Positions 1-64,000 of a stretch of 64,000 bases of DNA are shown here, one piece after another. Under the pieces are notes generated by a model. That model was not told the origin of the DNA. It ran no database searches and saw nothing but the letters and a program-made list of their open reading frames with translations. The DNA lies in IMG/VR virus record IMGVR_UViG_3300002835_000041, positions 1-64,000 of that record; one strand, written 5' to 3'. The stretch comes from a virus. Made by a program: the position numbers and the translations under genes. The first letter of the stretch is position 1; each line of letters begins with the position of its first letter.

Positions 1-861
1 TTAGCAAAGGATGGCCGTCGTGTAACAATGAAGGCTAATTCTATGGAACTTGAGAAGGTAAACGTCGGTGAGCGTGTAATTCGTGCAGCAGCGCAAGCAG
101 TTGGTAACTACACAAACACAGGTGCAACATTCTCTAAGGTCGAACTTACTACCAAGAAGATTCGTCTTGATTGGGAAGTAACAGCAGAATCATTGGAAGA
201 TGGTGTAGAAGGTGACGCTCTAGAAGATCACTTGGTACGCTTGATGACCAACGCATTCGCAAACGATATCGAAGATCTCGCTATCAATGGTGATGGTGCA
301 ACAGGAGCATTCTTGTCAATCATGCCAGGCTTTATCAACAAGGTAAAGACAAACGGAGATGCACATGAGTCAGTAGTAACCGTAGCAGATAATGCTTGGA
401 CACCTGATGTAATGCAGGGCATCATCAATGCAATGCCACGTAAGTACCGTGCACTTAAGAACAATCTTAAGTTCTACGCAGGTACAGATGCATTCGGTGG
501 AATCGTTAAGAACAACGGTACACTTGCTGATGCAGTAGCAGAAGCATTTGCTGGACAGGTCCCAGGATCAACCCAAGCAAACCGCCAGTCATACCTTGAT
601 GGTATCGGACAGACATTCGGTGGAGCACGTACAACTCGTGTTCTCGGAATCGAAGTTCAGGAAGTTCCTTACTACCCAGCAGGCTATATCGATTTGACAT
701 TCCCTGCAAACCGTGTATGGGGATTCCAAAGAGACATCACTGTAAACCGTGAGTACGTAGCGAAGAAGGATACAATTGAATACACTGTATTCGTTCGCTT
801 CGGTATCAACTGGGAAGAAGAGGATGCAATCGCATTCGCTGACGCTGCAGCAGACGCATAG
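1..861 (+). CDS. Major capsid protein, C-terminal part (5'-truncated by the window)
   Basis: Frame is open from base 1 (LAKDGRRVTM...). HK97-like capsid motifs KKIRLDWEVTAESLED..EG and FANDIEDLAINGDG. Optimal-codon bias, followed by a strong terminator and head-tail genes. Confidence 0.9.
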   Translation, partial: LAKDGRRVTMKANSMELEKVNVGERVIRAAAQAVGNYTNTGATFSKVELTTKKIRLDWEVTAESLEDGVEGDALEDHLVRLMTNAFANDIEDLAINGDGATGAFLSIMPGFINKVKTNGDAHESVVTVADNAWTPDVMQGIINAMPRKYRALKNNLKFYAGTDAFGGIVKNNGTLADAVAEAFAGQVPGSTQANRQSYLDGIGQTFGGARTTRVLGIEVQEVPYYPAGYIDLTFPANRVWGFQRDITVNREYVAKKDTIEYTVFVRFGINWEEEDAIAFADAAADA

Positions 862-882
862 TCTGTAAACAGTACCTTTAAT

Positions 883-912
883 GGGGGGCGGGAGTTCACT
901 CTCCTGTCCCCC
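883..912 (+). terminator. Hairpin after the capsid gene (putative intrinsic terminator)
   Basis: GGGGGGCGGGAG-ttcact-CTCCTGTCCCCC, a 12-bp stem with G-U pairs, followed by an AT-rich run. Confidence 0.75.
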
Positions 913-951
913 TTAATACTTTAATGATATAATACAAACAAGGAGGATACA

Positions 952-1419
952 ATGGAAAATAATAAAACATTAGCAGAGCAATTAGCGGAGAAGCAAGAGT
1001 CTGCAGTTGGATACTGGTCAACACCAGAGCAAGTTAAAGAAGCAGCAGAAGCCAAGTTAGCAGAAGCAGCAGTTGTAGAAGCACCAGTTTCCGAGCCAGT
1101 TGTTGAAGCAGTTGCTGAAGAAGCACCAGCAGCAGTTGTAGAAGCACCAGCAGCAGAAGATCCAGTTCAATCACTAGGATTTACAAAGACAGGTGCTATT
1201 GGATCAATGGCAGCCGATGGCCCAAAGAAAGATGTTAAGCCATCAACAGACCTTACAGAAAAGGTAGCGATCCACTCAACAAAGAGTGTTCGTTGGGAAG
1301 AAGTTGGCTCAATTACTAAGGGTTACAATATTGTCACAAAGGCGCAAGCAGATAAGTGGCTAACCCGTGGACACGTTCGCATTGCAACACCTGAAGAAGT
1401 CCAGAAGGCTTTTGGGTAA
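952..1419 (+). CDS. Hypothetical protein with an Ala/Glu/Pro-rich N-terminal linker (head module)
   Basis: Upstream TGATATAAT and SD AGGAGG. Repeated AAVVEAP; globular C-terminus. Confidence 0.7.
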   Translation: MENNKTLAEQLAEKQESAVGYWSTPEQVKEAAEAKLAEAAVVEAPVSEPVVEAVAEEAPAAVVEAPAAEDPVQSLGFTKTGAIGSMAADGPKKDVKPSTDLTEKVAIHSTKSVRWEEVGSITKGYNIVTKAQADKWLTRGHVRIATPEEVQKAFG

Positions 1420-1425
1420 TTAGAT

Positions 1426-2322
1426 ATGGAAATATTGAGAGTTTCGCCATATGCAGATATATCTGTTGATTTTGTAGTTCCTGCGGGAATAGCATCATCA
1501 CCTATAACTGTTACCATAACGGATATGGCGGATCTTTCAGTATCATCATTAACATTTTTAAATAAATCAGCAGGAAACATTCTTGACATATCTTTACCAG
1601 GAAAGTATGACTCTTCTTATAGAGTTGAGATTGTTAAAAGTCCTGGAACAATAAACGAAGTTTTTTTGCAAGATGAAACATACGAAATAGTTAGACCGTA
1701 TGTAGATCCATCAACAAAAGCAAGCACAGCATCTGACATAGCGACATACGCCATAAATGAAGAAATTGCAAGAGCAGTTATTGATTCAATAATAACAGAA
1801 GGATTTTACTACAAGAAAAAGGTTTTAAATTTTACAGGAACTGGATCAGACTACCTACCTATCTGGGATGATGTAAAAAAGGTATTAGAGGTATACGAAA
1901 ATAACAAGTTGGTAGAAGATAGACAGTACGAAGTTACATCAGATAAGACAGCAATTGTTGAGAAGTCTCTAGACAATATTAATCGTGCAGAGTCTGCCCC
2001 ACTGGTATTGCCAGCAGCAGCATCAGATTCTCTTGATCCACAGTTCGTATACAGAGGGTTTGGCAAGACTTGGGACTATCGGATTACAGTAGAGCATGGA
2101 TATACAGCCGTTCCATCAGACATTGTTCGAGCAACAGAGATGCTAGTTCATGACATTGAGTGTGGTAAGTTAGACTATTACAAGAGATTCATTTCTTCTT
2201 ACAATACAGATCAGTTTAGAATTCAGTTTGACAAGGGTCTTTTCGAAGGAACAGGAAATATAATCGTAGATAAGATACTTTCTAAGTATGCTAAGTCTAT
2301 TACAAAAATTGGTGTGTTGTAA
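1426..2322 (+). CDS. Head-tail adaptor/connector protein
   Basis: Position after the capsid gene. C-terminal 'ITVEHGYTAVPSDIVRATEML' is typical of gp6/gp15-like adaptors. Confidence 0.7.
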   Translation: MEILRVSPYADISVDFVVPAGIASSPITVTITDMADLSVSSLTFLNKSAGNILDISLPGKYDSSYRVEIVKSPGTINEVFLQDETYEIVRPYVDPSTKASTASDIATYAINEEIARAVIDSIITEGFYYKKKVLNFTGTGSDYLPIWDDVKKVLEVYENNKLVEDRQYEVTSDKTAIVEKSLDNINRAESAPLVLPAAASDSLDPQFVYRGFGKTWDYRITVEHGYTAVPSDIVRATEMLVHDIECGKLDYYKRFISSYNTDQFRIQFDKGLFEGTGNIIVDKILSKYAKSITKIGVL

Positions 2323-2771
2323 TGACAGTTTGTGAGACACCAGATTTTATGTTTCCAATGCAGGCATCTGTATATCATCCAATAGTAAAACAAGGAGACT
2401 TTGGTTCAATCAAAAAGCACTGGGTTTTAGATAGAGTTTTTGCATGTAGTTTTAGTACTGGAGGTTCTGCATTTAAAGAAGAAGTAAAGCCAAATGTCAA
2501 CATTACACAAAATTCAATTCTTGTCGGAAGATCAAAGTCTGACATCAGAATCTCTTCTCTTGATAGTAAGAATGCTTTAACCAATATCTTGATATCTGAC
2601 ATTAAAGATCAAGAAGGTAACCTTATCTACATGGAGACATCTGGTCCTAGATCTGGTAAAGGCACACTTTTTGAAATAGCAACCTTTGAGCCTTTTACTG
2701 GACCGTTTGGAACTGTAGAGTCCTACAAGTTAGTAATAAGAAGATCAGAGAATCAGTCAGGTGATGTATGA
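2322..2771 (+). CDS. Head closure / head-tail joining protein (putative)
   Basis: Synteny, size and start/stop coupling to both neighbours. Confidence 0.5.
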   Translation: MTVCETPDFMFPMQASVYHPIVKQGDFGSIKKHWVLDRVFACSFSTGGSAFKEEVKPNVNITQNSILVGRSKSDIRISSLDSKNALTNILISDIKDQEGNLIYMETSGPRSGKGTLFEIATFEPFTGPFGTVESYKLVIRRSENQSGDV

Positions 2772-3442
2772 TAACAACATTTAACTCAAAGCAGTTTAAA
2801 AAAGATATGAATAATATAGTTAACTACTCTATTGGATTTTTAGACGGTGTGCAAAAAGGAAAGACAGTATTTTTAAAGACCATGGGAATGGAAACAGTCG
2901 AGGTAATGAAAGAGTTTATAGACTCAAACGCAAGGGTAAATCCTCAGATGCTTCATCACATATATGAGTGGAATCTAACTGGAAGCCCAGACGCAAGACT
3001 TTACGACATATCGTATACAGTAAGTAACTTGGGTCTATCTTTTAAATCATCTTTTAGTCAGTCAAGATCAATCAAGGATGGATCACGAACTCCTTTTTAT
3101 GATAAAGCAAGGATTATGGAAAACGGTATTCCAGTTACAATCAGGCCTAGGTCTGCACAGGTTTTGGCATTTGAGGACAATGGGGAGACAGTATTTACTC
3201 GTGGTCCAGTTGAGATTTTAAATCCTGGAGGAACGGAAGTAGAAGGTGGTTTTGAAAAGGTATTTGATATGTTCTTTAATAAGTTTTTCTCACAAGCATT
3301 TTTAAGAACAAGCGGGATTGCAAAATATCTTGAGAATCCCCAAGTATATAAAAAAGATATGCCAGCAGGAAAGAAATTAGGAAGATCTAAGGGCATATCG
3401 ACGGGGTATCGCTGGATCGCTAACGCAGGGTTAGGTGCATAA
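2768..3442 (+). CDS. Neck / tail completion protein (putative)
   Basis: Synteny between the adaptor and tail terminator; coupled genes. Confidence 0.45.
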   Translation: MITTFNSKQFKKDMNNIVNYSIGFLDGVQKGKTVFLKTMGMETVEVMKEFIDSNARVNPQMLHHIYEWNLTGSPDARLYDISYTVSNLGLSFKSSFSQSRSIKDGSRTPFYDKARIMENGIPVTIRPRSAQVLAFEDNGETVFTRGPVEILNPGGTEVEGGFEKVFDMFFNKFFSQAFLRTSGIAKYLENPQVYKKDMPAGKKLGRSKGISTGYRWIANAGLGA

Positions 3443-4005
3443 TGGATGCAATAATTCATCACCCACCTACGATTATTAATGCCTACCTAGCATCAAAGAT
3501 AAACCCTGACTTTGAGTTAGACATGGAAAGCCTAACTCTTTCTGATCCACCAGTATCAGGATCAAGATCAATTGGTACTACATATTTTTTCCCAACTCTC
3601 CCAACAGAAATTGATGCCTTGACTGAAACATTTCCACAAAGCAACGGAGTCTTTGGTGTTTACGATAGAATGTTTAAAATGAGAAGAATGCCATTTCCCC
3701 ATATTAAGTGCGAACAACTTCTTTATTATTTTTACTCAGTAGGAGACAATGCACAAAGAAACATGGTTATAACTCAGCAGCAGGTAAGCGATCTTCTTGA
3801 CAGGGGGGACGATTCGGCACAAGACCTAAATGCTTGGGCAGCAGCAAATCCAGGATCCTGGAACACAGAGTCTAAGCCACTATTCTTTCACAACTTTAAG
3901 ATCTATCAACTAGAAGAAACAAGAGACATCGTTGATTTTGGCACAGCCCGTACTTATGCGGGGAATAAGATAATTATCGACTACGACTGGCATCCAAACC
4001 CTTAA
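3442..4005 (+). CDS. Tail terminator-like protein (putative)
   Basis: Lies immediately upstream of the major tail protein. Confidence 0.45.
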   Translation: MDAIIHHPPTIINAYLASKINPDFELDMESLTLSDPPVSGSRSIGTTYFFPTLPTEIDALTETFPQSNGVFGVYDRMFKMRRMPFPHIKCEQLLYYFYSVGDNAQRNMVITQQQVSDLLDRGDDSAQDLNAWAAANPGSWNTESKPLFFHNFKIYQLEETRDIVDFGTARTYAGNKIIIDYDWHPNP

Positions 4006-4070
4006 TAAAGGGTGTTATAATTGTACTGAGGAAACAACCCCCTTTTAATAAAATGAAAGAGGTGAAATAT

Positions 4071-4730
4071 ATGGCATACAGCCGTGGTTCAAGTAGTAAC
4101 ATCATCGTAGGTGCAGCAGCACTATTTACTCATGATGGCCCAATCGGATATGTAGACGCAACAGGAAACATCACTGACGCACAAGCGAACACTGATCTTC
4201 CAGCAATGACAGCATCAACAACATCCTATAAGGAAACTTTGTCAAACGACAATGATTTCACAAACATCGGTTACACATCAAACGGTTTGGAACTCGCATT
4301 CCAGCCAGACTTTGGTGATGTAGCAGTAGATCAACTTCTAGACGTTGCTCGTTTATTCAAGCAAGGTATGACAGTTAATCTAAATACATCTTTTGCAGAA
4401 GCAACACTAGAAAATCTTCTAGTAGCAATTGCATCAAATGAGGAAATCGCAACAGGATCTAACCTATCGACACTAAGAATGTCAGCAGGAGATATCGGCG
4501 ACGTTCCACTAGAGCGTGGTATTGTAGCAGTAGGACCAGGATCTGGTTCTGCAGCAGTTGCAAAGGAAAGAATCTATGTAGCATACCGTGCACTCTCAAT
4601 TGAGAATGTAACAGTATCTGCAAAGCGTGACGAGGCTTCAATGTTTGAAGTTTCATTCCGTCTTCTTCCAAACGACAATGCGTCATACGGTAAGATCGTA
4701 GACCGCACACTTGCAGCACCATCAGCATAA
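4071..4730 (+). CDS. Major tail tube protein
   Basis: SD GAGGTG before ATG 4071. Motifs IGYTSNGLELAFQPDF, VDQLLD, EATLENL and FEVSFRLLP are typical of siphovirus tail tube proteins. Followed by a UUCG terminator. Confidence 0.85.
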   Translation: MAYSRGSSSNIIVGAAALFTHDGPIGYVDATGNITDAQANTDLPAMTASTTSYKETLSNDNDFTNIGYTSNGLELAFQPDFGDVAVDQLLDVARLFKQGMTVNLNTSFAEATLENLLVAIASNEEIATGSNLSTLRMSAGDIGDVPLERGIVAVGPGSGSAAVAKERIYVAYRALSIENVTVSAKRDEASMFEVSFRLLPNDNASYGKIVDRTLAAPSA

Positions 4731-4746
4731 TACAACTTAATATGAG

Positions 4747-4780
4747 AGGCTCAATCCTTCGGGGTTGGGCCTTTCTGTTT
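4747..4780 (+). terminator. Intrinsic terminator after the major tail gene
   Basis: AGGCTCAATCC-TTCG-GGGTTGGGCCT, then TTCTGTTT. C(UUCG)G tetraloop. Confidence 0.85.
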
Positions 4781-4794
4781 GGTATACTTATACA
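4780..4794 (+). promoter_or_regulatory. Extended -10 promoter, leaderless (TGGTATACT-6 nt-ATG)
   Basis: TATACT at 4783-4788, ATG at 4795, no SD. Confidence 0.7.
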
Positions 4795-5475
4795 ATGGCA
4801 ACAAAAATATATGACACAAAAAAAATATCATTAGTGGATGATAGGGTCATTATTGCTGCACCTTTAAAAATAAAATATTTAAGACAATTTTTAGAAACCT
4901 TTGAAACTATTAAGCAGGCAAAAACTGATGATGAGTCTATATCTGTGTTAGCCGAATGCGCTCTCATTGCAATGCAACAGTACTGCCCTTCAATCAAAAC
5001 AATAGAAGAGTTAGAGGACAGTTTGGATCTACCAACCATTTATGAAGTTATAGATATTGCAGCGGGAATTAAAATTAATGAGAAGTCAGAAGATACTGTT
5101 AAAAACCAGGCAGTAGATAGCGGATCAACCTGGGATACATTAGATTTGGCAAAACTAGAATCAGAGGTTTTTTTATTGGGGATCTGGAAAGACTATGATG
5201 AGTTAGAGTCGTCCATATCTATGCAAGAGTTAACTGCAACCTTAAAAATAAAAAGAGAGTTAGACTATAGTGATAAAAAGTTTTCTGCTGCAATGCAAGG
5301 AGTAGATTTAGACAAAAACTCTGGCAGTGGAAATGAATGGGAAGAGATGAAGGCCAGAGTCTTTAGCAAAGGGGCAACTGAAAATGCAAATGACATTCTT
5401 GCTTTGCAGGGCGTAAATGCTGAAAAGGCTGGTTTTGGAATAGGGCAAGGCCTTGATTACGAAGTTTATGAATAG
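4795..5475 (+). CDS. Tail assembly chaperone, fused long (GT-like) form
   Basis: The N-terminal ~100 aa are paralogous to 5531..5857. The C-terminal W..LDLAKLESEVFLLGIWKDYDELE region is T-like. Located between the tail tube and TMP genes. Confidence 0.75.
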   Translation: MATKIYDTKKISLVDDRVIIAAPLKIKYLRQFLETFETIKQAKTDDESISVLAECALIAMQQYCPSIKTIEELEDSLDLPTIYEVIDIAAGIKINEKSEDTVKNQAVDSGSTWDTLDLAKLESEVFLLGIWKDYDELESSISMQELTATLKIKRELDYSDKKFSAAMQGVDLDKNSGSGNEWEEMKARVFSKGATENANDILALQGVNAEKAGFGIGQGLDYEVYE

Positions 5476-5495
5476 TAAAAAATAAGCCTGCGCTA

Positions 5496-5525
5496 TGGTA
5501 TAATTGACTAAACCTTATAAGGAGG
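5496..5525 (+). promoter_or_regulatory. Extended -10 promoter plus strong SD for the short chaperone
   Basis: TGGTATAAT at 5496-5504; AAGGAGG at 5519-5525. Confidence 0.7.
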
Positions 5526-5530
5526 AATAA

Positions 5531-5857
5531 ATGGCAACTGCCACAACAGAAGAAAAGACAGTAACACTGATCGACGGTACAAAGATCAAAGTAAGACCAC
5601 TTAAAATCTCATTGCTTCGTCCATTTATGAAGAAGTTTGAGGATATTGCAAAGGTCGCAGAAGATAACGAAAAGTCTATGGATTTGCTAATGGACTGTGT
5701 TCAAATCGCAATGAAGCAATACAAGCCAGAATTGGCAGAAGACAAGGAAGCCCTAGAAGAAAACCTAGACCTTCCAACAGTATACAAGATTGTCGAAGAG
5801 GCATCAGGAATTAAACTTTCTGACGCATCACTACTTGGCAGCCTTGCAAATAACTAA
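5531..5857 (+). CDS. Tail assembly chaperone, short (G-like) form
   Basis: 108 aa directly before the TMP; motifs PLKISLLRPF and LDLPTVY. Confidence 0.8.
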   Translation: MATATTEEKTVTLIDGTKIKVRPLKISLLRPFMKKFEDIAKVAEDNEKSMDLLMDCVQIAMKQYKPELAEDKEALEENLDLPTVYKIVEEASGIKLSDASLLGSLANN

Positions 5858-5875
5858 ATAAAGAGGTGTTAATGG

Positions 5876-8800
5876 ATGGCTGATGTAGAATCCAATATTC
5901 ATGTAAATATTGATACGTCTGATGCTTTAGCAAGTCTAAAACTTCTGCAACGTCAAATATCAGCCTTCCATACACAAATGGCCAAGTCTGGCACTGCTGC
6001 AGCAGCGGTGGCAGCAAATCAAGCCCAGAACTTGATAAACAGCATAAATGCTACTGGACAATTCCAAGCATCAATGCGATCAGTAACATCAAGCACAGAG
6101 CAGTTTACTGACTCTTTAGAAAGAAATAAACTAACATCAAGAGAGTATTTTAGATACACTGGCGCTGCAACAAAAACATTTGGTAGATTATTTAGAACCG
6201 AATTTGACACAATCAACAAGGTTGCACGAGAGCGTGTAAAGGATATCCAGACCCAGTATATTAAACTAGGTCGTGGTGCAAATGGATCCTTGCAGGCAAT
6301 TGCAGTAAGACCTCTAACTCTAGATATGAAAAATCTTGGCACACAGACTGCCATTGCTGCACAAAGACAGCAACTGCTTAATCAACTTTTAAAGCAAGGC
6401 TCAACAAACCTCCTAAACTTTGGTAAGAATACTCAGTGGGCTGGTCGTCAGTTGATGGTTGGTTTTACAGTTCCTCTAGCAATGCTTGGAACAACCGCTT
6501 CAAAAACCTTCATGAAACTTGAAGAGCAGGCCATTAGATTTAAGCGTGTGTATGGAGAACTCTTTACAACACAAGAAGAAACTGAGCAAATGGTTAAGCA
6601 GATTCAACTGCTTGCAAAAGAATATACTAAGTATGGCGTAGCCGTAGAAGATACGATGAAGATGGCTGCAGATGCAGCAGCAATGGGTAAGATGGGTGCA
6701 GACCTAACTGCACAGGTTGCACAAGCAACTCGTCTTGCAGTTCTTGGCGGGGTAGAACAGACTCAGGCTTTAGAAACAACAATCTCGGTAACAAATGCGT
6801 TTGGTGTTGCAACAGAGGATCTTGCTAAAAAGATTGACTTTCTTAACGCAGTTGAAAACCAAACTGTTGTATCTATTGAGGATTTGACAATAGCAATGCC
6901 AAAGGCTGGCCCTGTTGTTCAGCAACTTGGTGGACAGGTTGAGGACCTAGCATTCTTCCTTACTGCTATGAAAGAAGGTGGAATTAATGCATCAGAAGGC
7001 GCTAACGCACTTAAGTCTGGCCTTGCTTCGTTAATTAATCCATCTGAAAAAGCATCAAAGTTTTTAGCAAGTCTTGGCGTAAATATAAAAGGAATTGTAG
7101 AAGGCAACAAAGGCGACGTTAAAAGCACCGTTATTGATTTTGCAAACGCACTAGACACTTTAGATCCTCTTAATCGTGCTCGTGCTATTGAGCAATTGTT
7201 TGGCAAGTTTCAGTTTTCAAGACTTTCAACATTATTTCAAAACGTAATAGGTGAGGGCACCCAGGCAGCAAGAGTTCTTAAACTAACAAATGCAACAACA
7301 GAAGAACTAGCAATTTTATCTGAGCGAGAATTAAGCAAGATTCAAAATACAACAACATATAAGTTTAAAAAGTCTATGGAAGATCTAAAGGTTGCAATTG
7401 CTCCTGTGGGAGAGCAGTTCTTAAAAGCACTTACACCCATTGTTGAATTTGTTGGAAAAATACTTGACAAGTTCAATAATCTTGGAGATGGTAGTAAAAA
7501 GTTTTTGACTATATTTACAGTTGCTGTAGCAGGAGTTGGTCCAATTCTTCTTATGACATTTGGTTTGATTGCAAATGCTGTTGCTAACATAATTAAATTA
7601 TTTGCAGGAATGAAGTCTATGTACAACAAGACTGGATCAGCAAGCAAGGTTTTGGGGGATCAAACAAACTATCTAACTAAAGAACAGTTAGAAGCCTCAG
7701 CAGTAGCAGCATCTCTTGATCAAGTACACACTAAACTTAAGCAAACTTTTACATCTGAAGCATCAGCAGTTAACATGCTGGCCAATGCATATAGAAGAGC
7801 CATTGCAGCACAGTTAGGATTTACAGGAGTTCCTGCTGGTAAGAGCATGCCCAAACTTAAATATTCTAAAGGAACAACAAGCGTTCCAGGACTTGGCAAT
7901 AAAGATACTGTGTCTGCAGACTTAACTCCTGGAGAAGCAGTAATTCCTCAAAAATCAGCACAAGATCCAGCGAACAGACCCTATATCGCACATATGGTTG
8001 CAGGTGGAAGAATTCCAGGATTATCAAATGCCCCTGAACTAACAGAAACAAAAGACAAAAAGCAAGTACAGATGAGCGAAACCCACGTAGGTGGTAAAAG
8101 CGAACCAAGACTAATATCAGATATAATAGCGGCTCATCCAGAGATGACCGATAACCAAAGATTAAAACTTATAACTATGCAACAGGTTCTTTTGTCACAG
8201 GGATTACCACCAGTGACAACAACCAAACACGGATTAATGTTTGACTTCCCTCTAGAGATTAATAAAAGAATGTATGGAGATGGAATACCAAAGGGAGAGT
8301 TTATAAATGAATGGTTAAAAGATGGAGCAGGAAAGTGGCACCCATCTGGACTAACTCCAGTTCAAGCACAAGCATTAGATGATGCTTTTTTAAATGCTGT
8401 AAAAGAATCTAGTGCAAAAAATGTTAATGATGATTTATTGAAAAAAATATTTGAAGAAGAGATTCCTAAAAAAATAAGTCCAAATGATCCAGGGTATCAA
8501 AGAGCAAAAACACTATACGTAACAGATTTTAGATTTAATATGGGTCAAGGATTAGGAACTACCCCAGAAACTAGCGCAGCAATACTAGAAAAAGCAAAGA
8601 CAACAATAGACCCAGCAACTGGTAAGCCTTACATTGCAGATTACGATATTAGAACTAGGTTCTCAGAAAGTCAGGGCAAGGTAGTAACATCTTCTGGAAC
8701 CGTAACACTTAATCCAGGAATATACAACGGGTTTGAAATTAAAGAGCCAACAACTGTAAACATGAACAGACTTGGAGCAGGAACAACACCAACCTTCTCT

Positions 8801-11800
8801 AAGAAAAAAGATTCTCAAAGTACAAAATCATCAGCAAAAACAAAAACACCAGTCCCCCTAGAGGTCCCAAAATTAGTTGATCTTGAAAAGGCAATGGAGC
8901 ACAAAGAAAAACTAAGAGCCGTTGCCATTGAAGCATCTCAAACTACCTATGGTGCAAAGAAGCCAACAAACTTTGGTGTTCAAGAAACACAAAGTTCTGG
9001 CCGAAGCAACTTTATGTCTACTATTGGTGGAGTGTATACAAAGCCAGATGGTTCAAAGGTATTTGTAAAACCAATGCTAAGCGAGTTAGATGCAATAGCA
9101 GAACAAAGAGCCACAAGGATTGCAAGAGATGTTCATGGACTGGTAGCACCAAAACAAAAAATCACAACAATGATTGACCCTACAGACATCGACGAGCCAG
9201 ATGTTAATAAGAAGAGAAAAGTTATTGTATTGGAATCTCCATTTGATCCAAGGTTTGATCCAGACACAATGCCAAAGACATTTACTCCAAGAGAATACGT
9301 AAAGCAACTAGTTGCTTCAAGTCTTCGTGCAGATAAAGATCTAAAGAAGGGCAACCTTGGAGGCAAAGTATTAGCCGATGTAGGAGCAGCAGGTGTATTT
9401 GATAAGGCATCTGGAACAAGATCTTATTCAGCAGGACTGCCATCGATGGAAGATATAGCAATGCACAACCTAAAGGGTGTTCCAGGACCAAATGCTAATG
9501 CATCACCTTTCTGGTTTGGAAATGCTACAGCAGATATTCCTCAAGGGATTAAGTCTGCAGATCAGTATGAAAAAGCAATAACAGATGAGATTAAAAAAAC
9601 GCTTCCAAAATTAAGAAAGACTATAGACAGTTTTAAACTTGCCGATGATGATCCAGCCAAAAAGGTTTATGAGGACATGTACAAGAGACTTGAGGCTGGC
9701 CTAAATGCAAACTGGAAGAAGGTTTATCATTTCCATCGATCAATCTTGGTAAAACCAGACGAAGTACTTCAAGATAAAACTGGCAACATTAAGCCAATCC
9801 CTACTGAACCAAATACTGTAAACTTAAAATCAACTTCTGGGAAAATAGACGATAGCAGGCTTGCTCCAAAAAGCGTAGCCAGCGCAGTTCGTCAAGGACC
9901 TAAAGGAAGAATTGTTGGAAAAGCAGATGCTCCACATATTAATATTTCAGAACAAGATCTTGCTCGCAACCATCCAAGAGGTATAAAGAGACTTGCAGAT
10001 CCAGCAGGGGCAGTTGTTGCTGGAGCAAAAGCATCTATTGCAGAAGCAAAAGCAGTTGGAAGTACAATTGGAACAACATTGTCTCAGTCTGCTGCAGCAG
10101 CATCTAGAACTCTTCTTTATGGAACTGGTCCTATAGATGCAGAAGCAAAGTCAATTCGTCGTAGACTAGAAAAAGAAGCAACCCCTAGATTCCAAAAAGA
10201 AAAGAAATTAAAAGAATCACAAGCAAAAGCAGCAGTTTCAAGAACCACTCTTTACGGATCTGGACCTATCGATGCAGATGCCAAGTCTTTGCGTAGACAA
10301 ATGGAAAAAAGAAGTAGGCTTGCTGAGCGAGTAGCCTACGAACAAAGAGTCATTAGTGAAAAAGCAGCCAAAGCAGCACAGGCACAAATGCCTATGCTTG
10401 GACCAAACAGACCAACACTTTATGATAAAACAGTAGGCACCGCTGCTGCAAAAGTTAGAACTAGCAAGGTTGCCGAAAACCTTAGAGGGTTTAAGGGTGC
10501 AGAAAGTAAGACAGGATATTTACGTGATAAGGTTGCAGGAAGAACACCAGGAGCAGGTATGGGCGGAGCGATGGGTGTCGCTTCTGGTGTAGCAATGATT
10601 GGATCTATGGCCCCAGGAAAAGTTGGAGAAATTTCACAAAAGATAATGATGCCACTTATGGGTATGGCAATGATTATGCCAATGCTTCAAAACAAGTTCT
10701 CAGCACTTGCAGTAGGAGTTGGATTAGTTGTAGCAGCATATGCTTATCAGAGAATGGTATTTGATAAAGCACAAGATGCAGCAATGGAACTTACAGAGGC
10801 TATGGGCTCTGGAACAAAGGCAATTAAGTCACTCTCTGAGTTTTCAACAAAAGTTGGTGCTGGAGAGATTATGGACAGAAGAAGAAAAGAGGCATTCTCT
10901 CCTTTCCAAATTAAAACAGGAAAAACGACATTTGGTCAATCTTTCGTCGCAAGCGAAGGTGGAAAAGCCATGGCAAAAAATGTTACAGAAACTATTAAGG
11001 CTGGCGGAGAAAATGGAAAGGCTATTGCTAAAGATCAGGTTGCTAATCAACTAATGACGGCAGTTGCGTCAGGAGCACTAGATCCAGCCCAAGCAAGATC
11101 TATCGCAGCAAACCTTGGAGAGCAACTTGGAGACTATTCTTTTGGAATCGAAATAAACTCAAAACTTATTTCAATGCTTGGCCCAAATGGAGAAAATATT
11201 CTTAAGGATGGGGTAGAACTTGAGGTAAAACTTTTACAAGACACAAGAGCCAAAATGAATCTTGCATCTACTGCAGCAAGAGATGCTGGAGGCTGGACTG
11301 GTAAGGATGTTGGAAAGAGTGCTGGGTATAGCATTGGAGGAGCAGCAGCAGGAGCAGGCGCAGGTTTTGTTGCTGCAGGTATCGGTGCAGCAGGTGCAGC
11401 AGCAGCAGGTGCAGCCGTAGGCTCTGCGGTACCAGTTGTAGGAACTATTATTGGAGCAGCACTAGGTGCAGGCGTTGGCTACTTCTTGGCAAAGAAAGAT
11501 AGAAATAAAAGAATAGGTGAGGCATCTGGTGCATCTATTGCTATGCAGAAAATTGCTTTACAGCAACAACAAGAATTAAATGACTCTGTAGAACTACGTT
11601 ATCAAAAAGAACTTGAAATTGCTAAGGCTAAAGGTGACCAGGTTGCAATTGATAAACTTACAGAACAATATGAAGAAGATCAACTTTCTTTGCTTGCTGA
11701 AAATGCAGCATTAGTTACTGATATTCAAAATAGTTATGCTAATGCTGAGGGTGCAACCAAGAGTGCATTAATGACAGGAGCAGATAAAGCAATAACAAAG

Positions 11801-14800
11801 CAGTATGCTGGTACTGCATTAGAAGACGTGGCTGTATTAGCAAAATCAAATATAGATAGTTCTGGCGTTTCAAAAGAAATGCAGTATACATTAAAAATGC
11901 AAATGGCAAGTGGACAGATAGATCCAATGCAAATGATTGAAATATTTGATAAATTTGGCAATGACAAGGCTTCAATGGAAGGTGTTGTTTCTATTATTGG
12001 TAAGTTTGGTGGAGCATTTGCAAATGATGTAATGGGAATTGTTAGCATGTTTAAAGATGAAAAACAAGCAGCAGATTTTGTTGCTAGAATTAAAACTAAG
12101 ACTCCTGATGAAGCAAAGAAAGAACTAGAACTATTCCAAAGAATTAGTCAATCTGCAACAGTGGTAGACAAAGATATTTTATTAAACTATTATAACAAAA
12201 ATCCTGATGCAGCAGATGAACTTAAAACAGCCTTTGCAGCAATTGACGATATTAAGGGAAAGGCCACAATTGATATAGTAGCAAAGACAGAGGTTTTTGG
12301 TGCTGAAGAAATGGCATTGCTAAAAGCAGACCAGGAGTACTTTGACAAACTGCCAGCAGAACAACAAAAGGTTTATTTGCAAAACATGAAGGTAATGATG
12401 AGTATGGAAGGCGATCCAGCAATGAAACTAGCCTACCAAAACTGGTTGGCAGAAAAGGGTGCAGATGGAAAAACACCAAATGCTGGAAAGAGTTTTTCAG
12501 ATTACGTTACTTCTAAAACTCAGCAAGTCACAGAAACTTCTACCGACACTTCAAAAACACCACCTGGCGGAGGCGGAGGCGGAGGAAGCAAAGTTCAGTC
12601 TTCACCATTAGACGATCTGGTAAAGAAACTTAGGGATGTAAGAAAGAACCAGATTAAGGTCACAGAGGGCTGGAGTGCCTCTCGTAAGGCTTTAGACGGC
12701 CTATTTGGGGGTAAGAAGACACTTGATGCTTTTAGCGGTATAGAAAATGATTTAAGAAAAATAGGAGGAAGTGAAGATCTTATTTCTCTTATAGTTGGCA
12801 TGGATCCCAAAGAGTATGAGAAGAAGAAGAACTCCTTGTTTAAGTTTGATAATAAGGGTAACATTATTGGATTAAAGAAAGATGCCAAAAATATCCAAGA
12901 GGCTCTAAACTCAGTAGCCATGGGAGACTTTAATTCAAAAACAGAAGCAGAAACTGAGGTCATTAAAGATCAAGCAGTAGCCTTTGCCAAGTTATCTTCC
13001 ATAGGAATTCCAGTTGCAGATGCTTACGCAATGGTTGAAGACGCTGGACTTGCACAGGCGATTGCTATGGAAAAAAATTCAAAATCAGTTGCTACTTTAG
13101 CAAAGAATTATAAGGTATTAACTAAAGCACAACTTGAGGCTGCAGCAGTCAAGGGAGTCAAGACAGATATAGATCAATTTAAAAAAGACAGAATTCAAGA
13201 AAGCAGAATTAGAAACAAATACAGTTCAGCAACTGCCTTTGCAATTGGATCAGATGAAAATCTTAGAGCCCTAGAAGATGCAATAGCAACCAAAGAAAAA
13301 GAAGTAAGTGATCTACGATCAAGAGGCAAATACGATGCAGCCTATGACGCTCAACAATCATTAAATAAGTTAACCAATGACTTTAACACAAGGCTTTCTC
13401 AGTTAAAGAGCACTATTGGTTTTATGCAGGATATGTTTGATAAAGGTTTTAGCAACGCAATGGAGGCTTTTGATGTTCAAGAGACTGCTCTTAATATAAA
13501 GTTTAAATTAGATACAAAGTCACAAGATGATGTAATGAAAAAGGCACAAGAAGAGATTGCATTAATTCAGTATAAGGTTGATGATAAAGAGGCAGCGCTT
13601 AAGGCTATCGAAGATCAAGAACAAAAGATTAACGATAAATATGATGAAAGAATTAAGGCTCTTGATGAAGTTGAAAAAGCAAATGCTGCTATTTCTAATC
13701 AGCAAAGAGGTCAACTAACTCTTGCAGAGGCTTTAACATCTGGAGACATTGCTGCAGCAGCAAGAGCAGCACAAGATATGAGAGCACAGCAGGCTGCTGA
13801 TGCTGTAACAAAACAAAAAGACGCTATAGAGCAATCTAGAGAGTACGAGTTGATGGGTGTAACTGGTCTTGATAAGACTGATGGTAAACTTAAAACTAGA
13901 AAACAACTTGAAAAAGAAATTAAAAATTTGCAAGACGAAATATTTAAAATTGAAGAAGACAGAATTGAACCAGCACAAGAGTTTGTTCGACTGAAACAAC
14001 TGCAGTTAGACAAAGATATTCAAAACCTTACCGTACTTGGAAAGACAAGAGATGCTTGGGAATCAATAAAGAATCAAGTAGACCTTGCTATGATTAATAG
14101 CAAAAAGTTTATAGAATCAATGCAACTTGCTATAGCAACTGTTCCTGATTTAAAGGCAGCATACGCTGCCGAAACAGCAAGTGGAAATGACCCAATTGTA
14201 GGTGCTGCTTATGAACCTACACCAACACCTTCAGCAACCCCAACACCTTCAGCAACCCCAACACCATCGGCGACACCAACTCCTACTCCAACACCTTCTT
14301 CAACACCTAAAGCATCCGCAACACCAACACCAGCACCAAGTGTAAAGCCAAGTGTAAAGCCAAGTGCAACACCAACACCAACAGTAAAGCCAAGTGTAAA
14401 GCCAAGTGCAACACCAACACCAACACCAACAAAAGTTCCTGGATTTGTCTATAACCCAGACCCAAATGGTTTTAAACGTAATGTAACACCAACACCAACG
14501 CCAACTCCAAAACCAAGTTTCTTGGATGCAGATAAAAATGGAATACCAGATCTTATTCAGGCTCCACCAAAGGCAGTAGTTAAACCTATTTTGCCACCAC
14601 TTTTGCCACCTGTAGCCCCTAAGAAAACTCTTGTTCCAGGAACTGGTACCTATGTTGGAAGCATGTTTATTCCTCCACAGTATAAGTCTATGGGAGGACT
14701 AATTAAGTATTTTGCAGGTGGTGGCTTTGCTAAGGGTACAGACACAGTTCCAGCAATGCTTACCCCTGGTGAGTTTGTCATGAGTAAATATGCTGTTGAT

Positions 14801-14995
14801 TCTTACGGGGTAGACAATCTTAAGAAGATAAATAATGGTGATGTAACTAGCGGGACAGTGTATAATAATACATATACATTAACAGTTAATGCTAAGACAG
14901 ATGCTAATCCAAATGAAATTGCACAGGCAGTAATGTCAACAATCAAGCAGGTAGACGACAGAAGAATTAGGGGGATTGGAATAAATGGCAGATAG
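5876..14995 (+). CDS. Tape measure protein (3039 aa) with internal cargo domains
   Basis: N-terminal TP901-type TMP core (AIRFKRVYG, EGANALKSGLASLINPS), long helical and coiled-coil regions, Gly/Ala hydrophobic segments, C-terminal GTDTVPAMLTPGEFV motif. Position after the chaperones. Confidence 0.92.
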   Translation: MADVESNIHVNIDTSDALASLKLLQRQISAFHTQMAKSGTAAAAVAANQAQNLINSINATGQFQASMRSVTSSTEQFTDSLERNKLTSREYFRYTGAATKTFGRLFRTEFDTINKVARERVKDIQTQYIKLGRGANGSLQAIAVRPLTLDMKNLGTQTAIAAQRQQLLNQLLKQGSTNLLNFGKNTQWAGRQLMVGFTVPLAMLGTTASKTFMKLEEQAIRFKRVYGELFTTQEETEQMVKQIQLLAKEYTKYGVAVEDTMKMAADAAAMGKMGADLTAQVAQATRLAVLGGVEQTQALETTISVTNAFGVATEDLAKKIDFLNAVENQTVVSIEDLTIAMPKAGPVVQQLGGQVEDLAFFLTAMKEGGINASEGANALKSGLASLINPSEKASKFLASLGVNIKGIVEGNKGDVKSTVIDFANALDTLDPLNRARAIEQLFGKFQFSRLSTLFQNVIGEGTQAARVLKLTNATTEELAILSERELSKIQNTTTYKFKKSMEDLKVAIAPVGEQFLKALTPIVEFVGKILDKFNNLGDGSKKFLTIFTVAVAGVGPILLMTFGLIANAVANIIKLFAGMKSMYNKTGSASKVLGDQTNYLTKEQLEASAVAASLDQVHTKLKQTFTSEASAVNMLANAYRRAIAAQLGFTGVPAGKSMPKLKYSKGTTSVPGLGNKDTVSADLTPGEAVIPQKSAQDPANRPYIAHMVAGGRIPGLSNAPELTETKDKKQVQMSETHVGGKSEPRLISDIIAAHPEMTDNQRLKLITMQQVLLSQGLPPVTTTKHGLMFDFPLEINKRMYGDGIPKGEFINEWLKDGAGKWHPSGLTPVQAQALDDAFLNAVKESSAKNVNDDLLKKIFEEEIPKKISPNDPGYQRAKTLYVTDFRFNMGQGLGTTPETSAAILEKAKTTIDPATGKPYIADYDIRTRFSESQGKVVTSSGTVTLNPGIYNGFEIKEPTTVNMNRLGAGTTPTFSKKKDSQSTKSSAKTKTPVPLEVPKLVDLEKAMEHKEKLRAVAIEASQTTYGAKKPTNFGVQETQSSGRSNFMSTIGGVYTKPDGSKVFVKPMLSELDAIAEQRATRIARDVHGLVAPKQKITTMIDPTDIDEPDVNKKRKVIVLESPFDPRFDPDTMPKTFTPREYVKQLVASSLRADKDLKKGNLGGKVLADVGAAGVFDKASGTRSYSAGLPSMEDIAMHNLKGVPGPNANASPFWFGNATADIPQGIKSADQYEKAITDEIKKTLPKLRKTIDSFKLADDDPAKKVYEDMYKRLEAGLNANWKKVYHFHRSILVKPDEVLQDKTGNIKPIPTEPNTVNLKSTSGKIDDSRLAPKSVASAVRQGPKGRIVGKADAPHINISEQDLARNHPRGIKRLADPAGAVVAGAKASIAEAKAVGSTIGTTLSQSAAAASRTLLYGTGPIDAEAKSIRRRLEKEATPRFQKEKKLKESQAKAAVSRTTLYGSGPIDADAKSLRRQMEKRSRLAERVAYEQRVISEKAAKAAQAQMPMLGPNRPTLYDKTVGTAAAKVRTSKVAENLRGFKGAESKTGYLRDKVAGRTPGAGMGGAMGVASGVAMIGSMAPGKVGEISQKIMMPLMGMAMIMPMLQNKFSALAVGVGLVVAAYAYQRMVFDKAQDAAMELTEAMGSGTKAIKSLSEFSTKVGAGEIMDRRRKEAFSPFQIKTGKTTFGQSFVASEGGKAMAKNVTETIKAGGENGKAIAKDQVANQLMTAVASGALDPAQARSIAANLGEQLGDYSFGIEINSKLISMLGPNGENILKDGVELEVKLLQDTRAKMNLASTAARDAGGWTGKDVGKSAGYSIGGAAAGAGAGFVAAGIGAAGAAAAGAAVGSAVPVVGTIIGAALGAGVGYFLAKKDRNKRIGEASGASIAMQKIALQQQQELNDSVELRYQKELEIAKAKGDQVAIDKLTEQYEEDQLSLLAENAALVTDIQNSYANAEGATKSALMTGADKAITKQYAGTALEDVAVLAKSNIDSSGVSKEMQYTLKMQMASGQIDPMQMIEIFDKFGNDKASMEGVVSIIGKFGGAFANDVMGIVSMFKDEKQAADFVARIKTKTPDEAKKELELFQRISQSATVVDKDILLNYYNKNPDAADELKTAFAAIDDIKGKATIDIVAKTEVFGAEEMALLKADQEYFDKLPAEQQKVYLQNMKVMMSMEGDPAMKLAYQNWLAEKGADGKTPNAGKSFSDYVTSKTQQVTETSTDTSKTPPGGGGGGGSKVQSSPLDDLVKKLRDVRKNQIKVTEGWSASRKALDGLFGGKKTLDAFSGIENDLRKIGGSEDLISLIVGMDPKEYEKKKNSLFKFDNKGNIIGLKKDAKNIQEALNSVAMGDFNSKTEAETEVIKDQAVAFAKLSSIGIPVADAYAMVEDAGLAQAIAMEKNSKSVATLAKNYKVLTKAQLEAAAVKGVKTDIDQFKKDRIQESRIRNKYSSATAFAIGSDENLRALEDAIATKEKEVSDLRSRGKYDAAYDAQQSLNKLTNDFNTRLSQLKSTIGFMQDMFDKGFSNAMEAFDVQETALNIKFKLDTKSQDDVMKKAQEEIALIQYKVDDKEAALKAIEDQEQKINDKYDERIKALDEVEKANAAISNQQRGQLTLAEALTSGDIAAAARAAQDMRAQQAADAVTKQKDAIEQSREYELMGVTGLDKTDGKLKTRKQLEKEIKNLQDEIFKIEEDRIEPAQEFVRLKQLQLDKDIQNLTVLGKTRDAWESIKNQVDLAMINSKKFIESMQLAIATVPDLKAAYAAETASGNDPIVGAAYEPTPTPSATPTPSATPTPSATPTPTPTPSSTPKASATPTPAPSVKPSVKPSATPTPTVKPSVKPSATPTPTPTKVPGFVYNPDPNGFKRNVTPTPTPTPKPSFLDADKNGIPDLIQAPPKAVVKPILPPLLPPVAPKKTLVPGTGTYVGSMFIPPQYKSMGGLIKYFAGGGFAKGTDTVPAMLTPGEFVMSKYAVDSYGVDNLKKINNGDVTSGTVYNNTYTLTVNAKTDANPNEIAQAVMSTIKQVDDRRIRGIGINGR
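14216..14515 (+). repeat. Pro/Thr-rich tandem repeats in the TMP (TPSATP, PSVK, PT units)
   Basis: Direct nucleotide repeats ACACCTTCAGCAACCCCA and CCAAGTGTAAAG; translation PTPTPSATPTPSATP... Confidence 0.9.
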
Positions 14996-15620
14996 TCCTA
15001 ACCAAAGATTTACCTATATGCAAAGTCGTAAAAAGTATAATAGGCCTAGCGGTATGCTCTGGTCTGAAAATTCTGGAACTATTATAAATAGTTTGCACAT
15101 ACCATACGGGCTAGAGGTCGGTGCTAATCCAACAGATGCAGACCCAAACCTTTTAGATCAGTTTTTAATCTTAACAGACGACAATAGGTCTCCTCTAGAT
15201 TTTTCAGATGAGCGCATTGAAAAGCGGGAAAGAATGATAAATGGCCGAATGAGGTCTTACCACATTGCAGATAAGATGAGATTAAGCACTAGTTGGAGTA
15301 TGATTCCTTCAAGGTCCCATTCTGATCTTCCTAATTTTGATACAACCAATGGAAAATCTTTGGCAAAATCATACACTACAGATGGCGGTGCAGGTGGAGC
15401 AGATATGCTTGAGTGGTACGATGCACACAAGGGTTCTTTTTGGGTGTTCCTTGCATATGATAGAAAAGGAATATACAAAGGTCAAGAAGATCCATATGAT
15501 CACTTACAGCAATACAATCAAATTATAGAAATGTTTATTTCTAGTTTTACTTATTCTGTAGAAAAAAGAGGCCCTAATTTTGATTATTGGAATGTCTCAG
15601 TAACTTTGGACGAAGTATAA
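14985..15620 (+). CDS. Distal tail (Dit-like) / minor tail protein
   Basis: First gene after the TMP; ends WNVSVTLDEV, resembling Dit-type C-termini. Confidence 0.6.
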   Translation: MADSPNQRFTYMQSRKKYNRPSGMLWSENSGTIINSLHIPYGLEVGANPTDADPNLLDQFLILTDDNRSPLDFSDERIEKRERMINGRMRSYHIADKMRLSTSWSMIPSRSHSDLPNFDTTNGKSLAKSYTTDGGAGGADMLEWYDAHKGSFWVFLAYDRKGIYKGQEDPYDHLQQYNQIIEMFISSFTYSVEKRGPNFDYWNVSVTLDEV

Positions 15621-18600
15621 TGTTTGAAGATAAAGACTTACAAAATTTCTTAGAGACATCTCAGACTATAAGAAATAAATCAGTTATAACTGCAGAATGG
15701 AACATGAATATTCCTACCAATATTAAGCATATTGGAAACTACAGGTATCGTCCTACACAGACAGGGTCTGTTTATGCTTCTCTGCCAACAAACTTTGACA
15801 TTAATGATGCTGGTAATTTTTATACTGGTGCAACAGATGCAGATGTTATAGTAGATGGAATGTTTTCCAATAACAATGAACCCACAACTTTTTTAAACAA
15901 AAAAGAAAAATTGCAGACTCTTTATTCTTTAGAAGACTGCTTTAGTCAGTTCAGACCAAGGTCTGGAATTAATAAGGCGGTATTCTTTGAAAACAGAAAA
16001 TTTCATCACCCAAACTTGTTTATGGCTGACAGACCTAGATACTATATGCCAGACAAAAATGATAAATTTAAATACTGGACATCTTATAGAACTGAAGGAA
16101 GGTATAAGTATACATATAGCGATGCTTCCGTTTCTTATGGATTTGATAAAACCTTTATTGACAAAGACGGAAAAGAAAAAAACGGAATAGCAGAAAATCT
16201 TTCTGAATATGGTATTGCGTCCATTGTGCGTGGATCCCAATACTCAATAGAAGATGCTGCTCCTTTTGTTGTATATAAAGAAAAAGTTCCAACCAATAGG
16301 GTTGTAGTTAAAATGCAAACTCACGTAGGCACAGAAAATTTAGGACCGTTTTCATCACCCACTGGATCAATAGCAGATGCATTTTTTGGAGAACTAAATC
16401 AGCAAACCCCCAGTAAGTGGAAAATACAATTTCTTAGAGAAGGAAATTGGGAAACTGTAATATCATTTGATCCAGCGCTAAGAAGAAGAGATGGTTCACC
16501 AATAATTAAGAGTGATGGATACGTAGAAATTGCCTATGGGCTAATAATCCCCGATGAGTGGAGATCTACTTTTGTCTTTGCAGAAACATATTCAAGCATA
16601 GACTTGCGCCCAGAGAAATCTGTTGTTGGATATGCATATCTAATTAAGCCAAATGATAATGATTTGGGAACTTTTCATATTTGGAATGGTGATTCCTATA
16701 CAGTTTTAACACCAAAGTATGGTTGGTACATACAAGATGAAACAGTTGACAGGCTAACAAATTTTGTTACTGATGCTACTTCTCCAGATGCTTTTTTAAA
16801 AACTTTAGATAAAAAAATACAGTACAGAGAGTTTGAATATATTAATGGAATTAGAATTGTTGTGGACGCAATGAACAAAAAAGATTCAACCTTTGACCTT
16901 ATTGAAATTTCTCCAAGACTTGCTATGAATATTTCTGATAAAACTATAGACTATTCTATAAATAAAAGCGCATCAGACTTAGGAGTTTCTGGTTTGCCAG
17001 TTGGACAACTAATAGCGTCTAATGGAAATATAACTATTTTTGATCATGACCAGGCTTTTAACCCTAACAATAACAACAGCGTTATTTCTAAATATATTGC
17101 AAGACATATACAGTTTAAGTTTTATGAAGTAATTGTCGATGTCGACGGGTGGGACTACTATGTTCCAATTAAAACATTATATTCTGATGCTTTTCCAAAG
17201 CAAGACTTGATGACAAAGCGTGTATCTATAGGTTTGAGAGACCTTTACTGGTACCTTGAATCAATGGCTGCTCCAGAGATTTTAATGACAGAAGTTTCTG
17301 TTAGTTCAGCAGTGTCATTGCTTTTAGATAACATTGGGTTTTCAAATTATACATTTAAAAGAGTTGCAAATGAAAAAGAAATAATTATTCCATATTTTTT
17401 TGTTGCACCAGATACCAGTGTTGCCCAAGTACTTCAAGACTTGGCAGTATCAACACAGACAGCAATGTTCTTTGACGAGTATAACAATTTTGTAATGATG
17501 AGCAAAAACTATATAATGCCTACTGCAACAGAAAGACCAACAACCTTTGCTTTAAAGGGGACTAAAGATTTTATACAAGATGGAGAGATAAGAAATAAAA
17601 CAAATAAGCCAAAGTTAGCAAACGTAATTTCTGTTTCAACCCAGGAAAATTCGGTATATAATGATGGATCTATTAACTACAGCACAAGATACATACAAAG
17701 GTCTATAGGCTCACTAAGACAGGCAAGCCTTGTTGATGATGAAAGATATTATACATATAAGCCAGCACTCCTTTGGGAGGTTTCTGGAACTCAAAATACA
17801 AAATCTATTAACAATGAGGTTGGAACACAGTCTGCTTATGTACTTAGTGCAATACCACTTAACTCAGATCTAACAGCAGAAGTTCCAGTAGTTAAAAATA
17901 ATGTTGTAATAAATAACACCTTTAGTTTAGGAGAGGCAGCATATTGGATTACAAGATATAACGGATATTTTTATTCACAAGGCGAGATCATAAAGTATGA
18001 TGCTGTGCAGTATAATGTTGCTGGAGTAGGAAATGTGTGGATAACCTCTACAGAAGATTATCAAAACTATTTTTCAAAACTTCCTTTTAATGGAAAGATA
18101 TATCCTACTGGTCTTGTAAGAATATACTCTGAGCCAAAGTATTTTGAAAAAGACGGAGTTGTTAAATTACAAAATGGAGATGTTAAAAAGCATGGTCGTG
18201 GTCAATTTGGTACCACTATTGTTGCTCATAGTTCTGGCATAGCAGATTACTGGAAACTAGATGACAATGTTAAAGGTTGTTATATGTTATCTGAGTATTT
18301 ATTTCAAAAAGACTTGACGCTACCAACCACTACTGTCGCTACATCTGGTAAGTTAACTGATGCTGGAGTGTCCTCTGACGCTCTTTCAAGAACTTCGTCT
18401 AGAAGTGGTATTATTAAAAACTTTATGTCAACATCTTTCCTTGGAGAGATAAGCACAGCAACAACTGTTCAAAAGGGAACTCTACAGTCATCAGCCCTTT
18501 CACTTACTGGTCCAAATTTTACTACCAAAGAAAAACCAAGAAACTTTATATCATATGTTCACAAATCTTTAGAAGATAGTAAATACAAACACTTTGGAAC

Positions 18601-20008
18601 AAGAATGAGAATTGTTGGTAAAATAGAAAACAGTTCATCCAGAGGACAGACTTCAAATGGTTCTGCAACCTACTATGTTGTCAATGGAAGCACACCAGAT
18701 AAAAATATAAATATATCTGGTGGATCTGGGGGTCTTGCGTTTATGCTAAACTCTACAACAAATGTCGGATATTATTTTGAAATTGCAGCGTTAGGAATAG
18801 GAAACCTTTCTAAAGATGAAAGAGAAAGCGTTAGCAATGTTTTCTTTTATAAAATCAAGTCTGATAATGGAAAAGCAATTCCAGTAAAGTTGTGGGAAGG
18901 TCTTGGAGAAATAACTGTAGACGATGGAAAGTTTACAGGTCAAGCAAGAATTGTTGCAGAAGAAAATCCAACAGTCTATGACCTTGCAGTTGAGTACCAA
19001 GATATAGGAAAAACAAGAAGATTTTATTTGTATCTAAATGGCAGACTGATAAAGACAGTTGATGACGCAGATCCTCTACCGATTTATTCTGGCATTGCTT
19101 TATTTTCAAGAGGTTCTTCAAGGGTTATGTTTGAAAATGTTTACGCTTTATGTAATAACTATTCGCAGAATACAACCTTTTCTCTTGGCGCTCCCATCAA
19201 CTCAGTATTTGGAGATTCCGATATTGATGCAAATGAATCCTTTAGAAAGTATGCGCTAAGCGGTTTAATTCAAAATACATACCTTTCTGGAATAGGAACA
19301 TCAGAAGCACCAAAATACAGCATCTTCTTTGAAGAGTTTGGAAGCATAATGCGAGAAGCAGCGACATTTAATTTTAAGTATGACAAGGCATATCCAGCAT
19401 TAACTGCAAAAATATCCCCAACATTTAATAAAATTAAGGGGTATGTCGTTTCAGGATTTAGGGCGGGATCCTATGGTGCTGAGTTTATGATTTTTAACGC
19501 AACAGATACAGCAATAAGTTTAGATGAAACTACTGGAAATTATTTGAGAGTTCAGGGAGTAACTTTTACACAGCAGTCAGATAATCGTTTAACTGTAGAT
19601 GATTATTTTAATAAAAATAGTTTAGCATCAAATCCAGAATTTGTTGCTGATAAACTAATTTCAAACCCTTATAAATTTAAGCAAGACTATCAAGACATAA
19701 AACTAAGCAGAATGACCTACGGTAAAAAAGATTTTTCTTTAACTACGCCATACATTCAGTCTTATGATGAGGCAACTAGTTTGATGAAATGGCTTGTTGA
19801 AAAAATAACAAAGCCAAGAAAATCTATAGGTGTTCAAATATTTGCAATACCAACGCTGCAATTGGGTGATATTGTAACTTTAGAATATGAAGAAAATGAA
19901 ATTAACATGGCAGCATCTCCTTCAAGTAGATTTGTGATATATAATATAGATTATTCAAGAAGTTCAGATGGGCCATCGATGACAGTATTTTTAAGTGAGG
20001 TAGTGTAA
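15620..20008 (+). CDS. Large minor tail / baseplate hub protein with a probable ConA/LamG-like beta-sandwich
   Basis: Coupled ATG at 15620. Hub-like 'TQTAMFFDEYNNFV' and 'IPTLQLGDIV' motifs. Beta-rich segment YDLAVEY..RRFYLYLNG. Confidence 0.7.
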   Translation: MFEDKDLQNFLETSQTIRNKSVITAEWNMNIPTNIKHIGNYRYRPTQTGSVYASLPTNFDINDAGNFYTGATDADVIVDGMFSNNNEPTTFLNKKEKLQTLYSLEDCFSQFRPRSGINKAVFFENRKFHHPNLFMADRPRYYMPDKNDKFKYWTSYRTEGRYKYTYSDASVSYGFDKTFIDKDGKEKNGIAENLSEYGIASIVRGSQYSIEDAAPFVVYKEKVPTNRVVVKMQTHVGTENLGPFSSPTGSIADAFFGELNQQTPSKWKIQFLREGNWETVISFDPALRRRDGSPIIKSDGYVEIAYGLIIPDEWRSTFVFAETYSSIDLRPEKSVVGYAYLIKPNDNDLGTFHIWNGDSYTVLTPKYGWYIQDETVDRLTNFVTDATSPDAFLKTLDKKIQYREFEYINGIRIVVDAMNKKDSTFDLIEISPRLAMNISDKTIDYSINKSASDLGVSGLPVGQLIASNGNITIFDHDQAFNPNNNNSVISKYIARHIQFKFYEVIVDVDGWDYYVPIKTLYSDAFPKQDLMTKRVSIGLRDLYWYLESMAAPEILMTEVSVSSAVSLLLDNIGFSNYTFKRVANEKEIIIPYFFVAPDTSVAQVLQDLAVSTQTAMFFDEYNNFVMMSKNYIMPTATERPTTFALKGTKDFIQDGEIRNKTNKPKLANVISVSTQENSVYNDGSINYSTRYIQRSIGSLRQASLVDDERYYTYKPALLWEVSGTQNTKSINNEVGTQSAYVLSAIPLNSDLTAEVPVVKNNVVINNTFSLGEAAYWITRYNGYFYSQGEIIKYDAVQYNVAGVGNVWITSTEDYQNYFSKLPFNGKIYPTGLVRIYSEPKYFEKDGVVKLQNGDVKKHGRGQFGTTIVAHSSGIADYWKLDDNVKGCYMLSEYLFQKDLTLPTTTVATSGKLTDAGVSSDALSRTSSRSGIIKNFMSTSFLGEISTATTVQKGTLQSSALSLTGPNFTTKEKPRNFISYVHKSLEDSKYKHFGTRMRIVGKIENSSSRGQTSNGSATYYVVNGSTPDKNINISGGSGGLAFMLNSTTNVGYYFEIAALGIGNLSKDERESVSNVFFYKIKSDNGKAIPVKLWEGLGEITVDDGKFTGQARIVAEENPTVYDLAVEYQDIGKTRRFYLYLNGRLIKTVDDADPLPIYSGIALFSRGSSRVMFENVYALCNNYSQNTTFSLGAPINSVFGDSDIDANESFRKYALSGLIQNTYLSGIGTSEAPKYSIFFEEFGSIMREAATFNFKYDKAYPALTAKISPTFNKIKGYVVSGFRAGSYGAEFMIFNATDTAISLDETTGNYLRVQGVTFTQQSDNRLTVDDYFNKNSLASNPEFVADKLISNPYKFKQDYQDIKLSRMTYGKKDFSLTTPYIQSYDEATSLMKWLVEKITKPRKSIGVQIFAIPTLQLGDIVTLEYEENEINMAASPSSRFVIYNIDYSRSSDGPSMTVFLSEVV

Positions 20009-20577
20009 TGACAACAGGAGCAACTCCAAATCTTCCAGATCCAAAAATAACAGTAGATGATGATTCAATAAAGATTGCCACACCTGATCTAATTATAAAA
20101 GATGATGAGGCTATGTCTATTGAAGTAATGACAGATCTAATATTTGAAGATATTGGCGGACAAGAACTTTCAACAATTTCTAGACACGATCTTGTTAATG
20201 GTCAAAAAATATTGTACACTCCAATCAAAAATTTAACAGATCTTTATCTGCAGTACAACCCAAACAATATACTAAGGCTTCAATCATCAGACTCATACTT
20301 TAAGTCTCTTTCTCTTTCTATCTTAGACCATTTGCCAAAATGTGGCACAGGATACACCATATCACCGCCACCACCCCCAGTAAGCGATCCAGGGTATGTT
20401 GAAAAAGATTTAACTAAATGGATAAAAACTCCAAACTGTAAATCAATATATATAGACCCTATAACTGGAGATCTAATAATTAACCTAATTAATCTAAAAG
20501 ATGGCGAGCAGGCAGAGGTTCAGGTATTGACAAGTGGAGCAACCTTTAATGATACAATATATACTGGAGGAAATTAA
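20008..20577 (+). CDS. Minor tail / baseplate protein (hypothetical)
   Basis: Coupled gene within the tail operon. Confidence 0.5.
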   Translation: MTTGATPNLPDPKITVDDDSIKIATPDLIIKDDEAMSIEVMTDLIFEDIGGQELSTISRHDLVNGQKILYTPIKNLTDLYLQYNPNNILRLQSSDSYFKSLSLSILDHLPKCGTGYTISPPPPPVSDPGYVEKDLTKWIKTPNCKSIYIDPITGDLIINLINLKDGEQAEVQVLTSGATFNDTIYTGGN

Positions 20578-21950
20578 TGATAACTAATATAGGTAAAAAT
20601 ATTTTAGCAAAGTACCTTGTGGGACAGACACCATCATATGCTTCACATATAGCGGTTGGGTGCGGGACTAAGCCATTGGTTGCTGACAACACTGTTACAA
20701 TGCCAGACTACTCAGACAAGTCCTCTCTCGAATTTGAAATGTTTCGTGTGCCAATCATTTCTCGTGGGTTTGTAGATGAGGGCGGAGTTTCAAAAGTTGT
20801 GCTAACAGCAGAACTCCCAACTCAAGAAAGATATGAAATCACAGAGGTAGGCATATTCTCTGCAGCATCTAATCCTGATGCTGGCTCTTTTGACAGTAAG
20901 ACTGTTTATTCTTTTTCTGAACTAGAGGCCTGGAAGTATTCTTCTCAGGGTACAGCAATACCCTCAATCTATGAACCACTAGATGATCGTGTTGTTAAGA
21001 TTATTGGCGCAACAATTGCTGCAAGAACCCCTTCAGGATCTACCTTGACCTATACTACAGACGCAGAGCATGGACTTTCTATGGGAACAGAAATATCTAT
21101 ATCTGGAATCTCTCCAGTTGTATTTAACTTGTCAAAGGTTGTTATTGCCACTGTTCCAACTCCAACTTCTTTTACAGTTGTTTCTACTACCAGCCTAACA
21201 GGAACATTCGTTTCATCTGGTTATTTGATTAACGATGTTGATACAAATATAATCAATCAAGTCTATCCAGTATTTCAAACAAATGCAGATAATAAAATAT
21301 TTACAAACTCAAACAGAGTTAGCAGATACGAAAGGTGTAGATTTTTAAATAATATTTTTGCAATATCTGGAAACAATGCAAACATTTCAATAAATTCAAG
21401 TGGTAACTTGATAGCAGAAACAGGATCAAATTTTATACAATTATCAAATGCATCTGTTGACTTTAGCAAAAACTCACCAACTGATGAGTTAAGGCTTGCA
21501 TTTTCTGTTGTCAACAAAGTTGGTGCATCCCTCACTCTCCCAAAATCTGCAAGAGTTATAGTTGAGTTTTCATCTACAGGTAGTTTTAAAACTGGAAAGT
21601 GGGCAATCTTTGAAGCAGTTGTAGATGATACTAATAATAACTTCGCAACCAATAGATATTTTGTTGTAAAGAAACAACTTCAGCAGTTACAAAAGAGTCC
21701 TGAATTTTCCTGGGCAGAAGTAAAGAATGTTAGAGTATATGCCTCAGTTATGAAAGACAATAGCGGAGTGCCAACTTCAGACTTTTATGTTTGTTTAGAT
21801 GGACTTAGACTTGAAAATGTTACATCTAACAACTCTGTATATGGGTTGACTGGATACTCAGTTATAAAAACACCAGAAGCAAAAACAATTATTAAGTCAG
21901 CAAACACAACAAACTATATTGAATTTAGATTTGGATTGGATGTATTGTAG
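20577..21950 (+). CDS. Minor tail / baseplate protein
   Basis: N-terminus MITNIGKNILAKYL..HIAVGCG and EITEVGIFS resemble tail fibre/baseplate attachment domains. Confidence 0.6.
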   Translation: MITNIGKNILAKYLVGQTPSYASHIAVGCGTKPLVADNTVTMPDYSDKSSLEFEMFRVPIISRGFVDEGGVSKVVLTAELPTQERYEITEVGIFSAASNPDAGSFDSKTVYSFSELEAWKYSSQGTAIPSIYEPLDDRVVKIIGATIAARTPSGSTLTYTTDAEHGLSMGTEISISGISPVVFNLSKVVIATVPTPTSFTVVSTTSLTGTFVSSGYLINDVDTNIINQVYPVFQTNADNKIFTNSNRVSRYERCRFLNNIFAISGNNANISINSSGNLIAETGSNFIQLSNASVDFSKNSPTDELRLAFSVVNKVGASLTLPKSARVIVEFSSTGSFKTGKWAIFEAVVDDTNNNFATNRYFVVKKQLQQLQKSPEFSWAEVKNVRVYASVMKDNSGVPTSDFYVCLDGLRLENVTSNNSVYGLTGYSVIKTPEAKTIIKSANTTNYIEFRFGLDVL

Positions 21951-22381
21951 TGGCAGACTCAGGAATAAAAAATATTGTTGTAAAGAAAGAATTACTAGGG
22001 AAAATAACAACAGAGAATGGAAGAATTGCAAGATTTAGGTTAGTGTCAGAAGACAAAAACAGAAAATCTGCATGGTCTCAAATATTTTCAGTAAATTCTG
22101 AATTAATCCAAGTTCTCCCAGGAGATATAAATGTTGTTGGCAATACAGTGCTTGTTAACTGGTCAAAAGGATCTAGAACTTCTACCCAAGAGATGTATGA
22201 TGTTTTTGCTTCATTTGATGGTGGTGCCTATCTAAATGTTGGTGTTGCAGTTGGCACAAGTTATTCATTTTTAAAAACTGGAACTACGTCTGTAAAGGTT
22301 TTGGTCCAGTTGGCATCTATAAACCCAACAGTAAAGACCTCTCTTAAGGTTTATGAATCTCCAGTCAAGTCTCTGGTATAA
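21950..22381 (+). CDS. Minor tail protein (beta-rich, FN3-like; putative)
   Basis: GTG start coupled to the upstream stop; beta-strand pattern. Confidence 0.4.
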   Translation: MADSGIKNIVVKKELLGKITTENGRIARFRLVSEDKNRKSAWSQIFSVNSELIQVLPGDINVVGNTVLVNWSKGSRTSTQEMYDVFASFDGGAYLNVGVAVGTSYSFLKTGTTSVKVLVQLASINPTVKTSLKVYESPVKSLV

Positions 22382-22388
22382 TTAGAGT

Positions 22389-22832
22389 ATGTCAAAATTG
22401 CCTACGCCCGAAAGAGGGCAACCTCTAGATGTTACACTTATGTATCAGATTATTCAAACTATTAATGATTTGTCTGCTCAAGTAACTCCATCAATTAATA
22501 AATATGTTACAGTAGATACCAAGGACTCTGGAAAGCAAAGCGCAAAGATTTCAGAAGCCCGTATAATCGGTGGCTATGTTCAAGTAACGCAGGGCACAAC
22601 AAAGACTGCAGGAACTTCTGAGCCATTTTCTTATCCATTTGGAACAGACTTTAAATTTGCACCAGTAGTCACAGTAACCCCTATAAATGTCGGAGGTACA
22701 GATGCTGGTAAGGATGTCACGGTAACAATCAGTAGCATCTCAACTTCACGAGTAGAAGGAATAGTTAAATTTAATACTGGTGGAGATACAACTATTGGTA
22801 TCAACTTAATCATAGTTGGAATACCTAACTAA
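22389..22832 (+). CDS. Tail-tip protein with an H-type-lectin-like C-terminal domain (putative)
   Basis: FSYPFGTDFKFAPVVTVT pattern. Leaderless promoter TGGTATAAT at 22374-22382. Confidence 0.45.
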   Translation: MSKLPTPERGQPLDVTLMYQIIQTINDLSAQVTPSINKYVTVDTKDSGKQSAKISEARIIGGYVQVTQGTTKTAGTSEPFSYPFGTDFKFAPVVTVTPINVGGTDAGKDVTVTISSISTSRVEGIVKFNTGGDTTIGINLIIVGIPN

Positions 22833-23023
22833 TGATGTCTTGCAAAAAATGCAAAGGTAGAATGTTTATAGATAGACAATATACTGAGATCAACCATCTA
22901 GAAGTATACTGTATGAGTTGCGGAGTGAGAGTATTTTTTCATCCACCTAGCCACACTTTGGAGGGACAATGGTTACTAAAAAGGGAACTATTGAGAGCGA
23001 AAAATACAATGAGTCACCTGTAA
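22832..23023 (+). CDS. Small Zn-ribbon protein
   Basis: CxxC (CKKC) and CxxC (CMSC). Confidence 0.6.
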   Translation: MMSCKKCKGRMFIDRQYTEINHLEVYCMSCGVRVFFHPPSHTLEGQWLLKRELLRAKNTMSHL

Positions 23024-23511
23024 TACCAGGAAACAAAAGGGTTTGGTTTCTTAACGGAGACCTTGTTAGAATCCATCATTTAAATAAGTCTAATGGGATA
23101 ATGTCTGTTTATAACATTACTAAAGATCAAATCGAAAGTTGTTTAATTAGTGACTTTAAAAATAAAAGAGAACGAGCATACACCGTAGGACAGACTGCTG
23201 ATTTAGTTAATCGTCATAAAAAATATCTTCCAGACTTAATGAAGCGAGGAGTTATCCCATTTCCAACGGGATCTCAAAAAGGCGGAGCCAGAGGGTTCCA
23301 AGTAAGATCATATTATTCAGAATCGCAGGTAAGAGCAATACGTGATATACTTGCTTCATACCATATTGGCAGACCAAGAAAAGACAAATTAATAACAAAC
23401 GATATTACGCCCAGCAAGCAAGAGTTGACACGCAGAATGGGCGATGGTATACTTACTTATAGGAAAACAGAAGATGGTCGATTTGTTCCAATTTGGAACG
23501 AGTCTATTTAA
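22969..23511 (+). CDS. HTH (MerR-like) DNA-binding protein
   Basis: YTVGQTADLVNRHKKYL..MKRGVIPFP...RSYYSESQV fits a MerR/excisionase-type HTH. Confidence 0.6.
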   Translation: MVTKKGTIESEKYNESPVIPGNKRVWFLNGDLVRIHHLNKSNGIMSVYNITKDQIESCLISDFKNKRERAYTVGQTADLVNRHKKYLPDLMKRGVIPFPTGSQKGGARGFQVRSYYSESQVRAIRDILASYHIGRPRKDKLITNDITPSKQELTRRMGDGILTYRKTEDGRFVPIWNESI

Positions 23512-23524
23512 CGAAGGGTATAAA

Positions 23525-23755
23525 ATGTCAGACAGCAATTATGTAGTAACGAATGAACCAACAAAGGTATCTGTAACTCTTGGATACACATTAAATCTAG
23601 GAAATTTTCAATCACTAAGACTTGATCTTGGCGTTGTTGACAGTTCACGCAATGGAGAGACAGTCGATCAGTCTTTTGAGCGTGTTTATAAGTTTGTTGA
23701 AGACAAACTAACCGCAAAGATTTTAGAGGCCCAATCGGAGGCTGCTGAAGGATAA
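23525..23755 (+). CDS. Hypothetical protein
   Basis: ATG 23525 after SD-like AAGGG; coupled to the next gene. Confidence 0.6.
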   Translation: MSDSNYVVTNEPTKVSVTLGYTLNLGNFQSLRLDLGVVDSSRNGETVDQSFERVYKFVEDKLTAKILEAQSEAAEG

Positions 23756-24063
23756 TGGCAGAACGCAAAGACCGCATGGCTTTGCTTTCAAGATACAGTA
23801 AGTATCATACCGCAAGGTACGAATCAAAGCCATCTCTTAATCTAAATGTAGAGCAGTGGGCTTCTGATGCCCTTGTAGAATCATACACACTGCCAGGATG
23901 CTACGATATACTTGAGTATTACTTTTCGGTTGCAGAGAATCCATCTTGGAATTACTTTGCATACAATGCAGAAAAAATATTACAGGCACAAAAAGATAAA
24001 ATTAAAGATATAGCAGAGCGCAATGAGCGCAGACGATTAGCAAAGGAGTGGTTAAGTGAATAA
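23755..24063 (+). CDS. Putative helicase loader / replication protein
   Basis: Helical protein directly upstream of and overlapping DnaB. Function inferred from synteny only. Confidence 0.4.
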   Translation: MAERKDRMALLSRYSKYHTARYESKPSLNLNVEQWASDALVESYTLPGCYDILEYYFSVAENPSWNYFAYNAEKILQAQKDKIKDIAERNERRRLAKEWLSE

Positions 24064-25276
24064 CACAGAGGCAAAACTACTTACGGCTGTCTTAAAAGAT
24101 AAACAAATCCATGTTCTGCTCCAAGCCAATGTCGACAACCTTCTTAGAACACACGGAGATATCTGGAATTTCGTTAGACTATATTTTGAAAACAATTCAG
24201 TCCTACCACCAGTAGAGTTGGTTACTGAAAAGTTTAGAGACTTTGATCCAGTGTCAGGTGTGGGCGCAACAAAGCATCATCTTGAAGAGTTGCAGGGCGA
24301 GTACCTAACAGATAGCCTAAAGGATATAATTAGATCCGCAGCATCTGAAATCCAAAATAACAATGGGAATGGTGCCCTTAATGAATTAATTACAAAGACT
24401 TCAGAACTAAAAAAGAATACTGCTGCAATTCGTGATATTGATGTTACTGATCTTGAGTCTGCTATTGCTTACTTTGAAAATGTTAAAAAGCAGCAGGCAC
24501 TAGGTTTATCTGGAATTAAGACAGGTCTTCCAGGATTTGATAACTACCTACCTTCTGGAATTATGCCAGGACAACTTGGAGTATTCCTTGCTTATCCAGG
24601 AATTGGAAAGTCGTGGCTTGCACTTTACTTTGCTGTTCAAGCATGGAAGCAGGGTAAGTCCCCAATGGTAATCTCTCTTGAAATGTCTGAGACCGAAGTT
24701 CGTAATCGTGTATTTACTATTATGGGTGAGGGTCGTTGGTCACACAGAAAGATCAGCAATGGCGAGATTGAAATTGATATGCTAAAGGATTGGCATGCAA
24801 AGAATCTTGCAGGCAAGCCAGAGTTTCATATCATTTCAAATGATAGCGGTGGAGAGATTAACCCTTCAGTTCTTCGTGGAAAGATTGACCAGTACAAGCC
24901 AGACTTTGTAATCGTTGACTACCTTCAGTTGATGGCTCCTAATCAGAAGTCAGATAACGAAACGGTACGAATGAAGAACCTTTCAAGAGAACTTAAACTA
25001 ATGGCTATCGGTGAAGAAGTTCCTATTATTGCTATCTCGTCTGCTACACCAGATGATGTTAATGACCTCTCTACGGTCCCTACGCTGGGTCAAACGGCAT
25101 GGTCTAGACAGATTGCTTATGATGCTGACTGGGTGCTTGCATTAGGCCGTGGGACAAACAGTGATATCATTGAATGTGCATTCCGTAAAAACCGTAATGG
25201 ATTTATGGGAGACTTCCTAGTCCAGTGTGACTTTGACAAGGGATACTATAGATATAAAGACTTTGAAGATAAGTAG
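24056..25276 (+). CDS. dnaB: DnaB-like replicative helicase
   Basis: Walker A AYPGIGKS, SLEMSE, Walker B VIVDYLQL, QIAYDADWV, FRKNRNG. Confidence 0.95.
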   Translation: MNNTEAKLLTAVLKDKQIHVLLQANVDNLLRTHGDIWNFVRLYFENNSVLPPVELVTEKFRDFDPVSGVGATKHHLEELQGEYLTDSLKDIIRSAASEIQNNNGNGALNELITKTSELKKNTAAIRDIDVTDLESAIAYFENVKKQQALGLSGIKTGLPGFDNYLPSGIMPGQLGVFLAYPGIGKSWLALYFAVQAWKQGKSPMVISLEMSETEVRNRVFTIMGEGRWSHRKISNGEIEIDMLKDWHAKNLAGKPEFHIISNDSGGEINPSVLRGKIDQYKPDFVIVDYLQLMAPNQKSDNETVRMKNLSRELKLMAIGEEVPIIAISSATPDDVNDLSTVPTLGQTAWSRQIAYDADWVLALGRGTNSDIIECAFRKNRNGFMGDFLVQCDFDKGYYRYKDFEDK

Positions 25277-25288
25277 TTATAATATGGT

Positions 25289-25645
25289 ATGTCAAAAAAG
25301 AATGATATACCGTATGAATCATACCATCATAAGCCTATCAAAAGGTTTTACCTTGATGGAATAATTCACGATGATTCTATGATCGGAAGGCTCAAAGAAG
25401 AGTATATACGATTATTGACTTCAGAAATGAAACTAAGTGGGTATGTTCCAAGAATTGATCTTGACCCAGACTTCACAATAGGGTATAATGATATAAAGAA
25501 CTTTTTTGAATTTGAATTATCAATACAGGCAGTCTACGCAGGGAAAAGGAAAAGCGAATGGATAGCAGGAATAGACGGAACCAAACCCATCTTTATTCCG
25601 CAGAGCAAGTCAAGCGAGTCCTTACAGGATCGGGTATTACCGTAG
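25289..25645 (+). CDS. Hypothetical protein
   Basis: ORF with TATAAT 5 nt upstream of the ATG. Confidence 0.6.
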   Translation: MSKKNDIPYESYHHKPIKRFYLDGIIHDDSMIGRLKEEYIRLLTSEMKLSGYVPRIDLDPDFTIGYNDIKNFFEFELSIQAVYAGKRKSEWIAGIDGTKPIFIPQSKSSESLQDRVLP

Positions 25646-26502
25646 AGTCTGAACTTGATGCAGACTTTATGATCTTTTGTCCATTTCACAATAATCACAG
25701 AACCCCAGCAGGAGAAGTACAAAAAGGTAGCGGAATGTTCTTTTGTTTTTCTTGCCAAAAATCTGCAGACCTTATAGAACTAGTTATGCATACCTCTGGC
25801 AGAACATATTTTGAGTCTGCAAGGTTTATAAAGAGCAAAGAAAAGTTAAGTAACATTGCTACAGAGATTGAAAAGGTTCTTGTAAAAGAAGAAGTCTACA
25901 AAACTTTTGATGAACTTATTATTAAAAGACTACACAATGGTTTAGTTGCTTCAGAAAGAGCAAGAAATTATTTTACATACAGAAAAATTGAAAAGTCATC
26001 TTGCATAAAGTTTGCGTTGGGCTATTCAGAAAAGCAAGATATGGTAACTGTTCCAGTCCATAGCCCAGATGGTATTCCGCTTGGGTTCGTTGGTAGATCT
26101 ATTGAAGGAAAAGATTTTAAGAATACTCCAGGACTTCCAAAAAGCAAAACACTCTTTAATTTGCACAGAGTCAAGAAGTCTGATAGAGTTTATGTAGTGG
26201 AGTCTTCATTTGATGCCATTAGGCTTGATCAAGTAGGGCTACCAGCAGTAGCAACACTTGGTGCAAATGTATCAAGCACACAAATAGAATTGCTTCAGAA
26301 GTATTTCAATAACATTATTGTTATTGCTGATAACGATGAGGCGGGAGGAAACATGAAAGATAGAATAGTTGAAAAACTTTCTACTCGTGTTTCTGTTATT
26401 AAACTAAACAATCAGTATAAGGATATTGGAGATATGCCAGACGAAGAACTTCGGAATTTAGAGTTTCAGTTTGACAAATCAATATCTCTTATGCTAAACT
26501 AA
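25558..26502 (+). CDS. dnaG: DNA primase (CHC2 zinc finger + TOPRIM)
   Basis: CPFH...CFSC zinc finger; TOPRIM motifs VVESSFDA and IADNDEAG. Confidence 0.93.
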   Translation: MDSRNRRNQTHLYSAEQVKRVLTGSGITVESELDADFMIFCPFHNNHRTPAGEVQKGSGMFFCFSCQKSADLIELVMHTSGRTYFESARFIKSKEKLSNIATEIEKVLVKEEVYKTFDELIIKRLHNGLVASERARNYFTYRKIEKSSCIKFALGYSEKQDMVTVPVHSPDGIPLGFVGRSIEGKDFKNTPGLPKSKTLFNLHRVKKSDRVYVVESSFDAIRLDQVGLPAVATLGANVSSTQIELLQKYFNNIIVIADNDEAGGNMKDRIVEKLSTRVSVIKLNNQYKDIGDMPDEELRNLEFQFDKSISLMLN

Positions 26503-26525
26503 TATAACAAACAAAGGAGAAATAT

Positions 26526-27182
26526 ATGAGCGTAGTAAAGGGACTCAAGAACATTAATGCCCTGCTCGACAAGCCAAAGTATGAAAACGACGGGCCAAAG
26601 TTAAAGTGGCTAAAACTTGCTGATGGACAATCGGTTAAGATTCGATTTATCGAAGAACTTGATGAAGACTCAGCAAACTATAGTGAAAGTCGTGGACTAG
26701 CACTAGTTGTTAAGGAACACGTAAATCCAAAGGACTACAAGCGCAAGGCTGTAGACACTATGGAATCAGAAGGTCGTGACTGGGCAGAAGAAATGCACCG
26801 CAAGGATCCAAAGGCAGGATGGCGTGGCCGTCTTCGCTTCTACTGCAACGTACTAGTTGACGATGGAATCGAAGCACCATATGTTGCTATCTGGTCAATG
26901 GGTATCAGCAAGCAGTCATCATTTAATACAATTCGTGAGTATGCACTTGAAACAGGAAGCATATCAAACGTACTATGGAAGTTAAAGCGTAATGGTCAGG
27001 GAACTGAAACCAATTACACACTTATTCCATCAGCACCAGACAAGGAACCATTTGATTGGAAGGCTGTAGAGCCTTATCCTCTTGAGTCAGCACTTAAGAA
27101 GATTCCTTATGCCGAGCAAGAAGCATACTACTTGGGCTTTGATGGCCCATCTGTAACTTCATCTACCAACGCTGATTGGTAA
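26526..27182 (+). CDS. Single-stranded DNA-binding protein (gp32-like)
   Basis: KWLKLADGQSVKIRF N-terminus, WKLKRNGQGTETNY, acidic/aromatic tail (NADW). Located between the primase and polymerase. Confidence 0.75.
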   Translation: MSVVKGLKNINALLDKPKYENDGPKLKWLKLADGQSVKIRFIEELDEDSANYSESRGLALVVKEHVNPKDYKRKAVDTMESEGRDWAEEMHRKDPKAGWRGRLRFYCNVLVDDGIEAPYVAIWSMGISKQSSFNTIREYALETGSISNVLWKLKRNGQGTETNYTLIPSAPDKEPFDWKAVEPYPLESALKKIPYAEQEAYYLGFDGPSVTSSTNADW

Positions 27183-27183
27183 T

Positions 27184-30100
27184 ATGAACTACGTCGGCTT
27201 ACATGTCCACACCCATTTCAGTTTATTTGATGGGATTGCTACTCCAGAAGAATACGTGAACCGTGCAGTTGAGTTAGGGATGCCAGCAATTGCCATCACT
27301 GACCACGGTACTTTATCTGGGCATAGGGAACTGCACCGTATTGCAAAAGCAAAGGGCATTAAGCCAATTCTAGGTCTAGAAGGATACATGTGTGCAGACA
27401 TATCTGATACACGAGATAAGTCTGAAAGAGAAGGTCAACAAGATCTTGTCTACAATCACATTATCCTTCTAGCCAAGAATCAAATTGGTTTGGAAAACCT
27501 TAACAAGATTAGTGAACTATCTTGGACAGATGGTTTCTTTAAGAAGCCAAGATTTGATTTTAGTATATTAGAAAAATATAAAGAAGGAATTATTGTTTCT
27601 TCTGCTTGCCCAAGTAGCGTTTTAGTTAAAGCACTTGAGGAAGAAGAGTTTGCTCTCGCAAAGAAATATATCTCTTGGTTCAAAGAGCGCTTCGCTGATG
27701 ACTACTATATTGAGGTTATGCCTCACAATGAAGCACACATAAATAAGTATTTAATAGAACTTGCGGATGAGTTTGATATTAAAGTTATTGTTACACCAGA
27801 CTGCCACCATGTTGATCCATCACAAAAAGAAGTTCAAGAGTTTAAGTTGCTTATGAACACACATGGTAAGTTTGTAAAAGATGCAACATATGAGAAGTCA
27901 AAGAAAAAGGGCAACATGATGGAGCGCCTTGATTATCTTTATGGCGCAGATCGTCAAATGTCATTTAATAAGTTTGATATCCATCTTCTATCTTATGAAG
28001 AGATCAAAGCAGCCATGGAAGCGCAGGGTATTGATAGACCTGACATCTACTCAAACACAATCCTATTAGCAGAGACAGTAGGAGACTATGGAATTCAAGA
28101 AGGATTAAACCTACTACCAGTACAGTACAAGAGTCCTGACAAGGAACTTGCAAAGGTTGCTTTGGAAGGTTTGGCAGAGCGAGGTTTGTCAGAGAACAAA
28201 GAGTATCTTGATAGACTTGAAGAAGAGTTGCAAATTATTAAGGATAAGAAGTTTGCTCCATACTTCCTTGTTGTGAGTAACATGATCAACTGGGCGAAGA
28301 AAGAAGAGATAATGGTTGGCCCTGGTCGTGGTTCCTCTGCTGGATCTCTTGTTTGCTATGCACTAAAGATTACAGACATTGATCCTATTGAGCATAACCT
28401 TTTGTTCTTCCGCTTCATTAACCCAGAACGTAATGACTTTCCAGATATTGATACAGATATTCAGGACACTCGTCGTGAAGAAGTTAAAGATTATCTTGTT
28501 AGACAGTATCGACATGTTGCATCTATTGCAACCTTCCTTGAGTTTACAGGCAAGGGAATTGTAAGAGATGTTGCACGAGTATTAAACATTCCTTTGTCAG
28601 ATGTTAACAAGGTTTTAAAGACTGTAGACACATGGGATGACTTCTGCACATCTAAATCGACAAGAGAGTTCCGTGAAAAATATCCAGAGGTAGAGATCTA
28701 TGGAGAGCAACTTCGTGGTCGTATTCGTGGCACAGGTATTCACGCTGCAGGTGTTGTAACTGCAAAGGAACCAATCTTTAGATATGCACCGCTTGAGACA
28801 AGATCTTCTACTGGGTCTGATGAAAGAATTCCTGTTGTAGGTGTTGACATGGAAGAGGCAGAGAGAATTGGTTTAATTAAAATTGATGCGTTGGGACTTA
28901 AGACCTTGTCTGTTCTTAAGAATACAATCGATATTATCAAAGAGCGTGATGGGAAAAAGATTGATCTTCTTAAGATTAAGATGGACGACGCTAATGTTTA
29001 TCAGATGCTTTCGGATGGATATACAAAGGGTGTGTTCCAGTGTGAAGCAGCACCCTATACTAATCTTCTAGTTAAGATGGGTGTCAAGAATCTGAATGAA
29101 CTTGCAGCATCTAATGCTTTGGTTCGACCAGGTGCTATGAATACTATTGGAAAGGACTATGTTGATCGTAAGCATGGTCGTCAGAATATTTCTTATACTC
29201 ACCAAGTACTAAAACAATTTACGGAGGACACCTATGGCTGTATTCTTTACCAGGAACAAGTTATGCAAGCATGCGTACACCTTGGCGGTATGTCCATGTC
29301 GGAAGCAGATAAGGTTAGAAAGATCATTGGCAAGAAAAAAGATGCTAAAGAATTTGATCAGTTTAAAGAGAAGTTCGTAGAGGGCGCATCAAAGTTTATT
29401 GCTCCCAATCTTGCTCGTGATCTGTGGCATGACTTTGAGGCTCACGCAGGGTACTCATTCAACAAGTCTCACGCAGTAGCATACTCAACTCTATCATACT
29501 GGACAGCATGGCTAAAGTATTATTACCCACTTGAGTTTATGTACTCAGTGTTAAAGAATGAAAAGGATAAAGATGCGAGAACTGAATACCTTATTGAAGC
29601 AAAAAGAATGGGCATTAGCATTAAGTTACCTCACATTAACGATTCGGATATCGATTTTAAAATTGAGGGTAAAGGCATTCGGTTTGGACTCAGTGCTATC
29701 AAGTTCATATCTGACAAGATTGGTGAACGATACATATCAGCACGACCATTCCGTTCGTACAAAGAACTTGAAGAATTTACCTTTACCAAAGGCAACGGAG
29801 TAAACTCTCGTGCACTCCAAGCACTTAGAGTAATTGGAGCAGCAACATTTAATGATAATCCTAGAAATGATCAGGAGATTAAAGAAAACCTATATGAATA
29901 TTTAAACCTTCCAGAGTTTAATATTACAATACCTTCTCACTACTATGCTTTCATTCAGGATATTGTTGACTTTGAAGAAAAAGGATCATACATCTTTATG
30001 GGTATGGTAAAATCAATTAAAAGAGGAACAGGATGGTCACGAGTTGAAATTTTGGACAAAACTGGCAGCGTCGGTATATTTGATGATGAGAATACAACTA

Positions 30101-30459
30101 TTGAGACGGGTCGTTCTTACTTGGTTCTTTGTAATGATAACAGGATTGTATCTTTCATACCATCTGACGAAATAAAAGAGTCATCCAATGCTCTTGTAAA
30201 ATTCTTAAGTTACAAGCAACTTCCATACAAGGATGATGAAATGTTTGTAGTCTCATTTAAGCCAAGGATTACAAAGACAGGGAAGAAGATGGCATCTCTT
30301 ACTCTTGCTGATACAAGTAGAGATCTTCATTCAATCACAGTATTTCCTACATCTTTTGCAAAGGCGTACATGAGTATTGAAGAAGGAAAATCTTATAAGT
30401 TTGATTTTGGAAAAACAAAAGACGGAACAGTAACATTGGAGGATGTACATGTCGGTTAG
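27184..30459 (+). CDS. dnaE: DNA polymerase III alpha subunit (family C)
   Basis: PHP domain HVHTHFSLFDG/TDHG, GRGSSAGSL, catalytic PDIDTD, FNKSHAVAY. No intein. Confidence 0.97.
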   Translation: MNYVGLHVHTHFSLFDGIATPEEYVNRAVELGMPAIAITDHGTLSGHRELHRIAKAKGIKPILGLEGYMCADISDTRDKSEREGQQDLVYNHIILLAKNQIGLENLNKISELSWTDGFFKKPRFDFSILEKYKEGIIVSSACPSSVLVKALEEEEFALAKKYISWFKERFADDYYIEVMPHNEAHINKYLIELADEFDIKVIVTPDCHHVDPSQKEVQEFKLLMNTHGKFVKDATYEKSKKKGNMMERLDYLYGADRQMSFNKFDIHLLSYEEIKAAMEAQGIDRPDIYSNTILLAETVGDYGIQEGLNLLPVQYKSPDKELAKVALEGLAERGLSENKEYLDRLEEELQIIKDKKFAPYFLVVSNMINWAKKEEIMVGPGRGSSAGSLVCYALKITDIDPIEHNLLFFRFINPERNDFPDIDTDIQDTRREEVKDYLVRQYRHVASIATFLEFTGKGIVRDVARVLNIPLSDVNKVLKTVDTWDDFCTSKSTREFREKYPEVEIYGEQLRGRIRGTGIHAAGVVTAKEPIFRYAPLETRSSTGSDERIPVVGVDMEEAERIGLIKIDALGLKTLSVLKNTIDIIKERDGKKIDLLKIKMDDANVYQMLSDGYTKGVFQCEAAPYTNLLVKMGVKNLNELAASNALVRPGAMNTIGKDYVDRKHGRQNISYTHQVLKQFTEDTYGCILYQEQVMQACVHLGGMSMSEADKVRKIIGKKKDAKEFDQFKEKFVEGASKFIAPNLARDLWHDFEAHAGYSFNKSHAVAYSTLSYWTAWLKYYYPLEFMYSVLKNEKDKDARTEYLIEAKRMGISIKLPHINDSDIDFKIEGKGIRFGLSAIKFISDKIGERYISARPFRSYKELEEFTFTKGNGVNSRALQALRVIGAATFNDNPRNDQEIKENLYEYLNLPEFNITIPSHYYAFIQDIVDFEEKGSYIFMGMVKSIKRGTGWSRVEILDKTGSVGIFDDENTTIETGRSYLVLCNDNRIVSFIPSDEIKESSNALVKFLSYKQLPYKDDEMFVVSFKPRITKTGKKMASLTLADTSRDLHSITVFPTSFAKAYMSIEEGKSYKFDFGKTKDGTVTLEDVHVG

Positions 30460-31459
30460 TATAGAAGAAGCATTAGCACAACTTGATCCCAAGTTGAGGA
30501 AAAGATTAGGTAGTGGAGTCGGAGTTAACTACGAGTATCAACCTACCCCTAGTTTTGGTTTAAACCGTGCTCTGGGTGGCGGACTCCCATATGGCAGACA
30601 AGTTCTTATTTGGGGGTCAAAGTCTTCTGCAAAGTCCTCTATGTGCCTTCAGATGATTGCCCTAGCACAAGCAGAAGGAAAACTTTGTGCATGGATTGAC
30701 TCTGAGATGTCTTACTCTGAAGACTGGGCTAGACAACTTGGGGTAGACCCAGAAAAACTAATTTACTCACAAGCAAGAACTATTAGTGATATGGTAGATG
30801 TTGGCGTTGGACTAATGAACGCTGGCGTTGACTTAATTGTGGTAGACTCTATTACATCAATGCTTCCAGCAATCTATTTTGAAAAAGATACTGACGAGAT
30901 GAAGGCATTAGAAAACACTAAACAGATTGGAGCCGAATCCCGTGACTTTAGTAACGCATGGAAAATGCTTAACTATGCAAACAATAAAGTTAAGCCAACT
31001 TTGCTTGTTCTTATTTCTCAGTCTCGTAACAATATCAATGCTATGTATACTAGCCAGCAGCCTTCTGGTGGTCAGGCTACTAAGTTTTATTCCTCATGTA
31101 TTGTTAAACTCTTTTCTTCAGAGTCAGACAATCAAGCGATTAAGGGCAAGATCAAGGTAGGAGATAAATTAATTGAAGAAAAAATTGGTAGAACTATTAA
31201 GTGGGAACTCCAGTTCTCCAAAACCTCTCCAGGGTTCCAGTCTGGTGAGTATGATTTTTATTTTAGAGGTGACGATATTGGTCTTGATACCATTGGTGAT
31301 TTGGTTACTACCGCAGAACTAAATGGTATTGTAGAGCGCACAGGTGCTTGGTATATACTTCCTGATGGTACAAAGGTTCAGGGCAAGGAAGCATTCGTTA
31401 ATCGTGTAAGAGAGGATCTTGACTTGCAAGAATCAATTAAGTCAAAACTCAATGCCTAG
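30443..31459 (+). CDS. recA: RecA/UvsX-like recombinase
   Basis: LNRALGGGLPYGR, P-loop WGSKSSAKS, IVVDSI, SGGQATKF. Confidence 0.93.
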   Translation: MYMSVSIEEALAQLDPKLRKRLGSGVGVNYEYQPTPSFGLNRALGGGLPYGRQVLIWGSKSSAKSSMCLQMIALAQAEGKLCAWIDSEMSYSEDWARQLGVDPEKLIYSQARTISDMVDVGVGLMNAGVDLIVVDSITSMLPAIYFEKDTDEMKALENTKQIGAESRDFSNAWKMLNYANNKVKPTLLVLISQSRNNINAMYTSQQPSGGQATKFYSSCIVKLFSSESDNQAIKGKIKVGDKLIEEKIGRTIKWELQFSKTSPGFQSGEYDFYFRGDDIGLDTIGDLVTTAELNGIVERTGAWYILPDGTKVQGKEAFVNRVREDLDLQESIKSKLNA

Positions 31460-31628
31460 TTTCACGGTTTATCAGGGTACCTTTTTGTGCCATACATGTA
31501 AAGCAGAGGTAAAGACTCTCAGGCTTTATGCCGAAACAAAAGAAATGACTTGGATGTGTAAGGATAAACATCTAAGCAAGGTTAGCCTTGGTAAAAGAAA
31601 GAAGAGCGACTTTGACGGAGAAGAGTGA
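31452..31628 (+). CDS. Small Zn-binding protein
   Basis: CHTC and CKDKH; ATG overlaps the recA end. Confidence 0.55.
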   Translation: MPSFTVYQGTFLCHTCKAEVKTLRLYAETKEMTWMCKDKHLSKVSLGKRKKSDFDGEE

Positions 31629-31899
31629 GTCCAAAAGAATAGGTGCCAAACAGCACAAGAACTCTGGTCGTAATACCCAAAAAGGTGATGCTTCCTGGAA
31701 AAATTTTGTTGTAGATTTTAAAGAGGTAGGCAAATCATTTACGCTAAATAAAGAAGTCTGGGCTAAGGCTACAACTGATGCTATGAAAAATGGCAAAGAT
31801 CCAGCAATCGTTGTTGTGATGGGAGAGGCTAATTCTAAGGTCAGACTTGCTATAATTGAGATGAGTATTTTAGAACAACTTTTAGAGGATGGTGTATAA
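31588..31899 (+). CDS. PD-(D/E)xK Holliday-junction-resolvase-like protein
   Basis: NSG...KGD...VVDFKE motif of Hjc-like phage resolvases. Confidence 0.65.
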   Translation: MVKERRATLTEKSESKRIGAKQHKNSGRNTQKGDASWKNFVVDFKEVGKSFTLNKEVWAKATTDAMKNGKDPAIVVVMGEANSKVRLAIIEMSILEQLLEDGV

Positions 31900-31906
31900 T
31901 AGTATT

Positions 31907-32584
31907 ATGAATACAGGATATGAGCCAAAAAATAAGATAGTTCCACATATCGTACGAGATTTCTTTACTGAAGAAGAGGTAGAAGTTCTCCTTGCAATAA
32001 TTAACTACCAAAAAAAGGCTAAGGATTTGGATGCATTTTATGCTCCTCTAGTTCTTCCTGACATGGCAAGAATGCAAATTGAAGTAATGTACCCAGAACA
32101 TATACGCAGAAAACTTGAAAAGTTTGCTTCAGATATGGTTGGAGAAGAAGTCTTTATGTACCACAATAGTTATTTAAGTTATAACAAAGAACACAATTCC
32201 GATGCAAATCCAAAGTTGCCAGTTCACTATGATTCAGATAATTACTTTACTAAACTTACAATGGACTACCAACTTGGCGCTAATATTGATTGGCCAATAG
32301 TAATTGAGAATGAAAGTTTTAATCTTCAATATGGAGATCTTCTTATTTTCTGGGGTGCAGGACAAGCCCATTGGAGAGAGCCAGTATTATTTAAAGAAGG
32401 AGATAACACAGAAGTTTTGACTATGCATTTTTCAACATTTAAAGATTTTCATGAGTTAAACCTTCCTGCTAGGGCACCAGAAGAAAGAAAGAAAAGACTT
32501 CAAAAATGGAATCAAGATCCAGTATTTGCAAAATATAAAGAAGATTTTAACAAAAAAGAAGAATCTCTAATAGAATCAAAATAA
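31907..32584 (+). CDS. 2OG-Fe(II) oxygenase-like protein
   Basis: HxD (VHYD), GDLLIF, distal His (AHWRE). Leaderless promoter TATAAT at 31895-31900. Confidence 0.65.
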   Translation: MNTGYEPKNKIVPHIVRDFFTEEEVEVLLAIINYQKKAKDLDAFYAPLVLPDMARMQIEVMYPEHIRRKLEKFASDMVGEEVFMYHNSYLSYNKEHNSDANPKLPVHYDSDNYFTKLTMDYQLGANIDWPIVIENESFNLQYGDLLIFWGAGQAHWREPVLFKEGDNTEVLTMHFSTFKDFHELNLPARAPEERKKRLQKWNQDPVFAKYKEDFNKKEESLIESK

Positions 32585-32615
32585 ATAACTAAAGCAACTA
32601 CTAGATCGGATAAAA

Positions 32616-32921
32616 ATGCAAAACGAAAACACGACAATTAATATGGTAAATGGTCTTGCAGAAATTGCGGACTATATGCAAGATGAAGAACTTACTACAG
32701 CGCTTACTTTTATTGCCAAGATTATTATTAAGCCAGACATTCCCTTGAATGTGGCACATATTGAAATCGTAAGGCTTCAAGCAATCGCAGCAAAGATGGC
32801 TTTTAAGGCAACCTGGATGGCAAATGTTGACAAGTCAGATCGAGGAAAGAAGAATCTTTATTATACGGCAGCAGAGTCTTTAAATAGTTTGGTATCTGCA
32901 CTAAAATACATAACAAGATAG
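32616..32921 (+). CDS. Hypothetical helical protein
   Basis: Clean ORF in the recombination module. Confidence 0.6.
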   Translation: MQNENTTINMVNGLAEIADYMQDEELTTALTFIAKIIIKPDIPLNVAHIEIVRLQAIAAKMAFKATWMANVDKSDRGKKNLYYTAAESLNSLVSALKYITR

Positions 32922-32956
32922 TCTGCTATACTTATAACTAATAGAAACGAGAAACG

Positions 32957-33772
32957 ATGACGAAGAATTTGTTGCATACAGTAATGATAAAGCCAGAAGA
33001 AAAGCCAATCCACTCAATGGATATAGCAGGACTTGAGGCAAAGATTAAAGAAGGATACACGATTACTCGTGTAGATAAGCATACAACCAAGAAAACTTTT
33101 GCTCCATCTACTATTGCCTATGGGCACGGAGAATGTGCCAGATACTGGTACCTTGCTTTTGATGGTCAAATGTTTGAGGATAATGCAGATGCCTACAGCG
33201 CAGCAAATATGACTGCTGGAACTTTGTCGCATGCAAGAATTCAGAATGCAATGATGAACGCTGGTATAGTTAAGGTTTATCGTGATGACGATAATGAGGC
33301 TACAACAGAATTTAAGATTAGACATGACGATCCACCTATCTTTGGTTATGGAGATGTTATGTTTGATTGGCAAGGCCAAGAACTTATTGGTGAAATTAAA
33401 ACAATGATGAACGAAGGGTTCGAATATAGAAAGGCATCAGGCAAGGCCAAGACTGGTCACTTGATGCAATTACTTATTTATATGAAGATCTTAAAGAAAC
33501 CAACAGGTGTCATGATTTATGAAAATAAAAATAATCATGAACTTCTTTTGATACCTGTAGATGTAAACGATCATTACCGTCGGTGGGTAGACCAGGCATT
33601 TGATTGGATGAGACTAGTTAGAAAGACATGGGAAGACAGAACCCTGCCAAACAAAAACTATAGATCAAATTCCAAGATATGCAAGTCATGCCCAATTAAA
33701 AAAGCATGTGAGTCTGCAGGTCCAGGCGTAATAAAAATAGCGCCCTTGGAGATTCTCGGTGAACAATTGTAA
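32957..33772 (+). CDS. Cas4-like / PD-(D/E)xK exonuclease with Fe-S cysteines
   Basis: ECARYW, GYGD..EIKT, QLLIYM and C-terminal CKSCPIKKAC. Confidence 0.85.
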   Translation: MTKNLLHTVMIKPEEKPIHSMDIAGLEAKIKEGYTITRVDKHTTKKTFAPSTIAYGHGECARYWYLAFDGQMFEDNADAYSAANMTAGTLSHARIQNAMMNAGIVKVYRDDDNEATTEFKIRHDDPPIFGYGDVMFDWQGQELIGEIKTMMNEGFEYRKASGKAKTGHLMQLLIYMKILKKPTGVMIYENKNNHELLLIPVDVNDHYRRWVDQAFDWMRLVRKTWEDRTLPNKNYRSNSKICKSCPIKKACESAGPGVIKIAPLEILGEQL

Positions 33773-34043
33773 ATGTTGCGATAATAGTTTTATGCCTGCA
33801 GTATCATATCAAATATATTGCTCGCAAAACTGTAGAGATATTGCAACAAAAGAAAAGATTGCAGCAAGATATCTGCAATCAAAAAGGCAAAAAAGAAAAG
33901 GAAAGACAAGGCTTTGCAAGTCTTGCTCTTTACCTCTTTCTATATACAACGACGATCCAATATGTTCTTCTTGTGCAGTAAATCCAGACGCAGTTAGTAA
34001 AGCAATTAAAGAGATAAAGGGTAGGGGTAATGGTAAAAAATAG
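33759..34043 (+). CDS. Cys-rich Zn-finger protein
   Basis: Four Cys pairs (CKCC, CSQNC, CKSC, CSSC). Confidence 0.6.
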   Translation: MNNCKCCDNSFMPAVSYQIYCSQNCRDIATKEKIAARYLQSKRQKRKGKTRLCKSCSLPLSIYNDDPICSSCAVNPDAVSKAIKEIKGRGNGKK

Positions 34044-34620
34044 ATGGGGCCTAGAGATAAAACCGCACAAGATTTGCGCCATTGACGCTAGTACAAACAG
34101 TCTTGCCTTTGCATTATTCTCTGGCGATGATCTTGAGTCTGTAGGAAAAATATATTTTGAAGGAAATAATGTATACGAAAAGGTTATGGATGCTGGTAAA
34201 AAAGTAAAAGCATTCTTTGATATTTACGGTGGGTTTGAAGCAATTGTAATTGAGCATACTGTTTTTATGAATAGCCCAAAAACTGCAGCAGATCTTGCTT
34301 TGGTTCAGGGAGCAATACTTGGATCAGCAGGACAGACTGGGACAAAGGTTATAGGAAAAGTTTCTCCTATTACTTGGCAAAATTTTATAGGTAATAAAAA
34401 AATATCTAAGGATGAACAGTTGTTTATTCGTTCACAAATACCTGGAAAGTCTGAGTCCTACTATAAGGCGCATGAGCGTATGCTTAGAAAAGAAAGAACT
34501 ATAAAGTTTATTAATACAATTTATGATAGGACAATTACAGATAACGATGTCGCAGACGCTTGTGGTATCGGTCACTGGGCACTAAAGAATTGGGGAAAAG
34601 CAATTGGAGTTGACAACTAG
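34030..34620 (+). CDS. ruvC: RuvC-like Holliday junction resolvase
   Basis: AIDASTNSLAFA, IVIEH, LALVQGAI, DNDVADACGI. Confidence 0.85.
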   Translation: MVKNRWGLEIKPHKICAIDASTNSLAFALFSGDDLESVGKIYFEGNNVYEKVMDAGKKVKAFFDIYGGFEAIVIEHTVFMNSPKTAADLALVQGAILGSAGQTGTKVIGKVSPITWQNFIGNKKISKDEQLFIRSQIPGKSESYYKAHERMLRKERTIKFINTIYDRTITDNDVADACGIGHWALKNWGKAIGVDN

Positions 34621-34624
34621 TATC

Positions 34625-34780
34625 ATGGCTGCTAAACTATATACAAGTGAAACCTTTATGCGTAAGAGATACCTTATGGATAAAAAAACACCAGAAGATA
34701 TTGCAAAGGAATGTGGATGCTCACTAGAGACGATCTATGTTTACCTTGCTAAGTTTGGATTAAGGAAATCAAAACGATGA
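34625..34780 (+). CDS. Small HTH protein (51 aa; below the ORF-track cut-off)
   Basis: Hand translation gives MAAKLYTS...KTPEDIAKECGCSLETIYVYLAKFGL. Confidence 0.7.
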   Translation: MAAKLYTSETFMRKRYLMDKKTPEDIAKECGCSLETIYVYLAKFGLRKSKR

Positions 34781-34911
34781 ATAAAGTTGAAAAAGCATTG
34801 GTAGCACTTGCTGTTGCAGGTAGCGTTGGTTTTGCTTTTGCGTTTGCTGTGCTAAAGGGTATTCCAGAAACATTTGATTGGGAGTCTGACGAGGAGGAAT
34901 CTTATGAGTGA
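34777..34911 (+). CDS. Small membrane protein (44 aa)
   Basis: ATGA coupling at both ends; hydrophobic LVALAVAGSVGFAFAFAVL. Confidence 0.55.
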   Translation: MNKVEKALVALAVAGSVGFAFAFAVLKGIPETFDWESDEEESYE

Positions 34912-35146
34912 TAATCTAAACATAACCGTTGACCAAGTAAACAATCCATTACACTACACATCAGATCCATCTGGCATTGAGTGTATTCAGATAACTCGTC
35001 ATCGTAACTTTAATATTGGAAATGCATTCAAGTATCTTTGGAGAGCAGGACTTAAGGATGAAGCAAAGACTATACAGGATTTAGAGAAGGCAATTTTCTA
35101 TATTAAAGATGAGATAAACAGATTAGAAGGCAAGCATGTCAACTGA
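34904..35146 (+). CDS. DUF3310-like phage protein
   Basis: VNNPLHY...IECI...FNIGNAFKYLWRAG.K signature. Confidence 0.85.
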   Translation: MSDNLNITVDQVNNPLHYTSDPSGIECIQITRHRNFNIGNAFKYLWRAGLKDEAKTIQDLEKAIFYIKDEINRLEGKHVN

Positions 35147-35672
35147 AGATGATCTGGTTAAACATTTAGACCAAGTAAATCAAGTTGTAGAAGAATACCT
35201 AAAGGGTAATGACCCCACAGTAATTTCAAAACAACTTTCCATCCCAAGGCAAAGAGTTGTAACCCTTATCAATGAGTGGAAAGTTATGGCATCTGCTAAT
35301 GATGCTATCCGTGCTCGTGCTAAAGAAGCACTTGCAGCAGCAGATACACACTACAGCAAGTTGGTATCTCGCACATACGAAGTTATTGATGAAGCATCTA
35401 TGACTAATAACCTTAGTGCAAAGACTGCTGCCATCAAACTTGTTATGGACATTGAATCAAAGCGTATTGATATGCTTCAAAAGGCTGGTCTTCTTGAAAA
35501 TAAAGAACTTGCTGAAGAGATGATGGAAATTGAAAAGCGTCAAGACATACTTGTTCTTATCTTAAAAGACATTGCATCTGAATATCCCCAGGTTCGTGAT
35601 GAGATTATGCGTAGACTTTCTTCATTTGCAAAAGACAATGAGGTGATTACAGTTGTCCACGACATTCAATGA
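35136..35672 (+). CDS. Terminase small subunit (putative, HTH)
   Basis: N-terminal HTH (ISKQLSIPRQRV), coiled coil, overlaps the large terminase gene. Confidence 0.65.
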   Translation: MSTEDDLVKHLDQVNQVVEEYLKGNDPTVISKQLSIPRQRVVTLINEWKVMASANDAIRARAKEALAAADTHYSKLVSRTYEVIDEASMTNNLSAKTAAIKLVMDIESKRIDMLQKAGLLENKELAEEMMEIEKRQDILVLILKDIASEYPQVRDEIMRRLSSFAKDNEVITVVHDIQ

Positions 35673-37449
35673 TTTTTTTGAAGTTCTTAAGGATAACAGT
35701 TTTCAAGAAAATCCAGTCGATGCAAAGACATTTGTTGAAGGAGAAGCATACCTAGGTCAGCCTGGGCTATCTGATATTCAATATGACATTGTAGAAGCAA
35801 TGAGTCAGATATATCGTAAAGAAGATCTTGTAGACCTTATGGGAGAAGAAGAAGGCACAAGATACTTTGAAAAATATACTAAGAACGAAATCATCCTGCA
35901 ACTTGGCAAGGGATCTGGAAAAGACTTCGTATCTACAGTAGCATGTGCATATATCGTATATAAACTTTTATGCTTAAAAGACCCAGCCAAGTATTTTGGT
36001 AAGCCATCTGGAGATGCCATTGACCTAATTAATGTGGCTATCAACGCACAGCAGGCTAAGAATGTTTTCTTTAAAGGTTTTAAATCAAAGATTGAAAGAT
36101 CACCGTGGTTTGCTGGAAAGTATTATGCAAAAGCAGACTCAGTTGAGTTTGACAAGTCTATAACAGTCTACTCTGGCCACTCAGAAAGAGAATCACATGA
36201 GGGATTAAACCTTCTTCTTGCAGTGCTTGATGAGATCTCTGGATTTGCATCTGAAGTTGGAACTGGTAATGAACAAGGAAAGACTGCTGAGAATATCTAT
36301 AAGGCTTTCCGTGGATCAGTAGACTCTCGTTTCCCAGACCTTGGAAAAGTTGTTTTACTTTCATTCCCAAGATACCCAGGAGACTACATCTCAGAAAAGT
36401 ATGATGCGGTTGTGGCAGAAAAAGAAGTAGTTGAAAGAACCCACGAGTTTATTATTAATCCATTGCTACCAGATACAGACCCAAACAATAAGTTTGAAAT
36501 TTCGTGGGATGAAGATCATATTATTTCATACAAATATCCAGGAGTATTTGCATTAAAAAGACCCACATGGGAAGTAAATCCAACAAGACAGATTGATGAC
36601 TTTAAGATTGCTTTTATGACTGACCTTGGAGATGCAATGATGCGCTTTACATGCGTACCAACATTTGCTTCTGATGCATTCTTTAAGCAGCACGAAAAGG
36701 TCAGAGCCTGTATGACACTTAGAAACCCTGTAGATAACTTTAGAAGGTTTGACGAATCATTTAAACCAGATCCAACCAAGAAGTATTATGTACACGCTGA
36801 CCTTGCCCAGAAGCACGATAAGTGTGCAGTTGCTATTGCACATGTAGAAAAATGGGTAAGCATCCAGGTAATTAATAATTACGAACAAGTAGCACCAATT
36901 GTAGTAGTAGATGCAGTAGCATGGTGGGAACCAAAGATCGAAGGTCCTGTAAATCTATCTGAAGTTAAGCAGTGGATCCAAAACCTCAGAAGACTTGGTT
37001 TTGATATTGGTATGGTTTCCTTTGATCGTTGGCAGTCATTTGATATTCAAAATGAACTAAAGCAGGTTGGAATGAATACTGATACTGTTTCTGTTGCTAA
37101 AAAGCACTATGAAGATATGGCAATGCTTGTGTATGAGGAAAGACTTGCTATGCCAGCAATTGATTTATTGTTTGATGAACTAACACAGTTAAAGATTATG
37201 AAAAATGATAGAGTTGACCACCCACGCAAAAAGTCAAAAGACTTGGCTGATGCCGTATGTGGTGCAATTTTTGGAGCAATATCACATACTCCAAAAAATA
37301 TGGACACTGAAGTAGAGGTTCACACCTTTAGAGACAGACCAAAGACTCCAGAAGAGCAATTTGACCTGGAAAGTCGCAATGTGATACAATATAAACCTAG
37401 CCAAATAGAAGAGATAAAAGACTATTTGGACAGACTAAAAACACTATAA
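35653..37449 (+). CDS. terL: Terminase large subunit
   Basis: Walker A LGKGSGKD, Walker B VLDEISGF, nuclease motifs HADLA, FDRWQS, KDLADA. Confidence 0.92.
   Translation: MSTTFNDFFEVLKDNSFQENPVDAKTFVEGEAYLGQPGLSDIQYDIVEAMSQIYRKEDLVDLMGEEEGTRYFEKYTKNEIILQLGKGSGKDFVSTVACAYIVYKLLCLKDPAKYFGKPSGDAIDLINVAINAQQAKNVFFKGFKSKIERSPWFAGKYYAKADSVEFDKSITVYSGHSERESHEGLNLLLAVLDEISGFASEVGTGNEQGKTAENIYKAFRGSVDSRFPDLGKVVLLSFPRYPGDYISEKYDAVVAEKEVVERTHEFIINPLLPDTDPNNKFEISWDEDHIISYKYPGVFALKRPTWEVNPTRQIDDFKIAFMTDLGDAMMRFTCVPTFASDAFFKQHEKVRACMTLRNPVDNFRRFDESFKPDPTKKYYVHADLAQKHDKCAVAIAHVEKWVSIQVINNYEQVAPIVVVDAVAWWEPKIEGPVNLSEVKQWIQNLRRLGFDIGMVSFDRWQSFDIQNELKQVGMNTDTVSVAKKHYEDMAMLVYEERLAMPAIDLLFDELTQLKIMKNDRVDHPRKKSKDLADAVCGAIFGAISHTPKNMDTEVEVHTFRDRPKTPEEQFDLESRNVIQYKPSQIEEIKDYLDRLKTL
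37361..37390 (+). promoter_or_regulatory. Sigma70/HrdB-type promoter embedded in the 3' end of terL
   Basis: TTGACC at 37361-66, 18 nt spacer, TGA-TACAAT at 37382-90; upstream of the Ig-like gene. Confidence 0.55.
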
Positions 37450-37469
37450 AAAGAAAAGGAATAAATTAA

Positions 37470-38609
37470 ATGAACTCATTTAAGAAAATCGCACTAGCCA
37501 TGGTTGCAGCCATGACTTTGGGCACAATGGTAGCAACACCTGCAAGTGCTGCTGTAATGACAGTCGCTGTAGATCTTGCTGGAACGGCTAACACAACCGC
37601 TTCATCAATCTCAACGCCTGCTTCATTGCCAGTCCCTGCAGACAACTCAGTTGACGCTGCTGACGCACTTAAGTTCGTCGCAACAGTTGACACAGGAACA
37701 ACTGTTTCTGTAGTAGCAACAAACGCAACAATCGTGTCTGCACTACACACATCTGCTGCACCAGTAGGAGCATCTTCAGGTTCTTCAACCTTGACAATTG
37801 CAACTGGTACAGGAACAACTGCAACATTCTGGGTCTATACAAAGACTACAGCGATTGGTACAGTAACTGTTACTAATCAAGGAACAACTTTCACATACTA
37901 TGTTCAGGGTACTGCTGGTAAGATTAATAACCTTACACTTTCAGCACCTGCAACTGGTGCTGCTGGAACAAAGCAGGACATTACAGTAACTGCAACAGAT
38001 GCATTTGGTAACAAGGTATCTGGCAAGTCAATTACTGCAACAGTATTTGCTGCAACAGCAGTACTAGATACAGCAACAGCAACCACTGGCGCTACACTAT
38101 CAGATTTTGGAGTTGCTACATTTAAGGCAACACTTCCAACAACTGGTACACGCTCACTTATTACATTTGCTCCAACAACATCTTCAGATGCTGTGGCTGC
38201 TGCTGTAACAGGTTTGACTGCTCCAACACTTGCACCATTCGCAGAGATTACGGTTCGTGATCTAGCATCAGAACTTTCTGCACAGGTTGCAGCAAAGGAT
38301 GCAGCACTTGCTGCAAAGGCTGCTTCAGATGCTGCACTAGTCAGAGCAACTGCAGAACATGTCGCTCTAATTGCTGCTGAAAAGGCTGCTTCTGCTAAGG
38401 CACTTGCCGATGCAAAGGTTGCTTCAGATAAGGCTCTTGCTGATGCAAAGGCTGCTTCTGACAAGGTTATCCTTGATAAGGATGCACAGATTGCTAAGTT
38501 AAATGCAGACAATGCTGCAGCACTTAAGGCACTTAAGGCATCATTTAATTCACTTGCTAAGAAGTGGAATGCAAAAAATCCAAAGGCTAAGGTTACTTTA
38601 GTCAAGTAG
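37470..38609 (+). CDS. Secreted Ig-like (Big_1-type) surface protein with a C-terminal coiled coil
   Basis: Signal peptide MNSFKKIALAMVAAMTLGTMVATPASA, Thr/Ala-rich beta sandwiches, TVTATDAFGNKVSG, AKAASDAAL repeats. Confidence 0.75.
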   Translation: MNSFKKIALAMVAAMTLGTMVATPASAAVMTVAVDLAGTANTTASSISTPASLPVPADNSVDAADALKFVATVDTGTTVSVVATNATIVSALHTSAAPVGASSGSSTLTIATGTGTTATFWVYTKTTAIGTVTVTNQGTTFTYYVQGTAGKINNLTLSAPATGAAGTKQDITVTATDAFGNKVSGKSITATVFAATAVLDTATATTGATLSDFGVATFKATLPTTGTRSLITFAPTTSSDAVAAAVTGLTAPTLAPFAEITVRDLASELSAQVAAKDAALAAKAASDAALVRATAEHVALIAAEKAASAKALADAKVASDKALADAKAASDKVILDKDAQIAKLNADNAAALKALKASFNSLAKKWNAKNPKAKVTLVK

Positions 38610-38616
38610 TTTGAGT

Positions 38617-38640
38617 CCTGGTGGGCGAAAGCCCACCAGG
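38617..38640 (+). terminator. Perfect GC hairpin with a GAAA tetraloop
   Basis: CCTGGTGGGC-GAAA-GCCCACCAGG. The U-tract is short (GTTT), so this may be a stabiliser rather than a terminator. Confidence 0.6.
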
Positions 38641-38647
38641 GTTTACT

Positions 38648-39409
38648 ATGAAATCAATTTATTTTAATCATATACCAAGAACTGGTGGCACTACCATTGC
38701 TAGAATGTTACAAAATTCTGGGCTAAATAAGTGTGATTTAAATATTCTTAGTCCGCAAGAATCTATTGCTAAAAACAAAGAATTTAACAAGACCACTATC
38801 TCTCAAAGTGAATTAATTATGGGTCACTATGGAGTTGCTCCTTCAATACTTAATTCAGATATTGACACAATCACTATATTAAGAAATCCAGTAAATCAGG
38901 TAGTTAGTATGTTTTCCAAATTAAATTATGAAAGCAAAGAGTCAAAAAGCAAAGCACTGGTTCTTGATATATTTAGATCAAGCAAATTTAAAAATGATCT
39001 GCCGAGCCTTTTTATAGAATGGCTTTATGATGAAAGGTCAGTAGATTACACCAATAATGGACAAATACATAACCTAATAAATACAAGGTATCCATATCTG
39101 TATGATCCCAAAACAGGAGAGGATGCAGATAAAGAAACACAAATCCCCGTAACGATTAAGAATGCTAAAGAAAAAATAGACTCTCTTTTGTTTTTAGGAA
39201 CTACAGAAAATATTTATAGTAGTTATATTCAAATATTGGATATTGTAAATACCAGGTTTAATGTTAGCCTAAAACAACTTAGTAGGCCAGGAATCTATAA
39301 CAGCCTAAAGGAAACAGATCAAGTACTAAAAACATTAAAAAACTCAGAGATAGAATATATCCTAGAAAAAAGCAGTATAGACAATTACTATTGGGAGCAG
39401 GCTCTTTAA
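38648..39409 (+). CDS. Sulfotransferase family protein
   Basis: 5'-PSB motif FNHIPRTGGTT and 3'-PB motif TILRNPVNQVVS. Confidence 0.8.
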   Translation: MKSIYFNHIPRTGGTTIARMLQNSGLNKCDLNILSPQESIAKNKEFNKTTISQSELIMGHYGVAPSILNSDIDTITILRNPVNQVVSMFSKLNYESKESKSKALVLDIFRSSKFKNDLPSLFIEWLYDERSVDYTNNGQIHNLINTRYPYLYDPKTGEDADKETQIPVTIKNAKEKIDSLLFLGTTENIYSSYIQILDIVNTRFNVSLKQLSRPGIYNSLKETDQVLKTLKNSEIEYILEKSSIDNYYWEQAL

Positions 39410-39490
39410 ATAAATACTGGCACTATTTTTTTGTGCAATAAAATGGTATAATCATCCTATCAGACATGTCGTCTGTAAGGGGGAAAGGGA

Positions 39491-41632
39491 ATTAAACGAC
39501 TACTAAGAATAGTAACAGCCACAGTTTTAGCCTTTGGCTGGCTACTTATAGCCCCCCAGGAAGCCCACTCTGATGATCCACTCACAGTAGCATACCAAGA
39601 AATACAGGAACTTAACGATAGCGTAGATGACCTTGGCTATCAAGATGATTTTATAGATCTTATAGAGATAGCAGAAAATAAGTTTGCCTCAGCCACAAAT
39701 GCGAAGGAACTTAAAGATGATGCCCATGATGCCCACGAAGATGCAGTAGAAGCAGAAGCCACAGCCTTAGAAGCAAAGAACCTTGCCCAGTCAAATGTGG
39801 ATGGGCAAACAGCCACGGTAGCCTTGGCCCTTGAACATAAAGACAACGCCCTTGAAGAAAAGAATGATGCTCAAGATGCACTCAGCATAGCCAATATTAA
39901 TGTTCAAACTACTCAATCAAGTATGCAGGCTGCTGGAGAAACAGGTTTGGCATACACTGTTTATACTCTTGTTAGACAGGGTAATGTTGCTACCCCAGGA
40001 TCTGTGCTTTGTTCTGGTACCTGGAACTCAAGTAGCATGCAACTTCCAGTTTGCGGTAATAGATACGAAAACTTTATAGTTAAGTTCACTGGTCAAATAA
40101 CAGTACCGTCTTGGTTCACATCAACATATTTTGCAGGATATACAGATGATGGATTTAGAATGTATGTAGACGGAAATCTTGCAATAGATCAATGGATAGA
40201 GCAAGGAACTACCTGGAGCGATTATTCACCAGTATATGATGTTAGCGAAGACAAAACATTGAGTGTAGAGATTTGGTGGTACAACGGTGGTGGGCCAGGA
40301 TCTTATCATCTTGGATGGGCAATTCCTGGAGGATGGACTGGAGCAGGTTGTGACTATGCGGGAAATCCAAGAGTATGGGGACAAAACTTTAGTTGTAATC
40401 TTAATACATTTTCTTCTGGCTCAGGACCAACACAGGAACAGATCAATGCTTACAATGATGCTGTTGCAGCACAGGCTATAGCACAAACAAACTATAACAA
40501 TAAATTGGCAGTATACAATGACAAACTAAGCGTATACAACTCTGAGAATACAACACTGTCATCAATGAATCAGGTTTTGCAAACCAAAACACAGGAACAT
40601 CTTGATGCCATTGCAGATACAGAAGATGCTTTAGAATTGAAAAATAGCAAAATACAAATATATAATCAATCAATAACTGATTTAAATAATGCTATTGATA
40701 ACGCATGGCGTTACTATGATGAGCAACTACAAAGAGAAATTCAGTCTGCCATTGCTCAAGCAGCAGCCAATGCTGCAGCCAATCAGCCTACCCCAGAACC
40801 CACCCCAGAACCTTCTCCAGAACCAACTGAAGAGCCAACTGAAGAACCCACACCAGAGCCATCCCCAGACCCAACAGATGAGCCAACTGAAGAACCTACA
40901 CCAGAGCCATCTCCAGAGCCTACAGTAGACCCTACAGATGAGCCTACACCTGAACCTACCCCAGAGGTTACCCCAGATCCAGAACCAACTGAAGAGCCAG
41001 TTGTAGAACCTACTGTAGAACCTACACCAGAACCTTCACCAGAACCTGGACCAGGTCCAGAGCCAGAAGATAATCCTTGGACTGAACCAGATGTAGAAAT
41101 TACTGATAAGGTATTAGCATCACTCGTTCCTGAAAAAGGAACGGGAACAGAAGAAGATCTATCTAATGTTATTGCCAACCTTACAAGTAAGGATAATAAG
41201 TTAGTCACTCTTTCCCCTGAACAAATCACAGCAGTTAGCCAGACACTGAGAGCCTTGACTCAAGAAGCAAAGGCTGAGGTTGCAGAAGACCTTGGTATTA
41301 AGCCTTCAGAAGTTGCACAGGTTGCTGAGCAGATGAAATCTAACCCAGCACTTGCAGAAGCGTTTGTTGAGTTCGCAGATAGAGCAGGGAACGCAGGAGA
41401 AACCCCAATGCCCTTTACATTAGCAGATGCAGTAACAGAAGTACAAACAGAAGCATTCTTGGCAGACCCACTTGGAGCAGTATTTGAAGTGGATGTTACA
41501 GAACTCCTATCTAATTTCTCTGAGTTGGGTATGGATATGACAGACGATCAGAGAGAAAAGGCCCAAGAAGTCATTATCCCAGTAATCATTGTTTCACAGA
41601 TTGCAAATGTAATGATTGGGATGAGGAGGTAA
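39491..41632 (+). CDS. Large secreted, membrane-anchored protein: signal peptide, coiled coils, PA14 domain, EPTP linker, C-terminal hydrophobic segment
   Basis: Frame is open from 39479 (IKRLLRIVTATVLAFGWLLIAPQEAHS|DD...), and the first canonical start is only at 39797. PA14 motifs FTGQI..TDDGFRMYVDG..WWYNGGG. The start site is uncertain (see findings). Confidence 0.75.
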   Translation: MKRLLRIVTATVLAFGWLLIAPQEAHSDDPLTVAYQEIQELNDSVDDLGYQDDFIDLIEIAENKFASATNAKELKDDAHDAHEDAVEAEATALEAKNLAQSNVDGQTATVALALEHKDNALEEKNDAQDALSIANINVQTTQSSMQAAGETGLAYTVYTLVRQGNVATPGSVLCSGTWNSSSMQLPVCGNRYENFIVKFTGQITVPSWFTSTYFAGYTDDGFRMYVDGNLAIDQWIEQGTTWSDYSPVYDVSEDKTLSVEIWWYNGGGPGSYHLGWAIPGGWTGAGCDYAGNPRVWGQNFSCNLNTFSSGSGPTQEQINAYNDAVAAQAIAQTNYNNKLAVYNDKLSVYNSENTTLSSMNQVLQTKTQEHLDAIADTEDALELKNSKIQIYNQSITDLNNAIDNAWRYYDEQLQREIQSAIAQAAANAAANQPTPEPTPEPSPEPTEEPTEEPTPEPSPDPTDEPTEEPTPEPSPEPTVDPTDEPTPEPTPEVTPDPEPTEEPVVEPTVEPTPEPSPEPGPGPEPEDNPWTEPDVEITDKVLASLVPEKGTGTEEDLSNVIANLTSKDNKLVTLSPEQITAVSQTLRALTQEAKAEVAEDLGIKPSEVAQVAEQMKSNPALAEAFVEFADRAGNAGETPMPFTLADAVTEVQTEAFLADPLGAVFEVDVTELLSNFSELGMDMTDDQREKAQEVIIPVIIVSQIANVMIGMRR
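40787..41070 (+). repeat. EPTP/EPTE tandem repeats (Pro/Glu/Thr linker)
   Basis: Translation PTPEPTPEPSPEPTEEPTEEP...; CCAGAACC/CCAGAGCC nucleotide units. Confidence 0.9.
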
Positions 41633-41633
41633 T

Positions 41634-41840
41634 ATGAAAATAATAACAAAGGTTGTGAAGGGATTCTTCACATGGCTAAAAGATGCAGGGGTGGAGATAA
41701 TCGCACAAGCCTTTACCCTCCTTGGCTTCTTCATAGCGTGGCTAACTTTGACGGGATCAGCAAGAGACATTGTTGGTATTGCAGTACTTGCAACCACAAT
41801 CATCTGGCTAATCACAATCCCGCTAAGAAAGGAGGACTAA
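41634..41840 (+). CDS. Small two-TM membrane protein
   Basis: Hydrophobic AFTLLGFFIAWLTL and IVGIAVLATTIIWLITI. Confidence 0.65.
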   Translation: MKIITKVVKGFFTWLKDAGVEIIAQAFTLLGFFIAWLTLTGSARDIVGIAVLATTIIWLITIPLRKED

Positions 41841-41842
41841 AT

Positions 41843-42127
41843 ATGGCAACTAAAAAGGTAGTAGAGCCTCCCAAGAAGGAGCACCCACAAAAGGCAATCA
41901 CTAATATTTTAATGAGAATCCTAGCAGTCTTTGCAGCATCTGGTCTATCAGTACTTGGTGCTGGAGCAGTGGTTGGAATTGACACAATGCAGGCAGTATT
42001 CTTAGCAGGACTATTAGGCGTAGCAACAGTCATTGAAAGGCTGGCAAGGGCTTTTTTGGACGATGGAAAACTCACATTGGCAGAAATCAATGATGCGTTT
42101 AAGACGGTAGACAAAAAGGCTAATTAG
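41843..42127 (+). CDS. Membrane protein (holin-like)
   Basis: SD AAAGGAGG, two TM segments, charged tail DDGKLTLAEIN. Confidence 0.55.
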   Translation: MATKKVVEPPKKEHPQKAITNILMRILAVFAASGLSVLGAGAVVGIDTMQAVFLAGLLGVATVIERLARAFLDDGKLTLAEINDAFKTVDKKAN

Positions 42128-42143
42128 TCATTATTGGCCCTAA

Positions 42144-42198
42144 TTGACAGCCCTCTCTGGGTAGTGGTATACTTGATTATATCTATCTGGAGAGGGCT
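42144..42198 (+). promoter_or_regulatory. Consensus promoter enclosed in an inverted repeat that covers the downstream SD
   Basis: TTGACA at 42144-49 and TGG-TATACT at 42165-73; arms AGCCCTCTC (42149-57) and GAGAGGGCT (42190-98). Confidence 0.7.
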
Positions 42199-42204
42199 TT
42201 TGCC

Positions 42205-42729
42205 ATGACTTGTATTGCTGTAGTAAAACATGAGGATAAAATCTACATGGCTGGAGATCGTGGCGCATCAGATGATGGAACTATTCTAGCCCTTGACGCT
42301 CCAAAAGTTTGGAAGATAGGTCCCTATCTTATTGGATATGCTGGATCAATGGACGGAGAAAGAATCCGATTTAACTTTAAACCAACACATCCAAACATTA
42401 AAGATACAGACAAGTTTATGCAAACCAGATTTATCAAAGAACTAAAAGAATTCTATAATGAGTTCTGGGTTGACACATCAAAAGATGGAGATCTTGGTCT
42501 AATCATTGCAGTTCGTGGAAATATTTACGAGCATAGTTCTGCAGATATGTCTTTATCTAAGTATACACTACCTTATCTGGCTATGGGTTCTGGAGCAGAG
42601 TACGCCTATGGGGTTTTATATGCAACAGATAAACAAAAAAATGCTAGAAATAGAGTTATGCAAGCAGTAAATGCTGCCATAAAATTTAACCCATCTTGCA
42701 TGGGTCCAGTTGACATCATTAGTCTTTAA
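42205..42729 (+). CDS. HslV / proteasome-beta-like Ntn hydrolase
   Basis: N-terminal (M)TCIAVV, AGDRGAS, KVW, GYAGS, AMGSGAEYAYG. Confidence 0.8.
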   Translation: MTCIAVVKHEDKIYMAGDRGASDDGTILALDAPKVWKIGPYLIGYAGSMDGERIRFNFKPTHPNIKDTDKFMQTRFIKELKEFYNEFWVDTSKDGDLGLIIAVRGNIYEHSSADMSLSKYTLPYLAMGSGAEYAYGVLYATDKQKNARNRVMQAVNAAIKFNPSCMGPVDIISL

Positions 42730-42744
42730 GGGTATACTTATTAT

Positions 42745-42948
42745 ATGAATCATTCACACGATGACCTATCGCCTGAAGAGCAAGAGTTTGGTATCTGGCT
42801 TGAAAACGGTATAGAAAGAGGCTGGGTTACACCTCCTTATTGCAATACTCACGACGGCGGATACGAATATATGGATGAAGAAGAAATTGAAGAATGGGAC
42901 GCAGGTGGCGACCCATGTTGTCATGTCATCAGATTGATGATATCGTAA
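42745..42948 (+). CDS. Small acidic Cys-containing protein
   Basis: Leaderless promoter TATACT at 42733-38; CNTH and PCCH. Confidence 0.6.
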   Translation: MNHSHDDLSPEEQEFGIWLENGIERGWVTPPYCNTHDGGYEYMDEEEIEEWDAGGDPCCHVIRLMIS

Positions 42949-42965
42949 AAATGAAAAGGAATAAA

Positions 42966-43871
42966 ATGAAGAAAGTACTACTATCAGTTCTAGCAGCAAC
43001 ACTTATGCTAACAGTAACAAGTCCAGCGCAAGCACAAGATCAAAAAGTTCTTGCCATTATTGATTCGGCTATTAATTCTAATAACTTCCCAGCAATTATT
43101 CACGAAGTTTGTTTCACTGCCAAGTCTGTCCTCAATCAAAATCATGAGGCATCATGTCCAAACATGCAACACTTTATGGAAGGCAAAGGCGCTGCATCTG
43201 CAACATGGCCTAAGAGCATAAATGATCCTACATATCACGGAGACTCTATGGTAAAGGCAGCGCTTGCAACAGATCCTAACCTTAAGATTGTTTTTGTCCG
43301 CTTTAACAATGTGAATCGTGTTACTGGATCAAATGCTTTAGGTGGAACTCCTGAAGCGCTTATCTCAGCAATTGATTGGGTATCAAAGAATGCAGAAAAG
43401 TATAGTATTGATGCGCTATCTATTAGTCAATCGGGAGTATCTATGGACCTAAAAACAGGTACAAAGATTTTGCATCCCGCTTGCACAAATACAGCAGTTG
43501 CTAGTTCAGTTTCACAGTTAAGTGAAAAAAATATCCCATCCTTTGCAGCAACAGGCAATGATGGACTTTCTAACCTTGTTGGATTCCCAGCATGCGTTCC
43601 TGGAGTCATTGGCGTAGGAGCCATGGGTTCACCAACTCAGTTTGAAAAGGCAACTAACAGAGGTCCTGGGCTTGATATGGTTGCTTTTGGAAAAGTAAAA
43701 ATTACCAAGTATAACGGTTCGGTTACAGATATTGCTGGAAGTTCTGGAGCAACTGTAGTTACCTCAGCATCATATGTTAGTAAGAATACTGGTAAGGCAT
43801 TTACAGAATATATTAACTCATTAGTTAAGGTTGTTCTGTCTGGTGTGTCTTATCCTTATTCATCTAAGTAA
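42966..43871 (+). CDS. Secreted subtilisin-like (S8) protease
   Basis: Signal peptide; Asp (AIIDS), His (YHG), oxyanion Asn (AATGND), FPAC..GVIGVGA, Ser region variant AGSSGAT. Confidence 0.8.
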   Translation: MKKVLLSVLAATLMLTVTSPAQAQDQKVLAIIDSAINSNNFPAIIHEVCFTAKSVLNQNHEASCPNMQHFMEGKGAASATWPKSINDPTYHGDSMVKAALATDPNLKIVFVRFNNVNRVTGSNALGGTPEALISAIDWVSKNAEKYSIDALSISQSGVSMDLKTGTKILHPACTNTAVASSVSQLSEKNIPSFAATGNDGLSNLVGFPACVPGVIGVGAMGSPTQFEKATNRGPGLDMVAFGKVKITKYNGSVTDIAGSSGATVVTSASYVSKNTGKAFTEYINSLVKVVLSGVSYPYSSK

Positions 43872-43875
43872 ATTA

Positions 43876-43904
43876 AAAGTCCTGGGTATGACTTTAAACT
43901 ACCC
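43876..43904 (+). ncRNA. H-type pseudoknot motif, copy 1
   Basis: Stem 1 AAAGTC/GACTTT, loop CT, stem 2 GGGTA/TACCC, loop AAAC. Confidence 0.55.
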
Positions 43905-43907
43905 CAT

Positions 43908-43980
43908 TGCCCTATAACTCAGTTGGTAGAGTGCCGAACTGTTAATTCGGATGTCCCTGGATCGAGGCCAGGTGGGGCAG
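43908..43980 (+). tRNA. trnN: tRNA-Asn (GUU), no encoded CCA
   Basis: Cloverleaf: TGCCCTA/TGGGGCA acceptor, CCGAA-CTGTTAA-TTCGG anticodon arm, T arm CCTGG-ATCGAGG-CCAGG with an atypical loop. Confidence 0.88.
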
Positions 43981-44028
43981 CAGTTTAGTGTATAATTGTT
44001 ATACCAAAACATTTAAGATAAAGGTAAA

Positions 44029-44688
44029 ATGATAACTAAAAAAAATAACATTTCAGGATCCCAATGGTGGATAAACTCTGAAAACTTATCATTGCCTCAA
44101 ATTTTAATGGAGTCTGGACTACCAGACAAATGGTCTAAGTATAACTCAAAAGAAATTTTAAACATAAAAAGCATACTTAAACCAATAAATAACTATGTCC
44201 TTAATCTATATCCAAAGCCAGAAATTATAAACATAACAAATAACATAGTTACTTTTAGGCAAAGAACTCACGCCGAGATTTGGGTTGAAGAAAGAAAAGA
44301 TGGCACACTGTATGCTTTAGATAAGTGTCATCAAAGACAGTTCTATCCATCTTTAAACAATCTAGAAAATAAAGAGTGTTTTGATCCAACCTATAAGTTT
44401 TATATACCCTGGTTTATAAATAAAAATGTTAGCATTAAGATAGCCAGAGTAGAGGATGAGCCTACACCATTCTACATAGGTGAAAAAAATATTATTGGAA
44501 AGCCCCTGCCACATCTATCAGACTATGCCTATTCAGAGTTTGTTGATTTTAAAATTAAGAATACTGGGGAATACTACTTAAAAGAAAAGTATGCTATTAT
44601 TAGTAAGAGCACGGCAATGTACGATATGTCTGTTGTCTTAAGTGACGAAGAGATATCACAAATAAAGGATTACTATGGACAGCAATGA
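44029..44688 (+). CDS. Hypothetical protein, possibly a divergent paralog of the next gene
   Basis: KFYIPWF and beta-rich C-terminus; promoter GTGTATAAT upstream. Confidence 0.5.
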   Translation: MITKKNNISGSQWWINSENLSLPQILMESGLPDKWSKYNSKEILNIKSILKPINNYVLNLYPKPEIINITNNIVTFRQRTHAEIWVEERKDGTLYALDKCHQRQFYPSLNNLENKECFDPTYKFYIPWFINKNVSIKIARVEDEPTPFYIGEKNIIGKPLPHLSDYAYSEFVDFKIKNTGEYYLKEKYAIISKSTAMYDMSVVLSDEEISQIKDYYGQQ

Positions 44689-45439
44689 GTTAGAATTAAC
44701 TTTCATTCCACACGATACGACCACAGGTCTATTGTCTCCAGAGCCATCCTATAAAAAAATACCACAGTGGTATAGAGATTTGGCAAAACATTTTACAACT
44801 AATGACCTAAAGTCTTTGTGTCCAGTAAACGATAGGGGCGGGGATGGGTCAAATGTTTCTACAAAACTATGCTTGCCATTTCAAGATGCAATGTCTCTTG
44901 GGTATATGTATTTACTGGAAGATGACCTAGAAGTAAAACTTGATATAGATGGAAAGCCATCTCTGTCCTGGAAAAAGAATTTTATGATGATGGACAAAAG
45001 ACCTAATGTTGATATGGCAATACCAAAAGATGTTCACCCAATACATTTTGGGGTTAAGATGCAATGGTATTACGAAACACCAAAAGACTATTCTCTATTG
45101 ATGACTATGCCAATAAACAGACCAGACCTACCGTTCTGGATTCCTTCTGGCATTGTTGATTCTGATATATGGGGACTGCCTGCGTTTATACCATTTTTTA
45201 TAAAAAGAGATTTTGAAGGAGTCATTCCAATGGGAACACCAGTGTTTCAGATGATTCCAATTAAAAGAGAGCCTTGGAATTTAGTAGTTGATGATTCTTT
45301 TGAGGCTATAGAAAAACACCAACTAAGATCAGAAAACAGAAGGTCTGACATAACGGCACACTACAGAAAATTTGCATGGAGAAAAAAAGAATATGCAAAG
45401 TATAACAAAGAACAAGCAAACAACAAGGGAGATGAATAA
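44675..45439 (+). CDS. DUF6065-like (dUTPase-like beta fold) protein
   Basis: KKIPQWY, KLCLPFQDAMSLGY, TPKDYSLL..P.NR.DLPF...SGIVDSD, GTPVFQMIPIKRE. Confidence 0.55.
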   Translation: MDSNELELTFIPHDTTTGLLSPEPSYKKIPQWYRDLAKHFTTNDLKSLCPVNDRGGDGSNVSTKLCLPFQDAMSLGYMYLLEDDLEVKLDIDGKPSLSWKKNFMMMDKRPNVDMAIPKDVHPIHFGVKMQWYYETPKDYSLLMTMPINRPDLPFWIPSGIVDSDIWGLPAFIPFFIKRDFEGVIPMGTPVFQMIPIKREPWNLVVDDSFEAIEKHQLRSENRRSDITAHYRKFAWRKKEYAKYNKEQANNKGDE

Positions 45440-46080
45440 TGTTAAGTAACAGAGAACATAAGTTTTTTGAAAAATATTTAGACAACGATTTAGATCAGTT
45501 GGCTAAATTTTTAGAACAAAAATACGAACTAATTCAAAGCGCTAAACTTCGTGGCGTTGAAACAATGGAAAATGATCCAGGGTATTGGCTAGAGTCTGGA
45601 AGTTTGTCAACTGTAAAGTGGAGAGAGTATAATGTATTTCAACTTTATCATCCATCTCTTCATAAACTATACTCCGAACTATCAAAAACTGTTAAAGAAG
45701 CCTGTGAATATTATGGCGTAGACTTTGAAAAGCAGCAATATTATGTTCAGGGTTGGTTTAATATTAATACCACAGGAAATGGAAAGTTAAACTGGCACGA
45801 TCACGGTGCACCTGGCGCTCCTAATTTTCATGGGTATTACTGTGTAAAGGCTGAGCCATCAACGACATACTATAGACTCTTTGGAGATCCAAATAGAGAA
45901 GTGGCAAATCACAACATAAACAATAGAATGATTGTTTCAGAAATGGGACACCCTCATGCAATGGGAGACTGGGACTGGGAAGGTTCAAGAATAACAGTTG
46001 CGTATGATATTCAACCTCTGCAGTCTTTGCTTATGGGTGGAGAACATACAATTGAACAGCACTGGATTCCATTGTTATAA
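45439..46080 (+). CDS. Putative 2OG-Fe(II) oxygenase
   Basis: GWFNIN, WHDH, HGYYCV, HPHAM, SRITVAYDI. Confidence 0.7.
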   Translation: MLSNREHKFFEKYLDNDLDQLAKFLEQKYELIQSAKLRGVETMENDPGYWLESGSLSTVKWREYNVFQLYHPSLHKLYSELSKTVKEACEYYGVDFEKQQYYVQGWFNINTTGNGKLNWHDHGAPGAPNFHGYYCVKAEPSTTYYRLFGDPNREVANHNINNRMIVSEMGHPHAMGDWDWEGSRITVAYDIQPLQSLLMGGEHTIEQHWIPLL

Positions 46081-46081
46081 A

Positions 46082-46915
46082 ATGAAAAAAATATTAGTTT
46101 ATTTTTATGGGTACAAAAGCAAGTTGCTACCACAAGCAGTAGAGCAACTCATAAAAAATCAAAGTGGTCAAAATGATATACATGTTGTCGTATACGACCA
46201 AACAAATATATCAAGGCCAGAAAAGTTTTTAGGAATAGAATACAATCATATCTACTGGGATAGATTAATATCTAGATTTAAATGCTTTTATCTTCTAAAA
46301 AAAAGAAAAGATTTTGATTTTTTTATGTATGTTGATGGTGCCAAAATGTTTGAAAAGGATTGGGATGCTGAACTATTAAGATACCAGGACGAATCAGATA
46401 TTATACTTTCAGGCAATCACGACATTGTTTTTAATAAAAATAACTATAAGTTTTATCCAGACTGGAATAAAACAAGCATTGCAATGGCAACAAAAAACAA
46501 CTGGTTTGTTAAAGATTTTTTCTTTATGAAATTTAGTTTGTTTGAACTATTTCCTGATATTTCAATATTTAAATATTATGGAGTTGAGGAATATGTTTCC
46601 ATGTATGCAGCGCACAAAGGTATTTCTATAGTTGCTCTTCCAACTAATTTTGTTATTGATCAAGAGCCTAGAATAGAAGAAAATGATTTTGTTCCATTTT
46701 CTCTATATCACAACTATTCAAAAGTTATAGATTCTTTTAAATCAAAAGATGAATCTATGCCTGGAGTAAAAGAACTTATGGATCTTGTAGACTATGATTT
46801 CCGTAGTTTAGAATACTTCCCATATAATACAAACGATGTAGAGTATACATTTTTTTCAAATCTAGATAAAATTTCTGAGCAAAGATTTCATGTAGTGCAG
46901 AATGAGGTATATTGA
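46082..46915 (+). CDS. GT-A glycosyltransferase-like protein (GT60/GlcNAc-transferase-like)
   Basis: N-terminal ILVYFYGYK strand; FMYVDGAKMFEKDWDAELL resembles the GT60 pattern Y.LQIDSH.RF...WD..L but is degenerate. Confidence 0.5.
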   Translation: MKKILVYFYGYKSKLLPQAVEQLIKNQSGQNDIHVVVYDQTNISRPEKFLGIEYNHIYWDRLISRFKCFYLLKKRKDFDFFMYVDGAKMFEKDWDAELLRYQDESDIILSGNHDIVFNKNNYKFYPDWNKTSIAMATKNNWFVKDFFFMKFSLFELFPDISIFKYYGVEEYVSMYAAHKGISIVALPTNFVIDQEPRIEENDFVPFSLYHNYSKVIDSFKSKDESMPGVKELMDLVDYDFRSLEYFPYNTNDVEYTFFSNLDKISEQRFHVVQNEVY

Positions 46916-47478
46916 TGATAACATTGCCTGTAGTAATTAAAAATTTTATTGCTGCTGAAGATGCACAGACACTAATAAATGAGATTAACAGTCCATCAGA
47001 AGTTAATCCTTACCCAGAATATTACAAGACTAGGTATGGAGGAACTGCTTATCCATACAACAAGGTAGTTTTAGATATTCAAAAAAAATATTCTTTACTA
47101 TCTAACGAGACACACCAAAGACTTAATCCAGAAGAAACAAAGCAAATAAAAACATTTAAATCTTTTGGTTCAGTTTGGACAAAAGGTAGTTCAGCAAACG
47201 CACACGCTGACGATCAGCCACCAGAAGAATTCATTGAATATAGTACGGTAATATATCTTGACGATAATTTTACTGGAGGAGAATTATATTTCCCAAATCT
47301 TAACTTTACATATAAGCCAGAAAAATATGATGGGATATTTTTTGTTAGTGACGGAGAATTATGGAGTCATGGAATATCCGAAATAGAAAGTGGACATAGG
47401 TCAACCCTACTCTACATGCACACAACACAAACAGAACATTCAGGGGGGTATACAATTGTTGATCCAGACCTTAATTAA
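46912..47478 (+). CDS. Prolyl-4-hydroxylase-like 2OG-Fe(II) oxygenase
   Basis: AHADD, VIYLDDNFTGGELYF, SHGISEI, HRSTL. Confidence 0.85.
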   Translation: MMITLPVVIKNFIAAEDAQTLINEINSPSEVNPYPEYYKTRYGGTAYPYNKVVLDIQKKYSLLSNETHQRLNPEETKQIKTFKSFGSVWTKGSSANAHADDQPPEEFIEYSTVIYLDDNFTGGELYFPNLNFTYKPEKYDGIFFVSDGELWSHGISEIESGHRSTLLYMHTTQTEHSGGYTIVDPDLN

Positions 47479-47557
47479 AAAAATTAAGACATACTTAATA
47501 CTAAGAGAAATAAAGAAAAATGATAAAAAAAACAGATACCTGTATTAAGGATAATAT

Positions 47558-48982
47558 ATGATAATTCTTGGAGTAAACGAAACATCTCATGACGCATCAG
47601 TATCTCTAATCAAAGATGGAGAAATTCTTTTTGCAGGGCATGCAGAAAGATATAGCAAACAAAAAAATGACTGGTATATCAATGATAGTTTAATAAAAGA
47701 TGCTTTGCAGTATGGGGCACCAGATCATATTGCCTACTATGAAAAGCCCCTTCTGAAGGCCTCTAGGCTGGCTCTAAGGGGTGGATCTGGAGACTGGAAA
47801 CCAAGGTTTGATATTCCTGGTATACCAAGGAAACATTTTAGTCATCACTATTCTCACGCTGCAGCGGGATACTACACTAGTTCTTTTAGTGATTCCGTAA
47901 TAGTTGTGCTTGATGCTATTGGAGAATACAACACATCTACAATATGGGTTGGTGAAGGAGATAAGATTAGGCTAAAGTATAAGCAAAACTATCCAGTTAG
48001 TTTTGGATTATTTTATTCTGCTTTCACAAAACTAATAGGTCTAATGCCAAATCAAGAAGAATATATCATGATGGGAATGGCAGCATACGGAGACTGGACA
48101 AAATACTATAGAAAAGTAGATGAGTATTTTCCTTCATATACAAAACAAAAATATAATTTTCATCAGGGAATAAATGATTGGGGAGTAAAGATCACTGAGC
48201 AAGATAGGTTTGATATTGCTGCAGCAGTTCAGGTTGTCTATGAGCAAAGACTAAATGATTTTATGCACATGGCATACTCTATTACTGGAAAAAAGAATTT
48301 AGTATTTATGGGTGGTTGTGCACTTAACTCATCAGCAAACACTATGCTTTGGAACATATTTGATATGATCTGGATTATGCCAAACCCTGGAGATGCTGGC
48401 AGTTCTTTGGGTGCTGCTGCTGCACTTTATGGAAAACATCTTGAATGGAAAGACCCATACCTTGGTTATGATCTGGGTGGAAAATATCCTATTCAGAAAA
48501 TTATTGAGGGGATATTAAAAGACGGTATAGTAGCAGTAGCATCAGGAAGAGCAGAATATGGTCCAAGAGCATTAGGAAATAGATCAATTCTTGCAGACCC
48601 AAGAGATCCACTAATCAAAGACAAAGTAAATAGAATTAAACAGAGAGAATTATTTAGGCCATTTGCTCCTGTAGTTTTAGCAGATCACGCATATAGATGG
48701 TTTGATATGGATTTTGAAAGCCCATATATGCAGTACACAGTCAAGTGCTTACAGCCAGACAAGATACCTTCTGTGGTTCATGAAGATGGTACTTCTAGAG
48801 TTCAGACAGTTACAAGAGAACAACATCCAGGATTGTACAGGGTTATAAATAAATTTTATCTACAAACTGGAGTTCCAATACTCTTGAATACTAGTCTTAA
48901 CATAAAGGGTCAACCGCTCCTAAATGATGAAAACGATATACTTAAATGGGAAAAAGAATACAACTTTACAATATGTAGGTAA
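47558..48982 (+). CDS. Carbamoyltransferase (NodU/CmcH/TobZ family)
   Basis: SHDASV, HHYSHAAAGY, LDAIGE, GGCALNS, GDAG, EYGPRALGNRSIL, FRPFAP, DGTSRVQTV, LLNTSLN. Confidence 0.95.
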   Translation: MIILGVNETSHDASVSLIKDGEILFAGHAERYSKQKNDWYINDSLIKDALQYGAPDHIAYYEKPLLKASRLALRGGSGDWKPRFDIPGIPRKHFSHHYSHAAAGYYTSSFSDSVIVVLDAIGEYNTSTIWVGEGDKIRLKYKQNYPVSFGLFYSAFTKLIGLMPNQEEYIMMGMAAYGDWTKYYRKVDEYFPSYTKQKYNFHQGINDWGVKITEQDRFDIAAAVQVVYEQRLNDFMHMAYSITGKKNLVFMGGCALNSSANTMLWNIFDMIWIMPNPGDAGSSLGAAAALYGKHLEWKDPYLGYDLGGKYPIQKIIEGILKDGIVAVASGRAEYGPRALGNRSILADPRDPLIKDKVNRIKQRELFRPFAPVVLADHAYRWFDMDFESPYMQYTVKCLQPDKIPSVVHEDGTSRVQTVTREQHPGLYRVINKFYLQTGVPILLNTSLNIKGQPLLNDENDILKWEKEYNFTICR

Positions 48983-49019
48983 ACTGGTATAATAGATATG
49001 TCCTTAAAGGAGGAATAAA

Positions 49020-49634
49020 ATGGCAGCAAAAGGTAGTCTAGAAGCAATCATTGAGATTGCAAAAAAGGAAGTGGGCACAATTGAAGGCCCTAAAGATAAT
49101 GAAACAAAATATGGCAAGTGGACTGGGATGAATTTTCAGCCATGGTGCCAGTCATTTGTTTCTTGGTGTGCATTTACATCGGGATTAGATCCAAAGAAGT
49201 ATCCAAAGTCTGCATCAACAGTAGCAGCGTCAGATTGGTTCAAGAAGAATGGGCGTTGGTCAGATGCTCGTAATGATGATCCACAAGCAGGAGACTGGAT
49301 TTATTTTGATTTTCCAGAAGATGGTGTAAATCGTATTTCACATGTTGGAATCTGTATCAAGAACAACGGAGATGGAACAATCCAAGTTATTGAGGGAAAC
49401 ACTTCAGGAACTGCAAAGGGAGATCAGCGCAATGGCGGAATGTGCGTAGAGAAGACTCGTGGTTATGTAAAAAACAACAAGAAGAAGTTGCTTAATGGAG
49501 TTGTCGGTTGGGGTCGTCCAGTTTATACTGGTGAAGAAAATGCTCCGCTTCTCAATAAGGTGGTAGCACCAGTTGTAGCAAAGCCTGCAGTAAAGCCAGT
49601 AGTTAAGAAACCAGTAGCAAAGAAGGCTAAGTAA
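49020..49634 (+). CDS. CHAP-domain amidase (probable endolysin)
   Basis: QPWCQSFVSW, SHVGI, IEGNTS; Lys/Pro/Val-rich tail. Confidence 0.85.
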   Translation: MAAKGSLEAIIEIAKKEVGTIEGPKDNETKYGKWTGMNFQPWCQSFVSWCAFTSGLDPKKYPKSASTVAASDWFKKNGRWSDARNDDPQAGDWIYFDFPEDGVNRISHVGICIKNNGDGTIQVIEGNTSGTAKGDQRNGGMCVEKTRGYVKNNKKKLLNGVVGWGRPVYTGEENAPLLNKVVAPVVAKPAVKPVVKKPVAKKAK

Positions 49635-49835
49635 ATGGAATCAACAAAAAGAACTCTACTAAAAACAGCAAGTTGGGAAACATTTCATCTTGTTGGTGTT
49701 GCTGGTGTAATTTATTTATTTACTGGTGAGTGGGAGTATGCAAGTCTTGGTGCTCTTATTTACATTGGTTGGGAAGCACTCGGATATTTCTTACACGAAA
49801 GAGTTTGGGCTAAGTTTGGAAACAAGGTAAAGTAA
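49635..49835 (+). CDS. DUF2061 small membrane protein
   Basis: RTLLKTASW...YFLHERVWAK. Confidence 0.8.
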   Translation: MESTKRTLLKTASWETFHLVGVAGVIYLFTGEWEYASLGALIYIGWEALGYFLHERVWAKFGNKVK

Positions 49836-49942
49836 TGCGTATTAAGATAATTAAGTTTGTCGTAAAGGCATTAGGCTATGAGTGGGGTGGGGATTCGCTT
49901 AAGGCACCAATCTGGACAGTAAAAGAAAAGAAAAAGAAATAG
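49835..49942 (+). CDS. Small basic protein (35 aa)
   Basis: Coupled at both ends; MRIKIIKFVVKALG... Confidence 0.4.
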   Translation: MRIKIIKFVVKALGYEWGGDSLKAPIWTVKEKKKK

Positions 49943-50127
49943 TGCCAGCCTACGAATATGTTTGTGAGTCCTGTAATAAGAACTACACAAAGGTTCGTAG
50001 TATAAAAGAAGACGATCCAGGGTATGGTTGTGAAACTTGCAATCTGCCTCTGGTTCGTGTATACTCGAATATAGGAGCAGTTTTCAACGGTAGTGGATTT
50101 TATTCCACTGATAACAGAAAGAAATAG
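49942..50127 (+). CDS. FmdB-family zinc-ribbon protein
   Basis: MPAYEYVCESC...CETC...VFNGSGFYSTD. Confidence 0.85.
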   Translation: MPAYEYVCESCNKNYTKVRSIKEDDPGYGCETCNLPLVRVYSNIGAVFNGSGFYSTDNRKK

Positions 50128-50137
50128 GCAGTATACT

Positions 50138-50392
50138 ATGAAGACAATGATTGATGAATCAGTAGAAGTAAAGCAGTGGACACTATCTCCATTGGATAGG
50201 TGTGATTCTTGTGCTGCTGAAGCGTTAGTTCAAGTTACTGGAATCTCTGGAGATTTAATGTTTTGTGGACATCACTACAATAAGATTATGGATAATCCTG
50301 AAGGTTATAAAAAAATGATGTCTTTTGCTCTTACCATCCTTGATGAAAGAGAAAAACTTGTTGAGAATAAGTCAAAGGGTAAGGATTACTAA
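50138..50392 (+). CDS. Small Zn-binding hypothetical protein
   Basis: DRCDSC and FCGHH. Confidence 0.6.
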   Translation: MKTMIDESVEVKQWTLSPLDRCDSCAAEALVQVTGISGDLMFCGHHYNKIMDNPEGYKKMMSFALTILDEREKLVENKSKGKDY

Positions 50393-51153
50393 TGATCATT
50401 CAGATTATTGGACTACCTGGTTCTGGTAAAACAGAACTTGCAAAGGCTTTAAAAGAAAGAATTAATGCTATACATCTTAATGCAGATGAAGTTCGTGCAA
50501 CAGTAAATTCTGATCTTGGATTTACTCCTGAAGACAGGCTTGAACAAGCACGACGAATGGGAGAGATGGCAAGGCTAATTGCAAAACAAGGTGTTGCTCC
50601 AGTCATTGTAGATTTTGTATGCCCAACAGAATTAACTCGTAAAGCATTTGGAAAGCCAGATATTTTAATCTACATGGAAACAATTGAAGAAAGCAGATTT
50701 GAAGATACTAATAAAATGTTTGAAGTACCCAGCAATTTTGACATGGCTTTTATTAGTCATGAGTGGAACGCAAACGAAAAAGCAACAGAAATTATTAAGC
50801 AGTTCAGACTACATGACTGGTCTGCACCCACAACACTTATGCTAGGTAGGTACCAGCCTTGGCACGAAGGCCACCACGCCCTTTACAAGGAGGCTGGCAA
50901 GAGAACTGAGCAGGTACTTCTGGGAGTCCGTAATACCTATAATACAAGTGAAAAGGATCCACTTAAGTTTGATCAGGTAAAAGAATATATTGCCAAAGAT
51001 GAATTTATGGATGGTGCATTAGTATTAAGATTGCCTAACATTACTAACATTGTGTATGGTCGTGATGTAGGGTATAAGATTGAGCAAGTAGATTTGGGGG
51101 CAGACATTCATGCTATATCGGCTACGCAAAAGCGCAAAGAAATGGGCATCTAA
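50392..51153 (+). CDS. APS-kinase (CysC)-like P-loop domain fused to an HxGH nucleotidyltransferase domain
   Basis: IIGLPGSGKT, LNADEVR, LGFTPEDRLEQARRMGE, VIVDFVCP; then MLGRYQPWHEGH. Confidence 0.85.
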   Translation: MIIQIIGLPGSGKTELAKALKERINAIHLNADEVRATVNSDLGFTPEDRLEQARRMGEMARLIAKQGVAPVIVDFVCPTELTRKAFGKPDILIYMETIEESRFEDTNKMFEVPSNFDMAFISHEWNANEKATEIIKQFRLHDWSAPTTLMLGRYQPWHEGHHALYKEAGKRTEQVLLGVRNTYNTSEKDPLKFDQVKEYIAKDEFMDGALVLRLPNITNIVYGRDVGYKIEQVDLGADIHAISATQKRKEMGI

Positions 51154-51201
51154 GGTTTGGAACTTAATAACTAAAGGCCCTAAAAATATGGAGTGGCCAG
51201 C

Positions 51202-51405
51202 ATGAATGTATCTAAACAAAGATCAGCACTAAAGGCTATTACATGGCGTATAATTGGAACAGCAGATACATTTGCTATTGCTTGGCTTATAACCAAAGAG
51301 CCAGTTACAGCAGGTGCAATCGCAAGTTTCGAGGTAGTTACAAAAACAATCCTTTATTACTTCCATGAGCGTGGTTGGAATAAAGTTAAATGGGGGAGAA
51401 AATAA
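51202..51405 (+). CDS. DUF2061 small membrane protein (second copy)
   Basis: RSALKAITWRIIGT...YYFHERGWNK. Confidence 0.85.
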   Translation: MNVSKQRSALKAITWRIIGTADTFAIAWLITKEPVTAGAIASFEVVTKTILYYFHERGWNKVKWGRK

Positions 51406-51812
51406 TGTTTGAATATTATGTAAAGAAAGTAACAAAGGTAGTTGATGGAGATACCATTGATGTCGATATTGATTTAGGGTTTGACATCTCTTTTAGTTCA
51501 AGAGTCAGGCTGGCTGGTATTGATACACCTGAGTCTCGTACAACAGACAAGGCTGAAAAGGCTTTAGGACTGGAAGCAAAGGCTTATTTAAAGGCTGCTA
51601 TTGACAGTGCTAAGTCTGTAGTGATCAAGACAGAGAAGATGGACTCATCAGAAAAGTATGGTCGCATCCTTGGTTGGGTATACCTTGATGGGGATACCGT
51701 TTCAATCAATGACAAGATGATCAATGATGGCCATGCCTGGGGCTATATGGGAGAGACAAAGGTCAAAGATTTCGCTGCACTTGCAAAGGCCAGAAAGAAG
51801 TCTGGCAAGTGA
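51405..51812 (+). CDS. Thermonuclease (SNase) family nuclease
   Basis: VVDGDTI, RVRLAGIDTPE, EKYGRILG. Confidence 0.92.
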   Translation: MFEYYVKKVTKVVDGDTIDVDIDLGFDISFSSRVRLAGIDTPESRTTDKAEKALGLEAKAYLKAAIDSAKSVVIKTEKMDSSEKYGRILGWVYLDGDTVSINDKMINDGHAWGYMGETKVKDFAALAKARKKSGK

Positions 51813-52141
51813 GTGATGACTTTGATATTGTTGACAACCTAGTTTTAAATGGTGGCCTAGAGTTTGCAGGTAAAGACTCTGAGACTGGAGAGCCATTGTA
51901 TAAGCCTACAGAGAGGCTTAAAGATATTGATGCTAGGCTTAGCGAGGACTTGTCTGCATATTTTTCAGAGGTAACTTTAAAACTTTGGGAAAAAGGTTTC
52001 CTTGACATGAATATAACAGAGAAAGATCCTTTGGTAAAGTTAGGACCAAAAGGCTTTGATGCTTTAGCCATAAAGTCTTTACCAAAAGATGAGAGAGTAG
52101 TCATTGAAGAAATAGTGAAGGCTCTTTTTAACAAAAACTGA
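51809..52141 (+). CDS. Hypothetical protein
   Basis: Coupled GTG start. Confidence 0.6.
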   Translation: MSDDFDIVDNLVLNGGLEFAGKDSETGEPLYKPTERLKDIDARLSEDLSAYFSEVTLKLWEKGFLDMNITEKDPLVKLGPKGFDALAIKSLPKDERVVIEEIVKALFNKN

Positions 52142-52165
52142 TATACTGGGTGTCTAGGAGTATTT

Positions 52166-52582
52166 ATGAATAATTTTTATGGTGCTATTGGGACAACTCT
52201 AACTATCATTTTGCTATTATACATATACATCCTGAGAAATAATATAAGGAATAATCGGCAGCCTATAATTAGTCAGTCAATGTTGCAGCACCGATATAGC
52301 AATAGAAAAAATAATGCAAGAAGAATAAAGGTTAAAACTCAGGCAAACCTTCATTATGATAAAACAAACATAAAGGTTATTATTTTTGATAATGATGCGT
52401 ACTGGATCAAGGACAATATTTTTTATAAAGCACCACTAGTTGATGAACTTATCGATAAGGAAGCAGCAGAACAAGTTGACACGATACACATGGATAAGGT
52501 ACAATTAGACAAGATGTTATTCATAATGGATAAATTAAGAGAAGGGATTGGCAATGATAGTAGGAGTTCAGGGGACCAGTAG
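52166..52582 (+). CDS. Hypothetical protein with an N-terminal TM segment
   Basis: SD AGGAG; hydrophobic N-terminus. Confidence 0.6.
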   Translation: MNNFYGAIGTTLTIILLLYIYILRNNIRNNRQPIISQSMLQHRYSNRKNNARRIKVKTQANLHYDKTNIKVIIFDNDAYWIKDNIFYKAPLVDELIDKEAAEQVDTIHMDKVQLDKMLFIMDKLREGIGNDSRSSGDQ

Positions 52583-52904
52583 TTTTGATGACTACCAGAT
52601 CTTCCTTAGATCTATGGCTGTTGCCTTATCTGAATTAACAGAAGAAGATAAAGAATTTTATCTATATTCTGCAGGACCAGAAAACATTAATATGATGGCC
52701 ATGGAGTTTGTTAACTTATCAGAAAGAGGCTTAAAGTCTCGTGGTAAAAGTATTAAGTATAAGCCTGTCCCACATTGGTGGATTGAAACAAATATTTCAG
52801 AGTTAAATCATTTTGCTTTTTTATGTAAACCAAAAGAGCCAATGTCTAAACTTGTTCATTTTTCAAAACTAAACAACATCAATACAAATGTATATAATTT
52901 TTAA
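52554..52904 (+). CDS. Hypothetical protein, possibly SLOG/YspA-like
   Basis: MIVGVQGTSSFDDY resembles the YspA/DUF2493 N-terminal motif, but the match is weak. Confidence 0.35.
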   Translation: MIVGVQGTSSFDDYQIFLRSMAVALSELTEEDKEFYLYSAGPENINMMAMEFVNLSERGLKSRGKSIKYKPVPHWWIETNISELNHFAFLCKPKEPMSKLVHFSKLNNINTNVYNF

Positions 52905-52954
52905 ATAGAATATACATAAGCCAGTGCTTTGCACACAAACAGAACGGAAACACT

Positions 52955-53167
52955 ATGAAGTTAATTAATTCTTTAGAGACTATGGAATCAATAGTCAACA
53001 AGAACAGACAACTGTCTTGGGATGGATGGACAGTAGTGGAAACATTTCCATCAGAGAAGGCATACTTTTCAAAGTTTGGCATTTATAAAAACAACAAATG
53101 GCAAATGAAAAAAGAGTTTGTTCCTTCTAATCTAGGTTGGGAAATTCCTGATAAGTATGTGATCTAA
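52955..53167 (+). CDS. Hypothetical protein
   Basis: Clean ORF rich in Trp. Confidence 0.6.
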   Translation: MKLINSLETMESIVNKNRQLSWDGWTVVETFPSEKAYFSKFGIYKNNKWQMKKEFVPSNLGWEIPDKYVI

Positions 53168-53449
53168 TTGAATAAATTTAAATGGAAAGACAACGCTGTT
53201 TGTTTAGATTATGACACAAATTTATTCTTTGACAAATATGAAGATGATGAAATACTAAGGCCAGCAATAGATGCTTTATGCTTTTCCTGCCCAGTAAGAA
53301 AAGAATGTTTTTCTGTTGGAATTTCAGGTAAAGAGTGGGGTGTTTGGGGCGGGGTATACTTAGAAAATGGAGAGATATCAAAAGAATTCTCTAGCCACAA
53401 GAGTAAAAATGACTGGGGAATGACATGGCAATCATTAACAATGGAGTAA
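53168..53449 (+). CDS. whiB: WhiB-family Fe-S transcription factor
   Basis: Four Cys (C...C-x2-C-x5-C: CFSCPVRKEC), LFF and GVWGG turn. Confidence 0.93.
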   Translation: MNKFKWKDNAVCLDYDTNLFFDKYEDDEILRPAIDALCFSCPVRKECFSVGISGKEWGVWGGVYLENGEISKEFSSHKSKNDWGMTWQSLTME

Positions 53450-53450
53450 T

Positions 53451-53690
53451 ATGTACACAGACGCAATGAGAAGAGCATTTAGATCACTTCATGCTCCTAA
53501 TAATTTTTCTTTACAGATTATAGATAATGATGACTTTATAACAGTAAAAGCAAAAGAAAAAGACTTTATGTCTTTAGAGACTGTGGAGTTAAAAAAGCAG
53601 GCTATTGAATATATGATTCGTGTAAAGAAGGCACTAGAGGATAACGGAGCAATTGTTCTTCTAGTTAGAGAGGGTGGCAAAGAACTATGA
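53451..53690 (+). CDS. Hypothetical protein
   Basis: Coupled ORF after whiB. Confidence 0.6.
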   Translation: MYTDAMRRAFRSLHAPNNFSLQIIDNDDFITVKAKEKDFMSLETVELKKQAIEYMIRVKKALEDNGAIVLLVREGGKEL

Positions 53691-54094
53691 TCCAGCCGAT
53701 ATTGTTAGTTATTTTATCAGTCACATCTACGGTATTAGGTTTTCTTTTTTACATTCAAAGAAAAAAGACTATACAGATAGTTGCCAATATGCTAGATTTT
53801 ATGATGATCCAGGAAGCACAAAAACAAGAAACAAAAACAGAGCAAGAACAGTCTAATGAAGACTTTTTAAAATTTATTTCAGATTCTCGTGACTGGGCAT
53901 ACACCTATATAGACGAAGTGCAAGCATCTTTAAATAAGTTTATTAGTGATATTGAGCCAGAGATTAGTTATTTTAAAGAGTATGGGGATGTCGGATCTAT
54001 GGCTCCCAACTACTACTCTATGAAAAAAATCACTGGAGCATATGAAGAACTAAAGAAACTGCTACCAGAAGACTATGGTAAAATAGATACATGA
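53687..54094 (+). CDS. Membrane-anchored hypothetical protein
   Basis: N-terminal TM ILLVILSVTSTVLGFLFY. Confidence 0.6.
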   Translation: MIQPILLVILSVTSTVLGFLFYIQRKKTIQIVANMLDFMMIQEAQKQETKTEQEQSNEDFLKFISDSRDWAYTYIDEVQASLNKFISDIEPEISYFKEYGDVGSMAPNYYSMKKITGAYEELKKLLPEDYGKIDT

Positions 54095-54693
54095 TTAATG
54101 ATCCATCAAACAAAGATGAAGTCTATTTAAAAAATGTTGAAAAAATAGGAAGTTCTTCAGAAAACATTCGATATATAGAAAATATCTTGTCTGAAGAAGA
54201 GCACACAGTTTTACTTGAGTATGTAAAGGCCCGTAAAGAATGGGTTCACGAGCCATGGGATGCCGAGACTGTTGGTCCAGACCAGATGCCACAAGACATT
54301 TTAAATATGTTAGAAAAAATATTTGTATTTGTTCAAAATACTGCCACAGATTTTTATGATGTAAAGATTAATGATTTTAAAAGGGACAACCTTGTTTTAA
54401 TTAAGTTTCCACGGGGTCTTGTTTTATATCCACATATAGATACAGATTCAGTAGAATCAAATCACATTGCATCGATATACTATATTAATGACGACTATGT
54501 TGGCGGAGAGATAAACTTTCCAGATTACAATGTAAAGATTCATCCAAAGCCTAACAGTGTTGTTTTCTTTCCTGGCAATGAAAATTACTTACATGAAGTC
54601 CTTACGATTCGAAGTGGAGACCGATATAGCACATCTATGTGGTTTCAGTTTACTGGTTCTACTTTTAACAAAAATGCAGAATGGTATAAATAA
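54091..54693 (+). CDS. P4H-like 2OG-Fe(II) oxygenase
   Basis: PHIDTD, YYINDDYVGGEINF, YLHEV, DRYS. Confidence 0.88.
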   Translation: MINDPSNKDEVYLKNVEKIGSSSENIRYIENILSEEEHTVLLEYVKARKEWVHEPWDAETVGPDQMPQDILNMLEKIFVFVQNTATDFYDVKINDFKRDNLVLIKFPRGLVLYPHIDTDSVESNHIASIYYINDDYVGGEINFPDYNVKIHPKPNSVVFFPGNENYLHEVLTIRSGDRYSTSMWFQFTGSTFNKNAEWYK

Positions 54694-54695
54694 AA

Positions 54696-55247
54696 ATGAC
54701 AATATCTGAATTAGGAAATTCTGTAGACAATATACAAATTACAGAAAATGTTTTATCTATAGAAGAGCATAGACAACTTCTTTATTATACAACCAATCTT
54801 GATTCTTGGGTTACTCAGCCTTGGGGTGTTAAATTTTTTAAAGATGGACTGCCAGAACAAATCATCAGTATATTAGAAAAAGTTTTTAGGATTGCCGATA
54901 AAAAATGCAGAGAAACCTACAATGTAAGTCTTAATGTTTTTGAAAGAAAAGAAGTACACCTGATTAAGTTTGAAAAAGGCTACAAGATGAATGAGCATGC
55001 AGATACTACGGGGGATTTTGCAGCAATATACTATATTAACGATGACTATGAAGGAGGAGAAATAAACTTTACAGATCATAATCTTAAGATTAAGCCAAAG
55101 TCTAATAGTCTTATTACATTTCCCAGCAATGAAAACTACTGGCACGAAGTTCTTGAAAATACTGTAAAAGAAAGATACTCCTCTACTCTATGGTTTACAA
55201 TTGAAGGATCTAGCCGTGTAAGACCCGAAAGTGGACTGGTCAGATGA
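54696..55247 (+). CDS. P4H-like 2OG-Fe(II) oxygenase (tandem paralog)
   Basis: EHADT, YYINDDYEGGEINF, YWHEV, ERYS. Confidence 0.88.
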   Translation: MTISELGNSVDNIQITENVLSIEEHRQLLYYTTNLDSWVTQPWGVKFFKDGLPEQIISILEKVFRIADKKCRETYNVSLNVFERKEVHLIKFEKGYKMNEHADTTGDFAAIYYINDDYEGGEINFTDHNLKIKPKSNSLITFPSNENYWHEVLENTVKERYSSTLWFTIEGSSRVRPESGLVR

Positions 55248-55408
55248 TAAAATTCAAGCCATATGAGGATCGTGCATTTGATGCGTTCTATTCATGCAAT
55301 GTATCTGAGTGTGAACTTGAAGCAGAAAAAATATACGGAACAGAGACATCGATTGTTGATGTTTGTTTAAATCATTATAAAGAATTATCAGAAAAAGGTT
55401 ATCGATGA
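55244..55408 (+). CDS. Small Cys/His protein (54 aa)
   Basis: ATGA coupling; CNVSEC and VCLNH. Confidence 0.5.
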   Translation: MIKFKPYEDRAFDAFYSCNVSECELEAEKIYGTETSIVDVCLNHYKELSEKGYR

Positions 55409-55563
55409 AAGATGTTATCTTGTCAACACTAACAGGTTTTGGATGTGGCGTAGTATTTGCCGCATTCAAATTACCAGTCCCAGCACCACCAGTTTTTGCG
55501 GGAGTCGCAGGAATTATTGGTCTATGGATTGGATTCACAGCACTAACAAAAATAATATCCTAG
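55405..55563 (+). CDS. XapX/DUF1427-like small membrane protein (52 aa)
   Basis: Hand translation gives G...G.VFAAFKLPVPAPPVFAGVAGIIGLWIG. Confidence 0.8.
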   Translation: MKDVILSTLTGFGCGVVFAAFKLPVPAPPVFAGVAGIIGLWIGFTALTKIIS

Positions 55564-55573
55564 GAGGAAAATT

Positions 55574-55843
55574 ATGAATGAACAAATTAAAAGAGCACTA
55601 GCGTCATATGGAAGATCAGTTCTTGGAGCAGCAACAGCAATGTATGCCTCTGGAGTGACAGATCCACAGACACTAGCATACTCACTACTTGGAGCACTTG
55701 TCCCCGTAGTATTGAGAGCAGCCAACCCTAATGACTTGGCATTTGGCAAGATGCCAGATGTTAAAGAGGTTGAGGTAGCACTAAAGACTGCTAAGGTAGT
55801 TAAGAAGGCACCAGCAAAGAAAACAGCAGTAAAAAAGAAGTAG
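55574..55843 (+). CDS. Holin-like membrane protein with a Lys-rich tail
   Basis: SD AGGAGG; ALASYGRSVLGAA...LLGALVPVVLRAANP; tail KKAPAKKTAVKKK. Confidence 0.55.
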   Translation: MNEQIKRALASYGRSVLGAATAMYASGVTDPQTLAYSLLGALVPVVLRAANPNDLAFGKMPDVKEVEVALKTAKVVKKAPAKKTAVKKK

Positions 55844-55855
55844 TATAATAGATAC

Positions 55856-55970
55856 TATTCCGCTATGAGACTTTAAAAGGTTTTACAACGGATGTTCCCT
55901 TGATGGGAAAGTTAGCAGGAGTTGAATCTTCGTGGCTAATAGACCTGAGCAGTCGTCTATAAACTGCTCA
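55856..55970 (+). ncRNA. Candidate structured small RNA (three hairpins plus a terminal pseudoknot, copy 2)
   Basis: TATAAT at 55844-49 upstream, no ORF. Stems TCCG/CGGA, TTCCC/GGGAA, TTAGC/GCTAA; pseudoknot ATAGAC/GTCTAT plus GAGCAG/CTGCTC. Confidence 0.55.
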
Positions 55971-55991
55971 TTTCTTATGCTATAATATTAA

Positions 55992-56043
55992 TACCTGCCC
56001 AAATGGGGGGTAAATTAACTTATTCGCTTGAAAGGGGAATAAA
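55992..56043 (+). promoter_or_regulatory. Two-hairpin 5' UTR of hsp20 with the SD occluded (RNA-thermometer-like)
   Basis: Promoter TGCTATAAT at 55978-86. TTATTC (56020-25) pairs with GAATAA (56037-42), enclosing AAGGGG with a G-G mismatch. Confidence 0.55.
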
Positions 56044-56448
56044 ATGGTAAAAACAGCATTGGATCTTTTTAATGATCCATTTTTCAATACCTTCTCAAAT
56101 CTACAGAAGGTAACAACAACAACAAACTATCCACCTTATAACCAAATCAAACTAAATGATACAGAGTATATTCTTTCATTTGCTTTGGCTGGATTTTCTA
56201 AGGATGATGTCTCAGTATCGCTAGACAATCGCAAACTTACAATCAAGGGCGAAAAGCAGGATGCTGAGTTACCAGAGGGTGCAGAGTATCTACATAAGGG
56301 CATTGCTGCTCGTAAGTTTACTGATATCTTTACCCTTCCTGAGTTTGTTGAGGTGGTTGGGGCTGAGTTTAAGGATGGTATCTTAGATATCAAACTTGAG
56401 AAGCAGATCCCAGAAGACAAACTACCAAAAACAATCGCAATTAAGTAG
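56044..56448 (+). CDS. Small heat-shock protein (Hsp20/IbpA-like)
   Basis: NYPPYN, FALAGFSKDDV, YLHKGIAARKF, FKDGILDI. Confidence 0.95.
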   Translation: MVKTALDLFNDPFFNTFSNLQKVTTTTNYPPYNQIKLNDTEYILSFALAGFSKDDVSVSLDNRKLTIKGEKQDAELPEGAEYLHKGIAARKFTDIFTLPEFVEVVGAEFKDGILDIKLEKQIPEDKLPKTIAIK

Positions 56449-56460
56449 TACAATATAAAT

Positions 56461-56545
56461 GTCCCCACACAGGACCTTAGTGATGGATTAGTTACCCATT
56501 GGATAGAGACCGTGGCGCAAGTCAGGTGAATTGCCTGTGTGGGGC
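56461..56545 (+). ncRNA. Candidate ~85-nt small RNA with an 11-bp closing stem
   Basis: TACAAT at 56449-54, 6 nt before G56461. CCCCACACAGG/CCTGTGTGGGG closing stem; internal GCAA-tetraloop hairpin. Confidence 0.6.
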
Positions 56546-56572
56546 TTAATATTTCACGGTATAATATAAGCA

Positions 56573-56845
56573 ATGACTGACAAAGAGTTAGACCATTATA
56601 ACAAGCAAGAGTTTAAGAGGATGCTTGCCAAAATAAAGGAAGATTCTGGCTGTGTAGACTGTGGTGTTGGTAACCATATAATTCTAGACTTTGATCATAT
56701 AAGAGACAAGAAATATAATATATCTAGAATGATCCATGATGGTTTTTCATGGAAGGCTATCAAGAAAGAGATTGAAAAGTGTGAGGTGGTTTGTGCTAAC
56801 TGCCACAGGATCAGGACACACAACAGGCTTAACGGTATGATATAA
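56573..56845 (+). CDS. HNH endonuclease
   Basis: CVDCG, LDFDHI, CEVVCANCHRIRT. Confidence 0.9.
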   Translation: MTDKELDHYNKQEFKRMLAKIKEDSGCVDCGVGNHIILDFDHIRDKKYNISRMIHDGFSWKAIKKEIEKCEVVCANCHRIRTHNRLNGMI

Positions 56846-56852
56846 TTATATA

Positions 56853-56981
56853 ATGCCAAAGAAAAAAGCAACAGCGTTTAATCCTATTCAGATTAAAGAT
56901 GGATGGATTGTTAGACTATACAAAGATGGTCGTATTAAATCTAAGATTGAACCCTACGAACCAAAGCATCCTAAAAAATAA
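56853..56981 (+). CDS. Small basic protein (42 aa), last gene before the strand switch
   Basis: Leaderless promoter TATAAT at 56841-46, ATG at 56853. Confidence 0.55.
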   Translation: MPKKKATAFNPIQIKDGWIVRLYKDGRIKSKIEPYEPKHPKK

Positions 56982-56983
56982 AT

Positions 56984-57379
56984 TTATTTTGTAAGTTTGT
57001 ATGAATAACGGAAACCAATTTTTCCTATATACTTTGACAATCCAGGATAGTATCCATCGAAAAACATTATGTATCTTGGGTGAGTAGAGCATATAAAAGC
57101 AAGTTTTTCAGCATTATTTTTATCTATAGTAAAAAACCAATCATAAAAATGTTTTATTAAAGCATCAAAACCATTTTCTGCAAGTTTACTTTCTACTGGA
57201 ACATTGTATTTAACTAACTCACCAAGCATTATTGTTAGATCAGTTGCTTCTTTAGCCATTACAGACCAATCATCTTTAGAATATGTAGATAGTCTTTCTT
57301 TGCATGCCACAACATTCTGACTGTCTGGCTCTCCCACCATCAATTCTTTCCATAGATCCTTGCATGTTATTGTTTCCAT
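56984..57379 (-). CDS. TipAS-like (antibiotic-recognition) stand-alone domain
   Basis: Helical pattern ending LAFICSTHPRYIMFFDGYYPGLSKYI resembles the TipAS C-terminus; leaderless start at 57379. Confidence 0.6.
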   Translation of the reverse strand: METITCKDLWKELMVGEPDSQNVVACKERLSTYSKDDWSVMAKEATDLTIMLGELVKYNVPVESKLAENGFDALIKHFYDWFFTIDKNNAEKLAFICSTHPRYIMFFDGYYPGLSKYIGKIGFRYSYKLTK

Positions 57380-57407
57380 GCAGTAATTATACACCACAAA
57401 TGATTTG

Positions 57408-57480
57408 TACCCCTGGCAAGAATCGAACTTGCGACGCATGGCTTAGAAGTCCATCGTTCTGTCCACTGAACTACAGAGGT
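57408..57480 (-). tRNA. trnR: tRNA-Arg (UCU)
   Basis: Reverse complement ACCTCTG...CTTCTAA anticodon loop...GTTCGATTC...CAGGGGT. Confidence 0.9.
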
Positions 57481-57484
57481 ATTG

Positions 57485-57557
57485 TATCTCCAACGGAATT
57501 CGAATCCGTGTTGCTGCCGTGAAAGGGCAGAGTCCTAGGCCACTAGACGATGAAGAC
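57485..57557 (-). tRNA. trnE: tRNA-Glu (UUC)
   Basis: Reverse complement with CTGCC-CTTTCAC-GGCAG anticodon arm and TTCGAAT T-loop. Confidence 0.92.
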
Positions 57558-57561
57558 AGAG

Positions 57562-57635
57562 TACACCAGGTAGGACTTGAACCTACGATAACCGAATTAT
57601 GAGTTCGGGGCCTTAACCAACTTGGCTACTGGTGC
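57562..57635 (-). tRNA. tRNA with CAU anticodon (Met or Ile2; not resolved)
   Basis: Reverse complement GCACCAG...CCGAA-CTCATAA-TTCGG...GTTCAAGTC...CTGGTGT. Confidence 0.88.
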
Positions 57636-57641
57636 TAGACC

Positions 57642-57785
57642 TTATTTAATTAGTAAGCCAAAAAATGTACCAAGCAAAAAACATAGGATTCCGAAAGTCG
57701 AATAGTAATATGTTTTCATATGTTGATTAATAATGTAACGCTTTAGTTCTTTTGATATGTTATTTAATTCATCTTGATCTACCAA
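57642..57785 (-). CDS. Small membrane protein (47 aa)
   Basis: SD AGGAGA, TTG start, C-terminal TM FGILCFLLGTFFGLLI. Confidence 0.5.
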   Translation of the reverse strand: MVDQDELNNISKELKRYIINQHMKTYYYSTFGILCFLLGTFFGLLIK

Positions 57786-57796
57786 TTATATATCTC

Positions 57797-57964
57797 CTAA
57801 ATATTTTGAGATGCTTGGAACATAGACTGACCAATAATTTCTGATCTCAGAGCAGCCTGTTGTCTTTCAAATTTAGATAAGTGTGGCTTGGCCTGAACTC
57901 TTTTTTTATTTTTGTTTGCTCTTTTAATCTTATGCTGAGAAACTTTATTGTTTGATTTTTTCAT
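57797..57964 (-). CDS. Small basic protein (55 aa)
   Basis: MKKSNNKVSQHKIKRANKNKKR... Confidence 0.45.
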   Translation of the reverse strand: MKKSNNKVSQHKIKRANKNKKRVQAKPHLSKFERQQAALRSEIIGQSMFQASQNI

Positions 57965-57968
57965 TAGA

Positions 57969-58097
57969 TCACTGGCTTTCTGCTACTTTGTCACAAGGAC
58001 AAATTATGGACTCTGGGAGTTCGTGAACCTTGGTTACAATAGTAATCATGGTTTCACACTCAACACACTTATATACTTTCTTAATTCGTTTGCTCAT
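57969..58097 (-). CDS. Small Zn-ribbon protein (42 aa)
   Basis: CVEC and CPC; promoter TTGACA-N17-TATGAT, 6 nt before the ATG. Confidence 0.55.
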   Translation of the reverse strand: MSKRIKKVYKCVECETMITIVTKVHELPESIICPCDKVAESQ

Positions 58098-58128
58098 AAA
58101 CTAATCATACCATACTGAGGTATGTGTG

Positions 58129-58596
58129 TCAAGATTTGTTTCCATCCCAAGTCCCAATCTTTGTGGTAGGGATTCCGTGCTCTTCCCAAAGCCTAATAAC
58201 ATTTGGATTGTCATCTACGGCATGAAGAATATTCCAATGTTTCTTAATCTGAGTTAAGATATCTTTTTTTACTTCATAGTCTGGCCTATTGTCATCATCT
58301 TTACGCATGTACAGTGCGTGATGGCCGATGTCGTTTTTAGCAAGCCAGCGAGAGGTTAGTCCACGCCAATTTTCTTTTCTTGATGTGACAATTATAATGT
58401 GTCTTTGATCAAAGAATGCCTCATTAAGCATTTGAACTACTTCAAAGTTTGGCAGGGCATCGATAGAAGCCTCATGAAAGGCATCGTAATCCCTATTAGG
58501 ACCACGAACAAGGTGAAGGTATGGATCTACATTGGCTAAGGTGCCATCTACATCAAAGATGACTCCTGGGGTTACAGGACTAGTTCTGATCAACAT
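58129..58596 (-). CDS. HAD-family phosphatase, similar to the T4 Pnk 3'-phosphatase domain
   Basis: IFDVDGTLA, IVTSRKE, MRKDDDNRPDYEVK, AVDDNPNVI. Confidence 0.85.
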   Translation of the reverse strand: MLIRTSPVTPGVIFDVDGTLANVDPYLHLVRGPNRDYDAFHEASIDALPNFEVVQMLNEAFFDQRHIIIVTSRKENWRGLTSRWLAKNDIGHHALYMRKDDDNRPDYEVKKDILTQIKKHWNILHAVDDNPNVIRLWEEHGIPTTKIGTWDGNKS

Positions 58597-58665
58597 GATA
58601 TGTCATAACAAAGTAGCATACGGCATAGCCCACTAGGAATGCTGGAATTAAAAAGAAAATGCTAA

Positions 58666-58839
58666 TCATTCAAAGTCCACCTGTGTTTCAAAAATTTTAG
58701 TCATATAGTTATCCTCTCCTCTTGCAATTTTTGCAGCAGCAATACGCATACCTAAAGCATTTGTAACTGAAGAGTCAATTGGCAACGATTCTATTTCCCT
58801 TGCTATCTCTTCTCGTAATGTCATTTCATCTATACTCAT
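58666..58839 (-). CDS. Small hypothetical protein (57 aa)
   Basis: TTGACA (58874-69)-N17-TATAAT (58851-46)-6 nt-ATG. Confidence 0.55.
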   Translation of the reverse strand: MSIDEMTLREEIAREIESLPIDSSVTNALGMRIAAAKIARGEDNYMTKIFETQVDFE

Positions 58840-58895
58840 ACTTCAATTATACCCTACTTGGCAGGGTATGTCAAAACAAGTGATATAATAATCTT

Positions 58896-59141
58896 ATGAC
58901 AACACCACCAAACTATCAAGGACTATATAACAATGGAGCACTTTATGCCATTGGAGACACAGTTATTACTGATGGAGATCCATACGGTATTGACGGAGCG
59001 TACTTCATTCGAATTAGCAACCCTGGTAATCCAGGATATCCACCTGCAGTGGGTGGAGGAAGTAACGATAACTGGGCACCGTATGGTGTCAAGTCAGTAA
59101 CTGGATCTGGATCTGTGACAGGATCAGGCGCAATAGCCTAA
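58896..59141 (+). CDS. Small CBM5/12-like carbohydrate-binding module protein
   Basis: YNNGALYAIGDTV...YFIR...GYPP...DNW pattern; leaderless promoter at 58884-89. Confidence 0.5.
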   Translation: MTTPPNYQGLYNNGALYAIGDTVITDGDPYGIDGAYFIRISNPGNPGYPPAVGGGSNDNWAPYGVKSVTGSGSVTGSGAIA

Positions 59142-59455
59142 TCTTTATCCCAGTAGGCTTTACCAAACTCATCAAGGTCATCCCAGCCTGAATCAGACAT
59201 GTCAATCTTCATTTTTTCTAAACTTTTCTTCCACGCATCCATATCAATCATATAGTATGTTCCCCACCATTCGTAGGGTTTATTAAGATATTTCCACATA
59301 AAAGCATGGTACTTATATCTCCACCCATACTCTTCGTCTTCGTCCATATTCACACACTTAACAATATGGTTACCAGCAAACTCTCCACACATATTGCCTA
59401 TCCATCGTAATGGCAGTATCTTAGTTCTTTGTGTCTTCGTTGAATGATTTATCAT
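59138..59455 (-). CDS. Hypothetical aromatic-rich protein
   Basis: ORF-track frame; probable start at 59455. Confidence 0.5.
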   Translation of the reverse strand: MINHSTKTQRTKILPLRWIGNMCGEFAGNHIVKCVNMDEDEEYGWRYKYHAFMWKYLNKPYEWWGTYYMIDMDAWKKSLEKMKIDMSDSGWDDLDEFGKAYWDKD

Positions 59456-59532
59456 CTTTAGGTACCCAGACTTTCTTTCCATCTTTCCATACAGGCCAAT
59501 AGCCAAGACTACGCCAGTCCATGGTCATTATC

Positions 59533-59649
59533 TTAGGATCTTTTGGCATTGACACACCAAATCTTTCCATCACTCATTGTTTGATGGGCATTCCAGAACC
59601 AATCGGATTCTTTGCTTAGGCTACATACTTCACATTGATCAACATTCAT
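59533..59649 (-). CDS. Small Cys-containing protein (38 aa)
   Basis: Perfect TTGACA-N17-TATAAT-6 nt-ATG; CEVC. Confidence 0.5.
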   Translation of the reverse strand: MNVDQCEVCSLSKESDWFWNAHQTMSDGKIWCVNAKRS

Positions 59650-60671
59650 ATCTTAATTATATCAGTCGGTGTTCTATGTGTCAAATTATAAAATAGATCT
59701 GCAACATGATGTTGAAAATGAATTCCTGGATGAGCATAGCCAGTTGTCTTTTTGCTATCAATGATTGAGTAATCAGATCCAACTGACCAACAGAAATTAT
59801 CCTTAAACTCAGAGTTGTGATCTGACTTACAAATATCTTGCACAAAAGTATTGCAAGGCTTAATTGATTTGGCAGGAAAGAATGATGTGAAGTTTTTTAA
59901 TTTAAAATCTTTAATATTTAAAAGTTCTTCCATAAGCAAGTTAGTATTTATGTCCCAGGTTGTCCAATATAGTTTTATGCCACTTGTCAAGCAGAATGAT
60001 TCTAGTATGTAAATAGAGTTTATAGAATTTAAAATTAGTTGGTGTGGGGAAGTTGCGTCTTCTACATATTTTTTATCTTTTACTTCCATCAATAAAGAAC
60101 TTTTATACTCATCAATTTTTGGATTGCAGTAGGTCAATTCTAAATGATCCCAATCAGGAAAGTTTTTATCATTTTTTGATTTGTAAAATTCCTTATCAAT
60201 AACAACTACACTTCTAAAAAAGTCTGGAAACAAACAAAAGATTTCTTTTGGCATTTTGTTATTTAGGGAATACTGAATAATATTATTACAAATACTTTCT
60301 ACAGATGCTCCAGGACTGCCCAAATTAACAATGCTTTTATTAATCCTATTACCTAAAAAGTTTGTCCATCTAGCAGGTTCTGGAACTCCAACTCCAAAAG
60401 TTATAGAGCAACCAGATGCAATAACATCTGAATTGTCATCAATTTCTCCACGACAACCAAAACGATTAATCTCGTATGTATTGTGCTCATCAACTGTTCC
60501 AACAAAAGGATCTTTTTGGTTCCACTCTTTAAAGAAAGTATCTTTAGCATATGGTTTAAAGTAGCCAAACTCGCTGGTGTTGGTGAAGTTTTTTATTAGA
60601 TAGTCTTTTTCTTTATCACTTTTTTGATCAAACTTATAAAAACTTAAAATGTCTCTTGTCAGAAAAGTCAT
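59646..60671 (-). CDS. SGNH/GDSL-hydrolase-like protein
   Basis: Block I ASGCSITFG, block II NLGSPGAS, block V HPG...HH. Confidence 0.55.
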   Translation of the reverse strand: MTFLTRDILSFYKFDQKSDKEKDYLIKNFTNTSEFGYFKPYAKDTFFKEWNQKDPFVGTVDEHNTYEINRFGCRGEIDDNSDVIASGCSITFGVGVPEPARWTNFLGNRINKSIVNLGSPGASVESICNNIIQYSLNNKMPKEIFCLFPDFFRSVVVIDKEFYKSKNDKNFPDWDHLELTYCNPKIDEYKSSLLMEVKDKKYVEDATSPHQLILNSINSIYILESFCLTSGIKLYWTTWDINTNLLMEELLNIKDFKLKNFTSFFPAKSIKPCNTFVQDICKSDHNSEFKDNFCWSVGSDYSIIDSKKTTGYAHPGIHFQHHVADLFYNLTHRTPTDIIKI

Positions 60672-60898
60672 TCTTCTCTTCTCCAGTGTATGTATGACTT
60701 TATATATACAAGTCCATACGCTACTGCACTAACAATAAATCCATACTGCTTAGTTACTAGACCATAAACAGTCCATAATGTTTCATTAAATAATAAAACA
60801 AACCAGCCCCAAATTGTTTTTCTTCCAACAAAATAAATTCCAGACACGCCGATAATAGCAAGCACCCAGTGGGCATAGTCGTTAATCCATTGTTCCAT
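60668..60898 (-). CDS. Short PnuC-like membrane protein
   Basis: Three TM segments; RKTIWGWFV..FNETLW..YG pattern; TTGACT-N17-TATACT-6 nt-ATG. Confidence 0.55.
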   Translation of the reverse strand: MEQWINDYAHWVLAIIGVSGIYFVGRKTIWGWFVLLFNETLWTVYGLVTKQYGFIVSAVAYGLVYIKSYIHWRREE

Positions 60899-60937
60899 AT
60901 ATACAGTATACCCTAAAGTAATAGTTTAGTCAAATCT

Positions 60938-61480
60938 TTATATTATTATCTTTTTTTCTAAAAGTTTGTTGTAATAATAATAGCACAAACCAATATTTAG
61001 ATCATCTGACAAATCTTTATTGTAGTCTGGCAAATCTTTGCTTGACTCAACAAAAAAGGGATCTGGCTGTCCGTAATCTCCATCAAAAAGATGATGCTCA
61101 TCTTCCTTAATATCTAATAGTTCTATTAACTTTTTAATTGTAGTGTCTGGGTATTTAACAAGATCATTAAAGTCTATAACATAGTCTGCATGCTCATATA
61201 AAAAACTATAAAGAAGTATGTATTCTGATACAATTTGATTAACTCTTTGCCATGTAACCTCATAAACACCACGATGTTCCGCTGCAATATATGAGGCAAT
61301 GCTGTCTCTAGGATCTCTTGCTATGGTAATTATTACCCTTTGCTTATTGTGATCCTTATCAAATGCCCAATTAATTGTATGAGTTTTTTCAATACGGAAT
61401 CCTGACTCTTTTTCAAAAAGTCTATCAAAATAGTGGGATCCGCTTCTTGGGTATGTGCTTAAATGCGGTTTGTATTTCAC
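60938..61480 (-). CDS. Sulfotransferase family protein (second)
   Basis: 5'-PSB motif STYPRSGSHYF and 3'-PB motif IARDPRDSIAS; probable coupled GTG start at 61480. Confidence 0.7.
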   Translation of the reverse strand: MKYKPHLSTYPRSGSHYFDRLFEKESGFRIEKTHTINWAFDKDHNKQRVIITIARDPRDSIASYIAAEHRGVYEVTWQRVNQIVSEYILLYSFLYEHADYVIDFNDLVKYPDTTIKKLIELLDIKEDEHHLFDGDYGQPDPFFVESSKDLPDYNKDLSDDLNIGLCYYYYNKLLEKKIII

Positions 61481-61602
61481 GACACTAAGCCCATAGATAG
61501 GTGACCAAGGCACACATCAGCAACAATATAGTCGGAATGATTAACGACAATATCAAAATGCGTTGCGTCTTTATCACAAAAAAAACATTTAGACTTCTTC
61601 AT
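61477..61602 (-). CDS. Small Zn-binding protein (41 aa)
   Basis: CFFC and VCLGH; leaderless promoter at 61609-14. Confidence 0.55.
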   Translation of the reverse strand: MKKSKCFFCDKDATHFDIVVNHSDYIVADVCLGHLSMGLVS

Positions 61603-61617
61603 ATAATAATTATACCA

Positions 61618-63045
61618 TTAAACAAAATCAAACCACAGTGGCATAATATATCTTGATCCATTTGCAGGAGCAACATGATACCAGTAGTGAATATTTCCAG
61701 GGAATAGAACTAAATCGCCAGCCTTGGGCTTAAATGATACACCTTGATGAATAAAAGACAACTCTCCACCATCGTAATCGTCATTAAGATATACCCATCC
61801 TGCTAAATGGTTTGAATCTTTATGTCCTAAGTCGTCTATTGGAATTACTGGACTATTATTATGCACCCATTCAGCAAAACGAGAGTTTCTTGGCTTTAGT
61901 TTAACACCATACTCTTCTTCCACCAAAGATTTTATTTGAGGTATATATCTTTCTGAATAGTCTAGTGAGTCGTAATAAAGTAAAGACAAGGTAGGCTTTC
62001 CAGCGCTATCAGGCTGTAGAGGACGATTATTGCTTGTCTCTGTACCCTTGATTAGTTCTATAATGTTGTTGCACTCTTCTTTACTTAGATAGTTACTAAA
62101 GATTTTTACATTATTAGGATTGTTTCCAATCTTAGTAAAGTTTTCTATAGTAAGTTCAGATATTACCACCTTCTTTTGTTCTGGGATAACTATGTTATTA
62201 AAATCTTTTACTAATTCTAGCAACTTGCTAATGTCTTCTTGATCGGTATGTATCATAAAATCATATATTCCAAATTGTTCAGACAACTGTCTTATTTGTC
62301 TAACAACATCAACCATAGGTCCTTTAACATGGTGATGCTGCTTTCTTACTGGTGCATTTTTATCGTATCTAACATTTTGCTCTTCGTCGGGATGATTTAT
62401 AATTAGAGGATCGATAATAACTATTGGCTTTACTCTACTAAGATCAATCTTTTTAAATTGATCTCTAAATAGTAAGTTATCATCTACATAAATATACTCA
62501 CAATGCTTGTTTGCTATTTCAATAGTAGTGTCTGAAGAACCAACAACAGCCATATGTGTCTTATGTTGGTGCGTTTTCATCAAATCCATAACCTTATCCA
62601 TCCAGACTGCAGAGATAGCAACTCTTTTTTCAAGAGTATCTATTAGTGATGGATCGTGCATATAGTGTTCTAGAACTATTCTTTCTGCAGGACCATTTCC
62701 TTCATCTCCCCATCTTCCAGCAACAAGGTTTACACCAATTCTTCCAGGAGCAAATCGGTTTAATGTTTCACAAATTTTAGCAGCATAGTCAGGGCTTGTT
62801 CCGTATGCTGGCAAAGCAATTGTCATAATTAGTTGGTTTGTTTTTTGTAGCGCTTCTTGTATAACTAAGGAAAAGTCTATGCCTCCTGGACCGTAAGGAA
62901 GCAAAACAGATTTTACATTAGCATCATCTAGTTCTGTGGCCATCTTAAGGATTCCATTAAGATCTAGGTTTTCAATACTGTCATTTATCTGCCAGTGCCT
63001 TCTCCACATCCAGTGAAATGTTATGGGCTTATTTATATTATCCAT
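61618..63045 (-). CDS. Fusion of a luciferase-like (LLM/SsuD-type) monooxygenase domain and a P4H-like 2OG-Fe(II) oxygenase domain
   Basis: N-terminal SVLLPYG, SPDYAAK...TLNRFAPGRIGVNLVAG, VVGSS; C-terminal VYLNDDYDGGELSF, WYHV, SRY. Confidence 0.75.
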   Translation of the reverse strand: MDNINKPITFHWMWRRHWQINDSIENLDLNGILKMATELDDANVKSVLLPYGPGGIDFSLVIQEALQKTNQLIMTIALPAYGTSPDYAAKICETLNRFAPGRIGVNLVAGRWGDEGNGPAERIVLEHYMHDPSLIDTLEKRVAISAVWMDKVMDLMKTHQHKTHMAVVGSSDTTIEIANKHCEYIYVDDNLLFRDQFKKIDLSRVKPIVIIDPLIINHPDEEQNVRYDKNAPVRKQHHHVKGPMVDVVRQIRQLSEQFGIYDFMIHTDQEDISKLLELVKDFNNIVIPEQKKVVISELTIENFTKIGNNPNNVKIFSNYLSKEECNNIIELIKGTETSNNRPLQPDSAGKPTLSLLYYDSLDYSERYIPQIKSLVEEEYGVKLKPRNSRFAEWVHNNSPVIPIDDLGHKDSNHLAGWVYLNDDYDGGELSFIHQGVSFKPKAGDLVLFPGNIHYWYHVAPANGSRYIMPLWFDFV

Positions 63046-63301
63046 TTTTTATTACTCTTCCTTTTGTTTTAAACCAAGACCCTATCTTGGCCTTTGCTAC
63101 TTTGCTTCTTAAAAGTTCTCCAAATGTTTCATGTGATATATCTGATCCAAGATACTCCTGACCAGTTTCAAGGTCTATCAGTTTCCATTTGCCAGGTGCT
63201 TTTGTGTGCAAGATCAAATCGATTGGATGATCGTAATCATTTACCTCAGAGCCATCTAAAAGTTTTCTTTTCTTTTGATTTGGTTCTGAGTTATTTGTCA
63301 T
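63038..63301 (-). CDS. Hypothetical protein
   Basis: Leaderless promoter at 63308-13. Confidence 0.6.
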   Translation of the reverse strand: MTNNSEPNQKKRKLLDGSEVNDYDHPIDLILHTKAPGKWKLIDLETGQEYLGSDISHETFGELLRSKVAKAKIGSWFKTKGRVIKNG

Positions 63302-63315
63302 TATTCAATTATACA

Positions 63316-63927
63316 CTATGGGATTGTAAACCAAATTGGCACGGTATATCTTACACCAGACAGGACTTCTTTTACTTCATGGGCATAGTACATATTTCCA
63401 GGGAACATAATGAGGTCACCAATCTTAGGCTTAATAGTAACATCGTGTGTTGCAAAACTTAGTTCCCCACCCTCATAGTCATCATTAAGATATATAAGTG
63501 TAGGTAGGTGGTTGTCCGTTACCCATCCGAGATCGTCAACATGTAGGGCTAGTTTGGTACCCTTGTCCCATCTTGCAATGTTAAGATAGTCAAGATCTTT
63601 CTTCTTTATATTTTCATGGTTATATGCTTTTTTAACTTCATCTAAAACTCTACCGAATATGTTATATTTATCTATAACGCCCTGATAGTTGTGAATCCAT
63701 GCAACAGGATTATCTTTGTCGTCTTTTTGAGAAACAAAACTAATTCTTCTAGTTTCTTGAATATGGCTAAGAAGATAGTCAATCTCTTCAGAAGAAAGAA
63801 AATTTGGTATAACTTTTATGTTGTCTGCAGAATTGCCGATTTTTTGAAAAAATTCAAGATACGCTGGGGTTCTTTCGATTTCTCCTGGGTGGTTTCCCAC
63901 TGCTTGATTGTTAACTATGTATGCCAT
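63316..63927 (-). CDS. P4H-like 2OG-Fe(II) oxygenase
   Basis: LHVDD, IYLNDDYEGGELSF, YAHEV, RYT; leaderless start at 63927. Confidence 0.88.
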   Translation of the reverse strand: MAYIVNNQAVGNHPGEIERTPAYLEFFQKIGNSADNIKVIPNFLSSEEIDYLLSHIQETRRISFVSQKDDKDNPVAWIHNYQGVIDKYNIFGRVLDEVKKAYNHENIKKKDLDYLNIARWDKGTKLALHVDDLGWVTDNHLPTLIYLNDDYEGGELSFATHDVTIKPKIGDLIMFPGNMYYAHEVKEVLSGVRYTVPIWFTIP

Positions 63928-64000
63928 ATAACCATTATACACTACGAAAAAATCTTTAAAGTTCGGCGCAAAATAGAAGTTATAAACCTCTATATGCCCT

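Follow-up and report, generated by a model that had tools for sequence, protein, structure and literature searches.

A predicted kinase-like domain embedded in the tape measure protein of freshwater phages

Whether a tail tape measure protein (TMP) can carry a kinase, and on which side of the host membrane such an enzyme would act, is the question raised by this locus. To our knowledge, the enzymatic modules of TMPs are cell-wall hydrolases that work outside the membrane, and literature searches returned no report of a kinase within a TMP. The window, meaning the whole 64,000-nucleotide stretch of DNA that was analysed, comes from a 119-kb lake-water phage that encodes WhiB; this gene points to the host, which is thus probably actinobacterial.

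A kinase-like segment in a tape measure gene

Two features define the locus:

5876-14995, + strand: TMP gene, a single uninterrupted ORF of 3039 aa
8930-9757, + strand: atypical protein-kinase-like domain, TMP residues ~1019-1294 (~280 aa)

The gene has the hallmarks of a tail tape measure, namely a family HMM match, a very long ORF and a position leading from chaperone to tail-tip genes. Residues 247-443 match Pfam PF10145 PhageMin_Tail (E 3.6e-25), residues 8-654 match PHROG TMP families (best phrog_10030, E 3.6e-98), and the neighbours are two chaperone-like genes (phrog_10504) upstream and minor tail protein and tail-tip genes downstream. These matches and this position bear out the first-pass annotation, which had placed a kinase-like region inside a TMP. 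The only megablast matches of the first 20 kb of the window were ~50 bp long and lay in TMP genes of Streptomyces phages.

All six motifs listed in that annotation are present where it placed them and in frame in the TMP ORF. Its proposed span, 9000-9760, captured the right region, although the domain starts upstream of 9000, at about nt 8930, with beta1 at residues 1035-1039. Likewise, TIGGVY is present but, rather than being Gly-loop-like, forms the start of beta2, and the position of the Gly-rich loop has a conserved G1042-x-S1044-F. The motifs and catalytic positions are as follows:

9020-9037, + strand: TIGGVY, from residue 1049
9059-9070, + strand: VFVK, from residue 1062
9068-9070, + strand: K1065, beta3 ATP-binding Lys (in VFVKP), at the end of strand 1061-1066
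9092-9112, + strand: AIAEQRA, from residue 1073
9101-9103, + strand: E1076, helix-C Glu, within helix 1070-1085
9221-9244, + strand: VIVLESPF, from residue 1116
9326-9355, + strand: catalytic loop R1151-A-D1153-K-D1155-L-K-K-G-N1160
9338-9355, + strand: DLKKGN, from residue 1155
9371-9385, + strand: LADVG, from residue 1166
9377-9385, + strand: D1168-V-G1170, equivalent of the metal-binding DFG, after a short beta hairpin in the model

Conservation was counted in an alignment of 265 homologues of 29-92% identity. K1065 (248/248), E1076 (252/252), N1160 (259/259) and D1168 (259/259) are kept throughout and the catalytic D1155 in 259 of 260, so that the K/E/D/N/D set, on which the earlier proposal hinged, is invariant but for one substitution at D1155. 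G1170 is kept in 256 of 259 homologues, and R1151 and D1153 in 252 of 260 each. Of the DLKxxN loop proposed at first, the Asp and Asn are conserved but the Lys, K1157, is not (K/G/S/Q/A), and the conserved loop is therefore R-x-D-K-D-L-x-x-x-N. The spacing from N1160 to D1168 is 8 residues, indeed shorter than in canonical kinases; in PKA the distance is 13 (N171 to D184). Allowing for this short spacing, the residue signature of the protein-kinase-like superfamily is present, with a beta3 Lys and helix-C Glu (K1065, E1076) and a D-x4-N followed by D-x-G (D1155...N1160, D1168-V-G1170).

Predicted fold, family and known relatives

Single-sequence AF2 gave no confident fold for the domain (pLDDT 39.7), and the alignment-based AF2 model is confident. 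It places beta3 at 1061-1066, helix C at 1070-1085, beta5 and the hinge at 1115-1122 and the catalytic loop at 1151-1160, with a short beta6/beta7 hairpin leading to D1168-V-G1170. Because the six motifs fall on the expected structural elements of this model, they do not represent a chance array. The predicted architecture is bilobal, as in the protein-kinase-like superfamily, with a beta-sheet N-lobe bearing helix C, a hinge, and a complete C-lobe of helices (model residues 176-273). Fold searches with the model returned kinases only, as the first-pass annotation would have it. Protein or lipid kinases proper rank highest; the neighbours include CotH, PI4K type II, CtkA/HipA and MavQ, and small-molecule kinases appear at lower Z (APH(2'') ~6, YihE 6.4). 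The modelled neighbourhood of HipA/CtkA, PI3K/PI4K and CotH is also consistent with the suggested HipA- or PI3/4K-like affinity. On its predicted structure, then, the domain is a member of the protein-kinase-like fold superfamily; since no sequence profile ties it to a characterised kinase, the assignment rests on that structure together with the motifs.

Searches of Pfam, PHROGs and PDB sequences with the domain, as a single sequence or as a profile, gave nothing useful. Nevertheless, within the size range searched the family splits into 158 clusters at 50% identity, or 429 at 90%, and lake metagenomes of 2016 to 2024 contain it repeatedly. A family this large with neither a Pfam nor a PHROG model marks a real annotation gap. 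Judged by sequence comparison, the domain stands at the head of a separate family, and every full-length member of that family is a giant TMP from a freshwater phage. Matches shorter than ~1000 aa were rejected as stand-alone kinases, since their ends fall inside the domain or they begin at an internal TMP motif, and they look like truncated ORFs. By tblastn, 50,697 phage records held no match to the domain among cultured phages, and a pattern scan of 185,579 prokaryotic species genomes found no relative, within the limits of the pattern used. One fragment (P0246/L096) carries a second, PI3_PI4-like domain; hhalign paired it with the kinase domain over helix C only, without significance, and tblastn found nothing like it in phages.

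In sequence, the domain matched none of the characterised kinase families with which it was compared. The family HMM, GxGxxG loop and HRD...DFG...APE motifs of PF00069 Pkinase were not found in it. CotH of Bacillus cereus (PDB 5jda/5jd9; PF08757) is a fold neighbour, but at 9% sequence identity, and its HMM matched nowhere in the phage genome; moreover, CotH is a stand-alone spore-coat kinase, whereas the TMP domain is part of a virion-protein gene product. The Ser/Thr kinases HipA, HipT and CtkA are among the closest systems, with no Pfam match to HipA and no hhalign match to E. coli HipA. Also close are the lipid kinases PI4KII-alpha (4hnd), Vps34, MavQ (7m7a) and LepB_N. However, the domain has no match to the PF00454 PI3_PI4_kinase HMM and lacks DRHxxN, including its histidine, and its Asn-to-Asp distance of 8 contrasts with ~13 or more in lipid kinases of the PI3K/PI4K type.

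Among viral proteins, BFVD Foldseek gave nine matches at E <= 0.001 (probability 0.99-1.00, E 9e-6 to 6e-4) to models with annotations that include ADP-ribosyltransferase, portal and PI3K/PI4K catalytic domain. Haloarcula virus HHTV-1 gp13 (1100 aa) carries a kinase domain in a large "polyvalent" protein of the head module and is collinear with the TMP domain from beta2 to the catalytic loop (hhalign, E 0.0035), K1065 aligning with K549 and the catalytic loop with N-R-D-I-H-G-G-N. Unlike the TMP domain, gp13 has D-I-H-G-G-N, a D-N-G motif 13 residues past the Asn and a zincin HExxH, and its gene adjoins a MuF-like head gene rather than lying in a tail module. Polyvalent proteins are enzymes fused to virion-module proteins and are thought to be injected (PMC5512222), and the TMP domain shares this joining of enzyme to virion module. 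The kinases defined in that work have nonetheless lost the whole C-terminal subdomain and have a Glu before strand 2 and an insert between catalytic His and Asp (PMC5512222); they are a different group from the TMP domain, whose model includes the entire helical C-lobe and shows no catalytic His. Tape measure proteins are nowhere mentioned in PMC5512222.

Where the domain might act

The surroundings of the domain within the TMP bear on its possible site of action:

7496-7606, + strand: hydrophobic, TM-like stretch 1 (Kyte-Doolittle scan), residues 541-577, upstream of the kinase domain
7889-7951, + strand: internal copy of the C-terminal 'DTV...LTPGE' motif, residues 672-692
8093-8875, + strand: variable insert domain of ~260 aa, residues ~740-1000, between the internal motif and the kinase domain
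10100-10306, + strand: two copies of SRTxLYGxGPxDAxAKSxRR, residues 1409-1432 and 1454-1477, ~100 aa past the kinase domain
11363-11491, + strand: glycine-zipper hydrophobic stretch 2 (hydropathy scan), residues 1830-1872, downstream of the kinase domain
14726-14788, + strand: C-terminal 'DTVPAMLTPGEFV' motif of the TMP, a conserved block, residues 2951-2971

Two hydrophobic stretches flank the kinase domain in 183 of 202 full-length relatives; stretch 1 has a counterpart at the same position in most of them, and stretch 2 resembles Pfam Gly-zipper_Omp (E 2.8e-4, under that model's cut-off). The internal LTPGE motif, which could be a processing site, is found upstream in 137/202, at a distance from the kinase domain of either ~60-67 aa or ~310-335 aa; this bimodality suggests that the insert is missing from many relatives. 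The insert shows low conservation and no Pfam or PHROG match, and the clusters closest to it in the ESM Atlas hold viral proteins with no name. The LYGxGP motif occurs in one or two copies in 64/202 full-length relatives, a median of 99 aa beyond the domain end, and complex prediction of the domain with the repeat segment scored 0.01, which speaks neither for nor against binding.

The preferred reading, to which an even chance is given, is that the domain is a catalytically competent atypical kinase, delivered to the host by the TMP and acting before phage gene expression. Against it, the Asn-to-Asp spacing of 8 is exceptionally short, and the ePK 'DLK' lysine and PI3K 'DxH' histidine are absent or variable; moreover, a tail lumen of ~4 nm should be too narrow for three or more folded copies of a ~32-kDa domain, which would therefore have to be kept there unfolded or else be removed. 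In the proposed sequence, the TMP would lie in the lumen largely unfolded around the kinase domain and be expelled upon adsorption, whereupon the hydrophobic stretches on either side would insert into the host cytoplasmic membrane. The kinase domain would then refold at the cytoplasmic face and, ahead of any phage gene expression, draw on the host's ATP to phosphorylate a host target close to the membrane. This might be a protein of defence, envelope or signalling, or else a lipid, for example actinobacterial phosphatidylinositol. We infer kinase activity, virion retention, topology, timing and substrate alike; delivery in the virion with action at injection may reasonably be supposed. ATP is present only in the cytoplasm, and a conserved, intact-looking kinase needs ATP; part of the TMP would therefore have to reach the cytoplasm, refold and act early.

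It is unlikely, though deserving of real weight, that the kinase is active instead in the producing cell, phosphorylating the TMP itself, tail chaperones or host proteins at a late stage of infection. The sites might be the LYGxGP repeats or the Pro/Thr-rich linker, or the activity might control TMP folding or tail loading. In the cytoplasm, where the TMP is made before assembly, ATP is plentiful and the domain can fold, as it could not in the lumen; further, in about a third of relatives (64/202) the domain is followed at ~100 aa by a conserved motif that contains Ser, Thr and Tyr, and two chaperone-like genes stand immediately upstream of the TMP gene. Yet the conserved position between hydrophobic stretches better fits a role after membrane insertion, a late-only enzyme would be oddly fused to the protein that is ejected first, and we know of no TMP that requires phosphorylation for assembly. 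Less probable still is a kinase fold with other nucleotide-dependent chemistry (AMPylation, glutamylation, small-molecule or sugar phosphorylation) or a nucleotide-binding switch without transfer to a host target. SelO, SidJ and NiRAN are precedents for other chemistries in this fold, small-molecule kinases appear among the lower-Z matches, and the spacing within the active site is unusual. Against such chemistry, the full phosphotransfer set, with the catalytic-base Asp five positions ahead of the Asn, is invariant, and genuine protein or lipid kinases head the list of fold matches.

A pseudokinase, in which the fold would persist without catalysis as a structural, spacer or host-binding module, is very improbable. 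TMPs tolerate large insertions and parts of the present one are variable, but a pseudokinase has typically lost one or more of K, D, N and D, whereas the invariance of all five catalytic residues across the aligned family indicates selection on catalysis. That the motifs resemble a kinase by chance, in a TMP segment that is not globular, was suggested by the failed single-sequence prediction and the lack of a Pfam match; this reading is refuted by the alignment-based AF2 model, kinases-only fold searches and residue conservation, and its probability is negligible. Within the preferred reading of delivery to the host, a narrower version is a long shot: the TMP would bring a membrane-tethered PI-kinase-like lipid kinase. 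Once the flanking hydrophobic segments had entered the actinobacterial membrane, its substrate at the entry site would be phosphatidylinositol, which is typical of Actinobacteria, or a different lipid of the inner leaflet. Local membrane remodelling might then open the DNA channel or make it stable, or leave membrane-linked defences blind.

Implications for the tail core

T5 Pb2 is a TMP with an embedded enzymatic motif thought to be active during genome delivery. Likewise, the TMP of mycobacteriophage TM4 has an embedded peptidoglycan-hydrolase motif thought to act at that stage (PMC1796659). Those modules address the cell wall outside the membrane, where ATP is not needed, whereas a kinase implies the cytoplasmic side. 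T7 gp0.7, of a different kinase family from the TMP domain, is expressed after DNA entry and is not a virion component. Kinases of the gp0.7 type modify host proteins early in infection (cited in PMC5512222).

If delivery by the TMP is correct, the tail core would deliver effectors in addition to serving as ruler and conduit, and this phage family may bring an already made kinase to the membrane of its host by way of the protein that leaves the virion first. The lipid-kinase version, if true, would represent the first phage lipid kinase and the first tail-core enzyme shown to work on the cytoplasmic side. More broadly, the domain offers a handle on where TMP segments end up once ejected: TMP topology could be read directly from kinase-dependent phosphorylation of targets in the cytoplasm or the inner leaflet.

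Predicted fold and catalytic residues

Within the tape measure protein (TMP), the 3039-aa product of the largest ORF of the window (5876-14995, + strand), the first-pass annotation had picked out six kinase-like motifs from the sequence, and all of them are present in the frame of that ORF:

9020-9037 (+), residue 1049, TIGGVY
9059-9070 (+), residue 1062, VFVK
9092-9112 (+), residue 1073, AIAEQRA
9221-9244 (+), residue 1116, VIVLESPF
9338-9355 (+), residue 1155, DLKKGN
9371-9385 (+), residue 1166, LADVG

From a single sequence, AlphaFold2 gave an uninformative model (pLDDT 39.7). With an alignment of 45 non-redundant domain sequences (36-92% identity, from IMG/VR loci and metagenome fragments) and no templates, it returned a model with mean pLDDT 90.7 and pTM 0.90, whose secondary structure keeps the canonical order of kinase elements.

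Elements of the AlphaFold2 model (TMP residues)
beta1: 1035-1039
beta2: 1052-1055
beta3: 1061-1066, the last part holding K1065
helix C: 1070-1085, containing E1076
beta4: 1095-1100
beta5 and hinge: 1115-1122
helix E: 1138-1150
catalytic loop: R1151-A-D-K-D1155-L-K-K-G-N1160
thereafter: tight beta6/beta7 hairpin, D1168-V-G1170, helical C-lobe

That the fold should prove kinase-like is borne out by the model and by its PDB matches. When compared by VIA-align with 48,161 PDB representatives, the model found kinases in all of the 50 matches listed, and re-examination of Foldseek's top 1000 chains (best PDB match CtkA, E 7e-4) agrees. An ESM Atlas feature search offers, as a lead only, LepB_N (a Legionella lipid-kinase domain; 0.94); no other of the nearest clusters belongs to a named family.

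Nearest PDB folds (Z)
CotH 5jda: 11.6 (215 aa at 4.2 A)
PI4KII-alpha: 10.1
MavQ: 9.8
Fam20C: 9.3
CtkA: 9.3
Vps34: 9.0
HipT: 8.5
Actin-fragmin kinase: 8.2
HipA: 8.0
RIO, Bud32, APH, ePKs: about 6-7

The K/E/D/N/D set on which the kinase reading turned is essentially invariant in an HMM-guided alignment of 265 homologues.

Residue conservation among homologues
K1065: 248/248
E1076: 252/252
D1155: 259/260
N1160: 259/259
D1168: 259/259
G1170: 256/259
R1151: 252/260
D1153: 252/260

The family signature is R-x-D-K-D-L-x3-N-L-x-G-x3-D-x-G-x2-G-V-x3-A-S-G, with a conserved G1042-x-S1044-F in the loop at the Gly-rich-loop position. Given that K1157 is replaced by G, S, Q or A among homologues, the likeness to the ePK DLKxxN motif is accidental at the Lys position. 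The Asn-to-Asp spacing is short (8 residues; 13 in PKA) because the beta6/beta7 hairpin is minimal. Along the TMP, conservation peaks locally at the kinase core, with identity of 0.62-0.71 to 15 full-length relatives and ~0.40 upstream and 0.37 downstream.

The tape measure protein and its architecture

The domain lies in a protein whose residues 247-443 match Pfam PF10145 (PhageMin_Tail; E 3.6e-25) and which is matched by 11 PHROG tape-measure families, nearly all inside the first ~650 residues (best phrog_10030, E 3.6e-98). Beyond this N-terminal core and a glycine zipper the TMP has no Pfam or PHROG match, the 500-aa segment spanning the kinase domain included. Upstream lie a virion structural protein, a head-tail adaptor-like gene, an Ig-domain protein and two chaperone-like genes; downstream, a small tail gene and a minor tail protein of 1473 aa. 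The chaperone-like pair (4765-5475 and 5531-5857; both phrog_10504, E ~6e-21 and 8e-21), whose longer gene has an additional C-terminal part matching phrog_10474, looks like tail assembly chaperones made from two genes and not via a frameshift. In a megablast of the first 20 kb, the sole nucleotide-level matches to cultured phages, ~50-bp stretches of 92-96% identity at 6422-6477, fall in the TMP genes of phages of Streptomyces (Faust, Coruscant, others) and mark a conserved TMP core motif common to actinophages.

TMP residues 541-577: upstream hydrophobic stretch
672-692: internal copy of the C-terminal DTV...LTPGE motif
~740-1000 (window 8093-8875): extra ~260 residues, poorly conserved, globular-looking
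1409-1477 (window 10100-10306): two copies of SRTxLYGxGPxDAxAKSxRR
1559-1629 (window 10550-10762): Met/Gly/Ala-rich hydrophobic stretch, mostly under the hydropathy threshold, which may be a further membrane-active segment
1830-1872: downstream hydrophobic stretch, the glycine zipper
2780-2882 (window 14213-14521): Pro/Thr/Ser-rich low-complexity linker (PTPTPSATP-type repeats) near the C-terminus, hardly conserved among relatives

The kinase domain sits between an upstream hydrophobic stretch and one or more downstream ones in 183/202 full-length relatives, and in 137/202 the internal LTPGE motif precedes it. The distance from motif to kinase domain is bimodal, ~60-67 or ~310-335 aa, which suggests that many relatives lack the ~260-residue insert; this phage belongs to the longer group. 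Neither Pfam nor PHROGs has a family that matches the insert itself, and the ESM Atlas clusters closest to it consist of unnamed viral proteins. The SRTxLYGxGPxDAxAKSxRR motif, ~100 aa after the kinase domain in one or two copies in 64/202 relatives, may act in docking, be a substrate or mark a processing site. On a metagenome fragment (P0246/L096, 561-1127) a second kinase-like domain, with motifs N-I-D-T-H-P-G-N and D-L-G and a Pfam PI3_PI4_kinase match below threshold (E 0.008), directly follows the first, so that its TMP would carry tandem kinase domains.

Family extent and other viral kinase folds

An exhaustive phmmer search of 1.84 billion cluster representatives yielded 158 clusters at E <= 0.001, 119 of them at E <= 1e-30, with members nearly all of 2000-4400 aa; a word-indexed search gave 429 clusters at 90% identity (1671-5319 aa), which, where named in their sources, are TP901-family tape measure proteins. 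No convincing stand-alone form occurs among the matches, the short ones starting or stopping inside the domain and thus looking like truncated ORFs. The domain had no match in PDB sequences (single-sequence or profile query), no tblastn match in INPHARED cultured phages and no relative among the genomes of 185,579 prokaryote species scanned by pattern.

Against BFVD, Foldseek gave nine matches at E <= 0.001 (9e-6 to 6e-4; probability 0.99-1.00), all but one large phage proteins, with annotations including ADP-ribosyltransferase (Mycobacterium phage Onyinye), HK97 portal and 'PI3K/PI4K catalytic domain'. One match is an uncharacterised 1100-aa protein of the haloarchaeal virus HHTV-1 (gp13), which adjoins the MuF-like head gene and is not the TMP. 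A profile comparison of the family alignment with gp13 and its three relatives aligned 93 columns collinearly, beta2 through the catalytic loop (E 0.0035, probability 9%), pairing VFVKP/VFEKQ, LAE/LAE, VLES/LVEG and LRGDKDLxxGNL/LTGNRDIHGGNF; it is statistically weak, yet agrees with the structural match and the residue assignments. The gp13 gene (L097:9436-12738), in the head module of this haloarchaeal siphovirus, encodes a protein that joins an N-terminal 'NPALHPRGPDGKF' motif to the kinase-like region (VFEK, LAE, RDIHGGN, VDNG) and to a zincin-like HEMQH motif; Pfam does not match it, and 5.8 billion protein clusters contain just three relatives.

The 'polyvalent protein' kinases of PMC5512222 form a different group without a C-lobe, whereas the TMP domain has a helical one; the paper makes no mention of tape measure proteins. 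In our literature search, no publication describing a TMP-borne kinase came up.

Activity, delivery and host

By prediction, the kinase fold is modelled with confidence, the putative phosphotransfer constellation is complete and invariant, and the location in giant TMPs is conserved. The domain is probably an active phosphotransferase; the rival readings are a pseudokinase or a kinase fold put to another chemistry. Whether the virion carries such an enzyme and whether it would act on the host during genome delivery is, taken together, close to an even call, if anything slightly short of one. In favour of delivery, the TMP leaves the tail first at infection and a fused kinase domain would go along; the hydrophobic segments on both sides could anchor it at the membrane; and TMP-embedded enzymes that aid infection are a precedent (PMC1796659). 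The alternative is that the domain works in the cell that produces the phage. Several copies of the domain, each of 32 kDa, are too big for the tail lumen of ~4 nm when folded, and so must be stored unfolded or removed. The confinement of ATP to the cytoplasm is a further argument against delivery. Of the virion-delivered kinase acting at injection that had first been proposed, fold, residues and TMP context stand, while its activity, its delivery and any target are inferred.

The host is suggested by a WhiB-family gene (53168-53449; PF02467 match 53183-53356, E 2.6e-12, above cut-off). WhiB proteins are characteristic of Actinobacteria and of the phages that infect them, and among 14 control genomes only Corynebacterium matches the profile. 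The stretch is contained in 24 runs with freshwater or lake-water metagenome labels (2016-2024), 20 of them possibly the source of the sequence itself. WhiB, lake origin and low G+C (38% in this IMG/VR virus record of 118,981 bp, 100% complete by CheckV estimate) together suggest a freshwater actinobacterium with a single membrane. The nearest folds comprise protein kinases (CotH, CtkA, HipA, Fam20C) and lipid kinases (PI4KII, MavQ, Vps34), and in such a host phosphatidylinositol would be an attractive candidate substrate. The predicted TMP kinase domain is a new sequence family that puts a known enzyme superfamily into a new domain context, and it is directly testable.

Follow-up and report, generated by a model that had tools for sequence, protein, structure and literature searches.

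A 64,000-nt stretch of viral DNA (this whole stretch is called the window below) contains two intergenic sites that could be folded into the same small H-type pseudoknot with different stem sequences, which raises the question of whether they belong to one RNA family and what such an RNA does in a phage genome. The two copies are real members of a pseudoknot family with covarying stems. This very common 28-base phage pseudoknot is apparently undescribed; phages of many bacterial groups place it just behind genes and just before tRNAs, most likely as a mark and a protection of transcript ends.

Copy 1 occupies positions 43876–43904 of the plus strand with the sequence AAAGTC-CT-GGGTA-T-GACTTT-AAAC-TACCC and is matched by the covariance model with 35.6 bits (E = 9e-8). 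Stem S1 is formed by 43876–43881 with 43890–43895, and stem S2 by GGGTA (43884–43888) with TACCC (43900–43904); loop L1 (CT) lies at 43882–43883, the junction T at 43889, and loop L3 (AAAC) at 43896–43899. The copy begins 4 nt downstream of the TAA stop codon (43869–43871, plus strand) of a 325-aa ORF at 42894–43871 (weak PHROG match, protease-like domain), a spacing that agrees with the family-wide onset at 4 nt. The tRNA-Asn(GTT) gene at 43908–43981 of the plus strand (ARAGORN; Rfam tRNA, 58.9 bits), in which CCA is not encoded, begins 3 nt past copy 1. Copy 2 is matched on the same strand at 55939–55970 (35.5 bits, E = 9.3e-8) and has the sequence ATAGAC-CT-GAGCAG-TC-GTCTAT-AAA-CTGCTC at 55939–55969. 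Its S1 pairs ATAGAC (55939–55944) with GTCTAT (55955–55960), L1 is again CT, and S2 pairs GAGCAG(T) with (A)CTGCTC, the last base being 55969. A U-rich tail ATTTCTTAT follows on the plus strand. This copy lies in the 200-nt gap between an ORF at 55574–55843 and the hsp20 gene at 56044–56448 (PHROG phrog_432, E = 2.5e-37), and 9 nt past it on the plus strand lies an extended −10 box (TGCTATAAT, 55978–55986) belonging to this hsp20 unit. Related contigs carry copy 2 without any change. Both copies were found with the positions and sequences given in the original prediction, both are intergenic and non-coding as it had claimed, and every difference between them in S1 and S2 is compensated.

The geometry of two sites is not sufficient evidence of a fold. 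Interleaved 6+5-bp arrangements arise by chance about 0.9 times per strand per 64 kb in dinucleotide shuffles, so that the pair alone is no proof and the case rests on the family. The family consensus is nnnC-CU-GAGCA-W-Gnnn-(n)AAAC-UGCUC(A), a 28-base H-type pseudoknot with an S1 of 3–5 bp closed by a C-G pair, a CU loop L1, an S2 of 5–6 bp, and a 1-nt junction. L3 is A-rich and ends in AAAC or, in a variant, AAAAG; loop 2 consists of one base only, in most cases A or U. The last base of L1 is an invariant U, and S2 opens with a G-C pair in 136 of 143 sequences. The sequence of S1 varies freely and is fully compensated, S2 has several compensated alleles, and the residues at the helix junction hardly vary.

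The covariation score of 143 aligned sequences was reached by none of 500 shuffles. Three tests made without selection for pairing concur with this fold. In scans with a pattern that left stem 1 free, its three inner pairs were Watson-Crick in 102–103 of 103 unique matches while their sequence varied. Where the 5' strand of S2 is not GAGCA, the 3' strand still pairs at five of five positions in 26 of 42 matches, compared with about 0.7% expected by chance. G-U pairs recur in S2 (GAGTA/TGCTC was seen at least 10 times) and A-C pairs are absent, which points to RNA with the sequence of this strand. Taken singly, the hairpins are weak (S1 −2.6, S2 −5.0 kcal/mol), so joint action of both helices is expected.

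A covariance model and a search of phage metagenomes, which the original prediction had proposed as a check, yielded further homologues with covariation in both stems. That prediction had described two occurrences; both are real, but the scale was too low, since there are six in the genome and the element is present in hundreds of phage contigs. Exactly six matches to the model stand out in the 118,981-bp genome, with E from 9e-11 to 3e-4; the E-value of the next match is 0.18. All six are on the coding strand and are dispersed as singles rather than in tandem arrays. A U-run is present 3' of copies 2, 4 and 6, and a tRNA adjoins copies 1 and 3; each of the early-region copies closes a gene block and is followed by a regulatory gap. 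Three sequence variants occur in more than 110 IMG/VR contigs each, and the GGGTA/TACCC allele of S2, as in copy 1, in at least 111. The family is found in phage contigs of 27–66% G+C and in genome bins of many phyla. The cultured cyanophage S-CRM01 carries about 8 copies, several of which exactly fill spacers between tRNAs, in the order tRNA-Ser, pseudoknot, 4 nt, tRNA-Met, pseudoknot, 2 nt, tRNA-Leu; the S1 sequence TTAGTC is present there three times. No close DNA relative of the phage studied here was found among 50,697 deposited phages, where the matches are parts of tRNAs only. The sequencing runs listed as containing it are all of DNA from lake water. The Streptomyces phages Paradiddles and TunaTartare, whose proteins match the neighbouring DUF932-like protein best, show no pseudoknot in the 21 kb examined.

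The original prediction could not assign the element to a named family, and our searches agree. In a scan of the whole genome with Rfam 15 at the gathering score only tRNAs match, and nothing overlaps the pseudoknots around copies 1, 2, 3 and 4 at E-values up to 10. Word searches of the literature found no relevant description, whether made with the conserved sequences or for pseudoknot motifs of phages. The text of a phage catalogue of 10,006 motifs (PMC10690425) names no such element, and the Minerva preprint deals with other RNAs. The name PAGEV, considered as a phage gene-end motif, belongs to a plasmid-associated element instead. We propose the family as new under the name phage gene-end pseudoknot; it has two covarying stems, variant alleles, and six copies in one genome.

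The pseudoknots are placed in a regular way with respect to genes. In 160 of 298 cases a same-strand ORF has its stop codon no more than 40 nt upstream, compared with 19 cases of a convergent ORF end near the 3' side; a further count gave 95 same-strand versus 9 convergent. The first paired base is at least 4 nt past the stop codon, with a mode of 5–7 nt and almost none nearer; starts at 4–8 nt are typical. Downstream, 25% and 23% of cases have at least four consecutive T within 12 nt, versus a background of 5.8%, and −10-like hexamers are about twofold enriched at 0–40 nt family-wide. A tRNA begins within 20 nt downstream in 31 of 328 family members (mode 4 nt), and among the tRNA-Asp genes in the loci, 18 of 27 have a pseudoknot 3–8 nt upstream. 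A DUF932-like gene, the pseudoknot and tRNA-Asp form a recurring module; the neighbours are otherwise many unrelated genes, and every neighbouring protein family that could be a linked partner is limited to at most 22 of 127 loci. About three quarters of the copies lack a U-run and about one quarter have a ribosome-binding site and a start codon within 45 nt downstream, so that many of them are not terminators. With respect to intrinsic termination, copies 2, 4 and 6 have a U-tract, behind an S2 hairpin of low stability. Stems are neither longer nor shorter in copies followed by a U-run than in the others, and classical hairpin terminators are not enriched at 42–60 kb (11 found versus 10.3 expected).

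Copy 2 forms the 3' end of a conserved, promoter-driven candidate small RNA of about 115 nt, the upstream part of which extends over 55844–55938 of the plus strand. A TATAAT box (55844–55849) stands directly past the upstream stop codon and is followed by three hairpins; copy 2 is directly 3' of a stem with a T-loop-like hairpin. The candidate RNA was aligned in eight distinct related contigs, in which hairpins 2 and 3 show compensated changes, and it has no match in Rfam. Similarity and synteny among the related contigs stop right behind the pseudoknot.

The original prediction listed 3'-end protection or processing, a protein-binding site, and a small aptamer as possible functions. Gene co-orientation, spacing behind stop codons, the small-RNA end, proximity to tRNAs and U-run enrichment favour the first of these, while the near-invariant junction leaves room for recognition of a protein or a ligand. 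We tentatively suggest, at somewhat less than even probability, that the pseudoknot acts as a compact module for 3' ends, which blocks exonucleases and in some cases also terminates transcription. An autonomously folding H-type pseudoknot would close off the 3' side of an RNA unit, lying as near behind the stop codon as a terminating ribosome permits without unwinding it. The RNA 3' end could then be made just downstream by intrinsic termination at a U-run (copies 2, 4 and 6), by RNase P cleavage at an adjoining tRNA (copies 1 and 3), or by an endonuclease cut in an A/U-rich spacer. The pseudoknot with a tail of a few nucleotides would halt 3'-to-5' exonucleases and thereby stabilize the mRNA or small RNA upstream of it. 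Because a structured RNA is engaged by RNase R, PNPase and RNase II only if about 7 or more 3' nucleotides are unpaired, a tail of 3–7 nt left by RNase P would be protective. The fold, through covariation, and the strand, positions and spread of the element are established here, whereas the formation of 3' ends at the pseudoknot and the block to exonucleases are inferred; the junction residues may serve the tertiary packing of a very small fold. The copies between the tRNAs of S-CRM01 count against a 3'-end module, as there is no mRNA to protect there.

The near-invariant C-CU, W-G and AAAC and the mostly constant S2 across 27–66% G+C are not obviously needed by a mere roadblock. RNAs that combine a pseudoknot, presence in several phyla, and several residues conserved in at least 97% of sequences often have a more specific biochemistry (PMC5737381). 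A minimal RNA with a biochemistry of its own, whether a 28-nt tRNA stand-in for tRNA-processing enzymes or a new smallest-class aptamer, ribozyme or protein decoy with the invariant junction as its active or binding site, is conceivable but rather unlikely. The stand-in would mimic the acceptor arm of a tRNA and punctuate polycistronic phage RNA, which would be cut there by tRNA-processing enzymes: S2 stacked on S1 would resemble the helix of acceptor and T arms, with a U at position −1, a G-C first pair and an A as discriminator, and RNase P would act in loop 1, RNase Z past the A, and the CCA-adding enzyme thereafter. We regard this particular reading as unlikely, even though the strong linkage to tRNAs, as with tRNA-Asp, the filled spacers of S-CRM01, and the T-loop-like hairpin right before copy 2 speak for it, as do the invariant U at the end of L1, the G-C opening of S2, and the base past S2, which is A in 69% of copies and continues as ACCA in 14 of 134, roughly double the value obtained by multiplying the single-position frequencies. 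There is also a precedent, since bacterial RNase P cuts a small H-type pseudoknot in loop 1 if RCCA follows, with a preference for U at −1 (PMC12710915). However, some 90% of the copies have no CCA, a T-loop is absent and the stack is only 9–11 bp, the most conserved residues (the junction C-G, W and AAAC) are not read by RNase P or RNase Z, and most copies have no tRNA nearby. Moreover, a cut in loop 1 would destroy the pseudoknot and leave the upstream mRNA unprotected.

Residues that hardly vary at the helix junction, with a free distal stem, are also a typical recognition surface for a protein, and several copies are present per genome. The element could be an operator recognized by a conserved RNA-binding protein of phage or host, or a small, stable decoy RNA that titrates a host nuclease or defence protein. 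Such a decoy would be cut out of tRNA arrays and mRNA tails by RNase Z and RNase P; in S-CRM01, processing at the ends of the flanking tRNAs would leave a pseudoknot of about 32–36 nt with very short tails. Type III antitoxins, known from phage-host conflict, are protein-inhibiting pseudoknot RNAs of about 35 nt. Yet no linked phage partner emerges from the neighbour counts, the copies lie scattered one by one, and the tight one-sided placement behind stop codons would be needless for a trans-acting RNA, so a protein-binding module seems distinctly unlikely. Adjacency to many unrelated genes, conserved modules such as that with tRNA-Asp, and the near-identical S1 sequences of S-CRM01, which suggest recent duplication, would fit an inert spacer that rides on mobile gene or tRNA cassettes, insulates RNAs from mispairing, is spread by recombination between phages, and owes its conserved sequence to common descent and not to a specific activity. 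Such a spacer is highly improbable: the junction residues are constant over the whole G+C range and many phyla while S1 is completely turned over with compensation, which indicates purifying selection on the fold and core and not recent descent alone. As for a minimal ligand-sensing aptamer, of the size and topology of preQ1-I, or a very small RNA that processes itself, the size and the H-type topology with an A-rich loop 3 recall the smallest riboswitch, but a single A or U in loop 2 offers no ligand-pairing base, and an expression platform is absent, as the Shine-Dalgarno sequence is not sequestered and a U-run is mostly lacking. To our knowledge, a 28-nt RNA without room for more helices is smaller than every known self-cleaving class. 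The family has the three features named in PMC5737381 for "biochemically sophisticated" RNAs, and small ribozymes are known from phage tRNA arrays (PMC10879173), but no Rfam riboswitch or ribozyme model matches at E-values up to 10, and this reading is only remotely likely. Two further candidates were rejected. For a recoding pseudoknot (−1 frameshift or read-through) the spacing fits the 5–9 nt from a slippery site or leaky stop that such an element would have, but the distances lack a 3-nt periodicity even though UGA stands in one frame of the pseudoknot, and no frame continues beyond it, where tRNAs, U-runs and promoters are found; a DNA-level element is unlikely in view of the strand bias relative to genes and of G-U without A-C pairs.

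If this picture holds, a structured RNA motif that ranks among the commonest in tailed phages would have been unnamed so far. The 3' limits of phage transcription and processing units, difficult to place in annotation, would gain a simple sequence mark, and synthetic constructs would gain a natural 28-nt module for RNA stabilization or punctuation. A tRNA stand-in, if true, would constitute a "tRNA punctuation" system by which DNA phages cut polycistronic RNAs. S-CRM01 and its host are both cultured, so a direct functional test is possible, and an invariant junction in so small a pseudoknot is an attractive target for structure determination.

Several known systems resemble the family in part. 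ToxI-type antitoxins and abiF RNAs are likewise structured RNAs of about 35 nt in phages and bacteria, and the abiF motif (RF03085) was reported in cyanophage S-CREM1 (PMC9964418). RF03085 does not match the pseudoknot, and in contrast to the tandem array beside a ToxN, AbiQ or CptN-type toxin that marks type III antitoxins, the family occurs here as six scattered copies with no linked toxin seen in the shared-family counts of neighbours. The TYMV 3' end and the artificial pseudoknot substrates of RNase P (PMC12710915) share with the family the H-type fold, a U before the first G-C pair of S2, and, in a minority of members, a last strand that runs into A(CCA); the family is in addition physically linked to tRNA genes. 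In contrast to these tRNA-like structures, it has no T-loop, no recognizable aminoacylation identity elements, and CCA in only about 10% of copies, so that the 3' RCCA of such substrates is mostly missing, and it is internal in DNA-phage transcripts. PreQ1-I (Rfam RF00522) likewise folds into an H-type pseudoknot, about 30 nt long, whose A-rich loop 3 has C as its last base ahead of stem 2, whereas the family gives no match to its model, has one A or U in loop 2 instead of 4–6 nt with a ligand-pairing C, leaves the Shine-Dalgarno sequence outside stem 2, and is located 3' of genes, past their stops, and not in the 5' leaders of queuosine genes. The frameshift stimulators of BWYV, PEMV and ScYLV are compact H-type pseudoknots of the luteovirus type. 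They are similarly very small, with a 2-nt loop 1 that starts with C, a single junction nucleotide, an A-rich loop 3 along a stem 1 of 4–5 bp, conserved loop and junction residues, variable distal pairs, and a position 5–7 nt past the A-site codon. In the family this codon is a stop and not a slippery site, neither periodicity nor an open frame beyond is seen, and the host genomes are those of DNA phages with many copies each, some of them between tRNAs. REP elements and the RNase III-processed intercistronic hairpins of T7 are hairpins that stabilize 3' ends. Unlike these stabilizers and intrinsic terminators, the family has two weak helices in place of a strong G+C-rich hairpin, its core sequence is conserved across phyla, and a U-run follows only about one quarter of its copies, as it follows a terminator. 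Like them, it is oriented with the transcript and stands right behind stop codons, at the ends of units and before the next promoter.

A small H-type RNA pseudoknot of ~28 nt, composed of stem 1, a CU loop, stem 2, a junction base and an AAAC loop, occurs repeatedly in this phage genome, a single contig of 118,981 bp of which the window is the first 64 kb. The two copies in the window (43876-43904 and 55939-55969, both on the plus strand) read exactly as in the original prediction, and all differences between them in either stem are compensated, as was claimed there. Pattern scans yielded extra minus-strand knots past the window end. A covariance-model search, suggested with the original prediction, returned exactly six matches in the genome (E 9e-11 to 3e-4; the next match has E 0.18): the two window copies and minus-strand copies at genome positions 70760, 71998, 73691 and 77277, here copies 3 to 6. 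All six are on the local coding strand. The geometry of the two window copies alone is at chance level, since dinucleotide shuffles of the window contain ~0.9 interleaved 6+5-bp arrangements per strand; the copies found in the whole genome settle the question of chance.

Copy 1 begins 4 nt past the TAA stop codon of an ORF of 325 aa, and 3 nt separate its end from tRNA-Asn(GTT). Copy 2 lies inside a 200-nt gap, where the stop of ORF 55574-55843 is directly followed by a TATAAT box, ~95 nt of hairpins and the knot, and then by ATTTCTTAT, a TGCTATAAT box and hsp20. The gap holds a candidate promoter-driven non-coding RNA of ~115 nt (window 55844-55975) with copy 2 at its end. This RNA is conserved in eight related IMG/VR contigs, the similarity ending right after the knot, and has compensated changes in hairpin 2 (CTCCC/GGGAG, TTCCC/GGGAA, CTCTT/AAGAG) and hairpin 3 (TTAGC/GCTAA, TCAGC/GCTGA), the latter enclosing a stem of 3 bp capped by the T-loop-like sequence AGTCGAA. 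It has no match in Rfam.

Each stem was assessed in matches for which it was not required. The pattern CCTGAGCA-N5-9-AAACTGCTC, which leaves stem 1 unconstrained, has at least 120 matches in IMG/VR; among the 144 matches listed for the stem-1-free pattern, 143 have stem 1 paired over 3 bp or more and 108 over 4 bp or more. Its inner three pairs are Watson-Crick in 102-103 of the 103 unique matches with a gap of 7, two of these pairs varying freely; the fourth pair is formed in 79% of them and the fifth in 33%. When matches were defined by the stem 1 hairpin, CCT and AAAC alone, 26 of the 42 with a 5' strand other than GAGCA paired at all five positions with the five bases past AAAC. Compensated double changes in stem 2 include GGGTA/TACCC, GGACA/TGTCC, AAGCA/TGCTT, AGACA/TGTCT, GGCCA/TGGCC and GGGCG/CGCCC, and G-U forms are recurrent among the same matches. 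In a 143-sequence alignment the observed covariation was reached by none of 500 shuffles and sliding the partners abolished the signal; because this alignment was selected for pairing, the weight rests on the unselected stem tests. Further homologues with covariation, on which the original prediction depended, exist.

The consensus of the knot is nnnC-CU-GAGCA-W-Gnnn-(nn)AAAC-UGCUC-(A). The distal pairs of stem 1 are variable, and stem 2 is so less often; the C-G pair closing stem 1, CU, the A-U pair of stem 2, W and AAAC are nearly fixed, and in an H-type fold all of these residues cluster about the junction of the two helices. Taken by itself, either hairpin is weak (-2.6 and -5.0 kcal/mol).

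The family is widespread. In IMG/VR, at least 111 contigs carry the copy-1 allele GGGTA/TACCC and at least 112 the copy-5 form AAAAG-GCTCA, with stem 1 pairing and placement unchanged. In species-representative genomes, stem 1 pairing is enriched only in gap-7 matches (47 of 63), and the remaining gap lengths resemble chance matches. True matches occur in bins or genomes labeled Saccharibacteria, Lachnospiraceae, Eggerthellaceae, Anaerolineae, Calothrix, Polynucleobacter, Clostridium and others, which presumably represent prophages or binned phage contigs; the G+C content of knot loci ranges from 27% to 66%. The GGGTA/TACCC knot is also present in two contigs labeled as giant-virus bins (GVMAG; IMG/VR loci L281 and L314), which may be mis-binned phage contigs. 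The cultured Synechococcus phage S-CRM01 has about eight matches. Some of these occupy tRNA spacers exactly: one knot lies between tRNA-Ser and tRNA-Met, 4 nt ahead of the latter, the next between tRNA-Met and tRNA-Leu, 2 nt ahead of the latter, and another directly follows tRNA-Tyr; others lie 4-5 nt ahead of tRNA-Asp and tRNA-Lys. The tRNA-Ser(TGA) predicted by ARAGORN at 149328-149413 of NC_015569.1 (729-814 of S-CRM01 locus L259), between tRNA-Arg and tRNA-Met and abutting a knot, is absent from the deposited annotation.

Genomic context was tabulated for 328 unique knots in 2.9 Mb of viral loci, 298 of them with 300-nt flanks. For 160 of the 298 knots, an ORF on the same strand with 70 or more codons stops within 40 nt upstream, and a convergent ORF ends near the 3' side of only 19. 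The distance from the stop codon to the first paired base is at least 4 nt, with a mode of 5-7 nt and no 3-nt periodicity; a recoding role was rejected. T-runs of at least four follow 23-25% of knots (5.8% in the background), a ribosome-binding site with a start codon lies within 45 nt past 26-29% (7.8% in the background), and -10-box-like hexamers are about twofold enriched 0-40 nt 3' of the knot. A tRNA begins within 20 nt past 31 of the 328 knots, most often at 4 nt; 18 of the 27 tRNA-Asp(GTC) genes in these loci are among the tRNAs so placed.

No neighbor protein family is common to more than 22 of 127 knot loci. The most frequent is a DUF932-like protein (phrog_1221); its gene, a knot and tRNA-Asp(GTC) make up a module present in many IMG/VR contigs and in this genome (70679-71817, minus strand; E 3e-100; locus L001 6679-7817). 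Its best deposited relatives, at 52% identity, are in Streptomyces phages, which fits an actinobacterial host. Directly 3' of this tRNA-Asp (70641-70667, minus strand), TATGCA-CT-GCAA-TGCATA-AAAA-TTGC keeps the CT and A-rich loops, but its closing pair is A-T and its stem 2 has 4 bp; unscored by the covariance model, it is perhaps a degenerate copy, perhaps a product of chance. The solitary tRNAs Asn-GTT (window 43908-43981) and Asp-GTC (L001 6679-6753) have no encoded CCA, and the codons they read are those of queuosine-modified tRNAs. The clustered tRNAs Met, Glu and Arg (57407-57635, minus strand) have no knot ahead. Past copies 4 and 6 (genome 71940-71990 and 77220-77275, minus strand), paired TTATCCACA sequences (DnaA-box-like) and ACGTGG motifs precede the next gene block, so that the knot opens a regulatory cassette that is repeated.

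The strand bias and G-U pairs indicate that the knot acts as RNA, and a DNA-level role was rejected as unlikely on these grounds. Its tight one-sided placement past stop codons suggests a module marking 3' boundaries, and so does the fact that it closes an independent small RNA, as do the enriched U-runs and the downstream promoter. Classical hairpin-plus-U terminators are not enriched in window 42000-60000 (11 against 10.3 expected from shuffles), which contains several transcription units, and this points the same way. We tentatively propose, at somewhat less than even confidence, that the knot is such a module, with a putative role in 3'-end formation and protection. The mRNA stretch in the entry channel of a terminating ribosome equals the 4-nt lower limit seen behind stop codons, so translation would leave the knot folded. 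RNase P cleavage at a tRNA next to the knot would produce a 3-7-nt tail on it, too short for engagement by RNase R, PNPase or RNase II.

The 3'-boundary reading fails to account for the S-CRM01 arrays in which knots alternate with tRNAs. The knot could instead mimic an acceptor arm and be recognized by RNase P, RNase Z or the CCA-adding enzyme; the linkage to tRNAs, the U(-1)/G-C/A features with ACCA in some knots, and a precedent for RNase P (PMC12710915) favor this, but ~90% of knots lack CCA and a T-loop is absent, and we regard it as unlikely. Still less probable is a protein-binding operator or released decoy; an inert mobile spacer seems quite improbable, and an aptamer or ribozyme more so. 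On the whole, a biochemistry more specific than that of a 3'-boundary module is less likely than not but has an appreciable chance.

In agreement with the original statement that no named family fits, none of the Rfam 15 models matches the knot, and no published description was found in the literature searched. The knot is regarded as a new RNA family; its likely role, 3'-end formation and protection, is of a known kind, unusually built. As a 3'-boundary module it leaves the invariant junction unexplained, unless so small a knot needs the junction for folding, for which the luteoviral pseudoknots offer an analogy.
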